Part shown: positions 1-64,000 of the stretch, one piece after another
Layout of the letters: each line of letters starts with the position of its first letter
Numbering within the stretch: position 1 is the stretch's first letter
Source of the DNA: Bdellovibrionales bacterium
GTDB lineage: Bacteria > Bdellovibrionota > Bdellovibrionia > Bdellovibrionales > UBA1609
Assembly (NCBI GenBank): GCA_965261545.1
Contig: CBDHDF010000006.1
Span: 160,001-224,000 of the forward strand
Direction: 5' to 3'
Length of the DNA stretch: 64,000 nucleotides
Notes under the pieces: generated by a model
What the model was told of the DNA's origin: nothing
The model's database searches: none
The model's input: the letters and a program-made list of their open reading frames with translations, nothing else
Program-made: the position numbers and the translations under genes

Positions 1-345
1 TATTGCAAGAGCTGTATTCTTATTTTTGGCTCTTCAATTATACAAAGATTCAAATGAGCATAAATGAGGATGAAGACAGTGTGAATCAGTTGGTAAAAAA
101 TGACTACAAAAAACCTAACTTTAAACTGATTCTTGATTTCATAATGGATAGCATCCCCCTTTTTGTTGCGGGGCTCTATCAGAAATTTAGGAAGCAGATA
201 AAGTTGCTGATGAAGATTTCAATGGAGAAGAGGAGGCACTTCAAAAGAAGCTATGAAAGGTCTATCAAAAGGGCTGGGAGTTCTTTTAAAAGAAATAGCT
301 TAACGCAGAGGCAGAGGGGTGTGGTGGCTTAAGGAAACGGCATTG
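1..345 (+). mobile_element. Right end of an IS4-family element: transposase C-terminus (to 332) plus terminal inverted repeat 328-345
   Basis: ORF 3-332 has QELYSYFWLFNY and RxxRSYERSIKR, resembling IS4 transposase C-termini. The stop lies inside CTTAAGGAAACGGCATTG, which resembles the IS4 end CTTAACTGATCGGCATTA. Confidence 0.75.
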
Positions 346-841
346 AACCAGGCCTTGTGACCTTGGAGTCCAGTGTATTGATGGGAACCTTATTTTTCAT
401 ATATTGGGCAGGACAGGTTGTGGACAATCCCTTAGAGACCACTGAAGCCAAGCGAATTTCCTTCAGATAACGCTTCAAGGTGCTGGCACTCATTTTTTCT
501 AACTGAAGCTTTAAGTGGGGAGGACACGACTCATAATTGGGGAGCCAATCCGGTAGAGCGGCTTTTATTCGTACAGCCGAGATTTTTTCCATTTGTTCCC
601 ACAAATATTTGATGTGGGGTCGTAACTCCTCTTGAGAATAAGCCAGAGGCCTCCCTGACCGCTTGAGTGGCACAGAGCCATTATTTTGTTGAATCTCGTT
701 TAATCTCCTTATGAGTCGCTTCCTAGAGAGGTTTGTGACCAGTTCCGCATGATCTAGCAACTCCCCTTTTTTAGCCTTAGAACTTTGTTGATATAAGCCT
801 GAAATTGCAGTTAAGTAAGCATTAACAGCCGACTCCCTCAC
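346..841 (-). pseudogene. N-terminal part of an integrase-core (ISNCY/ISLbi1-like) transposase interrupted by the IS4 element
   Basis: YQQSSKAKKGELLD...SRKRLIRRL...GRPLAYS...MSASTLKRYLK...RPG pattern. GTG at 841 follows GAGGGGG, and the protein breaks at the IS4 IR before the catalytic domain. Confidence 0.7.
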
Positions 842-1188
842 TGAAGACCCCCTCGTTGATTGTTTGTTTCCAAAGATCAATCTTACTGAGAGGATCAACA
901 GAGGGGTAGCTCGGCTGATCTGTTTTAGAAGGCGTAACAACCGGTGTCTTATTGAGTGAGGGAGTCTCCTCAACGCACATTTTTGACTCAAAAAGAGAAA
1001 AGTGGGAACTCGGTGTCGGAATAATGAGCCAGCCAGGTGGAGGACCATAACCCGGGCACCACGAAGGTGTTTTAATGTGATGCGTCTTGGTGTCGTTATT
1101 TTTGACCCAATTCGGTGCTTGGTGCTATGCAGGGTTTTTCCACCTATGTCATATGCCATGCCCATGAATCTATGCTATAGTTTGCACT

Positions 1189-2103
1189 ATGAAGATGATT
1201 CGTAAAGAAACAGGGTATGTGAAAAGTTTTGACGGAACTTCCATTTACTATGAGGTGAGGGGTGAGGGAGCCCCCCTCGTCTTTATGTATGGTATTGGAT
1301 GTGTCATGAATCACTGGGCGCCTCAGATAAAATATTTTTCCCAATCCTTTCAAACCATCACCATGGACTATAGGGGACATCACAAATCAGCCCCTCCCGA
1401 AGACCCTAGTCAGCTATCCATAGCCTGCCTTGTAAAAGACCTTCAAATACTCCTCCAGCACCTAGACATCCCTAAAGCCTCTTTTTGGGGGCACAGTTTT
1501 GGTGCCCAAGTCTTAACTGCTGCCTATGAAAAACAACCTGAAGCCTTTGAAAACATAATCTTCGTCAATGGCTTCGTTAAGAATCCAATTCAAGGTATGT
1601 TTGGCAGCCAATGGCCCCATAAAATTTTTCATAGGATAAGGTCAGCCCACGAAGTCTTCCCAGACACACTTGGGTATCTGTGGAAAAAAATCATCAACCA
1701 GCGAATTTCTATATATTTGAGTTCTCTTTTAGGAGGGTTTAACCTCCAGTTGACCCATTTGAAAGATATTGAAATTTACATTCGTGGGGTGGCTTCCGTG
1801 GACCTTGAGTGCTTTCTCGCTCTCTTTGAGGATATGATGCATTATGATGGAAGCCACGTGCTGAATCAAATTGAATGCCCAGCCCTTATTATTGCCGGAG
1901 AAAAGGATAGCGTCACTCCCTTCAAGCACCAGGAAGAAATTCACCAGGGAATAGTCCATAGTGAACTTCTCATTGTTCCAGTGGGCTCCCACTGCTCGCA
2001 ACTCGATATGTCTGACCTCATTAACCTGCGTGCTGAAAAGTTTTTGGTGTCATCCGGTCAAATGTCACCTGGTCAAGATCTTAAAACCGAAGGCAAGAAG
2101 TAG
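1189..2103 (+). CDS. Alpha/beta hydrolase
   Basis: DYRGHHKS, GHSFG nucleophile elbow, AGEKDSVTP and GSH catalytic motifs. Confidence 0.9.
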   Translation: MKMIRKETGYVKSFDGTSIYYEVRGEGAPLVFMYGIGCVMNHWAPQIKYFSQSFQTITMDYRGHHKSAPPEDPSQLSIACLVKDLQILLQHLDIPKASFWGHSFGAQVLTAAYEKQPEAFENIIFVNGFVKNPIQGMFGSQWPHKIFHRIRSAHEVFPDTLGYLWKKIINQRISIYLSSLLGGFNLQLTHLKDIEIYIRGVASVDLECFLALFEDMMHYDGSHVLNQIECPALIIAGEKDSVTPFKHQEEIHQGIVHSELLIVPVGSHCSQLDMSDLINLRAEKFLVSSGQMSPGQDLKTEGKK

Positions 2104-2135
2104 GTGCCTGTGGATAATGATGTGGAAAAGTAAGT

Positions 2136-4048
2136 CCCGAGTTTGACAGCAGCATCTGCGTCAAACGAATGATATTAAAGGATTAACGCATATAGTTGTA
2201 TTTTGTTTATCCACACTTGTGGGCATTAAGGATTCTGGGAGGGATGGGGACGCCTGCGGCTTTAAATAAGGAGTTGGCATTGCCAGTGATATCTGTGCGG
2301 GTCCAAATGACTTGATCACGAATTTTAACAGGGATAGCCCTAACTTCCTTGAGTTCCCTCATGGCCTCTACAACAGTTAAAGGTCGCTCTTTAACATGAC
2401 CAATGCCTATGGCTGGGCTTTTTAGGTTCATCTTCTTATCTCTTAAACATTTTGTAAGGTGGGCCTCACAAAGATAAGTTAAAAAGCATAGAGTTAAATG
2501 TCCAATAATCCTCTGGTCTGTCCAATGGAAAACAGGACGTGTTTTCAAAGTCCCTTTTAACTCACCAAAAGCATCTTCAATTTTCCACAATTCTTTGTAG
2601 TTGATAATAATCTCATCTGCCGTCAAGTCTTTGACATTTGTAAGGACGGCAAAAAAACCATCAATTTTTTCATCTAATTCTATTTGTTCTGCATTTAATT
2701 CAGGTTTTTTATTTTTGTCGTCAGCCATCTTTACATATTTCTTATAACCTTTATTGGAAACAAAAGTACTAGACTGAACACCTTTAGAAGATAGTTTTCC
2801 TTCGATCTTTTCAAGAAGGGATTCTCTAGATTTTTTATCTCTCTCTGCTCTTTTCCTAGACCAAGTCACAATACATCTATGCCCCCCATGGTCTGTTTCG
2901 TAAACAGCAAGCTCATTCTCATATACCCAGCTAAAACGATTTAAATCATAGACCTCTTGTTTCTTTTCTTTTTTTAAAGATCCAAGCTTCATACCAACAA
3001 TAAACTCGCTTTGATCCTCACTGAGTTTGTCAGTATTAGCCTTTGATAAAAGCCCCCTATCAGCCACAAAAATGAAACGGCGTACATTAAACTTTTTTCT
3101 CATTTTATCAACAATATCTGAAAGCGTCTTGCCTTCAAAAGTATTACCAGGGAAAACCTCAAAACCTAAAGGGATGCCATCCCGATTCACCAACAAACCA
3201 AAGACAACTTGGGTGCAGTCTGATCGTCTCTCTTTACTATAGCCAAATTGACGAAGTTTCCCTAAGTCTGTTCTTGTACTCTCGAAGCGTAAGGTTGTTA
3301 AATCATACAACACAATGTCTACTTGGAAATTAAATAAATCTCGCCCCACCCAATAAAGCGAGTTCTCTATTTCATCCTTATGGGAGGCAAGTAAGTCCAT
3401 AGACCGATAAATATGCTGGAGACTCAAATCACCCTTAATCATGTCTGGGTAAAAAGATTTTTGCCAATACTCAAAAACCTTTAACTTGGAACTAGGAGCA
3501 ATAAATCGGGTGGCAACTAAGGTAAAAATCACCTTACATAAATCAAATTGAACTTTCTCATGAGAATCTTTTATGTCTTTGAGGGTCTTATTGATACCCA
3601 GTTGATCAAACAACTTTTGTAAAATCAGCAAGGGACCCAAAATGAAAGTCTCTTCGATGTAAAGCTCCTTAGCCAATTGACTCACAGTGAGAAGCTCTCG
3701 GTGGCGGGATACGGCCTGCGCCAAACTATTAATCTTATCCTCTCCTCCTTCTCCAGCCTTACCTAAGGACATGAGCATGCGTTTTTTGGATTTGCCTTTT
3801 TCTCTGTAGGACTCCACAAGGTGGTAGTAGCACTGACCTTTTGAGTTTTTAGTCGTTTGGATGTACATGAGGATATTTTCTACATATTTCTATGATATAT
3901 CAATATTTAAAACGATAAAATCCTATTTTGTTTTCTACACTTTTTTTGCGTCAATTTTAATTTTTCCAGCAGCTACCATTATATTTCAGTACAACCCCAA
4001 TTTCTGGAAATTTCGCATTTTAACGCAGATGCTGCTGTCAAACTCGGG
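2136..4048 (-). mobile_element. IS1634-family element copy 1 (1913 bp), 37-bp target duplication 2099-2135 / 4049-4085
   Basis: Terminal IR CCCGAGTTTGACAGCAGCATCTGCGT at both ends; flanking repeat AGTAGGTGCCTGTGGATAATGATGTGGAAAAGTAAGT. Confidence 0.95.
2207..3868 (-). CDS. IS1634-family DDE transposase (553 aa)
   Basis: YDLTTLRFE, FGYSKERRSD, FPGNTFE, VADRG and WKIEDAF motifs. Confidence 0.93.
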   Translation of the reverse strand: MYIQTTKNSKGQCYYHLVESYREKGKSKKRMLMSLGKAGEGGEDKINSLAQAVSRHRELLTVSQLAKELYIEETFILGPLLILQKLFDQLGINKTLKDIKDSHEKVQFDLCKVIFTLVATRFIAPSSKLKVFEYWQKSFYPDMIKGDLSLQHIYRSMDLLASHKDEIENSLYWVGRDLFNFQVDIVLYDLTTLRFESTRTDLGKLRQFGYSKERRSDCTQVVFGLLVNRDGIPLGFEVFPGNTFEGKTLSDIVDKMRKKFNVRRFIFVADRGLLSKANTDKLSEDQSEFIVGMKLGSLKKEKKQEVYDLNRFSWVYENELAVYETDHGGHRCIVTWSRKRAERDKKSRESLLEKIEGKLSSKGVQSSTFVSNKGYKKYVKMADDKNKKPELNAEQIELDEKIDGFFAVLTNVKDLTADEIIINYKELWKIEDAFGELKGTLKTRPVFHWTDQRIIGHLTLCFLTYLCEAHLTKCLRDKKMNLKSPAIGIGHVKERPLTVVEAMRELKEVRAIPVKIRDQVIWTRTDITGNANSLFKAAGVPIPPRILNAHKCG

Positions 4049-4058
4049 AGTAGGTGCC

Positions 4059-4098
4059 TGTGGATAATGATGTGGAAAAGTAAGTTATTTGTGGATAA
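4059..4098 (-). promoter_or_regulatory. DnaA-box cluster (two perfect TTATCCACA, one with 1 mismatch)
   Basis: TGTGGATAA at 4059-4067 and 4090-4098, TGTGGAAAA at 4071-4079, all in the same orientation. Confidence 0.5.
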
Positions 4099-4109
4099 GT
4101 CGTGAAAAA

Positions 4110-4190
4110 TGTAACATTTCTTTATGCTAAGTGTAAACATTTCTTTATGTTAAATGTAAGTATTTCTTTATGTTAAATGTAAGTATTTTT
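4110..4190. repeat. AT-rich ~23-bp tandem repeat, about 3.5 copies
   Basis: Unit TGTAAGTATTTCTTTATGTTAAA repeated with minor variation. Confidence 0.85.
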
Positions 4191-4193
4191 TTA

Positions 4194-4970
4194 TTAAGAG
4201 CCTCTCTTTTTAAAAGATGACAACAAGTACTCTCGGTTTAAGATGGCAATGTTCTCTAAGCTGATCTCCTTGGGGCAAGCGGCAGAGCAGGCTCCCGTGT
4301 TGGTACAAGCCCCGAATCCCTCATTGTCCATTTGAGCGACCATACTTGTGACCCTTTGAATCCGTTCAGGCTCTCCCTGGGGGAGTAAAGACAAGTGAGC
4401 CACCTTGGCTGACACAAAAAGATTGGCCGAGGCATTCTTGCATGCCGCCACACAAGCTCCACAGCCAATGCATTCGGCAGCTTCAAAAGCTTGATCTGAT
4501 TTTTCTTTGCCTACGGGCAAGTTGTTTGCATCTTGGGCATTGCCTGTATTCACAGAGACAAAGCCACCGGCTTGGATGATTCGATCTAGAGAAGAGCGGT
4601 CGACAACCAAATCTTTAATCACGGGAAAAGCCTTTGCCCTGAAGGGTTCAATATAAATTGTATCACCATTGCTAAAGCTTCTCATGTGAAGTTGACAAGA
4701 TGTCGTCGCTTTTTGGGGACCATGGGCATTTCCATTGATGACCAAAGAGCAGGTTCCACAAATTCCCTCTCGACAATCGTGGTCAAACTCCACAGGTGTC
4801 TTTCCTTCCTTCACAAGATCTTCATTCATTACATCCATCATCTCTAGAAAGGACATATTGATAGAGACCTCCTTGGCTTCGTAGTCCATAAAAGAACCGC
4901 TTTTACTGGGGCCTTCTTGTCGCCAGACTTTAAGTTTTAAATTTAATTTTGTATCCGATGAACCGGCCAT
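4194..4970 (-). CDS. sdhB: Succinate dehydrogenase/fumarate reductase iron-sulfur subunit
   Basis: [20 protein letters not shown] and [12 protein letters not shown]e-S motifs; operon context. Confidence 0.95.
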
Positions 4971-5032
4971 ATTCCATATCCTTTAGGTCTTAATAGTTAT
5001 TTATAACTCTTGTTATTTATGGTTTCACATTG

Positions 5033-6946
5033 TTACTTATAGCTCCGTGTTGCTAATTTTACATAATCAAATTTCAAAGACTCTTTGTGAAGCTTCCATG
5101 TATCTTCTTTCTTTTCCCAGGTAGAGACATGACAAAAGCGATCATCATTTCTAAGAGCTTCATTCTCAGGGGTTTGATGTTCTTCTCTAAAGTGTCCTCC
5201 ACAGGATTCCTCGCGAACCAAAGCATCACGGGCCATCAACTCCCCAAGTTCTAGAAAATCAGACACACGCCCCACCTTCTCTAGCTCAGCATTCATATTG
5301 TTTTTATCTCCAGGAATTTTCACACTTTGCCAAAATTCCTCACGCAATTTGGGAATTTCAGTCAAAGCCTTTTCCAAACTCTCCTTACTCCGAGACATTC
5401 CCACGTTTTCCCACATGGTATGTCCTAGTTTTCGGTGAATATCATCCACAGGCAAGGAACCATTGATTTTAAAGAAACTATCAATGCGCTTTTGGCAAGC
5501 CGCGGCACTCTCTTTGAAAGCGGAGTGATGGATATCCACAGCCTCCAGCTTATGGGAGGCGATAAAGTGCCCCAAGGTGTAGGGAATGACAAAGTATCCA
5601 TCGGCAAGGCCCTGCATAAGAGCAGAAGCTCCTAGGCGGTTGGCACCATGGTCGGAGAAATTGGCCTCACCAAGAATATGAAGGCCAGGAATGGTGCTTT
5701 GGAGATTGTAGTCCACCCACAGCCCCCCCATGGTATAGTGCACCGCAGGAAAGATTCTCATGGGTGTTTTATAGGGGTTTTCCCCTGTGATTTTTTCGTA
5801 CATCTGAAACAAATTGCCATAGCGGTCTCCGATGGCGGCCTCTCCCAAGCGGCCAATGGCACTTTGAAAATCCAAATAAACAGCCACACCAGTGGGGCCA
5901 ACCCCACGCCCCTCATCCACTCTGAATTTAGCCTGTCGTGAAGCCACATCACGAGGGACGAGGTTTCCAAAACTTGGATAAATTCTCTCTAGGTAGTAAT
6001 CCCGATCGCCTTCGGATATTTCACTGGGGGCACGGCTGTCTCCCTTGTTCTTGGGGACCCAAACCCTGCCATCATTTCTCAAAGACTCAGACATTAAAGT
6101 TAGTTTGGATTGATAACCTCCTGAAACGGGAATACAGGTGGGGTGAATTTGAGTAAAACATGGGTTGGCAAAAAAAGCTCCCTTGCGGTGGCAACGCCAA
6201 GCCGCAGTGACATTGGAGTTCATTGCATTGGTGGAAAGATAAAATACATTTCCATAGCCACCTGTGGCCAAAATAACAGCTTCAGCGGTATGAGACTCAA
6301 TCTCTCCCGTTTGAAGATTGCGGGTGGTGATGCCCCTTGCTTTTCCGTCGATGATGACGAGGTCTAGCATTTCCTGGCGAACATAGAGCTGCACTTGTTT
6401 GCGCGCCACTTGCCTCATCATCGCTGAGTAGGCACCTAAAAGAAGTTGCTGCCCCGTTTGTCCGCGGGCATAAAAAGTTCGTGAAACTTGGGCGCCACCA
6501 AAAGAGCGATTGGCCAGGGTTCCAGCATATTCTCTGGCAAAGGGAACTCCCTGGGCCACACATTGGTCAATAATGTTGTTGGATATTTGTGCAAGCCTGT
6601 AAACATTGGGTTCACGAGAGCGAAAATCTCCCCCTTTGACGGTGTCATAAAAGAGTCGATAAATAGAATCACCGTCGTTGGGGTAATTCTTAGCGGCATT
6701 GATTCCCCCTTGGGCAGCGATGGAGTGCGCTCGACGAGCGGAGTCTTGGATACAAAAGCTTTTTACATTGTAGCCCAATTCCGCAAGGCTTGCAGCCGCT
6801 GAAGCTCCAGCAAGGCCCGTCCCTACCACAATGATATTAAACTTCCTTTTGTTGGCAGGGTTGACCAGCTTCATTTCCACTCGGTACTGGTCCCATTGGT
6901 TGTGAATATCACCTGAGGGACATTTTGAATCTAAAATTTCTGACAT
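5033..6946 (-). CDS. sdhA: Succinate dehydrogenase/fumarate reductase flavoprotein subunit
   Basis: [17 protein letters not shown] (FAD-His), HYTMGG and HGANRLG. Confidence 0.96.
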
Positions 6947-7017
6947 GCAATCATCTCCCCAATTCTCTCCATCCTAACTATTCTTTCTGCTCTCTCTCTA
7001 TTCTAAACTAAACTAAA

Positions 7018-7716
7018 CTATTCTAAAATACTTAAATGGATGGGTTCACTCCAAAGAAAAAAGATGTAAACAGGTGTGGAAATAAAGCCCAAACAAACAA
7101 CAATGGCGTAAACATGCCCTACTTTTTCAATGAGGGGAGTGTATTTAGGGTGATGGAGACCCAAAGTCTGAAGTGTCGAACTTACCCCATGGCCCAAGTG
7201 CATCCCCAAAATGAGGAGACAAAAAATATACCAAAGCACATAAAGTGGATTTTTAAAGACCTCCACCATGAGACGAAAAAGGTCCCTGATAGGACCCGAT
7301 CCATAGTTGACCACATGGTGCTCACCAAATTTAAAAGTGATGAGGTGGTAGACGACAAAAACTAAGATAATAATCCCTTGGTGCCACATGGTTTTTGTGA
7401 TGAAACTTGTCCCCTTATCTCCACTGGAACTGACTTGATACTTATGGGGGCGAGCCTCTGAGTTCTTTTTGGTAAGGATCAGGGCTAAAACAAGATGAAT
7501 GAGGAAAATTCCTAAAAGCCCCATCTCAATGAAGTAGATGAACTTGCTGTTGACCAGTGCATGGCCATATTCGTTGTAGGCTTGGGGGCTTACAAAAACA
7601 AGGAGGTTGCCCATCATGTGGCCAAGCACAAAAAGGCTTAGACCCAAGCCCATGAGACCCACAATTTGCTTACGGCCAACAGTTGTGAATGGATAACAAT
7701 ATTGACAAGTCGACAT
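7018..7716 (-). CDS. sdhC: Succinate dehydrogenase cytochrome b558 subunit
   Basis: Multiple TM helices with heme His (GHMMGNL, IHL, YHL, HLGHG); first gene of the operon. Confidence 0.9.
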   Translation of the reverse strand: MSTCQYCYPFTTVGRKQIVGLMGLGLSLFVLGHMMGNLLVFVSPQAYNEYGHALVNSKFIYFIEMGLLGIFLIHLVLALILTKKNSEARPHKYQVSSSGDKGTSFITKTMWHQGIIILVFVVYHLITFKFGEHHVVNYGSGPIRDLFRLMVEVFKNPLYVLWYIFCLLILGMHLGHGVSSTLQTLGLHHPKYTPLIEKVGHVYAIVVCLGFISTPVYIFFLWSEPIHLSILE

Positions 7717-7988
7717 CTCTTTCGTCCCTCTCCGTCCTAACTTTTGTCCTTAGATTTTCTTTTTTCTTTCATCTTTATCTTTACTTTAAAATATACCTTG
7801 AAAACAAAAGGGTTTCACCCAAAACATGATGGAAAAGATTCTTCTGAAATCAAAAGTCTCGACACCTTTATGGAGGCCATTAGCAAAGATTATGCGTTGC
7901 TCCGTAGAGCTTATTTGACGAAGAATTCATTTATCGCTATGAGGGAATTGTTACGAGGGAACGGTTATGGAAATAAGGAGTTGCACCC

Positions 7989-8843
7989 ATGAAGATTTTT
8001 GTTTGCATCAAGCAAGTGCCTGACACAGAAACCAAAATTAAACTGAAAAGCGATGGCTCTCATATTGACGATATAGGGGTGAAGTGGATCATCAATCCCT
8101 ATGATGAATTTGCAGTGGAAGAGGCTTTAAGACTCAAGGAAGCGACCCAGGGGGACAGTCGAGTGATTCTTGTGAGTTTGGGGCCTAAGGATCGCATCAT
8201 GGAGGCCCTTCGCACGGGGCTAGCCATGGGGGGAGATGAGGCCCTTTTGGTAGATACCTCAAAAAGAGTAGATACTTCAACTTCAGAAAAAATAGATACT
8301 TCAGAAAGAATAGATGCTCATTCCACGGCCAAGGCTTTGGCCCAAGTCATTGTAGGGGAGGGGGGGGCCGATATCATTTTCGCTGGCAAACTCTCCATTG
8401 ATGACAATACCTCCAGCGTGAGCCAAATGCTCGCAGAGCACCTCAACATGCCTCACACCACGGTGGTTTCAAAGTTTTCTCAAGGTGATAACACAACAGG
8501 TAACATAGAAGGCACAGCAGAGAACATATTTAACCTTGAAAGGGAGATTGAAGGTGGGGCGAGGGAAGTTGTACAACTCACAGGGCCTTCTGTGATCGGA
8601 GTTAACAAAGGTCTCAATACGCCGAGATATGCAAGCCTACCTGGGATTATGAAGGCGAAGAAAAAACCTGTGAAAACCATAAATATTGAAGACTTGAATC
8701 TTTCAGATGGGGACAAAAAGATATCTTTCAGTGATTTTGAATTCCCACCCAAAAAGCCCTCTATCAAAATGGTGGAAGGCGATGTGTCCCAACAGTGCAC
8801 ACAGTTGGTTCGACTTCTTCGGGAAGAGGCAAAGGTTCTATAA
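7989..8843 (+). CDS. etfB: Electron transfer flavoprotein beta subunit
   Basis: CIKQVPD, NPYDEFAVEEAL, PRYASLPGIMKAKKK. Confidence 0.95.
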   Translation: MKIFVCIKQVPDTETKIKLKSDGSHIDDIGVKWIINPYDEFAVEEALRLKEATQGDSRVILVSLGPKDRIMEALRTGLAMGGDEALLVDTSKRVDTSTSEKIDTSERIDAHSTAKALAQVIVGEGGADIIFAGKLSIDDNTSSVSQMLAEHLNMPHTTVVSKFSQGDNTTGNIEGTAENIFNLEREIEGGAREVVQLTGPSVIGVNKGLNTPRYASLPGIMKAKKKPVKTINIEDLNLSDGDKKISFSDFEFPPKKPSIKMVEGDVSQQCTQLVRLLREEAKVL

Positions 8844-9805
8844 TGACAAAAATTCTAGTGTTTTGTGAAACGAAGGAAAGCAAAATTAAAACAGGCTCTT
8901 TGGAGTTGCTTTCAATAGCTAAAAATTCTGGGGCTCAGGTAATTGCGGTTTTTTTGGGGAGTGAGGCTTCCAAAACCGCTCCTATGGCCGCCTTCTATGG
9001 GGCTTCTCAAATTCACATTTGCAATGAAGCCGATTTAGACAACTACAATCCTGAGCTTTTCACAGCCACTCTATCCCCTTTATTCCAAGAGATAGCACCT
9101 CAGATCATTTTGGCTTCATCCACTGTCTTGGCAAGAGATTTATTTCCTCGTCTTGGGGCGCGGCTTGACACGGGGGTGATCAGTGATGTGACAGACCTGC
9201 AAATTGAAGGAAACTCTGTGTCTGTCCGAAGGCCCATGTACGCAGGCAAGTGCTCAGCCTCTGTCCACTTTTTAAATAGCCACATAAAGATGATATTGAT
9301 GAGACCCAATCAACTTCCCATCAATGAACCAGACACCTCGTCCACAGCCGAAATGACAGACTTTTCCATGGCTCAAGTGGATTCCAAGACCCATATTAAA
9401 GAAGTGGTCAAGGGAACCTCTGAAAAGGTGGACTTGACGGAAGCCAACGTTATCATTTCAGGGGGGCGTGGCATGAAGGGGCCTGAAAACTTTAAGTTAC
9501 TCGATGAGCTTGCTGAAGTTATCAATGGCACCGTAGGAGCGTCTCGAGCGGTCTGTGATGCAGGTTGGGTGCCCCATAGTATGCAAGTGGGACAAACGGG
9601 GAAAACTGTCGCCCCAAGTCTGTATATTGCTTGTGGCATCTCTGGAGCTATTCAGCACTTAGCTGGAATGAGTGGAAGCAAAGTTATTGTTGCCATTAAC
9701 AAAGACCCCGAGGCCCCCATTTTTCAAAAAGCCACATACGGTATTGTGGGTGATGTCTTTGAAGTTCTTCCCACGCTTACCAAGGAATTCAAGGCTTTGT
9801 TATAG
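8843..9805 (+). CDS. etfA: Electron transfer flavoprotein alpha subunit
   Basis: [39 protein letters not shown] overlaps the etfB stop (TAATG). Confidence 0.95.
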
Positions 9806-9961
9806 GAGTGCAAGGTTCTTTTTTATGATGCTCTACATTTTTATATTTTTATCGTGCGCTTCTTGTGCCAAGGAGCTAAGGAGTTTAGCCCCTTCGTCGT
9901 TATCTAAGTTGTTTACCTTTGTCACCAATATTATCTTCCTTTTCCTTTAAGGGGTGGTCTC

Positions 9962-10156
9962 TTAGAGGTGGTCGATGGGTATGTCTCTGGCCATTACAGT
10001 TTTACGACCCTCGGCTTTTGCTTTTTCAATTCCCAGCTCACAAAGTCTTTCAACCGCTCGGCTTAAAGTTTCTACAGTTTCGCCTGAAGTATTGCAGTCT
10101 CCAGAGTCTTTGATATATTTTTTTACTTTACTTGTCACAATAAGCACTTCTGCCAT
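9962..10156 (-). CDS. Bacterial histone (Bd0055/HBb-type singlet histone fold, 64 aa)
   Basis: MAEVLIVTSKVKKYIK...AKAEGRKTVMARDI...DHL closely matches the Bdellovibrio bacteriovorus histone Bd0055 as recalled. Has the RKTV...D histone clamp and a GGAGG RBS. Confidence 0.92.
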   Translation of the reverse strand: MAEVLIVTSKVKKYIKDSGDCNTSGETVETLSRAVERLCELGIEKAKAEGRKTVMARDIPIDHL

Positions 10157-10232
10157 TTTTTTTCCTCCATGTCCTCTTTTTATGTTTATAACTCATTTTC
10201 ATGACTCGTTTCCATGATTTTTCCTCATAGTT

Positions 10233-10259
10233 CTTGAACAGGTCGATGACCTGTTCAAG
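10233..10259. promoter_or_regulatory. Perfect 12-bp inverted repeat upstream of the histone gene
   Basis: CTTGAACAGGTC-GAT-GACCTGTTCAAG. Confidence 0.45.
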
Positions 10260-10354
10260 TATTTTCGAGCAACACAAAGCCATTAGCAACGATTTTTACT
10301 AAAGCAAAAGCAATTTTATAAATACAAGCACAAATTTAACGCATCGAGCATAAT

Positions 10355-11872
10355 TTATTGGGGAATCTTCTTTTTTGTAAGGGGCTGGGATTCACCTACC
10401 AAAGCTTTGGGAAAAACATCATGCCCATGACCATCTTCAAAGCGAAGCAGACTGGCCACTCTGTGGGAAGTTTTTTCCCCAGGCTGAATCCACACATAGG
10501 TTTTTTGATCGATAGGTTTTTTGCACTCCACATCTTCAAAAGCTGGAGACCAAGTGCCAGAATTGAGGTGCTCCACAGGGCCTATCATTTCATGTCGTAC
10601 CGTATGGGTGTGACCATAAACAATACGATTTACATTTGTAATGGACCTTTGCACACTCAGTATATCTTCACGTGGCTCTTTGTAGTCCATAATATTTGAT
10701 CCCAGAATATTACCCATAATATTGGAGTAAAAAATAAAAAAGGGCAAGAATACTATTAAAGGAACCAGTAGCCAAAACAATGATATAGCATAGGCACTTT
10801 TTAAAAAAAGAAAGAATTGAATGCTCACAGCAATGATAATTAATATTAAAAAGGCACGATCGAGCCATAGTTCCTTTAGTAACAAAAAAGGCTTGCTGGA
10901 AGCCGGGGCCACAAACAACTGTAAGAGTTCTCTGACCATTCTTGGAGTTGCATTGGATTTCTTTGCAATATACTCCACTCGATCTTCAACACTGAGGGGG
11001 TCACGAATGGGAGGCGCCAAGCGATTGATGAAAGCAACCCAAAGAGTGATGGTGGCACTCCAAAACCAAGTCCACATCAATAGAGGTTGAGCCAAAACCA
11101 CATAGCGAAAAAAGAACCTTGCGTACTCTCCTGCCGTCATAATAAAATTGGTATCAACGTGGGGATTAAAAAATCCCATACCATTGACCATATATCTTGT
11201 GGCAAGGTTTCCAAATGGAATTTTTACTTCCACCTTATTAAACCGTCGAACAAAAGGGTGAATGGGGTCAATGGCCACACAGTAAGGGTCGTATTGATTT
11301 CCATGTTCAATCAATGTATCTTCATTACTTATATAAAACCACTCTGTGAATCGTAAGTTGCCTTGAAGTTCACTTGGCAAATCCAACTGTGAACAGATAG
11401 CCTCTTGGACTTCAGAGTAATGAAGTTCTAAGTCATGATTTCCAGTAATAAAGATCGCCTTATGGTTTTGACAAATAAACCATCGTAGAGCTTGAATCCA
11501 TTCCTTGTGGTCATTCAATATTTTTTCAATTTTGTACAATGATTTTGAGCTTTCAGGATTGAGGCCACGAGCTTTTTCAAGCCAGGAGATTCTATAAGAG
11601 GCATGCTTAGGGATACTGGTCACACTATCAAAATCAAAAATATCTCCATTGAGAACAAGTTCTACGGGATGACCATCTGCTTTCTTATGAGCCATATGTA
11701 AGAAGTCATTGAATTGGTCATCGAAGAAGAATTGCTTTGTCTTGTATTTCTTCCAGAGGGGAAACTTGGCATTGACAGGTTCTTCCTCACAAAGGTGCAG
11801 ATCGCTAACAACCACTGTGTAATCAGATTTTTTAAAATCCTTGATTTCACTTTGGATATTTTGCAAGTACAT
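10355..11872 (-). CDS. Calcineurin-like metallophosphoesterase with transmembrane helices
   Basis: SDLH, NGDIFD, GNHD, EHG and GHTH motifs; hydrophobic segments. Confidence 0.85.
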   Translation of the reverse strand: MYLQNIQSEIKDFKKSDYTVVVSDLHLCEEEPVNAKFPLWKKYKTKQFFFDDQFNDFLHMAHKKADGHPVELVLNGDIFDFDSVTSIPKHASYRISWLEKARGLNPESSKSLYKIEKILNDHKEWIQALRWFICQNHKAIFITGNHDLELHYSEVQEAICSQLDLPSELQGNLRFTEWFYISNEDTLIEHGNQYDPYCVAIDPIHPFVRRFNKVEVKIPFGNLATRYMVNGMGFFNPHVDTNFIMTAGEYARFFFRYVVLAQPLLMWTWFWSATITLWVAFINRLAPPIRDPLSVEDRVEYIAKKSNATPRMVRELLQLFVAPASSKPFLLLKELWLDRAFLILIIIAVSIQFFLFLKSAYAISLFWLLVPLIVFLPFFIFYSNIMGNILGSNIMDYKEPREDILSVQRSITNVNRIVYGHTHTVRHEMIGPVEHLNSGTWSPAFEDVECKKPIDQKTYVWIQPGEKTSHRVASLLRFEDGHGHDVFPKALVGESQPLTKKKIPQ

Positions 11873-11946
11873 ACCTCAGCTCCATACTTTACGCTTCACG
11901 CCAACTCACATTCGACTTTTCACGCTCACACCACTCACTTCACACT

Positions 11947-12363
11947 CTACTCTTTTTGAGCTTCAAACTTCAAATAACGACCATCTTTGTTGTCAACTTT
12001 GAGGGAGGCCGATTTTACCGTTCTTAATAGCTGTTTTTGAAAAGGTTTATCCAAGGGCCTAGACCTATCAGAGAATCTATCAGGGCGTCTATCCAAGGAA
12101 CTAAAGGACCTATCACTAGGAGCAGGAGATTCTATTTGACCATTGAGTGTCTTTTCAACGCTTTGGGAGATACTGGCCCAGATATCTCTGATAAAGGTAG
12201 CACCTCCAGCAACAACTCTATGTAGAGGGCGAGTTATAGAGGAGGTTTCAATCCACGTCATAGCACGGTCTTCTATGGTTCGCCCTCCCACTCTCACTTG
12301 CAGTAAGATGACAAGAAAAATAGTGAGTAAAAAACTTTTCATAATAAAGAAAATATCTCCCAT
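11947..12363 (-). CDS. Hypothetical membrane-anchored protein
   Basis: N-terminal TM helix; tightly packed behind the response regulator. Confidence 0.65.
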   Translation of the reverse strand: MGDIFFIMKSFLLTIFLVILLQVRVGGRTIEDRAMTWIETSSITRPLHRVVAGGATFIRDIWASISQSVEKTLNGQIESPAPSDRSFSSLDRRPDRFSDRSRPLDKPFQKQLLRTVKSASLKVDNKDGRYLKFEAQKE

Positions 12364-12366
12364 AGC

Positions 12367-12732
12367 TCACGCTCCTACGACTTGGTAAACATGATTGAGT
12401 AAGTCTTCTCTTGTAAATGGCTTTAATATATACGAACAACACCCTGCGTCCTTAGCTTTGGTACGAATCCATGGTTCATCCAATGTGGAGCAGGCAATAA
12501 CCTTTATGCTTGGGTACTCTCTGCCGATGGCAAAGGCTGCATCCACTCCATTCATATGTGGTAACACCATGTCCATAAGCACCACGTGGGGCTGGGTGTG
12601 TTTGACAACCTCAATGGCTTCCTCTCCCTCAGTGGCTTCTCCCACAACTTCCATCTGAGCGCGTTCTAAAAGAATCCTCATAATTTCCCTAATAAATGGT
12701 GCGTCATCTACAATTACTAATTTAATTGCCAT
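12367..12732 (-). CDS. Single-domain response regulator (CheY-like)
   Basis: IVDD, MDMVLP and KPF receiver motifs. Confidence 0.92.
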   Translation of the reverse strand: MAIKLVIVDDAPFIREIMRILLERAQMEVVGEATEGEEAIEVVKHTQPHVVLMDMVLPHMNGVDAAFAIGREYPSIKVIACSTLDEPWIRTKAKDAGCCSYILKPFTREDLLNHVYQVVGA

Positions 12733-12778
12733 ATTAGATATTATACTGTGTTTCTAATTATACCTAAAGCCATTGTGA

Positions 12779-13435
12779 GTGACCGTGGAACCAACAGGAC
12801 TTTCTTCTAAGATTTTTATATGCTTAGGCTCTAAAGCGAGCTTAATTTCTTGTCTGTCTGGATTTTCAGGTCTTGCTGCCTATGGTGTCATTTTAGGGGT
12901 TCTGTTTTTATGTGGCTTCGGCATCCCCATACCTGAGGATATCATTCTCATTGCGGCGGGCATTTTAGCCGCTTTGGGCAAAATTTCTCTTATAGGAGCT
13001 ATGCTAGCTGGACTTTTTGGTGTCCTTGTTGGAGATACTTTCTGTTTTTGTCTTGGTCGTTATATGGGGCAGGATGTTTTTAAGCTTCCTCTTTTAAAAA
13101 AACTGATGCCTGCCCATAGAGTCAAAAAAGCTGAAAAAAAAATTCAAGAAAACTCTAAGTTTATTTGTTTTATAGCTCGCTTTCTCCCAGGACTTCGTTC
13201 CCCCATTTTTATCACTTCTGGTGTGATGGGAGTGAAACCCCTTATTTTTATTGCTCTCGATGGAGCCGCAGCCCTTATCAGTGTTCCCCTGTGGGTTTAT
13301 GTGGGTTGGTGGATTGGAGAGGAGTGGGATCAAAACCTAAAGCTCGTCAAGAGAATGCATATTTATTTGTTCATAGCTATTGCCATTATTTTTGTTGGTT
13401 ATTTCATCATAAGAAGATATCAAAGAAAATTTTAA
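12779..13435 (+). CDS. DedA family membrane protein
   Basis: GIPIPED, G..GD...F..GR and ARFLPGLR motifs. Confidence 0.9.
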   Translation: MTVEPTGLSSKIFICLGSKASLISCLSGFSGLAAYGVILGVLFLCGFGIPIPEDIILIAAGILAALGKISLIGAMLAGLFGVLVGDTFCFCLGRYMGQDVFKLPLLKKLMPAHRVKKAEKKIQENSKFICFIARFLPGLRSPIFITSGVMGVKPLIFIALDGAAALISVPLWVYVGWWIGEEWDQNLKLVKRMHIYLFIAIAIIFVGYFIIRRYQRKF

Positions 13436-13448
13436 TCTGAAGGTTATT

Positions 13449-15361
13449 CCCGAGTTTGACAGCAGCATCTGCGTCAAACGAATGATATTAAAGGATTAAC
13501 GCATATAGTTGTATTTTGTTTATCCACACTTGTGGGCATTAAGGATTCTGGGAGGGATGGGGACGCCTGCGGCTTTAAATAAGGAGTTGGCATTGCCAGT
13601 GATATCTGTGCGGGTCCAAATGACTTGATCACGAATTTTAACAGGGATAGCCCTAACTTCCTTGAGTTCCCTCATGGCCTCTACAACAGTTAAAGGTCGC
13701 TCTTTAACATGACCAATGCCTATGGCTGGGCTTTTTAGGTTCATCTTCTTATCTCTTAAACATTTTGTAAGGTGGGCCTCACAAAGATAAGTTAAAAAGC
13801 ATAGAGTTAAATGTCCAATAATCCTCTGGTCTGTCCAATGGAAAACAGGACGTGTTTTCAAAGTCCCTTTTAACTCACCAAAAGCATCTTCAATTTTCCA
13901 CAATTCTTTGTAGTTGATAATAATCTCATCTGCCGTCAAGTCTTTGACATTTGTAAGGACGGCAAAAAAACCATCAATTTTTTCATCTAATTCTATTTGT
14001 TCTGCATTTAATTCATGTTTTTTATTTTTGTCGTCAGCCATCTTTACATATTTCTTATAACCTTTATTGGAAACAAAAGTACTAGACTGAACACCTTTAG
14101 AAGATAGTTTTCCTTCGATCTTTTCAAGAAGGGATTCTCTAGATTTTTTATCTCTCTCTGCTCTTTTCCTAGACCAAGTCACAATACATCTATGCCCCCC
14201 ATGGTCTGTTTCGTAAACAGCAAGCTCATTCTCATATACCCAGCTAAAACGATTTAAATCATAGACCTCTTGTTTCTTTTCTTTTTTTAAAGATCCAAGC
14301 TTCATACCAACAATAAACTCGCTTTGATCCTCACTGAGTTTGTCAGTATTAGCCTTTGATAAAAGCCCCCTATCAGCCACAAAAATGAAACGGCGTACAT
14401 TAAACTTTTTTCTCATTTTATCAACAATATCTGAAAGCGTCTTGCCTTCAAAAGTATTACCAGGGAAAACCTCAAAACCTAAAGGGATGCCATCCCGATT
14501 CACCAACAAACCAAAGACAACTTGGGTGCAGTCTGATCGTCTCTCTTTACTATAGCCAAATTGACGAAGTTTCCCTAAGTCTGTTCTTGTACTCTCGAAG
14601 CGTAAGGTTGTTAAATCATACAACACAATGTCTACTTGGAAATTAAATAAATCTCGCCCCACCCAATAAAGCGAGTTCTCTATTTCATCCTTATGGGAGG
14701 CAAGTAAGTCCATAGACCGATAAATATGCTGGAGACTCAAATCACCCTTAATCATGTCTGGGTAAAAAGATTTTTGCCAATACTCAAAAACCTTTAACTT
14801 GGAACTAGGAGCAATAAATCGGGTGGCAACTAAGGTAAAAATCACCTTACATAAATCAAATTGAACTTTCTCATGAGAATCTTTTATGTCTTTGAGGGTC
14901 TTATTGATACCCAGTTGATCAAACAACTTTTGTAAAATCAGCAAGGGACCCAAAATGAAAGTCTCTTCGATGTAAAGCTCCTTAGCCAATTGACTCACAG
15001 TGAGAAGCTCTCGGTGGCGGGATACGGCCTGCGCCAAACTATTAATCTTATCCTCTCCTCCTTCTCCAGCCTTACCTAAGGACATGAGCATGCGTTTTTT
15101 GGATTTGCCTTTTTCTCTGTAGGACTCCACAAGGTGGTAGTAGCACTGACCTTTTGAGTTTTTAGTCGTTTGGATGTACATGAGGATATTTTCTACATAT
15201 TTCTATGATATATCAATATTTAAAACGATAAAATCCTATTTTGTTTTCTACACTTTTTTTACGTCAATTTTAATTTTTCCAGCAGCTACCATTATATTTC
15301 AGTACAACCCCAATTTCTGGAAATTTCGCATTTTAACGCAGATGCTGCTGTCAAACTCGGG
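13449..15361 (-). mobile_element. IS1634-family element copy 2 (1913 bp), 8-bp target duplication AGGTTATT
   Basis: Same IRs as copy 1; AGGTTATT at 13441-13448 and 15362-15369. Confidence 0.95.
13520..15181 (-). CDS. IS1634-family transposase (553 aa)
   Basis: Matches copy 1 except KKHE for KKPE. Confidence 0.93.
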   Translation of the reverse strand: MYIQTTKNSKGQCYYHLVESYREKGKSKKRMLMSLGKAGEGGEDKINSLAQAVSRHRELLTVSQLAKELYIEETFILGPLLILQKLFDQLGINKTLKDIKDSHEKVQFDLCKVIFTLVATRFIAPSSKLKVFEYWQKSFYPDMIKGDLSLQHIYRSMDLLASHKDEIENSLYWVGRDLFNFQVDIVLYDLTTLRFESTRTDLGKLRQFGYSKERRSDCTQVVFGLLVNRDGIPLGFEVFPGNTFEGKTLSDIVDKMRKKFNVRRFIFVADRGLLSKANTDKLSEDQSEFIVGMKLGSLKKEKKQEVYDLNRFSWVYENELAVYETDHGGHRCIVTWSRKRAERDKKSRESLLEKIEGKLSSKGVQSSTFVSNKGYKKYVKMADDKNKKHELNAEQIELDEKIDGFFAVLTNVKDLTADEIIINYKELWKIEDAFGELKGTLKTRPVFHWTDQRIIGHLTLCFLTYLCEAHLTKCLRDKKMNLKSPAIGIGHVKERPLTVVEAMRELKEVRAIPVKIRDQVIWTRTDITGNANSLFKAAGVPIPPRILNAHKCG

Positions 15362-15473
15362 AGGTTATTTTTCTCGTCATCGGAATTATTAAATCAAGCT
15401 TAAGAAAGTTCTCAACCTATAGATGATAGATAGTCAAGATCAGTGGGATGGATAAATTTGGGGTAAATTATTG

Positions 15474-15502
15474 AAAAAAGCCTCGACTTTCGCCGAGGCT
15501 TT
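15474..15502 (-). terminator. Rho-independent terminator of groESL
   Basis: Minus strand GCCTCGGC-GAAA-GTCGAGGC followed by TTTTTT. Confidence 0.85.
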
Positions 15503-15568
15503 GTATGTCTCACCTGAGTGGGATATTTTATTTGATCGGAGATGGATGATCCGATCTCTGGGAGGAAA

Positions 15569-17236
<1,668 letters not shown>

Positions 17237-17278
17237 TTAAGTTATTACTTAGAACCTAAGAGCCCAGCTCATAGGATA

Positions 17279-17581
17279 TTAGTTTAAGACTCCTAAAACG
17301 TCTTCTTCACGCATCATTAAAAATTCGTCACTTCCCAGTTTAAGTTCAGTGCCGGAGTATTTACCAAAGAGAATCTTATCACCAACTCGAACCTCTAGGG
17401 CTAAAGTCTTGCCATCTTCGGTCATGCGGCCATTTCCTGTAGCCACCACTTCCCCGCGTTGGGGCTTTTCTTTTGCGGAATCAGGTATGATAATACCTCC
17501 CGTTGTTTTGTCGTCTTCTAACATACGTCGGACGAGAATTCTGTCGTGCAAGGGGCGCACTTTTACTTCTATATTTGCCAT
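17279..17581 (-). CDS. groS: Co-chaperonin GroES
   Basis: RPLHDRILV, GGIIIPDSAKEKP. Confidence 0.98.
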   Translation of the reverse strand: MANIEVKVRPLHDRILVRRMLEDDKTTGGIIIPDSAKEKPQRGEVVATGNGRMTEDGKTLALEVRVGDKILFGKYSGTELKLGSDEFLMMREEDVLGVLN

Positions 17582-17730
17582 TGAAAACCTCCTATATACA
17601 GGTTAATGGTTATGGGTTTACTGGTTACTTTGGTTATTGTTTTAGTTACTTATGCTATTTGTTTGCGCTTGATGAATAAGCGCATGTATGTGGCACCTTC
17701 AAAATAATGATCTGGAGCTTCAACGCCCTC

Positions 17731-17759
17731 AATATGTAAGGGAATTTTCTCTTGTCAAG
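17731..17759 (-). promoter_or_regulatory. Candidate groESL promoter
   Basis: (C)TTGACA, 16 bp spacer, CATATT on the minus strand; fits sigma70 or RpoH-like recognition. Confidence 0.45.
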
Positions 17760-18009
17760 CAAGAGGCTAAAAAATAAATCATTGCACCCATGGATAATGC
17801 TTATAGATATTGACTCGACGCAACACACCATCTTTGGTTAAGAAAATAGACACCATCATGACAGGTGACTAAGTTTTAATCAAATACGAGGCCAGATGAA
17901 TGGAGAAGAGAATCTAAAATACCAGCGATATCAATAGATTAGATTATTTTCTTTTCTTACCCTGTTGGTACGATACTTGGATAGTAACAGATATGAGAGA
18001 GGGGGAAAC

Positions 18010-19272
18010 ATGTCCAGGAATTTTAAGTATCACTATAGAACTATATATAAGAGTTTACATAGGAATCTACATAGGAATTTTAAGCTTCTATGCCAAAAAA
18101 TCCTATGTCAAAAAGCAAGCTTCGCTGAATTTCGCTTCAAACATTGGATTATACCCTTAATGGGTGTTACCCTTTATGCTGCATGCTCAGATGTGAAATT
18201 TGACCATAAACCCAGTGAAACCTGCAATGAGTTCAATGGAGCTTTTGGGGAAGGAACTTGCACGGTCAATCCTCAGGGAGTTAATGAGTATAACTACTCC
18301 ATAAGAGTGGGGCCTGTGGGTATCATTGTTGTCATTGACCCCTCCGAGTCCATGGTGCCAGAGCAGGAAAAAATGGTGTCGAATTTCCATAACCTTGTCA
18401 ATAATATTTCACATTTAGACTGGAGAATGTCTGTGACAACCACAGATGTAGCCAATGAGCGTGGGAAATTCCTGCAATTTCCCAATGGAAAAGACATGAT
18501 CTCTGTGAATACATCCCATGCCAAAGAAGAATTTCGAGGTATGATTAAACAAATTCAAGATATTCAAGAAGCCAGAAGAAGCGCTTGTCGTAAGTCTTCA
18601 AATTATAAGAAGTGTCCATCGGGTGACGAAAGAGCTATTTACGCCGTCAATCTTGGCCTTGATCGTGGGCACGCAGAGCTTTTTGGCCATGGTCACTTGG
18701 CGATCATTATTCTCTCCGATGAAAACGAGAGGTCCAATGGAGGGAAATATGCAGGGGATCCCCTTGAGGAGTATGACCTTCCAGAGACACTTGTAAGCAA
18801 AGTTAAGCACCAGTTGGGGCCTCGACAAACCATAAGTGTGCACCCCATTGTGATTCGCAGCCTTAGAAAAAATGCAGATGGAAAAGTCGTTTCTCGACCC
18901 GATGTGAGTTGCTTTAATAAGCAAAATAAGCAAGAGGTCAGCCATTACGGCACGATGTATGAAGAGCTTGCTTTCCCCGACAACGAGCTAAAAGCCTTAG
19001 GGGGCATTGTCGAGGGGCATACGGGATCCATCTGTGCTGCGGACTACGGTGCTGAGTTGGGAGCGATGGCTTCAAAAATTGTGACCAATTCACAAATTGA
19101 GAAATTGCCTTGTAACCCTGAGAATCCTGAAGACCTTCAAGTGACTTTTTCACCAGAACCAGAATCTCCTGTGGAACTCACCATTGATGAGAATAACTTC
19201 TTGAGAATGACTCCCGCTGTTTCTGCGGGGACCATCGTATCGGTGAAGGTGAGATGCTCTATCACTCAATAG
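18010..19272 (+). CDS. Putative lipoprotein with vWA/MIDAS-like domain
   Basis: Lipobox-like LYAAC; VVIDPSESM (DxSxS) and IIILSDENE; Cys-rich. Start codon uncertain. Confidence 0.65.
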   Translation: MSRNFKYHYRTIYKSLHRNLHRNFKLLCQKILCQKASFAEFRFKHWIIPLMGVTLYAACSDVKFDHKPSETCNEFNGAFGEGTCTVNPQGVNEYNYSIRVGPVGIIVVIDPSESMVPEQEKMVSNFHNLVNNISHLDWRMSVTTTDVANERGKFLQFPNGKDMISVNTSHAKEEFRGMIKQIQDIQEARRSACRKSSNYKKCPSGDERAIYAVNLGLDRGHAELFGHGHLAIIILSDENERSNGGKYAGDPLEEYDLPETLVSKVKHQLGPRQTISVHPIVIRSLRKNADGKVVSRPDVSCFNKQNKQEVSHYGTMYEELAFPDNELKALGGIVEGHTGSICAADYGAELGAMASKIVTNSQIEKLPCNPENPEDLQVTFSPEPESPVELTIDENNFLRMTPAVSAGTIVSVKVRCSITQ

Positions 19273-19302
19273 AGGGTATGTCAGATATTCGTCACTTCGT
19301 CA

Positions 19303-20001
19303 TTACAACTGCCTCGGTGTGTGAGCAATGGTCCAAACAGAGAAGGAGGGTGGGAGTCCAAGCCTCTCATAGGCGGCTAAGGCTGTTGAACCTGTTGTGA
19401 CCACATCATCCACAAAAATATAGTCCGAGGTTCGAGGGGGAGGTGGGAGGTATCGACTCAGTTGAATTCCCTTTCTTTCCTTTTGGTTGAGTCGTTTTTG
19501 AGAATCTGTGGATTTACGATATAGTCCATTCCAATACGGACTTCCTCCCCATATGGCCGACAAAGATTGGGCCATCTTGGTGGCATGATCCTCCGTAAGC
19601 GTAGCTTTAGGTGGAGCAGGAATAAAAACGGGTTTTTTGCGGGTTTTGAGCCCCATGGTTCTCCATATGAGAAAAGAAAGGTCATTGAAAACAGAGGTAT
19701 ATTTTCCTCCTTTAATTTTGCAAATGAGGTGGTAAACCCTCTCTTGCTCCATACTGCCCAGTGAGTAGGTTTTAAGGGGCAGTCCCTTGACTTCCCTCCA
19801 TTCTAGTAAACCCATCAATTTATGGAGACACACTCTACAGTAGAGGTCGTGGGAGATCATCAGTGCCCTTCCACACCAGGAACAGGCCCGAAGGTGTCTC
19901 AAGGGATTCATAGAATTCATAGGACTCAAAGCATTTATAGGATAGGCCATAACATAGGAGATAAGCATTTTTCGTGCCAACTTTCCCACGGCCACCTCCA
20001 C
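19303..20001 (-). CDS. comF: ComF-family phosphoribosyltransferase
   Basis: CxxC...CxxC zinc ribbon plus FVDDVVTTGST PRPP loop. Start codon uncertain. Confidence 0.8.
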   Translation of the reverse strand: MEVAVGKLARKMLISYVMAYPINALSPMNSMNPLRHLRACSWCGRALMISHDLYCRVCLHKLMGLLEWREVKGLPLKTYSLGSMEQERVYHLICKIKGGKYTSVFNDLSFLIWRTMGLKTRKKPVFIPAPPKATLTEDHATKMAQSLSAIWGGSPYWNGLYRKSTDSQKRLNQKERKGIQLSRYLPPPPRTSDYIFVDDVVTTGSTALAAYERLGLPPSFSVWTIAHTPRQL

Positions 20002-20038
20002 CCCATTTCATTCGCCTCCACGGACACTTCATTTGAAA

Positions 20039-21133
20039 CTAGGGTGAGACTTGAAGCTTTTCATGGAGGCTTCGAGCGGCAGCGAGGTGTCCTATGATGC
20101 CATTTCTTTTTTGAGAGAGGACAGATGAGGGCAAGAAATTTTTCAACCGAGTGGTTTGGAGGTTCAATGCTATGTAACCATGACTGTCGGGCTCAACAAT
20201 AATTTTTTCTTCCAAGGTCCCTTCAAACCACTTGGGAAAGGGTTTTTTGAGTTGTCTTTTCATATACCTTAGCTGTGAGCCTAGGGACTCAGGATTTTCA
20301 GCAATCTCATCGGGAATCAAACTTTGCCAAACGGAGAGGTGAGAGTGGGGCCCCAAAAAAAATCGGCCCACAAAAGGCTCATGTTCTTTGCCTCCGGAAA
20401 AAAAGTAAAGTTTATGATGGAGTTCTTCCTGATGCATCTCTTTGTGTTTGAAAGTCAGAAGAAGACTTGTCATGGTGGTGGCTTTGGTGATCTTTTGGTG
20501 CCAAGATGGAGATATGAGGTCCCTAGGGAGCAGATTGGGAAGAGCCTTGGGGGAGTCGCAATAGAGATAGGTGGAGGCATGTAGTTTCTGATTGCCATTT
20601 ATAACAATAGCCGTGACAGATTCTCCTGCTCTGTTGCACTCAATACCGGTCAACTCCGCCTGATGAAAATGAGTTCCTGTAAAGTTCTCCACCATTTTTT
20701 GCTTCCACCACTTCATGGGCTGAATTAGATTAAGGGCTGAAGGAACACGGAGTTGACTTAAATAATCCACCGAAGAGGACTTTGTTTCGCCAAATCCTGT
20801 AAAGGGAAGCCATTGGCCCCTCTCCCAAATGGAAAATTGAGGATGGACAACAGAGTCCTCAAAGGTTTTTTCGTTGATAAGCTTTGAGAGCCATTGAAGA
20901 GATTCCCTTGTGGTCTTTTCGTCGGGATAAAATTCTATTTCTTGTGGCCAATGGGCAGAAGACTCTGAAGCCTCTACCTTGGCTGAACTCCAGAGATTGG
21001 GTGAACTTACAATCGCCACCTTGTGAGATTCTTTTGAAAGGACCATGCTCAGAGACCAGCCAGCCCAGTTGTCGCCTATAATAATAAAATCAAAGAATTC
21101 CTCATTTTCTTTTTTCTTTTTTGCTGTTGCCAT
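20039..21133 (-). CDS. Hypothetical protein with degenerate FAD/NAD-binding N-terminus
   Basis: FDFIIIGDNWAGW resembles a degenerate Rossmann motif. Confidence 0.6.
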   Translation of the reverse strand: MATAKKKKENEEFFDFIIIGDNWAGWSLSMVLSKESHKVAIVSSPNLWSSAKVEASESSAHWPQEIEFYPDEKTTRESLQWLSKLINEKTFEDSVVHPQFSIWERGQWLPFTGFGETKSSSVDYLSQLRVPSALNLIQPMKWWKQKMVENFTGTHFHQAELTGIECNRAGESVTAIVINGNQKLHASTYLYCDSPKALPNLLPRDLISPSWHQKITKATTMTSLLLTFKHKEMHQEELHHKLYFFSGGKEHEPFVGRFFLGPHSHLSVWQSLIPDEIAENPESLGSQLRYMKRQLKKPFPKWFEGTLEEKIIVEPDSHGYIALNLQTTRLKNFLPSSVLSQKRNGIIGHLAAARSLHEKLQVSP

Positions 21134-21325
21134 AGCAAGTACCATTCCAGACAGGGGACAAAATTTCAAACTCTTTTATAGAGTGAGTCGTATTGCCTCA
21201 TAAATAAGCGACCCAAAACGCATCGCAATAATTTGCAAGTTATCACTATAAAATCGAGTGAAGGTTTCACACTCACTTTCTTGGCGCCCCAAAACGGCCA
21301 TTTATGGCGATTTGGCAAGGAGGTC

Positions 21326-22105
21326 TCACCCAAAACGCCCATGGATATAGTCTGCTGTTTTTTGTTGAGAGGGATGCTCAAAAAGCTTTTTTGTCAAACC
21401 TACTTCCACAAGGTGGCCAGCGTAAAAAAAAGCCGTTTCTTGGGAAACGCGGAGAGCTTGCTGCATATTATGTGTAACAATAATCACCGTGTAGTTTTTG
21501 CCTAATTGATGTATTAGCTCCTCCACTTTGTCCATAGACATGGGATCAAGGGCCGAACAAGGCTCATCCATAAGAATGATATCTGGATTCATAGCGAGAC
21601 TCCTTGCAATACACAGCCTCTGCTGCTGCCCTCCCGATAAAGTCAACGCCGATTCATGAAGGCGATTTTTTACTTGATCCCAAAGCCCTGCCATCCTCAG
21701 ATTTTGTTCCACAAATTCATCATAATTGCACTTGAAGCCATTCACCCTAGGTCCCCAAATTATATTCTTATAAATCGACTTGGGAAAAGGATTCGGTTTT
21801 TGAAAAACCATACCTATACGACGCCGAAGGTTCACAACGTCTGCCTTGGGATCAATAATATTCTCGCCATGAAAGGTAATTTCCCCCTGCACTTTTGTGT
21901 GAGACAAAAGGTCGTACATGCGATTCATACACCGTAACATAGTGCTCTTACCACATCCGCTGGGGCCAATGACCGCCGTGACACCACCTTTTTTAATCTT
22001 CATATTAACATCAAATAGGGCCTGCCTCCCCCCATAAAAGAAAGACAGATTCTTCGTCTCTATGGCATAGTCTTCTCCATAATCCATAGCCTCTCCCGGT
22101 CCCAT
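21326..22105 (-). CDS. pstB: Phosphate ABC transporter ATPase
   Basis: GPSGCGKST, GMVFQKPNPFP, LSGGQQQRLCIAR, VTHNMQQA, YIHGRFG. Confidence 0.93.
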   Translation of the reverse strand: MGPGEAMDYGEDYAIETKNLSFFYGGRQALFDVNMKIKKGGVTAVIGPSGCGKSTMLRCMNRMYDLLSHTKVQGEITFHGENIIDPKADVVNLRRRIGMVFQKPNPFPKSIYKNIIWGPRVNGFKCNYDEFVEQNLRMAGLWDQVKNRLHESALTLSGGQQQRLCIARSLAMNPDIILMDEPCSALDPMSMDKVEELIHQLGKNYTVIIVTHNMQQALRVSQETAFFYAGHLVEVGLTKKLFEHPSQQKTADYIHGRFG

Positions 22106-22117
22106 TGTTATATGTCC

Positions 22118-23278
22118 TTATCTTGCAGAAGACGTAAATTGACGATGGGCTCTCACCACACTGTGATCAAACAACGGCCCCAGACCTGGAACCCCTTTCG
22201 GCATGGATTTATAAGATGACAGCCAAGTCTCTGGAGACTCCATACATAAGAATATATTCCAATCCTTATCATGGGACTTAAATAAATCAAGAACATAGCG
22301 AAACATCTCTTGTCGTAGATTTTGATCATAACGAAGCTTGCCATCACGACTCCTAAACATCTCTGACGAATTGACAAAGCTCTTCATTCCAAAACGCTCT
22401 CTCATCATATCCTTTTGCTCTGGAGAAAATCTTAAGGCTCCCATGGAGAGAATTTTCAATTCCTTTGGAGAAAACCGGGAAGTGATCTCTCCCACAAGGG
22501 TTTTGTAGCTCTGCTTCCAAAGGGGGTGCCAAATCATGGGGTCTATGTGAAAAGCCACAGAAAAGTTCCTATCAACACACTTTCGAGCCGCCATAAACCG
22601 CTCCTCAAGGCTGGCTGTGCCCCTCTCCTCGTGTTCAATCACAGTTTGTGGATTCACAGACCAACTGACGATAATATTTCCACAGTGGGGTTCATCTATG
22701 AATTGATCCACAAAGTGAGACTTTGTTTTAAACTCTAGCTGCCAAAGAGGAAATTCACGAAAAAGTCCAATAAGTTTTTTTGAATACTCCGTTATAGGAT
22801 CTAAAGAAAGACTGTCGATCACCTCCCCCGTGCCAATGCGAAATTTTTGCTGGGAACAGCTTTGTGCCAACTCTCGAAGCTCATCCATCGCCGCATCAAT
22901 ATTGGCATAAATTGTCAAAACAGGGGTATTTATAAAGCTCTGCAAGTAACAATAAGAGCAGTCCATATCGCACTGAAGGCCAAGGTTGAGAACAAAGTAA
23001 TTACAACAGACAAGACCTGGGCGCGCTCCTGGGCACCTCTTAAAGAAATGGCCCTTAAAGTTTTCCACATAAAGATGACGCTTGCTCCGATCGAATTCCC
23101 TAGCAGATAAGAGTCCTTGGGCACCTGAGAAAGGCCGCTGAGTCACCATTTGGATATTATCCCCAGGGAAAAGACTCTGAATTCGACGGCTCAACTCACT
23201 ATGCCAGCAATCTTTATGGATAAAAATTTGGTCAAATTTCTGGCCAAACTTTTGGTCAAACTTGCTTACCTCTACCAT
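22118..23278 (-). CDS. Spore photoproduct lyase-family radical SAM protein
   Basis: CDMDCSYCYLQ, GTGEVIDSL, EFKTKS, GKLRY. Confidence 0.85.
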   Translation of the reverse strand: MVEVSKFDQKFGQKFDQIFIHKDCWHSELSRRIQSLFPGDNIQMVTQRPFSGAQGLLSAREFDRSKRHLYVENFKGHFFKRCPGARPGLVCCNYFVLNLGLQCDMDCSYCYLQSFINTPVLTIYANIDAAMDELRELAQSCSQQKFRIGTGEVIDSLSLDPITEYSKKLIGLFREFPLWQLEFKTKSHFVDQFIDEPHCGNIIVSWSVNPQTVIEHEERGTASLEERFMAARKCVDRNFSVAFHIDPMIWHPLWKQSYKTLVGEITSRFSPKELKILSMGALRFSPEQKDMMRERFGMKSFVNSSEMFRSRDGKLRYDQNLRQEMFRYVLDLFKSHDKDWNIFLCMESPETWLSSYKSMPKGVPGLGPLFDHSVVRAHRQFTSSAR

Positions 23279-23504
23279 TCGAATCCTATCGAATCTTATT
23301 GAGTTTTTCTAACAAAGTAAGTTTTTTGATACAAACAAATTGTATTGTATAGAGGCTTTTAAATCCACACAGACCCCTCTATTCTATAAATCTATTCTAT
23401 AAAATCAGCGGGGCGTGGGTGGGGAAGCAAGGCGCCCCCATGAATGTTACCGCAGTTGCAGTATAGTCGTATAGCAGTATAATACAAGAGGATTCGAGGT
23501 AAGT

Positions 23505-24407
23505 ATGAAAAATATAATCCAACAACGGCTATGGTTATGGCTCTTAGCCACTGGAGTTCTTCTGTTTTTTTTAGCCTGTCAGCTTTCATTCAATAATGAC
23601 AGGGAGAGGGCTGCCTCATCCATTCACTCTAACAAACAAGCCTTTGAGCTAGACCCAGTTCTTCACCCCATTGGAGGTCGTATTGTATTTAACCGAAAGT
23701 GTGCAGACGAAACTCTTGACCATGTTCAAGCATACGCTAAAATGGGTTCCCAAGATGGCCGGGCACAAACAGTTGTCGCTGTCAACGTTGGGTACCGTAC
23801 CTCAAGCCAAGGACAGGGAGTCCATGTGCGTGTGGATTTAGAAAGACTGAAGCTGAATGCGAGAAAGGGTTGGGAAAGTGTGAACTATACAGTCCAGCTC
23901 AAAGGGCGCCACAAACAAAGAGCTTGGAAAAGTCAGGCACTGGATAGCTATCTCGGTGGTAAGGAAGGAGACATGCCCGGTAAGATAAGATTTAGCACTA
24001 AAAAAATGGGAGTCGACGACTGGATCACATTCGTGGAGAACGAGGACAGAGTTGAAGATTCAAACCACTTCTTCAATTTACCGCCAGATCTGTATCTCAG
24101 GACTTCAGACATGGAAGTGAAGAGCCCCCAAGACAAATTTGATCTGGAGTTGGTGCTTCAAAACAAATCCAACGGACAAGTCCTTGAGCTACAAGGGCCA
24201 CGGATTCGTATACCAAAGCGGATTTGGGCTATGAATCCTCCTGTTCCTTGTGCTACCTGCGGGCCTCGCAAGCTCGGATTGTTAGAAACGCTGAATCCAT
24301 TCCAAAAAGGTGGATTATTCCATGTATTGGCAAGGGCATTAAAATATGATAAATGCATCCAAGAGCGAAAGGCAGCCAAGAGATCTCTTGGCCCATATAT
24401 AGATTAG
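23505..24407 (+). CDS. Hypothetical exported protein or lipoprotein
   Basis: 300-aa ORF with GAGG RBS and an N-terminal hydrophobic stretch ending FLAC. Confidence 0.65.
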   Translation: MKNIIQQRLWLWLLATGVLLFFLACQLSFNNDRERAASSIHSNKQAFELDPVLHPIGGRIVFNRKCADETLDHVQAYAKMGSQDGRAQTVVAVNVGYRTSSQGQGVHVRVDLERLKLNARKGWESVNYTVQLKGRHKQRAWKSQALDSYLGGKEGDMPGKIRFSTKKMGVDDWITFVENEDRVEDSNHFFNLPPDLYLRTSDMEVKSPQDKFDLELVLQNKSNGQVLELQGPRIRIPKRIWAMNPPVPCATCGPRKLGLLETLNPFQKGGLFHVLARALKYDKCIQERKAAKRSLGPYID

Positions 24408-24605
24408 GCTACAAATGAGGCTATAAAAAAAATTAAGATGAGTAGATGGAAGAAAATAGACGTAGCCAATAGAAGAAAACAAAAGTAATAGATAGAAGAA
24501 AACAAAAAAAAAAGTAATAATAATAATATAGAGAAGATGCAGAAGCCATTAGATAAAAGCAATCAAAATATAAGAACATTAAGAATATCAAGAAAGGTTT
24601 AAAGC

Positions 24606-26720
24606 ATGGTTCACAAAAACTGGGAATTAGAAAACGTCAGAAATATTGGAATTTCTGCACATATTGACTCAGGCAAGACAACATTGACCGAACGCATCTT
24701 ATACTACACAGGAGAAATTCACGCTATTCACGATGTACGTGGCAAGGATGGTGTAGGAGCTAAGATGGACTCCATGGAGCTTGAAAAGGAGCGAGGGATT
24801 ACCATTCAGTCCGCAGCCACCAACGTACAGTGGAAAGACTTGGAGATCAATATTATCGATACGCCCGGTCATGTCGACTTCACCATTGAAGTGGAAAGGG
24901 CCCTTCGAGTGCTTGATGGAGCCATCCTCGTTCTTTGTGGAGTTGCAGGGGTTCAATCCCAGTCCATCACAGTGGATCGCCAGATGCGCCGCTACAGTGT
25001 CCCTCGACTTGCCTTTGTCAATAAGCTCGATCGTTCGGGGGCCAATCCCTTTCGAGTGAGAGATTCCCTTCGAGAAAAGCTTAAGCTCAATGCTGTGATG
25101 GTACAAATTCCTATTGGTCTTGAGGAGAACCACCAAGGAGCTGTCGATCTTGTCTCCATGAGAGCCTATATCTTTTCTGGAGACAATGGTGAAAAAATAA
25201 CAGAAAGCGAAATTCCTGAAGAACTTATGGAAGAGGCAAAAAAGTATCGAGCTGAACTCATCGGGGCCGCCGCAGATTTTGATGATGAACTCGGCGAAAA
25301 GTTCATCATGGAAGAAGAGCCCACCGAAGAGGAACTCCACAGAGCTATTCGCAATGGAGTCTTATCTTTGAAGATGGTCCCTGTTTTTTGTGGCTCCGCT
25401 TACAAGAACAAGGGGGTTCAACTCCTCCTCGACGCCGTGGACAGATACCTGCCCAACCCTAAAGAAATACGCAACGAGGCTCTCAACCAAGATGACAAAG
25501 AGGCCAAGGTTACTTTGAGTACAGACTCCGAGGCTCCTCTTGTGGCGCTGGCCTTTAAACTTGAGGATGGTCGCTTCGGCCAACTCACTTACATGAGAAT
25601 TTATCAAGGAACCATGAGGAAAGGTAATTTTATCTACAATGTTTCAGACAATAAAAAGAAAGTCAAAGTGCCTCGATTGGTGCGAATGAGTTCTGACGAC
25701 ATGGAAGACATCGAAATTGCCCATGCAGGTGATATTGTGGCCCTCTTTGGCGTTCACTGCGCCTCAGGAGATACATTTACAGATGGCAAGGTCAACTACA
25801 CTATGACTTCTATGTTTGTCCCCGACCCTGTGATCTCCCTTGCCATCGTCCCCAAGGAGAAGTCTCAAGCAGATAATTTTTCTAAAGCCTTGCAAAAGTT
25901 TCGACGTGAGGATCCCACCTTTAGGGTTCACCGCGATGAGGAGTCCAATGAAACAATTATCTCAGGTATGGGTGAACTCCACCTCGAAGTTTATGTGGAG
26001 CGCATGAAGCGGGAGTTCAAATGTGACGTGGCGACAGGACAGCCTCAAGTGGCTTACCGCGAAACCATTGGTCAAGCTGCCGACTACGACTACACCCATA
26101 AGAAGCAAACAGGTGGTGCGGGTCAGTTTGCGAAAATTGTTGGTAGGATTGAGCCCATCCCCGTGGAAATTGAAGAAACCTATCAATTTGAAAACAATAT
26201 TAAGGGTGGAAATATTCCCCGTGAATACATCCCGGCCTGTGAAAAAGGTTTTAAAGAACAAATGGCCAAAGGCACATTGATTGGTTATCCCATTGTCAAC
26301 GTCAAGGTCTACCTCGATGATGGAGCCTATCACGATGTAGATTCCAGTGAAATGGCCTTTCGTATTTGCTCCATGGCAGCTTTTCGACAAGCCTATGAAA
26401 AGGCACGCCCCACAGCTCTTGAGCCATTGATGAAGCTTGAAGTGTCGGCTCCTGAAGAATTCCAGGGAAACATAATGGGTCAAGTGAATCAACGACGGGG
26501 AATTATTTCTGGCACCCAAACCGTTGAAGGATTTGTCACTGTGGAGGCCGAGGTCCCCTTATCTGAAATGTTTGGCTATGCCACAGACCTGCGCTCAGCT
26601 ACTCAAGGCAAAGGTGAATTTACCATGGAGTTTTCCCGCTACAATGCCACTCCTAGAAATATTCAAGGCGATCTCGCCAAGGAGTTTCAGAAAAAGAAAG
26701 AAGAAGAGGCAAAGAAATGA
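24606..26720 (+). CDS. fusA: Elongation factor G (spirochete/delta/mitochondrial EF-G1 type)
   Basis: [41 protein letters not shown]; not in an rpsL-rpsG operon. Confidence 0.96.
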
Positions 26721-26802
26721 GACTTCTCCACTGGCTAGAGAATTTCAAATTAAAGAAGTTCAGAAAAAAGAAAGGGGAAGAGAGAAAGAAGGAGACAGCC
26801 CA

Positions 26803-27363
26803 GTGATACTCTCCGACCAGACCATCAAAGAAATGATTGATTTAGACACTCTCCAAGTAAGCCCCCTTCAGGAGGAATCTATTCAGTCCTCTTCTTTAGA
26901 CTGTCATTTGGGCTCTCATTACCTTGTCATCGAAGATCGCAACATGACAGCCATAGATATGAACTCTGAAATTATATACAGAACCATTGAAGATAAAAAA
27001 ATCACCATTCCTCCCCACTCTTTTCTTCTGGCTACTACGGAAGAGTACATTAAGCTTCCCAACCACCTGACAGCTTTTGTAGAGGGGCGCAGTTCTATTG
27101 GACGCATGGGTCTTTTTATCCAAAATGCAGGTTGGGTCGACCCTGGTTTTGAAGGTCGAATCACCCTAGAACTTTACAACGCCAATTCGCTGCCCATTCT
27201 ATTGGAGTCGGGAAGACGAATTTGTCAGTTGGTTTTTTGCCAAATGGATAAACCCAGTCTTCACCCCTACCGGGGGAAATACCAAGGGCAAAGTGTGACA
27301 ACAGGGAGTCGAGCCTTTGAGGATAGGGAGTCCTCTTATAAGCAAAAGAAAGCTTCCCAGTGA
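26803..27363 (+). CDS. dcd: dCTP deaminase
   Basis: ILSDQTI, EGRSSIGRMGL, AGWVDPGFEGRITLE, YRGKYQGQ; GTG start after AAGGAG. Confidence 0.93.
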   Translation: MILSDQTIKEMIDLDTLQVSPLQEESIQSSSLDCHLGSHYLVIEDRNMTAIDMNSEIIYRTIEDKKITIPPHSFLLATTEEYIKLPNHLTAFVEGRSSIGRMGLFIQNAGWVDPGFEGRITLELYNANSLPILLESGRRICQLVFCQMDKPSLHPYRGKYQGQSVTTGSRAFEDRESSYKQKKASQ

Positions 27364-27400
27364 AGTTTACCAAATGGTCATGGCTCACCCCGTTTATAGG

Positions 27401-27490
27401 GTGGCAAATCTCCAACTCCCCCATTGAGGCATTGGGAGGCTCAATGGGGGAGTGTCAGAGAACAAAAAATGGGCCTTTCTGGATAGGAAC
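27401..27490 (+). mobile_element. Orphan right-end remnant of an older ISNCY copy, with a strong hairpin
   Basis: Near-copy of 34731-34825 including the IR-like end CTGGATAGGAAC; no matching left end upstream. Confidence 0.75.
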
Positions 27491-28042
27491 TAGCTAGTTC
27501 CTGTCCAGGGAAGAAAGTTAAGTAGTTTTAAGTATTTACATGCCTTCCCTTTAGATTTTATGCTTTAAAATGGAGTCCATCAAACATAATCCGTGTAAAT
27601 TCAGTTACTTACATAAAACGGAAAAATAAAATAAGTTCCCCCCCCTCTCTTGACGAACCTTTCACAGCCCCTCCCTTTCAGTGACTTATGTGGCTATCAA
27701 CTGGTTACTTGATATGAGAGGAAGAGTTGGATCAACCTGTGTTTCCACCGTGGTGATTTCAAACCTCCTTCAGGGAAATAACATTACGTTGCGCATCAAC
27801 TTCAAAAAATACTTGACGTGTTTTTTCAGAGAAATAATTTTTGATATTTTATTCTTCATTTATTTTTTATGTAGGTTTTAGGAGGCGTGGGAACCTCTCT
27901 ATGAGGTAGAATTCTTATCCATGTTCTCCGAGAACCTCTCTGATTTTTTTCTTCTTAAAAGACATCCTTGCTCACTTTTTTCCCTCAAAAAAACGTATGT
28001 TAATATAAAAATTAAAGAGAAACTTTCACCAAAGGGGGGACT

Positions 28043-28358
28043 ATGCGCCATTTGAAGAAGACACAGTTGGGACTCTTTTCCCAATATCCTAACCACCAAC
28101 TCAGTACAGAATTGCAGCAAATTAATAACATCATTGATCGCCATCCAGAGTTTGCCCATATGGTTCATGAAGACCTTGTTAAAGAAAAGAAAGATTCTGG
28201 TGATATTGGTATGACATCGGAGCAAGTTCTCAAGGTGGCTATTCTTAAATCCATAAGAGGTCTTTCCTATCGTGCGTTAGCCTTTAATCTTGTCGATTCA
28301 GTATCCACCAGAGCTTTTCTGGGCCTTGAATTGGAAGAAAATTACGCTCACTCCACCT
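28043..28358 (+). pseudogene. ISNCY transposase N-terminal fragment
   Basis: GMTSEQVLK...LSYRALAFNL.DS...FLG; continues in frame at 33524 through the 19-bp duplication. Confidence 0.85.
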
Positions 28359-28789
28359 CTGTTAGGCGCCAATTAAAATTGGCCATTTTTAGAAGCCGTC
28401 GCCAATGAAAAACGGCCAGTTGATGATGTACTGATTTAGTTATTCTTCGTTCAGAGTTTAGTCAAGTGTCTTTATTTTGCTCATCATTTAACTCGGACTA
28501 TGCCACAAGATTCTGAGGAATGATTTTCTGCCCACCACTTTTGGCATGAACCCAAATGCATCCTTCAGCCCTATGGCAGAGGTAAATGGAGTATTTTTCA
28601 GGATTCCTTGGCGCAGCTAATGTCTAAAGCTCCGCGAGAGTGACGAGCAAATAGTACGGTAAAAGCCAGTTATCCATAAATTTATCCATGGCGACACTGC
28701 GGCTGTGACCCCGATGTCTAGCAACGCAGTGCTGCTGTGGATAAATTTTGTGGATAACTGGCGAGTTCCTTCCCCAAAAGTGGGGATCT

Positions 28790-29573
28790 CTAATGAACTT
28801 CTTTGGTTGAACTTTCCTCTTTGCTCTGTTTAGACTTGGCTTTTGCCGATTCGGTTCTCCAACTTTCTTTTCCTTCAATGTTGAGGGTTTCACAGTTGTG
28901 AATGATTCGATCAACAGCAGCAGCGGTGGTAATAGGGTTAAGAAACACCTTATCCCATTCAGAGTATGTTAAGTTTGTAGTGATCATGAGACTTTTCCTT
29001 TCATATCGCTGAGATATGAATTGAAAGAAAAGATCTGCCCCCTCTGTGCAGGAAGCTGTATAGCCAAGTTCATCACAAGCAATTAAGATCAAAACGGTCT
29101 AATTTCTTAAAAAGAGCATTCAATGAGAGTTCTTTCTTGCTTTCACGCATTGTTTCAATAAGTTCATGAGTGGTGACCCATAAACATCGATAGCCTTGTT
29201 CACAGAGTGAACGAACTAGGGACATGGCCAAATGACTTTTCCCCATTCCAAAGCTTCCGTAAAACACAACATTACAGGCTTTTCTGACCCACTCTCCCTC
29301 TGCCATCCAATTAATTTGCTGAGCTGTCACTCCCGTTCTTTTCTGGAAGTTATAAGTTTGGAGTGATTTAAGTTGAGGAAGCTTGGCCCCCTTAAGCAAT
29401 CTTTTCACTCTCTGGGAATGCTTGTCAGCAAGCTCATTTTGAACGAGTATACCTAAATACTGTTCATACGTCTTTTTTGTTTTTTCGGCAACTCTAGCCG
29501 TTGCAACATATTCATCCGCCATCGCTGGAAGTCGGAGTTTTTTAAGAGAACCTATAAGTTCTTCGTGATTCAT
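28790..29573 (-). pseudogene. istB: IS21 helper ATPase IstB, frameshifted near 29085
   Basis: Walker A GSFGMGKSHLA in one frame; ACDELGY, ITTNL.YSEW, DRIIHN and ESWR in another. One extra A in GAT CTT A ATT GCT TGT GAT. Confidence 0.85.
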
Positions 29574-31039
29574 TAAGAACCTCCTATGTTTGGAACAAGA
29601 CTGTCATATTGAGACAATCTAGGTTGAAGTGGTTTTTGTTGGTCATTCAAATTAATTTTGGTGGGATTGCCTAAGAGCAAATCTTTTATGGATTTAAAGT
29701 CGAAAATCTCACGACTTTCTAATTGAAGCTCCATGGCTGTAGATAAGTCCTGCCAACTCACATGCTGAATCAAGTTGATAACTCTTAAATATTCATGCTC
29801 GGCACGGCTTGAATCTTGTTGCTTGAGGTATTGATAAAAATTTTCAAACACATTTGTTGGAAAAAGAATGGATCGGTGAGCCCATCTTACCATGGCTTGC
29901 GGCTTACGAACTAAAGAGGGAAGGATATGTTCAAGAAGAAGACTATGCTCCCCATCAGGTTTTCTTTGATGGCGAGCGACAATTTCTTGCTTCCCTCCTG
30001 CACGATAGATCGTGACATGATAGGGACCCTGTACGGTTTTACAGGGAGATTGGATCACCTCATCAGGTATGGAATATGTGGTTTTACCTATTCTCAAAGT
30101 CCCATAACCATTACTTTGACAAATATTCACCTTACAGAGAATATCTTCATCTCGTGGAGGCAAAGGCTTAAGAACTTTGGCCTCCTCCTCAAAGCGAGAT
30201 TTGGTGGAGTCACTCTGATGCTGATCCATATAAGACTCTAAAAACTGATTCAAATGATCCCAGTCTTTAAAAACAATTCCTTTGTTTCTAACAATATTTT
30301 TTATCCGAGAACTGAAGGTTCGAATATCACGCTCCACATCTCCCTTGTCAGAGCCCTTCCCTGCGCGGCAGGGAAGAACCTTAAATCCATAGTATTGGAT
30401 GGCTCGATCAAAAGATTGGGTGTAAATTCGCTGATTTCCTTTAAGAACTTTCTTCACACAGGGAGATAAATTATCAATACGGATGTTCGCACTCATCCCA
30501 CCTATCTTTTCAAAAAAAGCATGCACCCCATCGATGAAACACTCATAGACAAGAAAGGGGTAGGCACGAACCCAACAGGTGCCACTACAAGGCAATGTTC
30601 CAAAATGGAGATGAACGATCTGAACACCATCGGCAAATGGTAAAGCAACCTTCTCCTTAAAATCAAACTGAGCCTGTTCTCCAGGATCATATCTTTGGCT
30701 GAAAAAACGCTCCTTGGGGCGAGAACCAAGAATCTCACAAACTCTTCTCTGAACCGTTCTCTCACTCCCACGATAACCCTCCTCAACTAATAGCTCATAT
30801 ATTTCACGGGCGGTGTTACTTGGGTTCAACTTCAAAAAGTACTTCACCCGATCCATATATCCATTAAGGGGATCTGGGCGAGTTCTTTTGGACCTCGCCT
30901 TGTACTTCGGTGGGGTGTTGGACTTACAGTACTTGCGCACCGTCTTACGATTGATCCCTAATTCACGAGATATTTCTGTCTTATTTTTACCACTGTGACT
31001 CAGGTCACGAATGCGGCCGAAAGTGTATTGACTAATCAT
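29573..31039 (-). CDS. istA: IS21 transposase IstA
   Basis: HTH ISRELGINRKTVRKY, PGEQAQFDF, DN and KGDVER; GAGGAGG RBS before the ATG at 31039. Confidence 0.92.
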   Translation of the reverse strand: MISQYTFGRIRDLSHSGKNKTEISRELGINRKTVRKYCKSNTPPKYKARSKRTRPDPLNGYMDRVKYFLKLNPSNTAREIYELLVEEGYRGSERTVQRRVCEILGSRPKERFFSQRYDPGEQAQFDFKEKVALPFADGVQIVHLHFGTLPCSGTCWVRAYPFLVYECFIDGVHAFFEKIGGMSANIRIDNLSPCVKKVLKGNQRIYTQSFDRAIQYYGFKVLPCRAGKGSDKGDVERDIRTFSSRIKNIVRNKGIVFKDWDHLNQFLESYMDQHQSDSTKSRFEEEAKVLKPLPPRDEDILCKVNICQSNGYGTLRIGKTTYSIPDEVIQSPCKTVQGPYHVTIYRAGGKQEIVARHQRKPDGEHSLLLEHILPSLVRKPQAMVRWAHRSILFPTNVFENFYQYLKQQDSSRAEHEYLRVINLIQHVSWQDLSTAMELQLESREIFDFKSIKDLLLGNPTKINLNDQQKPLQPRLSQYDSLVPNIGGS

Positions 31040-31164
31040 AAGATCCTCCTCATTGCTAACCTTTTGAGTTGCAAGAGGGAGGGACTCTGTGAGCTTAGTA
31101 TCTATATCAGAAGAAGAGACTTCATTGTCTAGTATTTGAACACTCCCTGAAGATTGGTCACTTT

Positions 31165-31539
31165 TCATTGGCGACAACCTCCATATTGAAAGTGGGACAT
31201 TTTAATTGGCGACGGCTTTAAGGGAAGCCTGTCTTTAGAAAGAAATTCCATGAAAATTGAGGCAAATGTTGGAATCTTGTGGAATTTAAATACTTTAGAA
31301 AATGGGCACAGCCTAAACAGGCTTTTCTTGACTATATATTTAACCTCATTGAAATCCAGAAACAGTCTACAAATGACAAATATGGAACCTGAATAGGCTG
31401 TCATGGAAGGACTCTCCAACACGGAGCCCCTTTCCAGGTCGACAAGAACCCAAAAGGAGTTCTTATCAGCTCGGAGCCTTTTTATGAGTAATATCAATTG
31501 ATTATATGCGTCTCGGTTGACAATGCCAAAAATCACCAT
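31165..31539 (-). CDS. Possible accessory ORF inside the IS21 left region
   Basis: 124-aa ORF with strong AGAGGAGG RBS; no recognisable motif. Confidence 0.3.
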   Translation of the reverse strand: MVIFGIVNRDAYNQLILLIKRLRADKNSFWVLVDLERGSVLESPSMTAYSGSIFVICRLFLDFNEVKYIVKKSLFRLCPFSKVFKFHKIPTFASIFMEFLSKDRLPLKPSPIKMSHFQYGGCRQ

Positions 31540-31610
31540 AGGTCCTCCTCTGAAAAGTGGCCACTTTTCATTGGCGACGGTGGGGCATTTTAATTGTCAG
31601 CTAACAACCT

Positions 31611-33523
31611 CCCGAGTTTGACAGCAGCATCTGCGTTAAAATGCGAAATTTCCAGAAATTGGGGTTGTACTGAAATATAATGGTAGCTGCTGGAAAAATT
31701 AAAATTGACGTAAAAAAAGTGTAGAAAACAAAATAGGATTTTATCGTTTTAAATATTGATATATCATAGAAATATGTAGAAAATATCCTCATGTACATCC
31801 AAACGACTAAAAACTCAAAAGGTCAGTGCTACTACCACCTTGTGGAGTCCTACAGAGAAAAAGGCAAATCCAAAAAACGCATGCTCATGTCCTTAGGTAA
31901 GGCTGGAGAAGGAGGAGAGGATAAGATTAATAGTTTGGCGCAGGCCGTATCCCGCCACCGAGAGCTTCTCACTGTGAGTCAATTGGCTAAGGAGCTTTAC
32001 ATCGAAGAGACTTTCATTTTGGGTCCCTTGCTGATTTTACAAAAGTTGTTTGATCAACTGGGTATCAATAAGACCCTCAAAGACATAAAAGATTCTCATG
32101 AGAAAGTTCAATTTGATTTATGTAAGGTGATTTTTACCTTAGTTGCCATCCGATTTATTGCTCCTAGTTCCAAGTTAAAGGTTTTTGAGTATTGGCAAAA
32201 ATCTTTTTACCCAGACATGATTAAGGGTGATTTGAGTCTCCAGCATATTTATCGGTCTATGGACTTACTTGCCTCCCATAAGGATGAAATAGAGAACTCG
32301 CTTTATTGGGTGGGGCGAGATTTATTTAATTTCCAAGTAGACATTGTGTTGTATGATTTAACAACCTTACGCTTCGAGAGTACAAGAACAGACTTAGGGA
32401 AACTTCGTCAATTTGGCTATAGTAAAGAGAGACGATCAGACTGCACCCAAGTTGTCTTTGGTTTGTTGGTGAATCGGGATGGCATCCCTTTAGGTTTTGA
32501 GGTTTTCCCTGGTAATACTTTTGAAGGCAAGACGCTTTCAGATATTGTTGATAAAATGAGAAAAAAGTTTAATGTACGCCGTTTCATTTTTGTGGCTGAT
32601 AGGGGGCTTTTATCAAAGGCTAATACTGACAAACTCAGTGAGGATCAAAGCGAGTTTATTGTTGGTATGAAGCTTGGATCTTTAAAAAAAGAAAAGAAAC
32701 AAGAGGTCTATGATTTAAATCGTTTTAGCTGGGTATATGAGAATGAGCTTGCTGTTTACGAAACAGACCATGGGGGGCATAGATGTATTGTGACTTGGTC
32801 TAGGAAAAGAGCAGAGAGGGATAAAAAATCTAGAGAATCCCTTCTTGAAAAGATCGAAGGAAAACTATCTTCTAAAGGTGTTCAGTCTAGTACTTTTGTT
32901 TCCAATAAAGGTTATAAGAAATATGTAAAGATGGCTGACGACAAAAATAAAAAACCTGAATTAAATGCAGAACAAATAGAATTAGATGAAAAAATTGATG
33001 GTTTTTTTGCCGTCCTTACAAATGTCAAAGACTTGACGGCAGATGAGATTATTATCAACTACAAAGAATTGTGGAAAATTGAAGATGCTTTTGGTGAGTT
33101 AAAAGGGACTTTGAAAACACGTCCTGTTTTCCATTGGACAGACCAGAGGATTATTGGACATTTAACTCTATGCTTTTTAACTTATCTTTGTGAGGCCCAC
33201 CTTACAAAATGTTTAAGAGATAAGAAGATGAACCTAAAAAGCCCAGCCATAGGCATTGGTCATGTTAAAGAGCGACCTTTAACTGTTGTAGAGGCCATGA
33301 GGGAACTCAAGGAAGTTAGGGCTATCCCTGTTAAAATTCGTGATCAAGTCATTTGGACCCGCACAGATATCACTGGCAATGCCAACTCCTTATTTAAAGC
33401 CGCAGGCGTCCCCATCCCTCCCAGAATCCTTAATGCCCACAAGTGTGGATAAACAAAATACAACTATATGCGTTAATCCTTTAATATCATTCGTTTGACG
33501 CAGATGCTGCTGTCAAACTCGGG
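31611..33523 (+). mobile_element. IS1634-family element copy 3 (1913 bp), 19-bp target duplication
   Basis: Same IRs; AATTACGCTCACTCCACCT at 28340-28358 and 33524-33542. Confidence 0.95.
31791..33452 (+). CDS. IS1634-family transposase (553 aa)
   Basis: Matches copy 1 except VAIR for VATR. Confidence 0.93.
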   Translation: MYIQTTKNSKGQCYYHLVESYREKGKSKKRMLMSLGKAGEGGEDKINSLAQAVSRHRELLTVSQLAKELYIEETFILGPLLILQKLFDQLGINKTLKDIKDSHEKVQFDLCKVIFTLVAIRFIAPSSKLKVFEYWQKSFYPDMIKGDLSLQHIYRSMDLLASHKDEIENSLYWVGRDLFNFQVDIVLYDLTTLRFESTRTDLGKLRQFGYSKERRSDCTQVVFGLLVNRDGIPLGFEVFPGNTFEGKTLSDIVDKMRKKFNVRRFIFVADRGLLSKANTDKLSEDQSEFIVGMKLGSLKKEKKQEVYDLNRFSWVYENELAVYETDHGGHRCIVTWSRKRAERDKKSRESLLEKIEGKLSSKGVQSSTFVSNKGYKKYVKMADDKNKKPELNAEQIELDEKIDGFFAVLTNVKDLTADEIIINYKELWKIEDAFGELKGTLKTRPVFHWTDQRIIGHLTLCFLTYLCEAHLTKCLRDKKMNLKSPAIGIGHVKERPLTVVEAMRELKEVRAIPVKIRDQVIWTRTDITGNANSLFKAAGVPIPPRILNAHKCG

Positions 33524-34591
33524 AATTACGCTCACTCCACCTTACAGGACTTGATTGTTCAAATAAGTGAAGAAACTTGGGGAATTATTAGCGCCTCTTT
33601 AGTTTCAGATGCAAGAGATCAAAAGATTGAGCCGTGTAAGAAAATGAGATTGGACAGTACAGTGACGAAATCAAATATTCATCATCCAACGGATGCATCG
33701 CTTTTATATGACTGCATAAGAGTTACAGAAAGAGAATTTAAAAAAGTTCGTAAAAATGTCATGAAAGATTTTTGGCGACTTATTTCAAGAGAAGATCTTA
33801 AGAGAGCAAAAACCTTGCTTTACAAAATTAATAATTCCAAAAATGATGCGGAAAGACTACCTTGCTATAAGGAGCTTTTAAAAATCGCTACCAAATTGAA
33901 CAAAGGATTACCTGATACCATCAGAAAGATAAAAAAAGAACAAAAATGTGTGAAGATGAATGCTTTGAAAAAGAGTCTAAAACAGTTAGAAAATGTTGCC
34001 TTCTACCTGGAAAAAATCATCTTTCAAACTCAAAAAAGAGTTATTGAGGGGAAAAAAGTATCTTCTGAAAAAAAGGTCCTATCCATCTTTGAACCGCATA
34101 CAGACATTATTGTAAAGGGGCAAAGAGAAGTCGAGTTTGGGCATAAAATCTTTCTGACCTCAGGGCAAAGCAACATGATTTTAGATTGTCAGATCCCTGA
34201 TGGCAACCCCGCAGACTCTGATATGTTTTTAAAAGTTATGAATTCAGTGACACAAACCTATGGGGCTTGCCCTGTAAAAGTAAGTGCAGATGGTGGGTTT
34301 GCTTCAAAAGAAAATCTTGAAGAGGCCAAAGAGATGGGGGCTAAAGATGTTTGCTTCCCAGAAAAAAAAGGAATGAAAATATTAAAGATGGTTAAAAGTG
34401 CTTGGGTCTTTAAAAATCTTCTCAATTGGAGAGCCGGAATAGAGGCTGTTATTTCATTCCTTAAGAGATGTTTTGGTATGAGAGTTGCTTACTGGAAAGG
34501 GCATGATGGTTTTAAGAGGTATGTAAAGAATGCCGTTTGTGCCTATAATTTTGTTGTCTTGGCAAGACATGAATTATCAACTGTCACCTAA
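33524..34591 (+). pseudogene. ISNCY transposase C-terminal part (DDE core)
   Basis: RLDSTVTKSNIHHPTD, KVLSIFEPHT, EFGHK, GNPADS, ADGGFAS, WRAGIEAVIS. Confidence 0.88.
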
Positions 34592-34824
34592 ATTTATCCA
34601 TTAGGAATAACAGCAATGGACCAGGTCGAAGGTGCTAAAATCTTCCAAAGGTAGGGGTGCGTCTTCAAATCGAAAAAACTAGGGCGCAAGTCGCTTAAAG
34701 ACCTTTTTCCCCTTAATCTGTAGAGTTTGTGTGGCAAATCTCCAACTCTCACTCCCCCATTGAGGCATTGGGAGGCTCAATGGGGAGTGTCAGAGAACAA
34801 AAAATGGGCCTTTCTGGACAGAAA

Positions 34825-35925
34825 CTAGCTATAGTCGTTAAAGTAGTCAATATACTCAGGAGTCCATGGCTCAAAGGTGCCCTCGATATAAATTCTCTTG
34901 TGTTCCCCCACCATGGCCTTTTTGGGCTCTAGGGAGGGGGTAAATCCCAAATGTAGAAGCCCTTGGTCTTGAAGGGAGGGGATGAGTTTCTGTATACTTT
35001 GCTTTCCAAGAACTTGGCGTCGAATGAGATCATCCAGGCTGGATTCAAGCTCGTCCGTGGTAAAATCAAAATGGGTTGTTAGGTTTTTAGCCACTTTTAT
35101 GATGTCTTCAGATGTGAGACGGCCATCTTGGAATAGATCTAGTGCCGTTTGAAAACTATTGTAGATGGGGAGGCAGCGTCGACCAAATTTTATATAATAC
35201 TCAGCATCTGTGTCGTCGGCGAGGTTGATATATATTTTTGCAACGGGGTCATTTTCAGGAATTTGCTCTTGTATTTCTAAGATGGTGTTGATTTGAGAGC
35301 CTGTCACTTTGAAGCGTTTGAGTGTTTTGACCAGGTTGGCTTGGTCGAGCCTTCTTGTGCAAATATCTGAATATAAGCAGTAAATAAAAACATCGGACTC
35401 ACTGTCGTCCCCCCACATAATACATTGAACCTCTTGGTGAAGCTGCATTCTTAGCTGTAAGAGAGCTTGTAGTTTATATCCCACTTGTTGGGTGAGGCGC
35501 CAAAGCCTTGTGGGCTTTAGGTTTCTAAGGTTGTCTTTGCAGAAGAGGCCCTTGGGAGAGATTCCATCGAGATTGAGTTTTCTTATAATCTTGCTCTCAA
35601 GTTGTGGTGGAGAGGCTGTGATAAAAAAGATGGGAAAGGGGCTTGGGCCCATGCGAGCATGCCAATAGCTTTTGAGACAGGCGCATAAAACAGATGTTCC
35701 CGGGATATTTTCTTTCTGAAAGGCTTTTTCAAAGGCGGTTTTAAAGAAATCTTTGATGCTTTCAACCTTTGTGTCGAGATAGGTCTTGTCCAAGTCCCAA
35801 AGATAGGCTTCTCGATCTTTTTCCTGGTTTGTGGAGACATTCGTTGAGGCATTTGTTGAGGAAGTGGAACCAGGGAAGTAAACCACATCTTCATGTATTT
35901 CAGCTCTTTGACGCCAGTCTGTCAT
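34825..35925 (-). CDS. HAD-like/App1-type phosphatase-domain protein
   Basis: WDLDKTY, FITASP, GYK and GDDSESD HAD-like motifs. Start may be 35988. Confidence 0.65.
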   Translation of the reverse strand: MTDWRQRAEIHEDVVYFPGSTSSTNASTNVSTNQEKDREAYLWDLDKTYLDTKVESIKDFFKTAFEKAFQKENIPGTSVLCACLKSYWHARMGPSPFPIFFITASPPQLESKIIRKLNLDGISPKGLFCKDNLRNLKPTRLWRLTQQVGYKLQALLQLRMQLHQEVQCIMWGDDSESDVFIYCLYSDICTRRLDQANLVKTLKRFKVTGSQINTILEIQEQIPENDPVAKIYINLADDTDAEYYIKFGRRCLPIYNSFQTALDLFQDGRLTSEDIIKVAKNLTTHFDFTTDELESSLDDLIRRQVLGKQSIQKLIPSLQDQGLLHLGFTPSLEPKKAMVGEHKRIYIEGTFEPWTPEYIDYFNDYS

Positions 35926-36063
35926 GGTTTCTATTATACACTGAGTGAGTCCATGGGGGCGAATTATAATGTGTTGCATCTTCTTCATGTTCTGAGGGGG
36001 GGGCTTGACTGTGCTGGAGAGTGTGGGCTAGGTGGGAGAATGGTGGCTAGGGTGAAGGAGTGC

Positions 36064-36945
36064 ATGAATTTTGTTGAAATAAATCATTGTCGGAGAGATT
36101 TGAACTTTTTGCCAAAGCAGCCTTGGCCGGAAGCCCTCCCTCCTATTTGTTGGAGGGGTTGGCTTTTGTCTGGCTTTGAGTCGCCCATGGAAAAGGCTCT
36201 AGAACTGACGGGGCCCCCTTTTCACCAAGCCTTTCAATCCTGTTATTTGAGCCTTAGTTTTTCCGAGTTGGCAAGGCTTTACGGGAAGGCCAGAGAATTT
36301 TTGCCCCCCGAATCTTTCTGCGGGGAGAAACTTTTGGGAGATTATGGCTTTAAAAGCTCTGAAAATACCTTCCAAACAATGATTCAGTTGGTTCAAGCGC
36401 CCATGGCTTTTCAGGAGTGGTGCCAGGAAAAACAGGTGGCTCCCAAGGACCTTGGAATTTTGCGCAGTTTGTCTTTTCCCCTTGAGCCTCCCATGGAGGA
36501 GCTTTTTGACAATATTGCTCATCTTCAAGCCTCCAAATCTTTGGGTGTTTCCATTCTTCAGTTGATCTGTGAACTTTATCTTATGGAATACGATATGGGT
36601 GCTCCTAAAGAACTTCTCTTTCCGCCACCCCCTCCAGCCCTTCCATCTCGATGTGACGCATCTTCAGGTCATGCCCCTTCAGGTCACTCGTTTTCACAGA
36701 AATGGTATGAACTTTTAGTTTCTCGCCGCTTTCCACGGGCGACTGAGCAGGGGCAGAGGCGAGCCCAAAAATTGAAAGAATTGCCATGGCCTGGGGGGAG
36801 TGAGGTGAAGGAAGCTCGGTGGGGAGACCTCTCTGGTGTTGAGATTAAATTGCGAATTGGCTCACAAAAAGATTTTAAAAAGTACCTCCATGGCCTTCAG
36901 CATGTCTATGAACTTCTCGAAAAGCAAAGCCATCGGTTGTGGTAG
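36064..36945 (+). CDS. Hypothetical protein
   Basis: AAGGAG RBS before ATG 36064; overlaps the tsaE start. Confidence 0.65.
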   Translation: MNFVEINHCRRDLNFLPKQPWPEALPPICWRGWLLSGFESPMEKALELTGPPFHQAFQSCYLSLSFSELARLYGKAREFLPPESFCGEKLLGDYGFKSSENTFQTMIQLVQAPMAFQEWCQEKQVAPKDLGILRSLSFPLEPPMEELFDNIAHLQASKSLGVSILQLICELYLMEYDMGAPKELLFPPPPPALPSRCDASSGHAPSGHSFSQKWYELLVSRRFPRATEQGQRRAQKLKELPWPGGSEVKEARWGDLSGVEIKLRIGSQKDFKKYLHGLQHVYELLEKQSHRLW

Positions 36946-37592
36946 GAGAGGGCGTGGTGGTGACGTGTGGCATTCATGGGATCAAGAACCAGAGTGTGCA
37001 TATAAAAAATCTCAAAGAATTAAAGAGTTGGATTTGCTCCTTGGTCTGTGCCTTGGGTTCTCGGTGGGGTGAAAATTCAAGGGTCTGCATTTTATTAATA
37101 GGACCCATGGGGGTTGGCAAGACTCAGTTTGTAAAGTACTTTGTAGGAGCCCTTGGGGGAGAGAGAGAGGACTCTGGTGGCGAAGGGGTTTGCTCACCCA
37201 CATTTGCGATACATAACTCCTACCTAGTCAAGGTGAATGGCACCAAGGAGCAGAGCACCAAGGTCAGTGGTACCAAGGCAAGCGATGAGTCTTCTTGTTC
37301 TGCCTCGGCAATGTCCGCTCCAGAAATTTCTGTCAAAGAAGTTCCGGCCCCGGAATCTTCTATTCCAGAAATTTCCGTGGATCACATTGATTTATACCGC
37401 CTTGAAGATGAAGATGACCTGGAGTCCACAGGATTTTGGGATATCTTTGAGAAAAAGCAGGGCTATATTATGGTTGAGTGGGCGGATCGTATCGAAGAGT
37501 CCTTTTTACCAGGCCACTGGGACATGATTCGTATTTCTATGGCTGTCCATGGTGATGGAGGGCGAACTTTATTAGTGACTGCTCATCGCTGA
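36939..37592 (+). CDS. tsaE: tRNA t6A biosynthesis ATPase TsaE, with internal low-complexity insertion
   Basis: GPMGVGKTQFVK, SPTF, HIDLYRL, VEWADR. Confidence 0.9.
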   Translation: MVGEGVVVTCGIHGIKNQSVHIKNLKELKSWICSLVCALGSRWGENSRVCILLIGPMGVGKTQFVKYFVGALGGEREDSGGEGVCSPTFAIHNSYLVKVNGTKEQSTKVSGTKASDESSCSASAMSAPEISVKEVPAPESSIPEISVDHIDLYRLEDEDDLESTGFWDIFEKKQGYIMVEWADRIEESFLPGHWDMIRISMAVHGDGGRTLLVTAHR

Positions 37593-37658
37593 GTGAGATG
37601 ACTGCTATGAACATTTTTATTTTCCAATATTAAAGTTAAAGGATGAGGCTTTAATGTT

Positions 37659-38561
37659 ATGATGGCACACAAAAAAAAAATAAATTGCCCAGTTTGTAAT
37701 TCGCAGCATTATAATTTGTTTTTATCGTCATGGGTGGATGAAAGTGATCCGTCGAAATTATATGGCGCAGCTTCAGGTGTTCAGGGGACGCAAGATCTTG
37801 TCATTTGCTCTTGTTGTAAGTTTATCTATGAAAATCCGCGTTATGATGAGTCGATCATTGTAAGTGGTTACATGCAATCAAATGAGTCTGTTCATGATAG
37901 TCAGTATGCCATGCGGGTTAAGAGTTTTTATAAAGCACTTTTGAAACATGCTGATTATTTGCCTAAACCTGGAGCGCATGTTCTTGATATTGGTACGGCT
38001 GGGGGAGCCTTCCTTGAGGCTGCGGCAGAGTTTGGCTATGATGCTTACGGTATGGAGCCTTCTGCGCATTTGGTGGAACTGGGCAAGGTACGTGGTTTGA
38101 AAATTAAGCAAGGAACCATAGATGATCATACTTTTGAGCGGGAGAGCTTTGATCTCATTTGTTTATGGGATGTCATTGAACATCTTGTTGATCCAAAGTT
38201 GGCTCTTAAGGAAATACACAAGCTTCTCAAGCCAAAAGGTGTTTTATTGATCAATTATCCTGATATAGGCACATGGCAGGCAAAATTGGCTGGCAAGCAT
38301 TTTTGGTGGATTTTGTCTGTCCATTTGCATCATTTCACTCGAAGAAGTATTACGGATATTTGTGAGCGCACTGGATTTAAAGTTTTTAGTCTTAGACGAT
38401 ACTGGCAAATCCTTGAGTTTGGATATCTTGAAGATATGGCGGCTCATCTTGGAATACCCTTAGCAAAAACCATTGCCAAGCTAACTCCGAATATTATTCG
38501 TCGTATTCCTATTCCGTATTATGCAAGCCAGACAACAGCTTTGGCATGGAGAACATCGTAA
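37659..38561 (+). CDS. Class I SAM methyltransferase with N-terminal Zn-binding motif
   Basis: CPVC...CSCC, VLDIGTAGG, WDVIEHLVDP, LKPKG. Confidence 0.88.
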   Translation: MMAHKKKINCPVCNSQHYNLFLSSWVDESDPSKLYGAASGVQGTQDLVICSCCKFIYENPRYDESIIVSGYMQSNESVHDSQYAMRVKSFYKALLKHADYLPKPGAHVLDIGTAGGAFLEAAAEFGYDAYGMEPSAHLVELGKVRGLKIKQGTIDDHTFERESFDLICLWDVIEHLVDPKLALKEIHKLLKPKGVLLINYPDIGTWQAKLAGKHFWWILSVHLHHFTRRSITDICERTGFKVFSLRRYWQILEFGYLEDMAAHLGIPLAKTIAKLTPNIIRRIPIPYYASQTTALAWRTS

Positions 38562-38562
38562 A

Positions 38563-39966
38563 ATGACAACTTATATCCTAGGTGCTGGTCCAACGGGGTT
38601 GGCCATTGCAGATGGTATTGTGGATTCTAAATGTGGGGATTTTGTCCTGATCGAACGCAACCACATTTTGGGAGGTTTGGCGCAAACAGTTGTTTGGGAT
38701 TCTATAGGGTCTCATGATTTAGGGCCACACAAGATTTTTTCCAAAGATGAATCTTTAGTAAATAGGGTCGAAAATCTTTTGTCTGAAGATGAATGGCTTA
38801 GGAGGGACAAAATCAGCTCTATTTATATGAATGGGTACTATCTTCTTTATCCACCTTCTCCATTTTCATTGGCGAATGTTTTTGGCTTATCAACATTTGT
38901 CCACATGATTATCGGTTATGGTTTATCAATTTTACGCAGTTTATTTTCGAATAAACAGCCAAAAACATTTGAAGAAGACTTGATAGGGCGTTTGGGTACT
39001 CCCCTTTATGATGTATTATTTAAACCAATTGCTTTGAAGCTTTGGGGAGATCCACAACAGCTTGATGTGAAATTATCTCAAGGGCGCATTCAAACTCCTT
39101 CGATTTTTGAAATCATAGGACGCTTATTAAAGATAAAAAAAAACAGTGAGTTTGAAGCGCTTGATTTCCGTTACCCCAAGGGTGGTCTCGGTAAGCTTTG
39201 GGATGCCATTGCCGAAAAAAGCAAGGGTAAGGGCGAAATACGAACGGGAAAGGCGGTTACAGGATTAAAGGTGGAAAATAAGCGAGTGACATCCATAGTG
39301 CTTGATGGTGGCGACGTCATTTATGTGAACAAGGGTGACATGGTGGTATCTAGTTTACCCTTGGGACTTAGCCTCAGACTTATGGGGGATGCTGTTCCAG
39401 CACCCATATTGCAACTTTCCAATGATATTATCCAGCTCAATGACCTTTTATTGGTATTTTTACATGTGGATTGCGATAGTCTCTTAAAAGAGTCATGGGT
39501 TTTTGTGCCGGACCCCAATATTGCTTTCCATCGTTTGAGCGAACAGGAATCTTTTGACCCTAAAATGACGCCTAGCGGCGGTATTGTTTGCTGTGAAATC
39601 ATGAGTTCAAAAGTGCGTAATTTTACCTCAAAAACAGACGAGTCATTGGTTGACGACGCCACACAGGGGCTGGCAGTTATGGGTTATAAGGGCTTCAGTG
39701 TTTTGAACAGCAAAGTCGTGCGCTTGCCGAAAAGTTATCCCGTTTTCCGTACGGGTTACAAAGAAGGGTTGATTGAGATTCTGAACTTTTCTGATCAGTT
39801 TGATAATTTCCGGACTCTTGGTCGCCAAGGGGCTTTTAACTACATTGGTACACTTGATGCTATGGATATTGGTTATGGTTTTGCGCAGTGGCTACAGGAA
39901 GGGGCTCAAGCTCATCGGTGGCAAAAAGAGAGGAAGCGCACAAGTAGTTATCCTGTATTGGATTGA
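38563..39966 (+). CDS. FAD-dependent oxidoreductase (UDP-galactopyranose mutase/HemY-like)
   Basis: ILGAGPTGL, GGLA, DLGPH, YPKGGLG, GRQGAFNY...D. Confidence 0.8.
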   Translation: MTTYILGAGPTGLAIADGIVDSKCGDFVLIERNHILGGLAQTVVWDSIGSHDLGPHKIFSKDESLVNRVENLLSEDEWLRRDKISSIYMNGYYLLYPPSPFSLANVFGLSTFVHMIIGYGLSILRSLFSNKQPKTFEEDLIGRLGTPLYDVLFKPIALKLWGDPQQLDVKLSQGRIQTPSIFEIIGRLLKIKKNSEFEALDFRYPKGGLGKLWDAIAEKSKGKGEIRTGKAVTGLKVENKRVTSIVLDGGDVIYVNKGDMVVSSLPLGLSLRLMGDAVPAPILQLSNDIIQLNDLLLVFLHVDCDSLLKESWVFVPDPNIAFHRLSEQESFDPKMTPSGGIVCCEIMSSKVRNFTSKTDESLVDDATQGLAVMGYKGFSVLNSKVVRLPKSYPVFRTGYKEGLIEILNFSDQFDNFRTLGRQGAFNYIGTLDAMDIGYGFAQWLQEGAQAHRWQKERKRTSSYPVLD

Positions 39967-39971
39967 GGAGT

Positions 39972-41462
39972 ATGAAACTTACTTTAATTTCACCGCGAAT
40001 AGCCATTCAGAAAGGTGATTTTCTAGGCTCAGGGGTACCTTACTGGCCGTTGGAACTTGCAACATTGGCTGCTTTTGCCCAAGGTCAAGGCGATGAAATA
40101 GCCTTTCTTGATTTATTTGGAAATAATATTGAGCGGTTTGAAGATGTGGGTGACTATTATCTCCAAGGTAATCCCATAAGCCATTATATACATACATCAG
40201 ATGTACGGGAAGCCCATGGCTTTATTCTTTATGCAATCTCTTATATGTCTCATCAGGAGTTGCTCTCGATGGTTCGGCAGTTGAAGCATGCTTATCCAGA
40301 CAAAGCGGTAGCAATTCTAGAAAATTCCCAAGCTGTAACGGCCTATTCGCTTTCGCACATGGCAAAGACATTTTTTGAAGTAGGCGCAGATGGGCTTATT
40401 TGTGGTGAGGCTTATTTCAATTGGGATGAAATTAAGAAAATGCTTCAAGGATCGCCATTTCTTGCACCCAATGTTATTACGCCGTCAAGCCATACCAAGG
40501 TCAAGGTTCAGCGGCTGCTACAGCCAGGGTTTCGCTATCCTATACCAGATTGGGGGCTCGTTAATTTCAAAAACTATTGGCGTCTTCCTTATTCACATGG
40601 ACCCAAAACGTCAACATTTTTCCCAATGTTGACGTCTCGTGGATGTCCCTATCCATGCGATTTTTGTGTTGTACCAGAAACCAATAATCGTCGCTGGCGA
40701 GGGAATGCACCAGAAGATGTTGTGTCTGAAATGTTTTATCTACGCGACACCTATGGTGTGCATGATTTTCAGATTGAGGACCTAAATCCTACTGTACAGC
40801 ATGCCCGTTGGGAAAAAATCAGTGAATTGTTAATTGAAAAACAAGCCAATATTTGTTTTTATTTTGTGAGTGGCACAAAGGCTGAAACAGTACATATTGA
40901 TAAAGTGGAATTGCTGGCTCGTGGAGGTTGTCGATACATATCTATCAGCCCAGAGTCGGGCAGTGCTGATTTGATGAAAAAGATAGGTAAAAGGTTTAAT
41001 TATGATCATGGTTTAAATCTTATTCGCACATGCCATCGACATTCTATTCGCATACAGGCATGTTTACTTGTTGGGCACCCTAATGAAGAAAATGATGATT
41101 TTTTCGCTACCCGCAGTTATCTCAAACAGATGGTGCGCGCTGGATTAGATGAGGTTGCAGTTTTTATTGTATCTCCATTTGCAGGAAGCAAACTCTTTGC
41201 ACGTGGTGCAATTCATTTTGAGAATACATCTGCGCTTACGAGTTTCTCGCCAAAGGGGCGCTCCAATTATAAGGAGCTTGAGAAAAAGCGTAAGTTACTC
41301 ATCAGGAGCTTCTTTGTCGAGAAGCTAAAAAAGGGTCTTTCCTTGTGGGGGCAAGGGTATCGTTCATTATTTAGTATTCCACAAACAAAAATGGAAAATT
41401 TGCCTAAGCGTGTCCTTTTCATTTTGCGTTGTGTGCGAAGAGAAACTAATGATTCATCATAA
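39972..41462 (+). CDS. B12-binding-domain (class B-like) radical SAM protein
   Basis: PLELATLAA N-terminal domain, GEA, SRGCPYPCDFC, ESGS, VGHPNE. Confidence 0.85.
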   Translation: MKLTLISPRIAIQKGDFLGSGVPYWPLELATLAAFAQGQGDEIAFLDLFGNNIERFEDVGDYYLQGNPISHYIHTSDVREAHGFILYAISYMSHQELLSMVRQLKHAYPDKAVAILENSQAVTAYSLSHMAKTFFEVGADGLICGEAYFNWDEIKKMLQGSPFLAPNVITPSSHTKVKVQRLLQPGFRYPIPDWGLVNFKNYWRLPYSHGPKTSTFFPMLTSRGCPYPCDFCVVPETNNRRWRGNAPEDVVSEMFYLRDTYGVHDFQIEDLNPTVQHARWEKISELLIEKQANICFYFVSGTKAETVHIDKVELLARGGCRYISISPESGSADLMKKIGKRFNYDHGLNLIRTCHRHSIRIQACLLVGHPNEENDDFFATRSYLKQMVRAGLDEVAVFIVSPFAGSKLFARGAIHFENTSALTSFSPKGRSNYKELEKKRKLLIRSFFVEKLKKGLSLWGQGYRSLFSIPQTKMENLPKRVLFILRCVRRETNDSS

Positions 41463-42162
41463 GAAGCGTATTCTACTCATTGTTCCCTGTTATAATGAGG
41501 AGAAGAATATTCAAAAGGTTTTAGAGGAGATTCGAGGGCTTGGAGAAGGTTACGATATCATTGTTATTGATGATGGCTCCCATGACAGTACGTCTAAAAT
41601 AGCCAGTGCATATGCGCCCGTTGTGCAGTTGTTGGATAATCTTGGTATAGGTGGAGCTGTTCAGACCGGTATAAAATACGCTTATCAAAATGATTATGAT
41701 TTTTGTGTTCAAATTGATGGAGATGGTCAGCATTTGCCTTGTGAGGTGGTGAAGCTTATCAAGCACCAACAGGAAACCGATCAAGCCATTATCATTGGCA
41801 GTCGCTATATAGATAATGCATCATTTCAATCGAGTTGGGCACGACGTTTTGGTAGTAGAATCATTGCCTGGGAATTGAACCGATTTTTTTCCAATTGTCA
41901 TATTACTGATCCAACCAGTGGCATGCGTTTGATGAACCGTGAGGCAATACAGTTTTTCTTTAATCAATACCCTTATGACTTTCCGGAGCCTATTTCATTG
42001 GCTTGGGCACTAAAGCGTGGGATAAGTGTTGGAGAAATTAGCGTGAAGATGCGCAGCCGAAAGTACGGGATGAGTTCTATATCGACATTTCAATCCTTTT
42101 CTTATATGTTTCGTGTGTTGTCTTATATTTTAGTATGTAAATTCACTAAAGGCATTAAGTGA
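41449..42162 (+). CDS. GT2 glycosyltransferase (DPM1/GtrB-like)
   Basis: VPCYNEE, DDGSHD, NLGIGGA, DGDGQH, GSRY, DPTSG. Confidence 0.9.
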   Translation: MIHHKKRILLIVPCYNEEKNIQKVLEEIRGLGEGYDIIVIDDGSHDSTSKIASAYAPVVQLLDNLGIGGAVQTGIKYAYQNDYDFCVQIDGDGQHLPCEVVKLIKHQQETDQAIIIGSRYIDNASFQSSWARRFGSRIIAWELNRFFSNCHITDPTSGMRLMNREAIQFFFNQYPYDFPEPISLAWALKRGISVGEISVKMRSRKYGMSSISTFQSFSYMFRVLSYILVCKFTKGIK

Positions 42163-42169
42163 GGTATTG

Positions 42170-42553
42170 ATGGGACATTCAGATAATATCGAAACAATTT
42201 TGATTATTCTTTCGTTTTCAATATGGTATACTTGGCACCTTTTACACAAGACTTCTTGCCTAAAATTAGACATGTATGATTTTTCTATGCTATCGTCGGT
42301 GAGTATCATTCCCTTATCCTTTGTAGTTTTTCCAACCTTTTGGCAGTCTATATCGGATATATTAGGTATTGGATTCCCCTTTATTTTGTTATTTGGGATG
42401 ATGATAGCAATTATTTTTATTTTTATTCACAGACTTACTGTCAGACTGCACCATATGAGTCATAAATATACCCTTTTGATACAGGAAGTCAGTCTTTTAA
42501 AGAAAAAACCTTCTTTAATAAGGACGGAGCATGAAATCAATTCATGTGAGTAG
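42170..42553 (+). CDS. DUF2304-like small membrane protein
   Basis: Three TM helices plus LIQEVSL tail, directly after the GT2 gene. Confidence 0.7.
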   Translation: MGHSDNIETILIILSFSIWYTWHLLHKTSCLKLDMYDFSMLSSVSIIPLSFVVFPTFWQSISDILGIGFPFILLFGMMIAIIFIFIHRLTVRLHHMSHKYTLLIQEVSLLKKKPSLIRTEHEINSCE

Positions 42554-43457
42554 AAATATTTTTCTTGGTAAAATCATAATATCATTATTAATCTTTTTGT
42601 TGCTGTCCTACCTAGTAGATTGGCATGCCGTACTCGATTGTTTACAACAGTTGAATCTATTTTGGTTCATCGTTGCATTGCTGGTGTTCTGGTTTGCACA
42701 GTTAATATCTTCACTACGATTTTTCTATATTGTTCGAGCCTTGGGTGGTGATATTCTTTTTTCAAAATCAATCATTGTGCATTTTATAGGCCTTTGGTTT
42801 AATCAGATTTTGCCTGGATCTTTGGGAGGGGATATATTAAAATTTTCTATTCTCATAAGGAACCTTGGGGCTAGCATGAGTCTTCGCGCATGCATCCTTG
42901 ACCGGTTAGCAGGGCTTATTTTTATGAATCTAGCGATTTTCATCACACTTCCACTTTATGCTAGGATCTTGCCCAAACAATGGATGGTTGTGGGGTTGAC
43001 TATTATGTCTAGTATTTTTTTGATGGCCCTTGTTGGGCTATCGTGGAGTTCCACATATTTACGGAAGTATTTTGAAGAAAGCGCCTGGATTTTAAAAATT
43101 ACTCAACTTCTTGCCGATATTTGCTCATTTCGAAGACCCATCTATTTTTTCCATCAATTTTGGACATCAGCAATTGTACATTTTAATGGTATTTTTAGTT
43201 ATGCACTTATGGGTATAGCCCTAAATATTGATATTGATATTCTAAATTTTGTTCTTATTGTACCACTGGTCTTCTTGATAGCCCTTCTTCCTATTTCTTT
43301 TGCGGGATGGGGAACTAGAGAAGTAGGGGCTATATGGTTGTTTGGTTTTATTGATGTGCCGTATGAGGAGGCTTTGTCTATGTCTGTTGCTTTTGGCTTT
43401 TTCCTCATTTTATCAGCACTGCCGGGTTTGGCCTTCACTGTTTTCTATCGGAGATAA
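42531..43457 (+). CDS. Lysylphosphatidylglycerol-synthase-TM family (flippase-like) protein
   Basis: NQILPGSLGGD, LDRLAGL, LPISFAGWGTRE. Confidence 0.85.
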   Translation: MKSIHVSRNIFLGKIIISLLIFLLLSYLVDWHAVLDCLQQLNLFWFIVALLVFWFAQLISSLRFFYIVRALGGDILFSKSIIVHFIGLWFNQILPGSLGGDILKFSILIRNLGASMSLRACILDRLAGLIFMNLAIFITLPLYARILPKQWMVVGLTIMSSIFLMALVGLSWSSTYLRKYFEESAWILKITQLLADICSFRRPIYFFHQFWTSAIVHFNGIFSYALMGIALNIDIDILNFVLIVPLVFLIALLPISFAGWGTREVGAIWLFGFIDVPYEEALSMSVAFGFFLILSALPGLAFTVFYRR

Positions 43458-43461
43458 AAAT

Positions 43462-45621
43462 ATGAATATTTTTTATAAAAATAATCGAGAAAATTTTTGG
43501 TCACTTCTTCTTTTTTCAATGTTATTTCTTATATTTTTTTATCAAGTCGATTATTTTCTTTTTCATTCAAATCTGAATGATGTTTTTCACAATACATGGA
43601 CCTACAATCGTAATTTACAAAATATTCTTTCACTTAAAAATCCTTTAACACCAAATATTTTATTTCCAGATATAAAATCATCTTACTATAGTGAGGTCAG
43701 TCTAGGAGATTCCATAATTTATGGTCTTGTTTTTCTTCCAACGGGGAATGATGTTGCCGGATATGCTTTTCTTTATTTTATTTCGAATGTATTAAGTGCT
43801 TTTTTTGCATTCAAGCTGGCACGTTTTTTCAATGCTTCATTTTTGCTGTCTATAGCATCAGGTATTGTTACGGGTTTTTTTTCATACCGATATTTTCAAT
43901 TTTCACATGTACAATTGTTGTCAATTTTTTGGTTGCTCGCGCCACTTTTTTTTAGCTTTCGTTACTTAGAAACAGGAAAAAAATCTAACTTATTACCCTT
44001 ATTTCTTCTTTTTGTATTGGCAAGCGATGGACCTTCCTATGATTTTGTAACATTAATCATTGTTGCACTAGTTGCCATGGTGACCTTGTTTTCCATGATG
44101 AAAGATTGTATTGCGAGAAAGCGATTTATGATGATTAGCTTCTTAGCTCTGTTGGCTATGCTTGTTAATTCCTGGATCTGGGTTGGCTATTTTGATCTAT
44201 TTATGGACGGACATAGTCGAGTCGCTCATGAATTCTCTGTATTTAAAAATGACCTGATTTATTTCTTTAATCCTCGTTCTATGAGCTATGCAGATATTTT
44301 ACCTTCCTATATGAAATCTCAAAGAAATTATAGGTTTTTTTCTGGCTTTATTGCACTTTTTTTTATTTTGAGTTCTTTTGGAATTTTTATAAGAAGAAAA
44401 CAATTCTTTGAGACAATTTCAGGTAATAAGAGTTATTTCTTAAAAGCTCTATTCTTTTCATCATGTATTTTGTTTTTAATATCTCTTGGTGAAAGGATTA
44501 CACTCTTGGGGCTTCAACTTTTTCCTAACTATTTTTTTATTGTATTAACCAAAACCCCACTTCTTGGCGCGACGCGTTTTATAGCTCATTATGCTTATCC
44601 GGCAATAAGTCTTTTGTCGATAGTCTCAGCTGTGCGACTTACAAGGACGTCTCTTTTTAGTGGAAACAAATCTTTACGAATCGGTCTTATTTTCGTCCTT
44701 TTTATGTTGATAGAGATGTATCCTAATGATCCCGAACACTCAAGTCATCGATCTTTTCCAAAATCTCCTTTGTATGACTTTCTTGGTACACTCAGGCAAG
44801 GTGCAGGTGCTATCTATTTACCCTTCAGTAGGAAGGCGGATGATATTTCTTTTACACGGCAGTTTGAATATATGAGATATGCTCATTCTCATTCTTTATG
44901 GATAGTCAACGGAATTTCAGGGTTCTACCCTCATGAATATAGAAAAGCGACTAAATCTTTTACTAGATTTCCGTCATTTAAATCATATGCATGGATTGCA
45001 CGCAATAATTTAACTTATATCATCTTGGATAAACGGTCTCCTGAATATATCAATGATATAGAATACGATAATATACGGAAATGCAATTTTTTCATTCCAT
45101 TGTACCAAGGTAGAGAATTCGAAGTCTTTGAAATCAAAAATCCATCACTCATTATTAATGAATGTGGTTCCGATATGGTAGAGCCTATAGAATTAGGTAA
45201 AATATATAATTTAAGAAGTGGCTCACTTTATGATCACTCGATTCAAATTATGACAGGTTGGTCTGAACCGGAAGACTGGGGTATTTGGACCGAGAGACCT
45301 AAAGCTCAAATATTAGTTTTTGTGCCTGCTGATACAAGAGCGAAGGGATATTCACTCTACTTCAAGGCACAAGCTTTTGGTAAACAGGGAGAGAGGAAAA
45401 AAGTTGGCGTTTTAGTCAATGATAAATTCATAACGGACATATATTTTACAGCGAGACATAAACAGGAAGAAATGAAAATAAAAATACCACCAAGTATAAT
45501 TCAAAATCGAGAGATTCGTATTGAATTTCTTATATATAATCCTGAATCTCCAGCTGATTTGGGTTTGTCTTCTGATTTGCGTAAATTAGGAATTGGATTG
45601 ATTAGTTTTGGAGTATTTTAA
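43462..45621 (+). CDS. Polytopic membrane glycosyltransferase (GT-C/YfhO-like) with C-terminal beta domain
   Basis: Many TM helices, HVQLL, R and VNGISGFYP motifs; AT-rich. Confidence 0.65.
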   Translation: MNIFYKNNRENFWSLLLFSMLFLIFFYQVDYFLFHSNLNDVFHNTWTYNRNLQNILSLKNPLTPNILFPDIKSSYYSEVSLGDSIIYGLVFLPTGNDVAGYAFLYFISNVLSAFFAFKLARFFNASFLLSIASGIVTGFFSYRYFQFSHVQLLSIFWLLAPLFFSFRYLETGKKSNLLPLFLLFVLASDGPSYDFVTLIIVALVAMVTLFSMMKDCIARKRFMMISFLALLAMLVNSWIWVGYFDLFMDGHSRVAHEFSVFKNDLIYFFNPRSMSYADILPSYMKSQRNYRFFSGFIALFFILSSFGIFIRRKQFFETISGNKSYFLKALFFSSCILFLISLGERITLLGLQLFPNYFFIVLTKTPLLGATRFIAHYAYPAISLLSIVSAVRLTRTSLFSGNKSLRIGLIFVLFMLIEMYPNDPEHSSHRSFPKSPLYDFLGTLRQGAGAIYLPFSRKADDISFTRQFEYMRYAHSHSLWIVNGISGFYPHEYRKATKSFTRFPSFKSYAWIARNNLTYIILDKRSPEYINDIEYDNIRKCNFFIPLYQGREFEVFEIKNPSLIINECGSDMVEPIELGKIYNLRSGSLYDHSIQIMTGWSEPEDWGIWTERPKAQILVFVPADTRAKGYSLYFKAQAFGKQGERKKVGVLVNDKFITDIYFTARHKQEEMKIKIPPSIIQNREIRIEFLIYNPESPADLGLSSDLRKLGIGLISFGVF

Positions 45622-45967
45622 GAAAAAATTTTAGGCTGTCATGAAGCGGAGAAAGATACAGGAGCGACTTAATTCTTCTCCTTTTTGGGCCCTGGATGGG
45701 GGGTGAAAACTACCCAGTTCATTTCCCCGAGATTTTGTTGTGTGCCTTTGAGAGTGAGAATAACAACTTGATGAACGGAAGCTGATGGGCTATAAATTAC
45801 ATGATTTACTTAAAAAAATCCACCTTATTGTAAGGGAAATCCAAAGAAAGGTCATTAATGGTATTATACAATATTTTGATTCTGATCGAAGTATTATGGA
45901 ATAGTTATATAAGCAAAAATAATACTGCGCGCCATAGAGAGACGTCGGAGAGACGGTGCCTTGCGTT

Positions 45968-46753
45968 ATGATGCGAAGTCTCTATCGCTATCGCTATTTT
46001 GTATTGAGTTCCATCAAAAATGATGTCATTCATCGTTACGCGCGTAGTCGACTTGGGATAGTTTGGAACGTACTAAACCCTTTGGCCTTGGTGTTAATAT
46101 ATGCCTTTGTCTTTTCAAATGTTATGCAATCGAAGTTTCCCAATATTGAATCTAAATATGGTTATACTATCTATTTGATATCAGGGCTGATGGGGTGGAA
46201 CTTATTTAGTGAAATTCTTTTGCGAAGTACCACAGTTTTTATTGATAGTGCCAATTTGATAAAAAAGATGAGCTTTCCTATATCGACATTGCCTTTGATT
46301 GTCTTTGGCATTGCCATAATAAATTTCTTTTTTCTGTCATGTGCCATTTTTTTCCTACTTATTTTCTTAGATAATGCATTTTCTTGGTCTATGCTCTGGC
46401 TTGTCCCGGTCACTCTTCTTTTATCTGCATTTTCCCTTTCTTTGGGAACAATTCTGGGGATGTTCAATGTATTTGTGCGTGATATTGGTCAGGCCATCCC
46501 TATAATATTGCAAATGACTTTTTGGGTGACACCTATTGTTTACCCTGTTTCAATTATCCCAGAGTGGTATTCCTCTGTTCTTCGTTACAATCCCATATAT
46601 CTGTTTATTGATAGTTACCATCGTATTATGGCCTTTCAAAAGGCACCTCATTGGGCGAACCTTCTTATTGCTTTTGGTATTACATTGGTTTTAATGATTT
46701 TATGCCTATTCTTATTTCGCCGTGCCAAAGGCGACATTCAGGATGGGATTTAG
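45968..46753 (+). CDS. wzm: O-antigen/glycan ABC exporter permease
   Basis: RYARSRLG..W.VLNPL, RDIGQ, TPIVYP, NP. Confidence 0.9.
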   Translation: MMRSLYRYRYFVLSSIKNDVIHRYARSRLGIVWNVLNPLALVLIYAFVFSNVMQSKFPNIESKYGYTIYLISGLMGWNLFSEILLRSTTVFIDSANLIKKMSFPISTLPLIVFGIAIINFFFLSCAIFFLLIFLDNAFSWSMLWLVPVTLLLSAFSLSLGTILGMFNVFVRDIGQAIPIILQMTFWVTPIVYPVSIIPEWYSSVLRYNPIYLFIDSYHRIMAFQKAPHWANLLIAFGITLVLMILCLFLFRRAKGDIQDGI

Positions 46754-46755
46754 AA

Positions 46756-47973
46756 ATGTTAGAAGTATCGAATCTCAGCAAATCTTATAAAATATCTCAT
46801 TCTCAATGGAAATATTTTGCACATTGGTTTGGATTCAAAAGTAACTCATTCTCAGAGAAGTGTGTGTTGAAAAATGTGAATTTTTCTATGCAAGCGGGGG
46901 AGGCTCTTGGGGTTATTGGCTGTAATGGGGCAGGAAAAAGTACACTTCTACAGATCATTGCTGGCACGATCTTTCCGTCGTCGGGTCACGTACATTATCA
47001 GGGGCATATCGCTGCGATTTTGGAGCTTGGAGTGGGATTTCATTCAGAGCTAACAGGTCGGCAGAACGCCTACCATGTGGCTTCTATGAATGGGTTCTCA
47101 GGTGCAGAGCTTCATAATGCTATCGAGCAGACTTTCGAATTTTCCGAGATTGGAGATTATTTTGATCAACCTGTACGTACATATTCCAGTGGTATGCAAA
47201 TGCGTGTTGCTTTTTCAGTGCTTACGGCGAGACGACCAGATGTTTTACTTGTTGATGAAGCATTTTCTGTAGGTGATGCTTATTTTCAGCATAAAAGCTT
47301 TGATCGGATTCGTGGGCTTCAAAAGGAGGGAACCTGTTTGATTTTGGTTTCCCATGACCGAAATGCAATTGCAAATATTTGCAACCGAGCTTTGCTTCTT
47401 GAAAACGGGAATGTGGCTATGGATGGGAAGCCAGAACAAGTGTTGGACTATTACAATGCAACACTTAGTGAAAGCTCAGTTCATACCATTCAAGCAAAGC
47501 CTCTTAAGGATGGAAATTTTCAAGTAAAATCGGGAACCGGAGAGGCCACACTGACAGAAATTCTTCTTTTTGATAGTTGTGGAAAAAACACTGAAATTCT
47601 TAAGGTGGGGGAAAAGGTTAAGTTGGAGTTGCGAGTGCGAGTTTTTGAGTCTGTTGAGACGTTGGTTTTGGGTTTTGGTATAAAAGATCGTATGGGACAG
47701 GTCTTGTACGGTACAAATACTTGGCATACCAAGCAAATTATTGATAACCCCAAGGTGGGAGACGAATTCATGTTTACCATTGAATTTGAAGCCAACTTTA
47801 ATGTGGGGAACTACTCAGTGCAAACAGCATTAACGGATAGCGAGACTCATTTACATGCCAATTATGAGTGGTTGGATTACGCTTTGGTGTTTGAAGTCAT
47901 CAATACGAACAAGCCATTCTTTACGGGGACGCAATGGAATGATTCAAAGATTGAAATTGAGAAGATCACATAA
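46756..47973 (+). CDS. wzt: O-antigen/glycan ABC exporter ATPase with Wzt C-terminal domain
   Basis: GCNGAGKST, YSSGMQMRVAFS, DEAFSVGD plus C-terminal extension. Confidence 0.92.
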   Translation: MLEVSNLSKSYKISHSQWKYFAHWFGFKSNSFSEKCVLKNVNFSMQAGEALGVIGCNGAGKSTLLQIIAGTIFPSSGHVHYQGHIAAILELGVGFHSELTGRQNAYHVASMNGFSGAELHNAIEQTFEFSEIGDYFDQPVRTYSSGMQMRVAFSVLTARRPDVLLVDEAFSVGDAYFQHKSFDRIRGLQKEGTCLILVSHDRNAIANICNRALLLENGNVAMDGKPEQVLDYYNATLSESSVHTIQAKPLKDGNFQVKSGTGEATLTEILLFDSCGKNTEILKVGEKVKLELRVRVFESVETLVLGFGIKDRMGQVLYGTNTWHTKQIIDNPKVGDEFMFTIEFEANFNVGNYSVQTALTDSETHLHANYEWLDYALVFEVINTNKPFFTGTQWNDSKIEIEKIT

Positions 47974-48029
47974 GGTTCACATGGGACTTAGTAGAAGCTT
48001 CGCTGCATTGAGATGGAGATTCAAATGAA

Positions 48030-49337
48030 ATGAGTAATATATGTGTGGTTGGTCTTGGCTATGTTGGTTTGACGCTGGCGGTGTATCTTGCTCGACAAGG
48101 TCTCCAGGTTCATGGTGTTGAGATATCCAATGAAATTTTGCAATCTCTCAAAAGGAAGAAGGCTCATTTTTATGAGGACCATTTTGACATCCATCTTGAA
48201 AAAGCCATAGACAATGGCCTTTTCACTTACGGTGATCAATACACTGAGAGCCCTGAAAAAACAGTTTATATTATCACTGTGGGGACACCCCTTGGTACGG
48301 ATGGCCTAGTCCATCTCACTTCATTGCAAACTGTCATCGACAACATTGCCAAGGAGCTAAAAGATGATGACATTATTGTTTTACGATCCACAGTCAAGCT
48401 TGGTACCACCCAAGGCATGATCAAAGAAGCCTTGGGTAAGACAGGAAAAACCTACTATCTCGGCTTTTGTCCTGAACGTACCTTAGAAGGTTCTGCTTTT
48501 AAAGAATTGTCGTCATTGCCACAGATTATTTCTGGCATCAATGATGATTCTCTTAAAGAGATTGAAATGTTTTTCAAATCAATTTTCAGGGAAACTGTGG
48601 CTATGAAATCTGTGGAAGAGGCTGAAATGGTGAAACTCCTCAATAACTCTGAACGAGACTTAATGTTTGCTGTTGGCAATGAAGTTGCGCTTATGTGCGA
48701 AGAAAAAGGGCTAGATGCCTATCGCATCATTCAGGCCGCCAACTATCAGTATCCTCGCTCAAATTTAAAAAAACCTGGTCCTGTGGGTGGGCCCTGTCTT
48801 GAGAAAGATCCTTATATCCTTACCGAAGGCTTTAAAAAGGCTTCATATCAGCCGTCTCTTTTTACGGCAGGGCGTAAGGTGAATGAAAGTATTATCCGTG
48901 GTGGTTTGAAACGTTTTTTGGAGCGCAAGGAAGTGCAAGGGAGCATTGTGCCGACGAAGGTTGCTGTATTAGGTTTTGCTTTCAAGGGGATTCCATCGAC
49001 GGGTGATGTCCGTGGCAGTCTTGTTTGTGATGTGGTCAACACGATTAAAAACTACTTTCCTTATGCAAAAATTATAGGACATGACTACTTGGCCACATCG
49101 TATGATATGCGCCGGGCGGGTGCCCTTGAGGGTCTCAACGACTTGAAAAGCGTGTTAAAAGATGCTGATATGGTGATTTTGCAAAATAACCATCCCTTCT
49201 ATAAGCGTGAGGACTGGGCAAATTTGCAACAACTCATGGGTAAAGGGGCGTGGATTTACGATTTTTGGAATCAGTTGGAGGGAGTTGAATTTTTAGATGG
49301 GAGGTTCTATCATGTTTTTGGTAGGGGGAAAGTGTGA
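48030..49337 (+). CDS. Nucleotide-sugar (UDP-Glc/ManNAc-type) dehydrogenase
   Basis: VVGLGYVG, TVGTP, RST, PER, GGPCLEKDP, GFAFKG. Confidence 0.9.
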   Translation: MSNICVVGLGYVGLTLAVYLARQGLQVHGVEISNEILQSLKRKKAHFYEDHFDIHLEKAIDNGLFTYGDQYTESPEKTVYIITVGTPLGTDGLVHLTSLQTVIDNIAKELKDDDIIVLRSTVKLGTTQGMIKEALGKTGKTYYLGFCPERTLEGSAFKELSSLPQIISGINDDSLKEIEMFFKSIFRETVAMKSVEEAEMVKLLNNSERDLMFAVGNEVALMCEEKGLDAYRIIQAANYQYPRSNLKKPGPVGGPCLEKDPYILTEGFKKASYQPSLFTAGRKVNESIIRGGLKRFLERKEVQGSIVPTKVAVLGFAFKGIPSTGDVRGSLVCDVVNTIKNYFPYAKIIGHDYLATSYDMRRAGALEGLNDLKSVLKDADMVILQNNHPFYKREDWANLQQLMGKGAWIYDFWNQLEGVEFLDGRFYHVFGRGKV

Positions 49338-50809
49338 AACATAAAGTCTTAGTTGATATCTCTCTTGCACATATAAGTTCTGGATTTTCTGGTATTCCAC
49401 AAGATGCAAGGTTGTTATTTGGTAATTTGATGAATTCACAGAGATTAGAGTTGGCGGGGCTCATTTATAGTTCTGGGGAGAATATTTTTTATCGCAAATA
49501 CAAAAACGATCTGGCAACAACCTCTGTATTTCTTGGGATTCATTTAAATGGTTATTCGAAGACCTCTGAGAATGGTATAGCTCAGAAGGTTTTTGCGAAG
49601 CTTTCTCCTAGACTCCACCGTTATGTGATGTCCTTCTTATATAGCCTGCCATATAAATTTACACTCAATTCTTTGGATATGGATGCTTTTGGGGATATGA
49701 TTTGGCGTAGCTTTTTTTCTTCAACTTTGGATGTGGCTTTGTCTAAGGAGTTATTCAAGAAAAAAATGTTCTGGTCTGGTATGTCTGCAGTTCGTATTTT
49801 AAATGGCGCTCTTGGAAAATTACCTATTTGCGAACTTGATAGCCGGGGTTTTGATTTTACTTTGCTTCAAGATGTTCGTGCTGTGAAACTCTCACATGAG
49901 ACGCAAAAAATAATTCGATATCATGATGCTTTGCCGGTCTTTGCCTCCGATACCTTTGGTAATGAACTCCATACACTGGGACATATTCATGCCATTAAAA
50001 AGTGTGCTGAAGACTCTATTTTTGTGTGTAATTCCACCAACTCGGTGAATGAACTATCTAGAATTTCTCAAAAAGCTGCCGATAAGGCCCATGTGATTCC
50101 TTGTTTGTTGCCTCCTATGGAAAGAAAAGACGTCACACGCAAGGTTCTGGAGAAAATCTGCCTGATTCGTCGCTCAAGCAGCACTCAGCCCACAAACCAA
50201 GAAACCGACATTCAAAAATGGTTGGGGCAGGGCGAAGATATTCCTCCATTTATCATGAGCCTCGCCACTATTGAGCCACGCAAGAATTATATTGGCTTGA
50301 TTGAGGCTTGGCTAAGACTGCGTTATGAAACAGGTAGGGATATCAAATTGATGATTGTTGGCCGCCCGGGTTGGCTATTTAAAAAAACGTTGAGAGTTAT
50401 GCGGCCACTTGTTAAATCTGGTGACCTCATGCACCTGGAAGGTGTGGCACAATTGGAGCTACCCTATCTTTATTCGGCTGCAAGCTGTTTTGTGTTTCCC
50501 AGTTTTTGTGAGGGTTTTGGTTTGCCACCCAACGAAGCGATGCAATGCGGCTGTCCGGTGACTGTATCTGATATCCCGGCCCATCGTTATTCGGTGGGTG
50601 ATGGGGCTCTTTATTTCAATCCCTACGATCAAAAGGATATGTCCCATAAAATGGGTTTGCTTATGGACAAGCAAAAAAATCAGACATTGATTGATGATTT
50701 TATTGAGAAGGGGTATTCCAATGTGAAGCGTTACTCTGGGGAGGCTGTGTTGCCACAGTGGGAAGGCTTGTTTGACCGGTTTAAAAAAGATAAAGTAGGT
50801 CTTCAGTGA
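49334..50809 (+). CDS. GT4 glycosyltransferase
   Basis: TIEPRKN, EGFGLPPNEAM. Confidence 0.88.
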   Translation: MKHKVLVDISLAHISSGFSGIPQDARLLFGNLMNSQRLELAGLIYSSGENIFYRKYKNDLATTSVFLGIHLNGYSKTSENGIAQKVFAKLSPRLHRYVMSFLYSLPYKFTLNSLDMDAFGDMIWRSFFSSTLDVALSKELFKKKMFWSGMSAVRILNGALGKLPICELDSRGFDFTLLQDVRAVKLSHETQKIIRYHDALPVFASDTFGNELHTLGHIHAIKKCAEDSIFVCNSTNSVNELSRISQKAADKAHVIPCLLPPMERKDVTRKVLEKICLIRRSSSTQPTNQETDIQKWLGQGEDIPPFIMSLATIEPRKNYIGLIEAWLRLRYETGRDIKLMIVGRPGWLFKKTLRVMRPLVKSGDLMHLEGVAQLELPYLYSAASCFVFPSFCEGFGLPPNEAMQCGCPVTVSDIPAHRYSVGDGALYFNPYDQKDMSHKMGLLMDKQKNQTLIDDFIEKGYSNVKRYSGEAVLPQWEGLFDRFKKDKVGLQ

Positions 50810-51786
50810 CGGCATTAAAAATTCTTGTCACGGGGGGGGCTGGTGCCATTGGTTACCAACTCGCAAGGGCTTTGGCCGAGCGTGGTGACGAGGTTATTAT
50901 TGCAGATAATTACATCCGTAGTCAAAGGGACCAAGAGTTGGTGGGCCTTTTGTCAAGGCCCAATGTGTATGAGTTGAACATCGATCTGAGCAATGATGGA
51001 CTTTACGATCAGTTGCCCAGTGATGTGGACTACATCTATCATTTGTGTGCCTTTAACGGCACACAGAATTTTTATGAACATTCCTTTGCCGTGTTGACTC
51101 ATTCCACTTTGCCGACCATCCATTTGTTACGAAAGTATGGAAAGAGCCAAAGACTGAAGCGCTTTATTTATGCAGGAAGCTCAGAAGCCTATGCTTGCAG
51201 TGTTTCTTGCTTCAATTGGGAGATTCCCACCGATGAAACCGTCCCCTTGGGCATTGAAGATCCACTGAACCCGCGTTGGTCTTATGGTGGCTCAAAAATG
51301 CATGGTGAATTGGCCGCTGTGGCTGCCAACAACGAGTTAGGTACGCCTTTTACTATTCTTCGTTATCACAATATTTACGGCCCGCGTATGGGTGACAAAC
51401 ATGTCATCCCAGATTTTATAGTGCGTGCTAAGCAGGGTGTCTATGCCCTTTATGGCTATGAAGATACCCGTTCCTTTCTTTATGTCTCTGATGCTGTGAA
51501 TGCCACCATCGCATGTGCAGAAAGTCAGAAAACCCTTGGCTCCATTGTTCACCTTGGCAGCGATCAAGAGATAAATATACTTGAACTTGGAAAATTGATG
51601 ATGAAAATCATGGGAAAAAATGACGAAATCACTCTCCACCCTTCGCCCCGCGGAAGTGTCAAAAGAAGAGCTCCCAATGTGGGAAAATTAAAAAGTGTTA
51701 TCAGATTTGAACCCAAAATCAGCCTTGAGGAGGGTTTAAAAAAAACAATGGAATTTTATGCACCAGAACTACTGGATCAGAGCTAA
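50806..51786 (+). CDS. NAD-dependent epimerase/dehydratase (extended SDR)
   Basis: TGGAGAIG, YGGSK, NIYGPR. Confidence 0.9.
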   Translation: MTALKILVTGGAGAIGYQLARALAERGDEVIIADNYIRSQRDQELVGLLSRPNVYELNIDLSNDGLYDQLPSDVDYIYHLCAFNGTQNFYEHSFAVLTHSTLPTIHLLRKYGKSQRLKRFIYAGSSEAYACSVSCFNWEIPTDETVPLGIEDPLNPRWSYGGSKMHGELAAVAANNELGTPFTILRYHNIYGPRMGDKHVIPDFIVRAKQGVYALYGYEDTRSFLYVSDAVNATIACAESQKTLGSIVHLGSDQEINILELGKLMMKIMGKNDEITLHPSPRGSVKRRAPNVGKLKSVIRFEPKISLEEGLKKTMEFYAPELLDQS

Positions 51787-51792
51787 AGGGGT

Positions 51793-52914
51793 GTGATGAA
51801 AATTGGACTTTCAACATCCTCCATTGAGAGGGAGCGAAACCATGGAGTCCTTGATGGGATGGGTCATTACACGATTCAATTGATGAAAAATTTGAAGTCC
51901 ATGAATCATGAAGTTGAGGGATTTGCATTTCCTCGGGTTTTTAAAAAAATAAATTTTCAAAACAGTTCTTCTTTTCCTAAATCATTTCCTGAGCATATGC
52001 TTTGGTCTTATTTTCAATTTAAAATGCCTTATGATTTAGGTAGTGATGTAGATATTTTCCACTGTACGGATTACAAGATGATTCCTGTGACCTGTCCTGT
52101 GGTTGCCACTATTTGGGATGCCATTCCCTTTGTACACCCTGAGTGGTTCCCAGGATATCTTAGGAGTCGAATTAGTTCTATTTTTCTCAAGCGCAGTGCA
52201 GAATACGCCAATAGGGTGATAGCGGTTTCCGAACATGCTGCAAAGGACCTCGTCAAATATTTTGGGATTTGCGAAGATCGTATAGAAATCATACCTTGGT
52301 GTATAAGTGACAAATGGCTTTCAAAATATAGTCAAGGGGAGATTGAATCTGTTTGCTCAAGATACAATATTTCTACGGATTATATTTTAACAGTGGGAAC
52401 ACTTCAGCCTAGAAAAAACTTTGGAAGAGTCATTGATGCATTTGTGGCATTACCAGATAAATTGCGTACTAATTTAAAGTTGTTGATCGTCGGAAAATAT
52501 GGCTGGATGAGTGAGGATCTTGTCAAAAAAATTCATGCTTATACAAATTCAGGTGATGTTTTGTGGTTGAAAAATGTAGAAAATGATTGTGATTTACAAT
52601 CATTGTATCAAGGGGCTAGGGCTTTTGTCTTTCCCTCTCTCTACGAAGGCTTTGGAATGCCTGTGTTGGAAGCCTTTGCAAGTGGAGTTCCAGTGATTAC
52701 GAGTAACACCACGTCTATTCCCGAAGTCTGTGGTGATGCGGCTTTACAAGTAGACCCATCTTCCACCAAACAAATTACGGATGCCATTGACTTCATATTG
52801 AAAGATGGGGCTGCCTCCAGAGATTTCGTAAAAAATGGTTATAAGCGGTTAAAGCTTTTCAACGAATATGACATGATGGCTAAAATTGTTGGTCTCTACA
52901 AGAAATTACTGTAG
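51793..52914 (+). CDS. GT4 glycosyltransferase (mannosyltransferase-like)
   Basis: VGTLQPRKN, EGFGMPVLEA. Confidence 0.9.
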   Translation: MMKIGLSTSSIERERNHGVLDGMGHYTIQLMKNLKSMNHEVEGFAFPRVFKKINFQNSSSFPKSFPEHMLWSYFQFKMPYDLGSDVDIFHCTDYKMIPVTCPVVATIWDAIPFVHPEWFPGYLRSRISSIFLKRSAEYANRVIAVSEHAAKDLVKYFGICEDRIEIIPWCISDKWLSKYSQGEIESVCSRYNISTDYILTVGTLQPRKNFGRVIDAFVALPDKLRTNLKLLIVGKYGWMSEDLVKKIHAYTNSGDVLWLKNVENDCDLQSLYQGARAFVFPSLYEGFGMPVLEAFASGVPVITSNTTSIPEVCGDAALQVDPSSTKQITDAIDFILKDGAASRDFVKNGYKRLKLFNEYDMMAKIVGLYKKLL

Positions 52915-53006
52915 TCCATCATAGGATTGAGGCTTTCCTACTGAAACCTAGTGGGCATAGTCTGAAAAGTTATAATAATCTGATCAGTTATAGAAGTTCT
53001 ATATTT

Positions 53007-55166
53007 TTATTCTTTTTTCATTAGCTGCATATCGATAAATCCAAGTCCAAGTACTCTTGAATCATTACTGATTCCTATAGATGTTGGAGAGAGTGGGTTT
53101 TTAATTTCAAATCTAATTTTTATTTTTTTGTGATTTCCTTCATGAATCTGAAAAATAAATTCTTTGGGATTTTGTTCCTGATATTCGATAGTGATTTTAT
53201 CTACAAATTTATTATTTATATAGACATTAGATGATTGAATTTTATTTTTATGATTAACGAATGCAGATAGATTAAATTTAATAGCCTTTGCATTACAATT
53301 TTTTTTTGGACTGATATTTATTATGGTATAATCATGGTTACTCCATCTTCCCCAATGTTCTATGTGAGAAAGATTTTTGAAATAATAATATTTCTTATGA
53401 TTGTATTTAGAAAAAGATATTTTTTGATTACAAGGAACAGTGTTGTATGTAATTTGATTCCACGATGATGAATTATTTAGAGGCCCATTAATTTTATACG
53501 ATATTATTGGTAGTACTTTTCCTTGACTCAAAACAGTGTATCTTGGATTCAAGTAATCGTAATAATGAAAGAGACGTTCGCGATTCTTTGGTCTAATTTT
53601 TGCAAGAAGATTAATTCCTTTATAGTCATTTGTCAAGTTGAGTGCATCTGCAATTGTCTTAGGAATATCCGAAAGTTGAGCGTGGTAAGGGTCAATAGTG
53701 AGATTGCCTGATTTCCTAAAGGGTTTGATTAATAGTGTTGATGCTGCACGGGAATATGGAGGTGTTATTTTTTCTTTATTCTTCATGTTTTTTGGTGTGT
53801 GAAATGATCCGTGGTCAGAAGAGATAATAATCATTGTGTTGTCATAAGCGCCGCTTTCTTTGATATTGTTTATAGTTTTAAGAATTTGTTTTATGGCGCA
53901 AAGCCCCTCCATAGATTTATTTTTTAAGGAGTAGAAAGATTCGCCTTTTTCCACTAATTTATTTCTAGTATTACAATTTTCATCTAGAATAGTAGGGCTA
54001 TGTGTGAGAATAGAGTGATGAAACTTTAGAGTTGGTTTATAATCTTTTATAATAAAAAATTTCTCTGTAGCTAAGTATTTTAATGATTTGAGTGGTCCAC
54101 TTTTATCTCTTCCTGCTGAAAGAGTTTGGTGTTTCATATTATATTTTATAAACCATTTTTCATTGTTGTATATTTCTGGTTTCATTGCATCTGGAACAGA
54201 TCGAAAGATTGAATAATTTAAGAGTTTAAAATATGAAGAAATATTTTTTTCGTTAATATTCTGAAGCATTACAAAGTTATTTTTTGGAAAAAGATTTTGT
54301 GCCATTGAAGATGGTGGTTCCGTGTAAGTAACTTCAAAACCTTCTTCGTCAAGTCGAATTGCTATGCTGTTGTCTCCACTTTTTTTATAAAATTCTTTAA
54401 GTTTTATTTCATTCTTGTAAATATTACTTGAAAATATTGCTGGCATCGATGCTACAGTGGTAGGAAAATTAGAGGATGCGTCGGAAAACCATATAAAGCC
54501 ATCTAATTTTTCTTTGATATTTTCATTGAGAATATACTCAAAGAGATCTGTTTGATATTCATCTAAAATAATAAAAAGTATGTTTGGATTTTTATTTGAG
54601 TATATGAAAAGTTTTTTTAGATCTGATATCTCTGCTTTGTTTTCATTATAATTATTTTTGTAGGATGATATATTAAAAACACTCACTGAAATACTAATTA
54701 AAAGGATAGATAGCAATAAGGTCAATTGTTTTTTATTTTTTTTGAATAGATTTATCCCTGCATACATCATTAGAAAAATAGTTATTTGAAAAAAATTAAG
54801 TAAGCCAAATCGATTGATTTCAATGGCGCCTCGACCATCAAATATTCCATAAGTTCCTACTAAAATAGTTGAATTGATCCAGATTGAGATCGAAGATGCA
54901 AAGAGTATAAAAATGAATTGTTGAATAATAAATTTTCTAAATAATAAAAAAATGAACAATAGAGCTATGTTAAGAATGAAAATAAAATAAAGCATATATT
55001 TTATAGAAATTTTTAGGATGGACCATGCTGATATACCAAAGAATTCTTCTGGATTGTTCGCCATAATATCAAATGGTGTTGCAATAAATAAAACCCATGT
55101 CGATAATAAGAAACATAAATTCGCTAATAAAATTTTATTAATAATATCTGTCTTTTCTTTAAACAT
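53007..55166 (-). CDS. Membrane-anchored alkaline-phosphatase-superfamily (sulfatase-like/LtaS-like) protein
   Basis: About 5 N-terminal TMs; NILFIILDEY, FPTT, THSP, YDNTMIIISSDHG; very AT-rich. Confidence 0.8.
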   Translation of the reverse strand: MFKEKTDIINKILLANLCFLLSTWVLFIATPFDIMANNPEEFFGISAWSILKISIKYMLYFIFILNIALLFIFLLFRKFIIQQFIFILFASSISIWINSTILVGTYGIFDGRGAIEINRFGLLNFFQITIFLMMYAGINLFKKNKKQLTLLLSILLISISVSVFNISSYKNNYNENKAEISDLKKLFIYSNKNPNILFIILDEYQTDLFEYILNENIKEKLDGFIWFSDASSNFPTTVASMPAIFSSNIYKNEIKLKEFYKKSGDNSIAIRLDEEGFEVTYTEPPSSMAQNLFPKNNFVMLQNINEKNISSYFKLLNYSIFRSVPDAMKPEIYNNEKWFIKYNMKHQTLSAGRDKSGPLKSLKYLATEKFFIIKDYKPTLKFHHSILTHSPTILDENCNTRNKLVEKGESFYSLKNKSMEGLCAIKQILKTINNIKESGAYDNTMIIISSDHGSFHTPKNMKNKEKITPPYSRAASTLLIKPFRKSGNLTIDPYHAQLSDIPKTIADALNLTNDYKGINLLAKIRPKNRERLFHYYDYLNPRYTVLSQGKVLPIISYKINGPLNNSSSWNQITYNTVPCNQKISFSKYNHKKYYYFKNLSHIEHWGRWSNHDYTIINISPKKNCNAKAIKFNLSAFVNHKNKIQSSNVYINNKFVDKITIEYQEQNPKEFIFQIHEGNHKKIKIRFEIKNPLSPTSIGISNDSRVLGLGFIDMQLMKKE

Positions 55167-55239
55167 TTTTTTAATCCTCGCTCATAGAATTGGTTGTTTC
55201 TCATTTTTTATTGGTTATTTTTATCGGATGTATTAAAAG

Positions 55240-56394
55240 TTATGGAAAAGACGATTCTTTATATATATTATTTATAAAATTTTCTACAAATTGTCGATCT
55301 GAGTCTCCTAAATTAAAAACATATTGAGATGTAACTTCTTTATTCAAATTTATTTTTATGGAATCACAGCGTTCAATGCAATCTGATATTGGATTTTTTC
55401 TATTCCAAACCACACCTATTTTATTTCGAATGGAAACTTCAAGGGGAACAAGATCAATGGACAAATAATCGGGATTGTTCGCTTTCTTTGGTATATCACA
55501 AAATATGATTGGCTTTTGTAAACCAAAGGCATATTCAAGAGCCGCGCCAGACCAATCACTTATCATAATGTCTGAATAATGAAAACTATCATTGTTGGAA
55601 ACATTGTCTTCATAAGAGAAAAGTGAGTGCTCTTCATATAGTGCAATGATTTTGTCCACATTGGAGGCGGCATGTTTTATAGTTTGTGGATGGGGCCTTA
55701 ATGTTACATAATAGCTTTGTTTAAGCAAATCTTCAATTAGCTGCTTGGCAAGGCCAGATTCAATAAGGCCATTTGGGCCCCATGAGGGTGCTATAAGAAT
55801 ATGTTTTGTGTTTGATATGTTCTTTTTTGTTCCATATTTTTCTTGATCTTGTTGGGTAATGGTATCCAATCGTGAATATCCGTGTTCAAAGATATTTTTT
55901 GCCGGCAACTCATATTTTACCTCCATGGCTCGAATTTCTTTTACATGATGTGGTCCTGAGCAACAAATCGTATCGAAATGGTCGAAGGCGCCTTTGCGGT
56001 ACGCCATATGTAAGCTCACTAATGAATGCTGCACATAAATATAATGAACAGGGTAGTGGGAGCGCTTGACCTGATATTGATGTAAATCTGGTGTTGTCAT
56101 AATCATAAAATCAGTATCAATATTTTGAAATATCCAGTTGAGTATAAAGCCAGTGCCAACGTAAAATTTGTGATAGTTTGCGTTTTCAAGCATAAGTCCT
56201 GGGTCATCGGGGGATGAGCTGATATAACAAATTGGAGATACATTTGTCGCAAGCAGTGTACGTACTAAACCTTCAAGGTGTGGCCAATACTTGACTCCCT
56301 CACTATAAAAGGTGATGCGGCGCTTCTTTTTTGGGAGACTCATGAAGTTTATCACAGAGAAAATTCCTCTTATTGTGTTCAAAAATCTAAGCAT
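55240..56394 (-). CDS. CDP-glycerol glycerophosphotransferase (TagF-like) family protein
   Basis: QHS, GYSRLD, ILIAPSWG, LRPHP, ISDWSGAALEY. Confidence 0.85.
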   Translation of the reverse strand: MLRFLNTIRGIFSVINFMSLPKKKRRITFYSEGVKYWPHLEGLVRTLLATNVSPICYISSSPDDPGLMLENANYHKFYVGTGFILNWIFQNIDTDFMIMTTPDLHQYQVKRSHYPVHYIYVQHSLVSLHMAYRKGAFDHFDTICCSGPHHVKEIRAMEVKYELPAKNIFEHGYSRLDTITQQDQEKYGTKKNISNTKHILIAPSWGPNGLIESGLAKQLIEDLLKQSYYVTLRPHPQTIKHAASNVDKIIALYEEHSLFSYEDNVSNNDSFHYSDIMISDWSGAALEYAFGLQKPIIFCDIPKKANNPDYLSIDLVPLEVSIRNKIGVVWNRKNPISDCIERCDSIKINLNKEVTSQYVFNLGDSDRQFVENFINNIYKESSFP

Positions 56395-57190
56395 ATGGAT
56401 TCCATATTTTTTTAAGTTGTTGCTGTTGTTCCAATTTTTCGTAAAGTGTAAGATCTTCGATGGTATCGACCTCTAGCCAGCCATGGGTCACGGGCACCCC
56501 TTTAATTTTCCATCCGGCGTCGATGAGAAGTTGAAGAAAGCTCGTTAAATAAATTTTGTGGAAAGGGGTACCATCATAATACTTATTGCGATCAAGTTGA
56601 TCGTAAAAATAGATGAAATCATCAATTTTGTGTGCAGCTACTTTCAATAATCCGGTATATTGTCCGTCAATTTCATCATAGGTTTTAGGCTTCTTTCCAA
56701 GCTTTCTGATGAAGCCATTTTCATCGATCTTCAAGGTTTCGGCATCATTAAGTGGGTTTTCATTTCGTAGGCTCCATAAATCATACCATCCATAATCAAT
56801 CATAACAGAAAGATCAGCGTCATCTTTTATAACAGCTTCAAGATTTTTTCTTTCATACACAATATCACCGTAGGAAATGAGCAGATCATCAGATGAACCT
56901 TTCATAAAGGTACGCGCGAGGAACAAGCTTTCCACCATATTAGTGCTATCATAAAGATCATTTTTGAAGATTGTAAATTCAAATTTTTCTATTTTTCCAA
57001 GTTTTTCAATCTTCTCAGACAGGTAACCCGTTACAATGGCGATGGCATCAATTTCAGATCTTTGCAAAAGATCAATTTGATGGTGAAGCAACGGCTTGCC
57101 CAAGAGTGGGACGAGGCACTTTGGCCTGTCATCGGTCATGGGGCGCAAGCGTGTTCCACAGCCAGCAGCAAGAATAATACATCTTGTCAT
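56387..57190 (-). CDS. Cytidylyltransferase (LicC/Cj1416-like)
   Basis: ILAAGCGTRLRP..DRPKC, YGDI, DAETL, GWLEVDT; context. Confidence 0.85.
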   Translation of the reverse strand: MTRCIILAAGCGTRLRPMTDDRPKCLVPLLGKPLLHHQIDLLQRSEIDAIAIVTGYLSEKIEKLGKIEKFEFTIFKNDLYDSTNMVESLFLARTFMKGSSDDLLISYGDIVYERKNLEAVIKDDADLSVMIDYGWYDLWSLRNENPLNDAETLKIDENGFIRKLGKKPKTYDEIDGQYTGLLKVAAHKIDDFIYFYDQLDRNKYYDGTPFHKIYLTSFLQLLIDAGWKIKGVPVTHGWLEVDTIEDLTLYEKLEQQQQLKKIWNPYA

Positions 57191-57191
57191 T

Positions 57192-57860
57192 TTAAAATAT
57201 CCTTTTTAATAAATCTAAATCACTTTGAATGAAAGGGGTTTCCCGTTCTGGATGCCACATAATGGCTGTCACCTTTTCTTCTTTATGGGTAAAAGCTTCG
57301 ATGCGGTCATCCTTATCGCAGGCGAGGGCTTCTAAGGGCGTTGCGAGCATATCGGGTGGGATCCCATAATTGTGGTAGCTATTCACTATTTCAGGGAGGT
57401 TAAAGGCCAACTTATGGTCACGGTGAATGATTGAATGTCGATCCGAACTGGCGTGACCCTTAATTTTTACTATGTCACCACCATAAAAAAGATTAATCAA
57501 TTGCATTCCTCGACAAACTCCTAAAACGGGAATTTTTGCTTTTATTGCATATCTGAGCAACTGATGTTCATAGCTATCTCTTTTAGGAAAAAAATCTGAA
57601 AGAAGATCATCTTGGTTATTACCTTGCAATGTCTTTGCTGTAATGGAATTGCCGCCACTTAAGATCAAGCCATCTAAAGAAAGATTGGATAGTTGTGTTT
57701 TGACAAATCTGGGTTCGATATTGGGAAGTGGAAGGGGCTGTAAATCCAAGTGAAGCAATAGATCAGACCATCTTTGGTCAAGACAATCCAGAACTTCTTC
57801 ATATCGAGGGTGCTTTATAACTTTTTGAGTGATGCCGATACATTTTTTAAACATTCGCAA
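57192..57860 (-). CDS. Class I glutamine amidotransferase-like gamma-glutamyl hydrolase (Cj1417-like)
   Basis: LDQRW, LSGGN, GVCRGMQ, VNSYH, MWHPER. Confidence 0.85.
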   Translation of the reverse strand: MRMFKKCIGITQKVIKHPRYEEVLDCLDQRWSDLLLHLDLQPLPLPNIEPRFVKTQLSNLSLDGLILSGGNSITAKTLQGNNQDDLLSDFFPKRDSYEHQLLRYAIKAKIPVLGVCRGMQLINLFYGGDIVKIKGHASSDRHSIIHRDHKLAFNLPEIVNSYHNYGIPPDMLATPLEALACDKDDRIEAFTHKEEKVTAIMWHPERETPFIQSDLDLLKRIF

Positions 57861-60825
57861 TCCTATGATTTAGGCAGTCGAGTAAAATCGTACCTTGTTT
57901 GATATTTTCATAAATCTTATCACCTGTACCGATGGCCGCAGGCAAAGATATCTCTGCGCATCGAATGGCCATATGAGAGTTAGCACCACCATATTTTGTG
58001 ATAAGGCCGGCAATTTCATACCTGAACAGCCAATCAAAACCGGGGTCTGCATTTGGAATTAATACAATTTTATTGTTCAATTTATTTTTGTCACTCTTTT
58101 CGATTGTAATGGCTTCGGCGATGACACATTCATGGGTGATAAAATTGGGAATAGAGTGTATTTGCTCAAAGCCATAGAAGTCAGATTCTGATTTGATGAA
58201 AGAGGGTAATTTTACAAGTTGCTTATTTCTATCTTCTTTCATACGCCTGTGAACAAGTTTTTTGACAGCAGCCTTGTCTGTATGACCTGTTCTAAGATCA
58301 GCAATATCTGCCCATTTCATATACCCTACTTCCTTGCGTGATAATCCAAGATCTTGGTGACCATAGGCAATCAAAGTATCCAATGATAAACTTAGATTGC
58401 GTGTAAATATGAATTTACTTTTTTCCCTCGCTTGTATGGCCGAGCGTAGATAGTTAATAAATTCACTTGTTGTGATCGGGCTTTCCAATTCATCCAGTAT
58501 TTTTTGTATGGAAGATAGTTCTTCTTTGTGAAATCGAAACACTTTGACAGTATTTTTAGAATTTTTTTTTAAGGTTGCTCGTTGTCCAAAATAGAATTTT
58601 GTGTTTTCCCAATATGCCTTTTGGTTCACATCATAGGTCCCAGGACGTAAGTGACCGTATTTTTTAATCAGATATTTGAGTGACATTTTTTTATTATTCA
58701 TATCATTTTCAAAATCACTGGTAATAGTGTTAAAACTAGACTGAAATTGAAGCATACGCTCTTTGGAGATTATATTTTCTTCAACAAGGCTTTTTAAGAA
58801 AGTGATAGCAATAAAGCCAGAGCGAGCTGCATGGGCAAAGCTCAATGTTCCATAGTTCTTGCAATCTTCAATCAGAGTGTAGGCTTTTTCCAGTAATGGC
58901 AGTTTTTTTTCTCTTAGGTTATTAAAACGTTCTTCAAGTTTTGTAAGATTTTTTATATCTTGGTCCAGTCGTTGCAATGCATGAGCCGTTAGCACTTTTA
59001 GTGAGGTTTCGAGCAAGGTGATATCTTGCTCTGTTACATTTTGGCCCGCAAAGCGTTTGGTCGCATGGTACTTAAAATTGGGAATCCAAATTGTGAACGC
59101 CACTTCAAATTCAATTTTGTCGTGTAAATGTGGATTCTTCTTTAAGATATTCAAGTAGGCATTTATAATTCGTGTGGCACTGTCATTGGGTAAATCAGAA
59201 GGAGTGAGTGAATTGAGGCTTGCTCTGCAATCAATATAGGGCTGAGCACAAAAGCCATAAACAAGTGGAAAGGGGCGGAGATCTCTATATCCAAACTCGG
59301 CGCGCTGCGTTCCCCATATTTCATCTGTAATGATGTGGCGGTATAGGCTGAGTGCGAGTGGGTTGGGACGTGCTCCAATAATCTCGGCGGGATTCCAATC
59401 TGCCATATTGGAAAATAGCGTATAATCTCCAATAATTTTTAGACTTGATGGCTGCCATTTTCGAAAGTTATCACAGGAGGCATCAAGATAATCTGTTAAT
59501 GTTTTATCATCAACATTATAGCGGTCATGTTCAACAATGATGGGGCGCACTTGAAATGTATGAACATGCCCGAACTGATCAACAGCAAATTCTATATCTA
59601 GTTTGTTGAAGCCCAATAAGAGTTGCAGCTCTTTTGCGGCTCTGACGACCGTGGCTAGTCGTGCATCTATGTGAGAGATCATTTCTTTGTGGGAGTGGCT
59701 GATAATAATTGTTCGCAGATCATTTTGACGACCAGAAGTCACCATTTCTGTGGAACCCGACTTATCGTCATAGTTTATAATGTAGTATGGCATTCCAGTG
59801 TACAGATCGCAGGTAAAAATAACTCCAGAAATAATTGTATTTTGAATAAAGGGCTGGATGAGAACCTGGCTGTTATCAGTAAGTAAATTATAAGAAGCAA
59901 ACACCTTGTCAATGGCTTTTTCGAGGGAGTCATGATCGCGACCATCAATGTTCAAAATACTCTCAAAAGCACCAGCATTTGAGATTTGCCAACCATCCTC
60001 CTGTGCAGAGCTACTTCGCACAATCAAAGCTCGGTCTCCAAATTTTTCTTTTATTGCTGCGAAAGATTTTAACTTCGCATTTTGCCAATGGAGCCAGCTA
60101 CAGACCACCTGATCAGAGATAATGCTATGCTTGATGTGTGGTCGAATTCGATTCAGTGTTTCCGCTTTTGTACCGAGAACAAAATGAATCAAGTCATTTG
60201 GCTCATTCATTTCGGCCCAGTCGCCACAAACATCAAAATATGTTATACCAAAGCCTTCATCTTTGAGAAGCTCAATCAGTTCAAGAAAGCTTGAGCCAAG
60301 CCCATTGACTCCTTTCGAATGGATGAAACTTATCGCCTCACTGGTGAACTTGATAAGGCCGGTGTATTCCACATGGCCATGGGAATTGGTGATGAAGGTT
60401 TCGGCTCGGTCCATATCGGTTTGTGGTCGCTTTGCGAAGCGATGTTGCCATTGGCTATCAATGGCGATGACGACATCTGAACTGATTTTTAAAAATTGTT
60501 CTATTGTCTTTTGGTGAAAGACCGTATCGGCATACATGGCAATGACAGGCTCTGATGGCTTCCAAGAAGCTTGCATAAAAGAATGCAAAGCACTTTCAGT
60601 TTCCCAGTTGAGTGCTAAGGAAAAATTGACATTTGGGTACTTTTGAACAATTTCATCGTATTGATAACCAACAATAACGGAGATATGACTCTCCGGACAG
60701 GATTGGTGTAATGTATTGATTTGCCACTCCAATAGGCTTTGTCCATTGGCTGTTGGCCAAACACTGCATGGGACCCTTCCGTCATGACGCATCCCGGCAG
60801 CTAGTATTAAAAATTGCATAACCAT
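57847..60825 (-). CDS. L-glutamine kinase-like PEP-utilising enzyme (Cj1418-like) with N-terminal nucleotidyltransferase-like domain
   Basis: TKAETL, VRSSSAQED, SNAGAFES, DIEF, QVRP, MADWNPAEIIG, YGHLRPGTYD, ADPGFDWLF, GGANSHMAIR (phospho-His). Confidence 0.85.
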   Translation of the reverse strand: MVMQFLILAAGMRHDGRVPCSVWPTANGQSLLEWQINTLHQSCPESHISVIVGYQYDEIVQKYPNVNFSLALNWETESALHSFMQASWKPSEPVIAMYADTVFHQKTIEQFLKISSDVVIAIDSQWQHRFAKRPQTDMDRAETFITNSHGHVEYTGLIKFTSEAISFIHSKGVNGLGSSFLELIELLKDEGFGITYFDVCGDWAEMNEPNDLIHFVLGTKAETLNRIRPHIKHSIISDQVVCSWLHWQNAKLKSFAAIKEKFGDRALIVRSSSAQEDGWQISNAGAFESILNIDGRDHDSLEKAIDKVFASYNLLTDNSQVLIQPFIQNTIISGVIFTCDLYTGMPYYIINYDDKSGSTEMVTSGRQNDLRTIIISHSHKEMISHIDARLATVVRAAKELQLLLGFNKLDIEFAVDQFGHVHTFQVRPIIVEHDRYNVDDKTLTDYLDASCDNFRKWQPSSLKIIGDYTLFSNMADWNPAEIIGARPNPLALSLYRHIITDEIWGTQRAEFGYRDLRPFPLVYGFCAQPYIDCRASLNSLTPSDLPNDSATRIINAYLNILKKNPHLHDKIEFEVAFTIWIPNFKYHATKRFAGQNVTEQDITLLETSLKVLTAHALQRLDQDIKNLTKLEERFNNLREKKLPLLEKAYTLIEDCKNYGTLSFAHAARSGFIAITFLKSLVEENIISKERMLQFQSSFNTITSDFENDMNNKKMSLKYLIKKYGHLRPGTYDVNQKAYWENTKFYFGQRATLKKNSKNTVKVFRFHKEELSSIQKILDELESPITTSEFINYLRSAIQAREKSKFIFTRNLSLSLDTLIAYGHQDLGLSRKEVGYMKWADIADLRTGHTDKAAVKKLVHRRMKEDRNKQLVKLPSFIKSESDFYGFEQIHSIPNFITHECVIAEAITIEKSDKNKLNNKIVLIPNADPGFDWLFRYEIAGLITKYGGANSHMAIRCAEISLPAAIGTGDKIYENIKQGTILLDCLNHRIANV

Positions 60826-60854
60826 ATACCTGAGATTGAAAAAGCTATTTTTGG

Positions 60855-61112
60855 CTAGGAACTATTACCTTGCATTTTTGTGTCTTCAGAGGGGCTCTTT
60901 TTTTGGGGTTTCTTTTTAGAAAATCCAAAGATGGAGGTGATTTTGTACCAAAATGTCTTTATGGTGATACCGATGGCCACAAGTAAACCGATAATAACAC
61001 TCATCAGCGCACTTCCAGAACCAGGGTCAATATAAGCATGTGCATTTGAACTGAAAGAAAAAACTAATGTTGCAATAAGAATGACTAAGGTCGGAGATGT
61101 AGCTTGTTTCAT
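60855..61112 (-). CDS. Small membrane protein with AYIDPGSGS motif
   Basis: Signal-like helix ending AHA, then YIDPGSGS, a TM helix and a basic tail; GAGAGG RBS. Confidence 0.75.
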   Translation of the reverse strand: MKQATSPTLVILIATLVFSFSSNAHAYIDPGSGSALMSVIIGLLVAIGITIKTFWYKITSIFGFSKKKPQKKSPSEDTKMQGNSS

Positions 61113-61234
61113 GCAGTGGATTCCTCTCAATTATTGTGATGTTCGTTCTGTAGCGGACTTCATACTTGGAAGTCAACTCCAATATTATCTCAGTCTCTAT
61201 GCTGATGAGTGTCTAATTTGTCAGATTTGGAGGA

Positions 61235-62383
61235 GTGATGCTCCCTCGAGTTCCTTTTTTACAGCTATTTTTTCTTCTTCTAGGTGTACTGATGGGTTTG
61301 CTTCCTCTTAGTGTTTGGGCAGAAATAAGTGACATTGAATTGACCTTAGATCAGGTTAACGTTTATGCAAATGAACAGGTGAGAGATCGCTTTCCTTATT
61401 CGGGGCTTGCCCAATTTTATAATGGTATTAGCCTTTTTGTTGTTACTACCGAAGGTGTTCGAGAACTTGATTCAGAGGTCCTAATACTTGAAGAAAACCA
61501 GTGGCTGGCCATTGTCGGACACTACAAGGTCCTAGTATTTCAGAAACCTGAATTAAGCGTGATGCTGGATGGTGAGCAAATTCAGGCGAGTCTAGCTAAG
61601 CAACCTTTAGATGAGGTTTTAATTAATGCACATTTGATATTAAAGTCTGAGCTTAAAGTCCTAGACCCTACACTTGATCAACTAAGATATGCGTACTTGT
61701 GGACGCCGTTGAGAGTACTTTGTCTTGGTATTGACAAGCTTTTGTTGTGGCTCAACTCTCTTCACCCCTTCGGTTGGGGAATAACTATTGTGCTGCTTTC
61801 CATTTTGTTTAAAATATTCATTTTACCGGGCAATATATTATTGATGAATGCTCAGCGAAAAATATCGTATATCCAGGCAAGACTCGCACCTGATCTAGAT
61901 ATGATCAAAGCTAACTATTCTAGCGAGGAAGCCCATGAAATGTTTATGGCAGCTCATAAGCGATATGGCGTGACCCCTTTTTTTACACTCAAGTCTTTGC
62001 CACTGACCTTGCTTTCTGTTCCATTTTCAATTGCTATTTTTAATGTACTTGGTGAGATAGACCAAATTGAGGGACATTCGTTTTTGTGGATCAATGATCT
62101 TGTGCGGCCAGATTCAATTTACGACCTTGGGTTTCAAGTGTCATTTCTTGGTAGTTCTCTCAATTTCCTGCCTATTTTAATGACACTACTTACAATCTTT
62201 GCTGCGATTTTACATCAGAACAAGATTGTCAGTGTAAAAGAAAATCAAAAACAAAAAAAACACTTATACCTGATGGCACTTGGTTTGTTTGTTCTGTTTT
62301 ATCCATTCCCTGCCGCAATGGTATTGTACTGGACTTGCACTAATCTTTGGCAGTTAATACAGCATAGGATTATAAAAATATGA
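61235..62383 (+). CDS. YidC/Oxa1-family insertase paralog
   Basis: GWGITIVLLS, SFLWINDLVRPD, LNFLPILM, FPAAMVLYWTCTNL; GGAGG RBS. Confidence 0.85.
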   Translation: MMLPRVPFLQLFFLLLGVLMGLLPLSVWAEISDIELTLDQVNVYANEQVRDRFPYSGLAQFYNGISLFVVTTEGVRELDSEVLILEENQWLAIVGHYKVLVFQKPELSVMLDGEQIQASLAKQPLDEVLINAHLILKSELKVLDPTLDQLRYAYLWTPLRVLCLGIDKLLLWLNSLHPFGWGITIVLLSILFKIFILPGNILLMNAQRKISYIQARLAPDLDMIKANYSSEEAHEMFMAAHKRYGVTPFFTLKSLPLTLLSVPFSIAIFNVLGEIDQIEGHSFLWINDLVRPDSIYDLGFQVSFLGSSLNFLPILMTLLTIFAAILHQNKIVSVKENQKQKKHLYLMALGLFVLFYPFPAAMVLYWTCTNLWQLIQHRIIKI

Positions 62384-62517
62384 TTCTTTCTCACGATCTT
62401 GATAGCTTGTTACGAAATTATGCCTTTGGAGGTGTAAATAAATAACTTTTATTTTTTTTACTTGTCTTTACTAGGAAAGTTGACATCATACAGCAAAGTT
62501 ATTTTTTTACACCTCCT

Positions 62518-63174
62518 TTATGCTGGGTGATGATGTGGCGAATGATAGCGAGACGTCGACATAGGCTGATCTCGATTCATTCTTATAATAAAATCAATCT
62601 CACTTATAGGTAAACTAACTTCTTTTAAAATTTTGTCTTTTGGAAGTCCCTGATAAGCCATTTTAGCAGCCTTCATGTACTTACTTTTATTTTGCCTGTC
62701 GATGATTTGATCATGGGGAATTTGATCTTGAAAAACTTCTGCAACTCCAAGATTTGATTTTTCTTGCATTTTTAAAGAAGGAGGTTTCGAGTTTAGATTT
62801 GATGAAGTCGAAAAATCTTTCTCTTGTAAATAAGTGCTTGAAGTGAGTGGAGAAGTACTTTGCGCACCTTGTGTGTTTTGAACACTCTGAGTGCTTTGCG
62901 CATTTTTTAAGTAAGCACTCCATTTGTCAGATTTACCTATGACACCTTGAAGTTCTTTCACTTTTTGATCAACAAGAGACATAGACTCTTGAACCTGGGC
63001 TTCAGTTCGATCAGAAAGGTCTTCAAGTATGGCAATTTGGCTCTTTAAGTTGTCAAGCCCTGCGCTGATATGGGGGTTCTTCTTTTGTAAGCCCCTTGTC
63101 TTTGACCACAAAATATATCCACCTAGCATGAAAGCTAAATTGAAAAAAAGTTGAATAATAAACCAATGTGGCAC
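62518..63174 (-). CDS. Hypothetical membrane-anchored coiled-coil protein with C-terminal HTH-like domain (DUF2802-like)
   Basis: N-terminal TM, coiled coil, AAKMAYQG...LPISEIDFI tail. Confidence 0.6.
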   Translation of the reverse strand: MPHWFIIQLFFNLAFMLGGYILWSKTRGLQKKNPHISAGLDNLKSQIAILEDLSDRTEAQVQESMSLVDQKVKELQGVIGKSDKWSAYLKNAQSTQSVQNTQGAQSTSPLTSSTYLQEKDFSTSSNLNSKPPSLKMQEKSNLGVAEVFQDQIPHDQIIDRQNKSKYMKAAKMAYQGLPKDKILKEVSLPISEIDFIIRMNRDQPMSTSRYHSPHHHPA

Positions 63175-63419
63175 AAAAAACCTCCGTGAGCCTCACTTAT
63201 TTCATGACTCCATTTTATACCTTTGGCCCTTGCATCACAATGAAAACTTCGCTTTCACGACAACGACTTCACTAAGGACCTATCACTCCGTATTGGGTCA
63301 TAAGTAAAATCTCTTGAAATCCGTCTCCCTTAATGGTAGCCTTGTCTTTGAGTACCTTGTCAATGGCTGTGAAAACATACATTGACTTTACTCCAAAGCA
63401 AGATGCATGATTTTTACTT

Positions 63420-64000
63420 ATGAAAAAATCTCTCCCTCCCCTTTGCTTAACCCTTGATAACGCTTTTAAAGCATTTTTTAAGCACGACCAGGGCTTACTC
63501 AAGCCTTTGTTGCAGGATTTTCTTCCCTTGCCACCCGGTTGTCGGGTGGAGCATGTGCAGTTGTTAGATGCCGAAGAAAACTCTTCAGAGGCAAGCAAAC
63601 CTTCGGGAAAGACCTTCATCTTGGACATGAAGCTTCGCATTTCTCGACAATTGTCCAGTGGGGAGTGGGTCGAAAATGAAACTGTGAATGTGGAAATGCA
63701 AACCGTCTCCCAAAGAGACTTCACAAATCGCCTTCTTGCCTATGCGGGACGGGTCTACTCCAACCAAGTGAAAGAAGGAGAAAAATACGAGAAATTAAAA
63801 ACTGTTTACTCCCTTGTTTTCAGTACTGTGGATCTTCCTGAGCTATGCAAGGACAACGATTATTACCACACATGCAGCATGAGGCAGGATAGATACCCTC
63901 ATTTGAGACTCACCGATGGTATGCAATTTGTCATTGTAGAATTGAACAAGTTCATTGGCAGATTAGACAGTCTTGTTGACCAGCGTGAAGCGTGGTGCTA
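63420..64000 (+). CDS. Rpn-family recombination-promoting nuclease / PD-(D/E)XK putative transposase, truncated by the window edge
   Basis: Hand translation: MKKSLPPLCLTLDNAFKAFF...ILDMK...NVEMQ...RLLAYAGRVYSNQVKEGEKYEKLKTVY...VELNKF. Absent from the ORF track because it has no stop in the window. Confidence 0.85.
   Translation, partial: MKKSLPPLCLTLDNAFKAFFKHDQGLLKPLLQDFLPLPPGCRVEHVQLLDAEENSSEASKPSGKTFILDMKLRISRQLSSGEWVENETVNVEMQTVSQRDFTNRLLAYAGRVYSNQVKEGEKYEKLKTVYSLVFSTVDLPELCKDNDYYHTCSMRQDRYPHLRLTDGMQFVIVELNKFIGRLDSLVDQREAWC

Follow-up and report, generated by a model that had tools for sequence, protein, structure and literature searches.

A candidate relay for surface phosphoramidate with a tyrosine-bearing microprotein in a Bdellovibrionales genome

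The 64,000-nucleotide stretch of Bdellovibrionales DNA analysed here (contig CBDHDF010000006.1; the window) carries relatives of Campylobacter jejuni phosphoramidate genes together with genes for a TagF-like enzyme, a membrane AlkP-superfamily enzyme, a YidC paralog and a very small protein, raising the question of how a group activated in the cytoplasm might reach the cell surface. In C. jejuni, the MeOPN route proceeds through Cj1418/Cj1416/Cj1417/Cj1415/Cj1421/22, as summarised in PMC6429109, PMC3907429 and the Borg preprint. A preliminary description of the window had read its seven genes as a distinct surface P-N route. All ORFs of this layout were found in place, the enzymes with intact catalytic residues:

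61235..62383, plus strand: divergent YidC paralog, 382 aa (60KD_IMP, 86 bits)
60855..61112, minus strand: microprotein, 85 aa, most likely starting with ATG at 61112 behind a GAGAGGA element
57847..60825, minus strand: Cj1418-like L-glutamine kinase, 992 aa (PRK05849 match)
57192..57860, minus strand: Cj1417-like class I glutamine amidotransferase / C26 hydrolase, 222 aa (Peptidase_C26; Cys116, His203, Glu205)
56387..57190, minus strand: Cj1416-like nucleotidyltransferase of LicC/PntC type, 267 aa (NTP_transferase)
55240..56394, minus strand: TagF-family CDP-X phosphotransferase, 384 aa (PF04464; His123, His235)
53007..55166, minus strand: NoeB-like membrane AlkP-superfamily enzyme, 719 aa (Sulfatase + DUF7024)
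37659..52914, plus strand: adjacent convergent glycan cluster, partly profile-scanned and partly assigned by inspection

Donor cassette and envelope enzymes

The ORFs of the kinase and the amidotransferase overlapped by 14 bp, those of the amidotransferase and the nucleotidyltransferase were 1 bp apart, and the latter overlapped the TagF-like ORF by 8 bp. The kinase scored 896 bits against PRK05849 (cut-off 501), a family which we take to include Cj1418, and possessed PPDK_N and PEP-utilizers domains and the conserved His motif of the swivel domain (His952 in GGANSH). Overlooked in the preliminary description was a degenerate NTP-transferase-like domain at residues ~1–215 (25% identity to the NTP-transferase family, E 6e-11); this long form was present in 51 of 53 kinases from module loci versus 3 of 20 from control loci. 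The amidotransferase is proposed from its best NCBIfam match, NF045546, to be a gamma-glutamyl-CDP-amidate hydrolase; its score of 131.9 bits fell under the cut-off of 250, which is narrow, given that only 106.9 was reached in a cluster having an APS kinase. The nucleotidyltransferase had an intact GxGTR..K motif and LicC (1jyk, E 7e-16) as best PDB match, with 6pd1 also listed. The absence of a Cj1415-like APS kinase, claimed previously for the window, extended to the whole source genome (96.8% complete; the profile was positive in 11 of 14 genomes used as a control) and to all 169 module loci. The ORF list of the cassette contained no methyltransferase gene, and one weak match was present elsewhere in the genome.

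The TagF-like protein, the only member of its family in the genome, matched PF04464 with 51 bits and had TarL (8va1, E 1e-6) as its sole PDB relative by profile; His123 and His235 were invariant alignment columns, presumably corresponding to the two-His pattern of TagF. It is proposed to load the microprotein. The AlkP enzyme consisted of about five N-terminal helices, a catalytic domain and a C-terminal DUF7024, with Asp202, Thr237, His389, Asp451 and His452 as the catalytic set. Among 87 homologs, D202 was kept in 84, H389 in 79, D451 in 87 and H452 in 86; the Thr-type nucleophile noted earlier held throughout as Thr (77) or Ser (10), never as Cys/formylglycine. A Thr nucleophile combined with N-terminal TM helices is a transferase pattern. 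In a Foldseek search with the model (pLDDT 84), MCR-1 (9nww) ranked first, and PbgA, sulfatases and LtaS also matched; NF003000 matched weakly, and the domain order was OpgB-like. The same catalytic residue set was found in Sinorhizobium meliloti NoeB. The enzyme is proposed as the extracytoplasmic unloader.

The YidC paralog (PF02096, 86 bits) had a short periplasmic beta domain and, by model match, the five-TM core fold with a cytoplasmic hairpin (pLDDT 93; Foldseek E. coli YidC 6al2, E 4e-13; B. halodurans YidC also matched). Its Lys193, at least 90% conserved, aligned with the Arg column of housekeeping YidC, where Arg is the positive residue of the hydrophilic groove. The paralog is proposed as a dedicated insertase for the loaded microprotein; a second, housekeeping YidC is encoded in the genome.

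The microprotein matched no Pfam or NCBIfam family and only unnamed clusters in the Atlas. Members of its family are built of a signal peptide, a Y-x-D/G-P-G motif and a TM helix; here the predicted signal peptide ends in AHA, with the cleavage site read from the A-x-A pattern, and is followed by Y27-I-D-P-G-S-G-S (Tyr27 codon at 61032–61034) and then by a single TM helix with a basic tail; about eight residues are exposed before the helix. Tyr at +1 was kept in 167 of 167 aligned distinct homologs, with no Phe, although the profile was built from Tyr-bearing sequences and may be biased against other residues at this position. It was the sole invariant nucleophile of the family. Ala or Gly occupied −1 in 165 of 168 sequences, and Ser/Thr occupied +6 in 149 and +8 in 137; the latter residues were absent in several members and largely gone in nine YxGPG proteins, which were exactly those of the loci with a sulfotransferase and an aryl-sulfate sulfotransferase (ASST). 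Other reasons for an invariant Tyr are conceivable, such as a demand of signal peptidase, a constraint on binding or a role for the free amine at the N-terminus.

A recurrent module with interchangeable donor cassettes and proposed loaders

Among 160 loci anchored on TagF and spread over several phyla, the genes for the microprotein, the TagF-like enzyme and the AlkP enzyme, often with that for the YidC paralog, travelled together and were fused; co-occurrence and fusion were what the preliminary description had proposed to check. The microprotein was present in 33 of 40 well-flanked TagF-anchored loci compared with 43/301 and 19/401 whole genomes in two evenly drawn samples, and the grouping is therefore not due to chance. 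It went undetected in seven of these 40, the AlkP enzyme in nine and the YidC paralog in 13; among these loci was the closest relative (L024, 60% TagF identity), which consisted of kinase, amidotransferase, NTP transferase and TagF only. On plasmids of Vibrio alfacsensis and Pseudohalocynthiibacter, the long kinase was accompanied by a divergent member of the TagF family, but a microprotein was not detected. YidC-TagF fusions made up 11 of 12 long homologs, and a single locus (L023) had both a microprotein-TagF and a YidC-AlkP fusion. The YidC paralog belongs to the system as an optional component (27 of 40 loci). All refutation tests named beforehand that could be run favoured the earlier reading.

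The donor cassettes of the 160 loci included the kinase (66), a lone methyltransferase (34), PepM (11) and PhnD (10). The four donor types (phosphoramidate, lone methyltransferase, PepM phosphonate and PhnCDE uptake) never overlapped, and the TagF tree showed 23 or more switches between them, making the downstream delivery module generic: the distinct surface P-N route was supported by comparative genomics, but its delivery part is not specific for P-N groups.

The microprotein was commoner than TagF. When it served as the anchor, a loader was found nearby in 48 of 49 loci and belonged to one of three unrelated types: TagF-like, NoeA kinase-methyltransferase or PAPS sulfotransferase, the last usually paired with an ASST. 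Within the phylum of the source genome, 28 of 29 loci had a loader (NoeA 23, TagF-type 5), as did 20 of 20 in Pseudomonadota (NoeA 7, TagF 2, PAPS sulfotransferase with ASST 9, PAPS sulfotransferase with AlkP 2). According to PMC13426309, ASSTs use aryl sulfate (phenolic) donors, a role which sulfotyrosine of the microprotein would fit. NoeA, described in PMC9758233 as a protein-kinase-like and SAM-methyltransferase protein, is plausible as a modifier of peptide Tyr. AlkP enzymes with the same catalytic set accompanied NoeA in 13 of 19 widened loci, and in S. meliloti 1021 a member of the microprotein family (E 4e-19) lay between nodL and noeA.

Proposed relay and competing explanations

Gene content, co-occurrence, fusions, folds and conserved catalytic residues were observed, as were an invariant Tyr and loaders that replace one another. 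From these we consider it probable that the locus encodes a trans-envelope group-transfer relay: Tyr would be loaded in the cytoplasm, YidC would move it across the membrane, and the Thr-type AlkP enzyme would hand the group over to a glycan at the surface. By homology to Campylobacter, the cassette would make Gln-phosphate, gamma-Glu-CDP-amidate and CDP-NH2, with CDP-amidate as the end form of the donor because Cj1415 is absent. The cytoplasmic TagF-like enzyme would load the Tyr+1 phenol with P(O)(O-)NH2 and release CMP, and the YidC paralog, often fused to TagF, would insert the loaded hairpin and place the charged Tyr at the outer face, where the signal peptidase cut would leave it as the N-terminus. 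Thr237 would then attack the aryl ester and pass the group to the glycan, yielding a non-methylated phosphoramidate. Each copy of the microprotein may be used once or may cycle through the YidC groove. A carrier of 70–85 residues spent on a single group is costly. The acceptor is probably the Wzm/Wzt-exported glycan of the adjacent cluster, a candidate source by its position: this cluster, profile-scanned from 43342 on and read by eye in the ORFs from 37659 to 43457, encodes a DUF7024 membrane protein, Wzm, Wzt, an NDP-sugar dehydrogenase, an epimerase and two GT4, together with methyltransferase-, radical-SAM- and GT2-like ORFs assigned by inspection.

The preliminary description had left the small protein as either carrier or acceptor; a tyrosine carrier is now favoured over a final acceptor. 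The alternative in which TagF puts P-NH2 on a membrane lipid that serves the AlkP enzyme as donor, as in EptA, LtaS and OpgB, with the YidC paralog as scramblase or assembly factor and the microprotein as structural subunit, is in our judgement unlikely. It agrees with the nearest structural matches to the AlkP enzyme (MCR-1, PbgA, LtaS) and the OpgB-like domain order of the latter, which point to lipid-donor enzymes, and with the loci missing the microprotein, yet it leaves unexplained the invariant Tyr without Phe and the occurrence of one and the same microprotein with loaders of three unrelated types and with unloaders of two unrelated types, of which one uses aryl donors. We also doubt that the pathway ends with the microprotein itself, as a modified peptide or signal in the membrane or at the surface on which the AlkP enzyme or ASST removes, edits or extends the group. 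The strongly conserved mature N-terminus, the AlkP-fold hydrolases among the structural and sequence matches and a protein-kinase-like loader would suit such a peptide; the very short exposed part, the frequent location within glycan or export clusters and the transferase character of both the AlkP pattern and ASST speak against it.

A relay of the same kind in which the group rides not on the phenol but on the alpha-amine of Tyr+1, or on Ser/Thr at +6/+8, appears quite improbable: Tyr+1 does become the N-terminus after cleavage and Ser/Thr are frequent at both positions, but the latter are missing in several members, including most YxGPG proteins, the amine is freed only after export, far from cytoplasmic donors, and ASST uses aryl donors. 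An ordinary Campylobacter-type MeOPN pathway completed elsewhere, with chance neighbours, is largely refuted and very hard to sustain. In its favour, the majority of the kinase-anchored controls are of Campylobacter type, with an APS kinase in 13 of 20 by the same profile, the assembly may lack the gene, and five of five other module genomes encode APS kinases outside the module, perhaps for sulfate assimilation. Against it, none was found in the source genome or the module loci, linkage is tight, and fusions occur.

Returning to the phenolic tyrosine relay, we lean slightly towards a general, undescribed class of envelope-modifying machines. In these, a microprotein with a signal peptide would bear an anionic group on its N-terminal Tyr and take it through the inner membrane by being inserted as a protein, in some cases by a YidC of its own. 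The loaders of the class would be interchangeable: TagF-like enzymes for phosphoramidate, phosphonate or methylphosphate, NoeA for methylphosphate and PAPS sulfotransferase for sulfate. Its unloaders would be NoeB-like AlkP enzymes or ASSTs. If true, this would provide a biochemical function for the long-unexplained nodulation genes noeA/noeB and a natural donor for one class of ASSTs. No description of such a system was found in the literature, and it looks like a widespread means of surface decoration in bacteria that has so far gone undescribed.

Comparison with known systems

With C. jejuni MeOPN the locus shares, by family profiles and motifs, the kinase in one run with a putative nucleotidyltransferase and amidotransferase pair, and a predicted CDP-amidate. 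It differs in lacking Cj1415 and a methyltransferase in the cassette, in a kinase about 200 aa longer, in having TagF-like, microprotein, YidC and AlkP genes instead of Cj1421/22, and in a last transfer step that is predicted to take place outside the cytoplasm and to involve a non-methylated group. TagF/TarL polymerases have the same PF04464 fold and two-His pattern, and a CDP-activated donor is expected here too; in contrast, only the catalytic domain is present here, remote from TarL, the donor type changes from locus to locus, and the recurring neighbour clusters of TagF-anchored loci were other donor cassettes, with no CDP-glycerol genes among them.

EptA/MCR-1, LtaS and OpgB (MdoB) have N-terminal TM helices and an AlkP fold with a Thr nucleophile and an Asp/His metal set, and the DUF7024-like C-terminus recurs in the OpgB model. 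These enzymes draw head groups from phospholipids. Here, however, the AlkP gene lies beside a dedicated donor pathway and the gene of a peptide partner, and no MdoG was found in the source genome; the gene context argues for a peptide as the probable donor.

The S. meliloti nodL-noeA-noeB locus shares the microprotein family and the AlkP type (NoeB), but in it and in the Legionella Lani_1193-1195 locus NoeA takes the place of TagF as the proposed loader, and neither showed a YidC paralog. PMC9758233 reports that the kinase-methyltransferase has a neighbour with an AlkP fold and, in 65% of 816 neighbourhoods, a conserved hypothetical protein of ~65 aa nearby; it gives no function for the small gene and suggests cytoplasmic Nod-factor decoration or effector roles. 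By size and position, Lani_1193 probably belongs to the microprotein family.

The precedent for a Tyr shuttle comes from DltX and PatA (PMC12148441): in DltX-DltB-DltD and PatA-PatB, too, a membrane microprotein or motif uses its invariant Tyr to pass a group to an extracytoplasmic Ser/Thr enzyme, and an envelope polymer is the target. Those systems rely on MBOAT and SGNH partners to move acyl groups, and their FXYXXF motif, which is C-terminal, receives its load through the MBOAT, whereas here the group would be phosphoryl or sulfuryl, Tyr is the first mature residue in an N-terminal motif, the proposed loaders are soluble and cytoplasmic, the cluster includes a protein insertase, and neither the ORF list nor the profile scan of the cassette gave MBOAT or SGNH partners. 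The invariant Tyr on a microprotein points to a DltX/PatA-like way of working and not to DltX/PatA membership.

The cassette and its genome

The seven genes claimed in the preliminary description were all recovered at 53007..62383 of the window with their family assignments: a microprotein, a Cj1418-like kinase, a Cj1417-like amidotransferase, a Cj1416-like NTP transferase, a TagF-like protein, an AlkP membrane enzyme and a divergent YidC paralog. The cassette is AT-rich, with 30–39% GC over 52–60 kb against 37–46% over the window's first 42 kb. In 18 genomes of the same family no close TagF-like relative was detected, and this suggests that the cassette was gained horizontally. The genome (G000; 4.3 Mb, 96.8% complete) contains a single TagF-family gene and a housekeeping YidC gene separate from the cassette paralog, while PepM, NoeA, the formyltransferase-like partner and MdoG had no match in it; the lack of MdoG spoke against an E. 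coli-type periplasmic glucan as the acceptor. A promoter scan gave matches at chance level.

Three near-identical transposase-like genes (553 aa each) are located at 2207-3868, 13520-15181 and 31791-33452 of the window, more transposase-like ORFs were identified by eye around 28043-34591, and an Rpn-family PD-(D/E)XK gene occupies the window end (63420-63998); the genome is rich in mobile elements. A 759-aa multi-TM protein (43342-45621) has a C-terminal DUF7024 domain in common with the AlkP enzyme, and the two may act on the same glycan.

Cassette residues were matched to what we take to be their counterparts in characterised enzymes. The phospho-His motif was kept in the kinase, the Cys-His-Glu triad in the amidotransferase and the GxGTR..K motif in the nucleotidyltransferase, and the cassette enzymes look intact at this level. 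An extra degenerate NTP-transferase domain was present on 51 of 53 kinases from module loci in contrast to 3 of 20 control loci. His123 and His235 of the TagF-like protein were invariant among 60 aligned homologs. The AlkP enzyme, a proposed Thr-type phosphotransferase, has Thr or Ser at position 237 in 87/87 homologs and retains the Asp/His ligand set. Its predicted model matched MCR-1 best, but PbgA, sulfatases and LtaS followed closely with comparable E-values, and the modelled fold by itself does not separate a transferase from a hydrolase. The YidC paralog was modelled confidently as YidC, and its groove residue is still basic.

Gene associations and donor cassettes

For the TagF-like family, 80 genome loci (the best of 418) and 80 metagenome loci (the best of at least 575) were sampled, and presence was counted with profiles made from the loci themselves. 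In this sample, which is skewed to close relatives and includes near-duplicates (133 labelled rows fell to 121 at 90% identity), the best 80 genome loci contained the microprotein in 62, AlkP in 54 and YidC in 48 cases; among the 40 of them with at least 6 kb on each side the numbers were 33, 31 and 27, and all three occurred together in 24, so the proposed partners do travel with the TagF-like gene. Fusions among them were found as a YidC domain on 11 of 12 long TagF homologs and as microprotein-TagF and YidC-AlkP fusions in a single locus (L023); the YidC-TagF type is also present in Bacillota. The microprotein was undetected by profile in L024 (the closest relative), L044, L074, L097, L098, L099 and L103, the last with a divergent candidate; the exceptions without it are genuine. 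In genome G090 the TagF gene with a PepM cassette (L021) and the microprotein (L209/L316) lie on separate contigs, so loci without a microprotein may use one encoded elsewhere in the genome.

Two plasmid loci, from Vibrio alfacsensis (L232) and Pseudohalocynthiibacter (L233), carry a long kinase cassette and a divergent PF04464 gene, with no microprotein, YidC or AlkP detected. The TagF query gave no match against plasmids and one locus against viral contigs; on the IMG/VR viral contig L242 a piece of a TagF-like gene lies beside a microprotein gene. Protein P0021 (733 aa) has two TagF-like domains in tandem, and at L018:7307-8731 (474 aa) a microprotein sequence is in frame with the N-terminus of a C-methyltransferase, representing either a fusion or a missing stop.

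The kinase was present in 66 of the 160 TagF-anchored loci, a lone SAM methyltransferase in 34, a cytidylyltransferase-PepM with Ppd and Fe-ADH in 11 and a PhnD uptake gene in 10, and none combined two of these donor types; two own-phylum loci had ATP-sulfurylase-like and pyruvate-kinase-like genes in the donor place. Mapped onto the TagF tree, the donor labels require 23 switches (quick search, unlabelled loci omitted), and the donor cassette is swappable. Culturable strains with the module include Pseudomonas brenneri DSM 15294 and P. japonica DSM 22348 (P-N type) and Marinicella litoralis KMM 3900 (lone-methyltransferase type). PDB searches with the lone methyltransferase and NoeA for their substrates returned weak generic hits alone.

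The preliminary description had reported no Cj1415 gene in the window, and this extended to the whole genome, from which APS kinase was absent, and to the module loci, where the APS-kinase profile, positive on control clusters, matched in 0/169. The converse was tested on 20 kinase loci taken from evenly drawn samples of genomes: 13 had an APS kinase and 1 had the microprotein. Hits in G335, on which one sample was centred, and in G187 already counted as module loci and were not among the 20. The Campylobacter-like arrangement is thus more common, and the module type forms a separate minority that lacks Cj1415.

A formyltransferase-like protein of 290–490 aa (L057:14439-15842 and 40 other loci) is nearly confined to the P-N cassette, with a kinase gene in 34 of its 41 loci, and may N-acylate the amidate. 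L073, L147, L155, L170, L171 and L181 carry another TagF-like gene as a fusion with a PhnC-like ABC ATPase, adjoining an ATP-sulfurylase-like gene and usually also phnDE, which suggests that imported phosphonates are salvaged and activated. On an Agrobacterium vitis plasmid (L236:8938-14027) a short kinase, an amidotransferase and a nucleotidyltransferase precede LysE and a CDP-alcohol phosphatidyltransferase and adjoin TauD and tRNA-ligase-like genes, perhaps a third outlet for CDP-amidate as a secreted small molecule.

The microprotein and its NoeA-type and sulfate-type loci

No family model exists for the microprotein, which was found in 43 of the 301 own-phylum genomes sampled and in 19 of the 401 from Pseudomonadota. 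Among the 29 best-scoring own-phylum loci (G000 excluded), 23 adjoined a 460–490 aa kinase-methyltransferase, which belongs to the NoeA family (35% identity, E about 1e-74); a TagF-type cassette was present in 5 others, and the remaining locus had neither. An AlkP gene was located within about 7 kb in 13 of 19 widened NoeA loci, several of them on short contigs, and NoeB belongs to the AlkP family of the cassette. A 71-aa ORF of the microprotein family, annotated as hypothetical at most and sometimes not at all, was present between nodL and noeA in two strains of S. meliloti, 1021 among them (on pSymA in this species), and in Rhizobium sp. T136.

Microprotein ORFs (71 aa) in the nodL-noeA gap
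L238:3748-3963
L239:2748-2963
L240:3751-3966

All 20 Pseudomonadota matches comprised 7 NoeA-type and 2 TagF-type loci, 9 with a PAPS sulfotransferase and an aryl-sulfate sulfotransferase (ASST), and 2 with a PAPS sulfotransferase and an AlkP enzyme. Pfam confirmed the ASST in 5 of these 9 loci, from which a profile was made that confirmed it in the remaining 4.

Sulfate-type loci
L270-L273, L275, L277, L279-L281: loci
L283-L288, L294-L296: wider loci

The sulfate-type loci encode a YxGPG microprotein, ASST, PAPS sulfotransferase and a membrane protein of 125 aa. Two of them have this last protein as a fusion with the sulfotransferase. The 125-aa protein had no significant Pfam hit and an unnamed cluster as its Atlas match; its identity as a minimal Oxa1-like insertase was unsupported (hhalign probability 0.6%). 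Hybrid loci L274/L292 and L278/L293 combine a YIDPNAG microprotein and a PAPS sulfotransferase with Thr-type AlkP membrane enzymes, possibly AlkP-fold sulfuryl transferases.

In the profile alignment of 168 distinct microproteins, made with no residue filter, Tyr at the first mature position (Tyr+1) was present in 167 of 167 non-gap sequences, followed by Pro+4 (166), Asp+3 (157), Ser/Thr+6 (149) and Ser/Thr+8 (137), a conservation pattern that weakens the Ser/Thr of GSGS as an obligatory carrier. The YxGPG variants (9) coincide exactly with the ASST loci. The layout, in which Ala-x-Ala is followed by the Tyr, then by a TM helix and a tail of basic residues, reads as the topology of M13 procoat. 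A few members that lack a signal peptide are similar to Pf3 coat, which like M13 procoat is a classic substrate of YidC. A role of the small gene as a MifM-like leader was rejected on its divergent orientation from yidC here and its usual position ahead of donor genes. The microprotein is the hub of the system.

The proposed carrier model and related systems

The architecture of a real, conserved and modular system is well supported. One microprotein partner is common to three unrelated cytoplasmic loaders, with CDP-X, ATP plus SAM and PAPS as predicted donors, and to two unrelated extracytoplasmic transferase types, and Tyr+1, its sole fixed nucleophile, is predicted to end up outside. Since unrelated loaders and unloaders share a partner with one fixed nucleophile, a tyrosine ester carrier is the simplest reading: the transferred group probably crosses the membrane as an ester on the microprotein Tyr, by transfer steps that we infer. 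Aryl esters make good leaving groups. In the window, the cargo would be P(O)(O-)NH2 on the microprotein tyrosine and the acceptor would be the glycan of the adjoining Wzm/Wzt cluster. ASSTs, whose physiological roles are poorly understood, use aryl sulfates as donors (PMC13426309), and DltX and PatA are acyl precedents for a tyrosine shuttle (PMC12148441).

A lipid instead of the peptide as the carrier is unlikely, and the microprotein as the end product is about as unlikely. A relay through an atom other than the tyrosine phenol is improbable next to the less conserved Ser/Thr positions, and a hidden Campylobacter route is hardly credible with APS kinase absent from the genome.

A full-text literature search, mostly outside subscription papers, turned up no account of the module or motif, nor is the module described in the available parts of PMC8942020, PMC13721041 and PMC13390465. 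The nearest prior notice is PMC9758233, which describes the neighbourhood of NoeA-type genes and mentions in it a small, conserved hypothetical gene with no function given; a preprint (bioRxiv 2024.11.05.622173) may be relevant to phosphoramidate clusters in Borgs. Non-methylated phosphoramidate is recorded in Xanthomonas and Shewanella LPS in the accessible parts of PMC3907429 and PMC3210612, from strains without a shown link to the module.

If true, the tyrosine relay would be a further export route for activated groups, which would leave the cytoplasm as tyrosine esters by way of a protein insertase and need no lipid carrier or MBOAT channel. It would make three matters testable in bacteria that are culturable and harmless: the role of NoeA/NoeB in S. 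meliloti, with an overlooked 71-aa gene in the same operon, the natural donor of ASSTs, and how non-Campylobacter bacteria put phosphoramidate, phosphonate or methylphosphate on surface glycans. The window's system does not belong to the MeOPN pathway, which includes the Cj1415 absent here, nor to the MBOAT-SGNH shuttles; in its working it would come closest to DltX, as a phosphoryl/sulfuryl counterpart linked with a protein insertase, and represents a new category if the carrier model holds.
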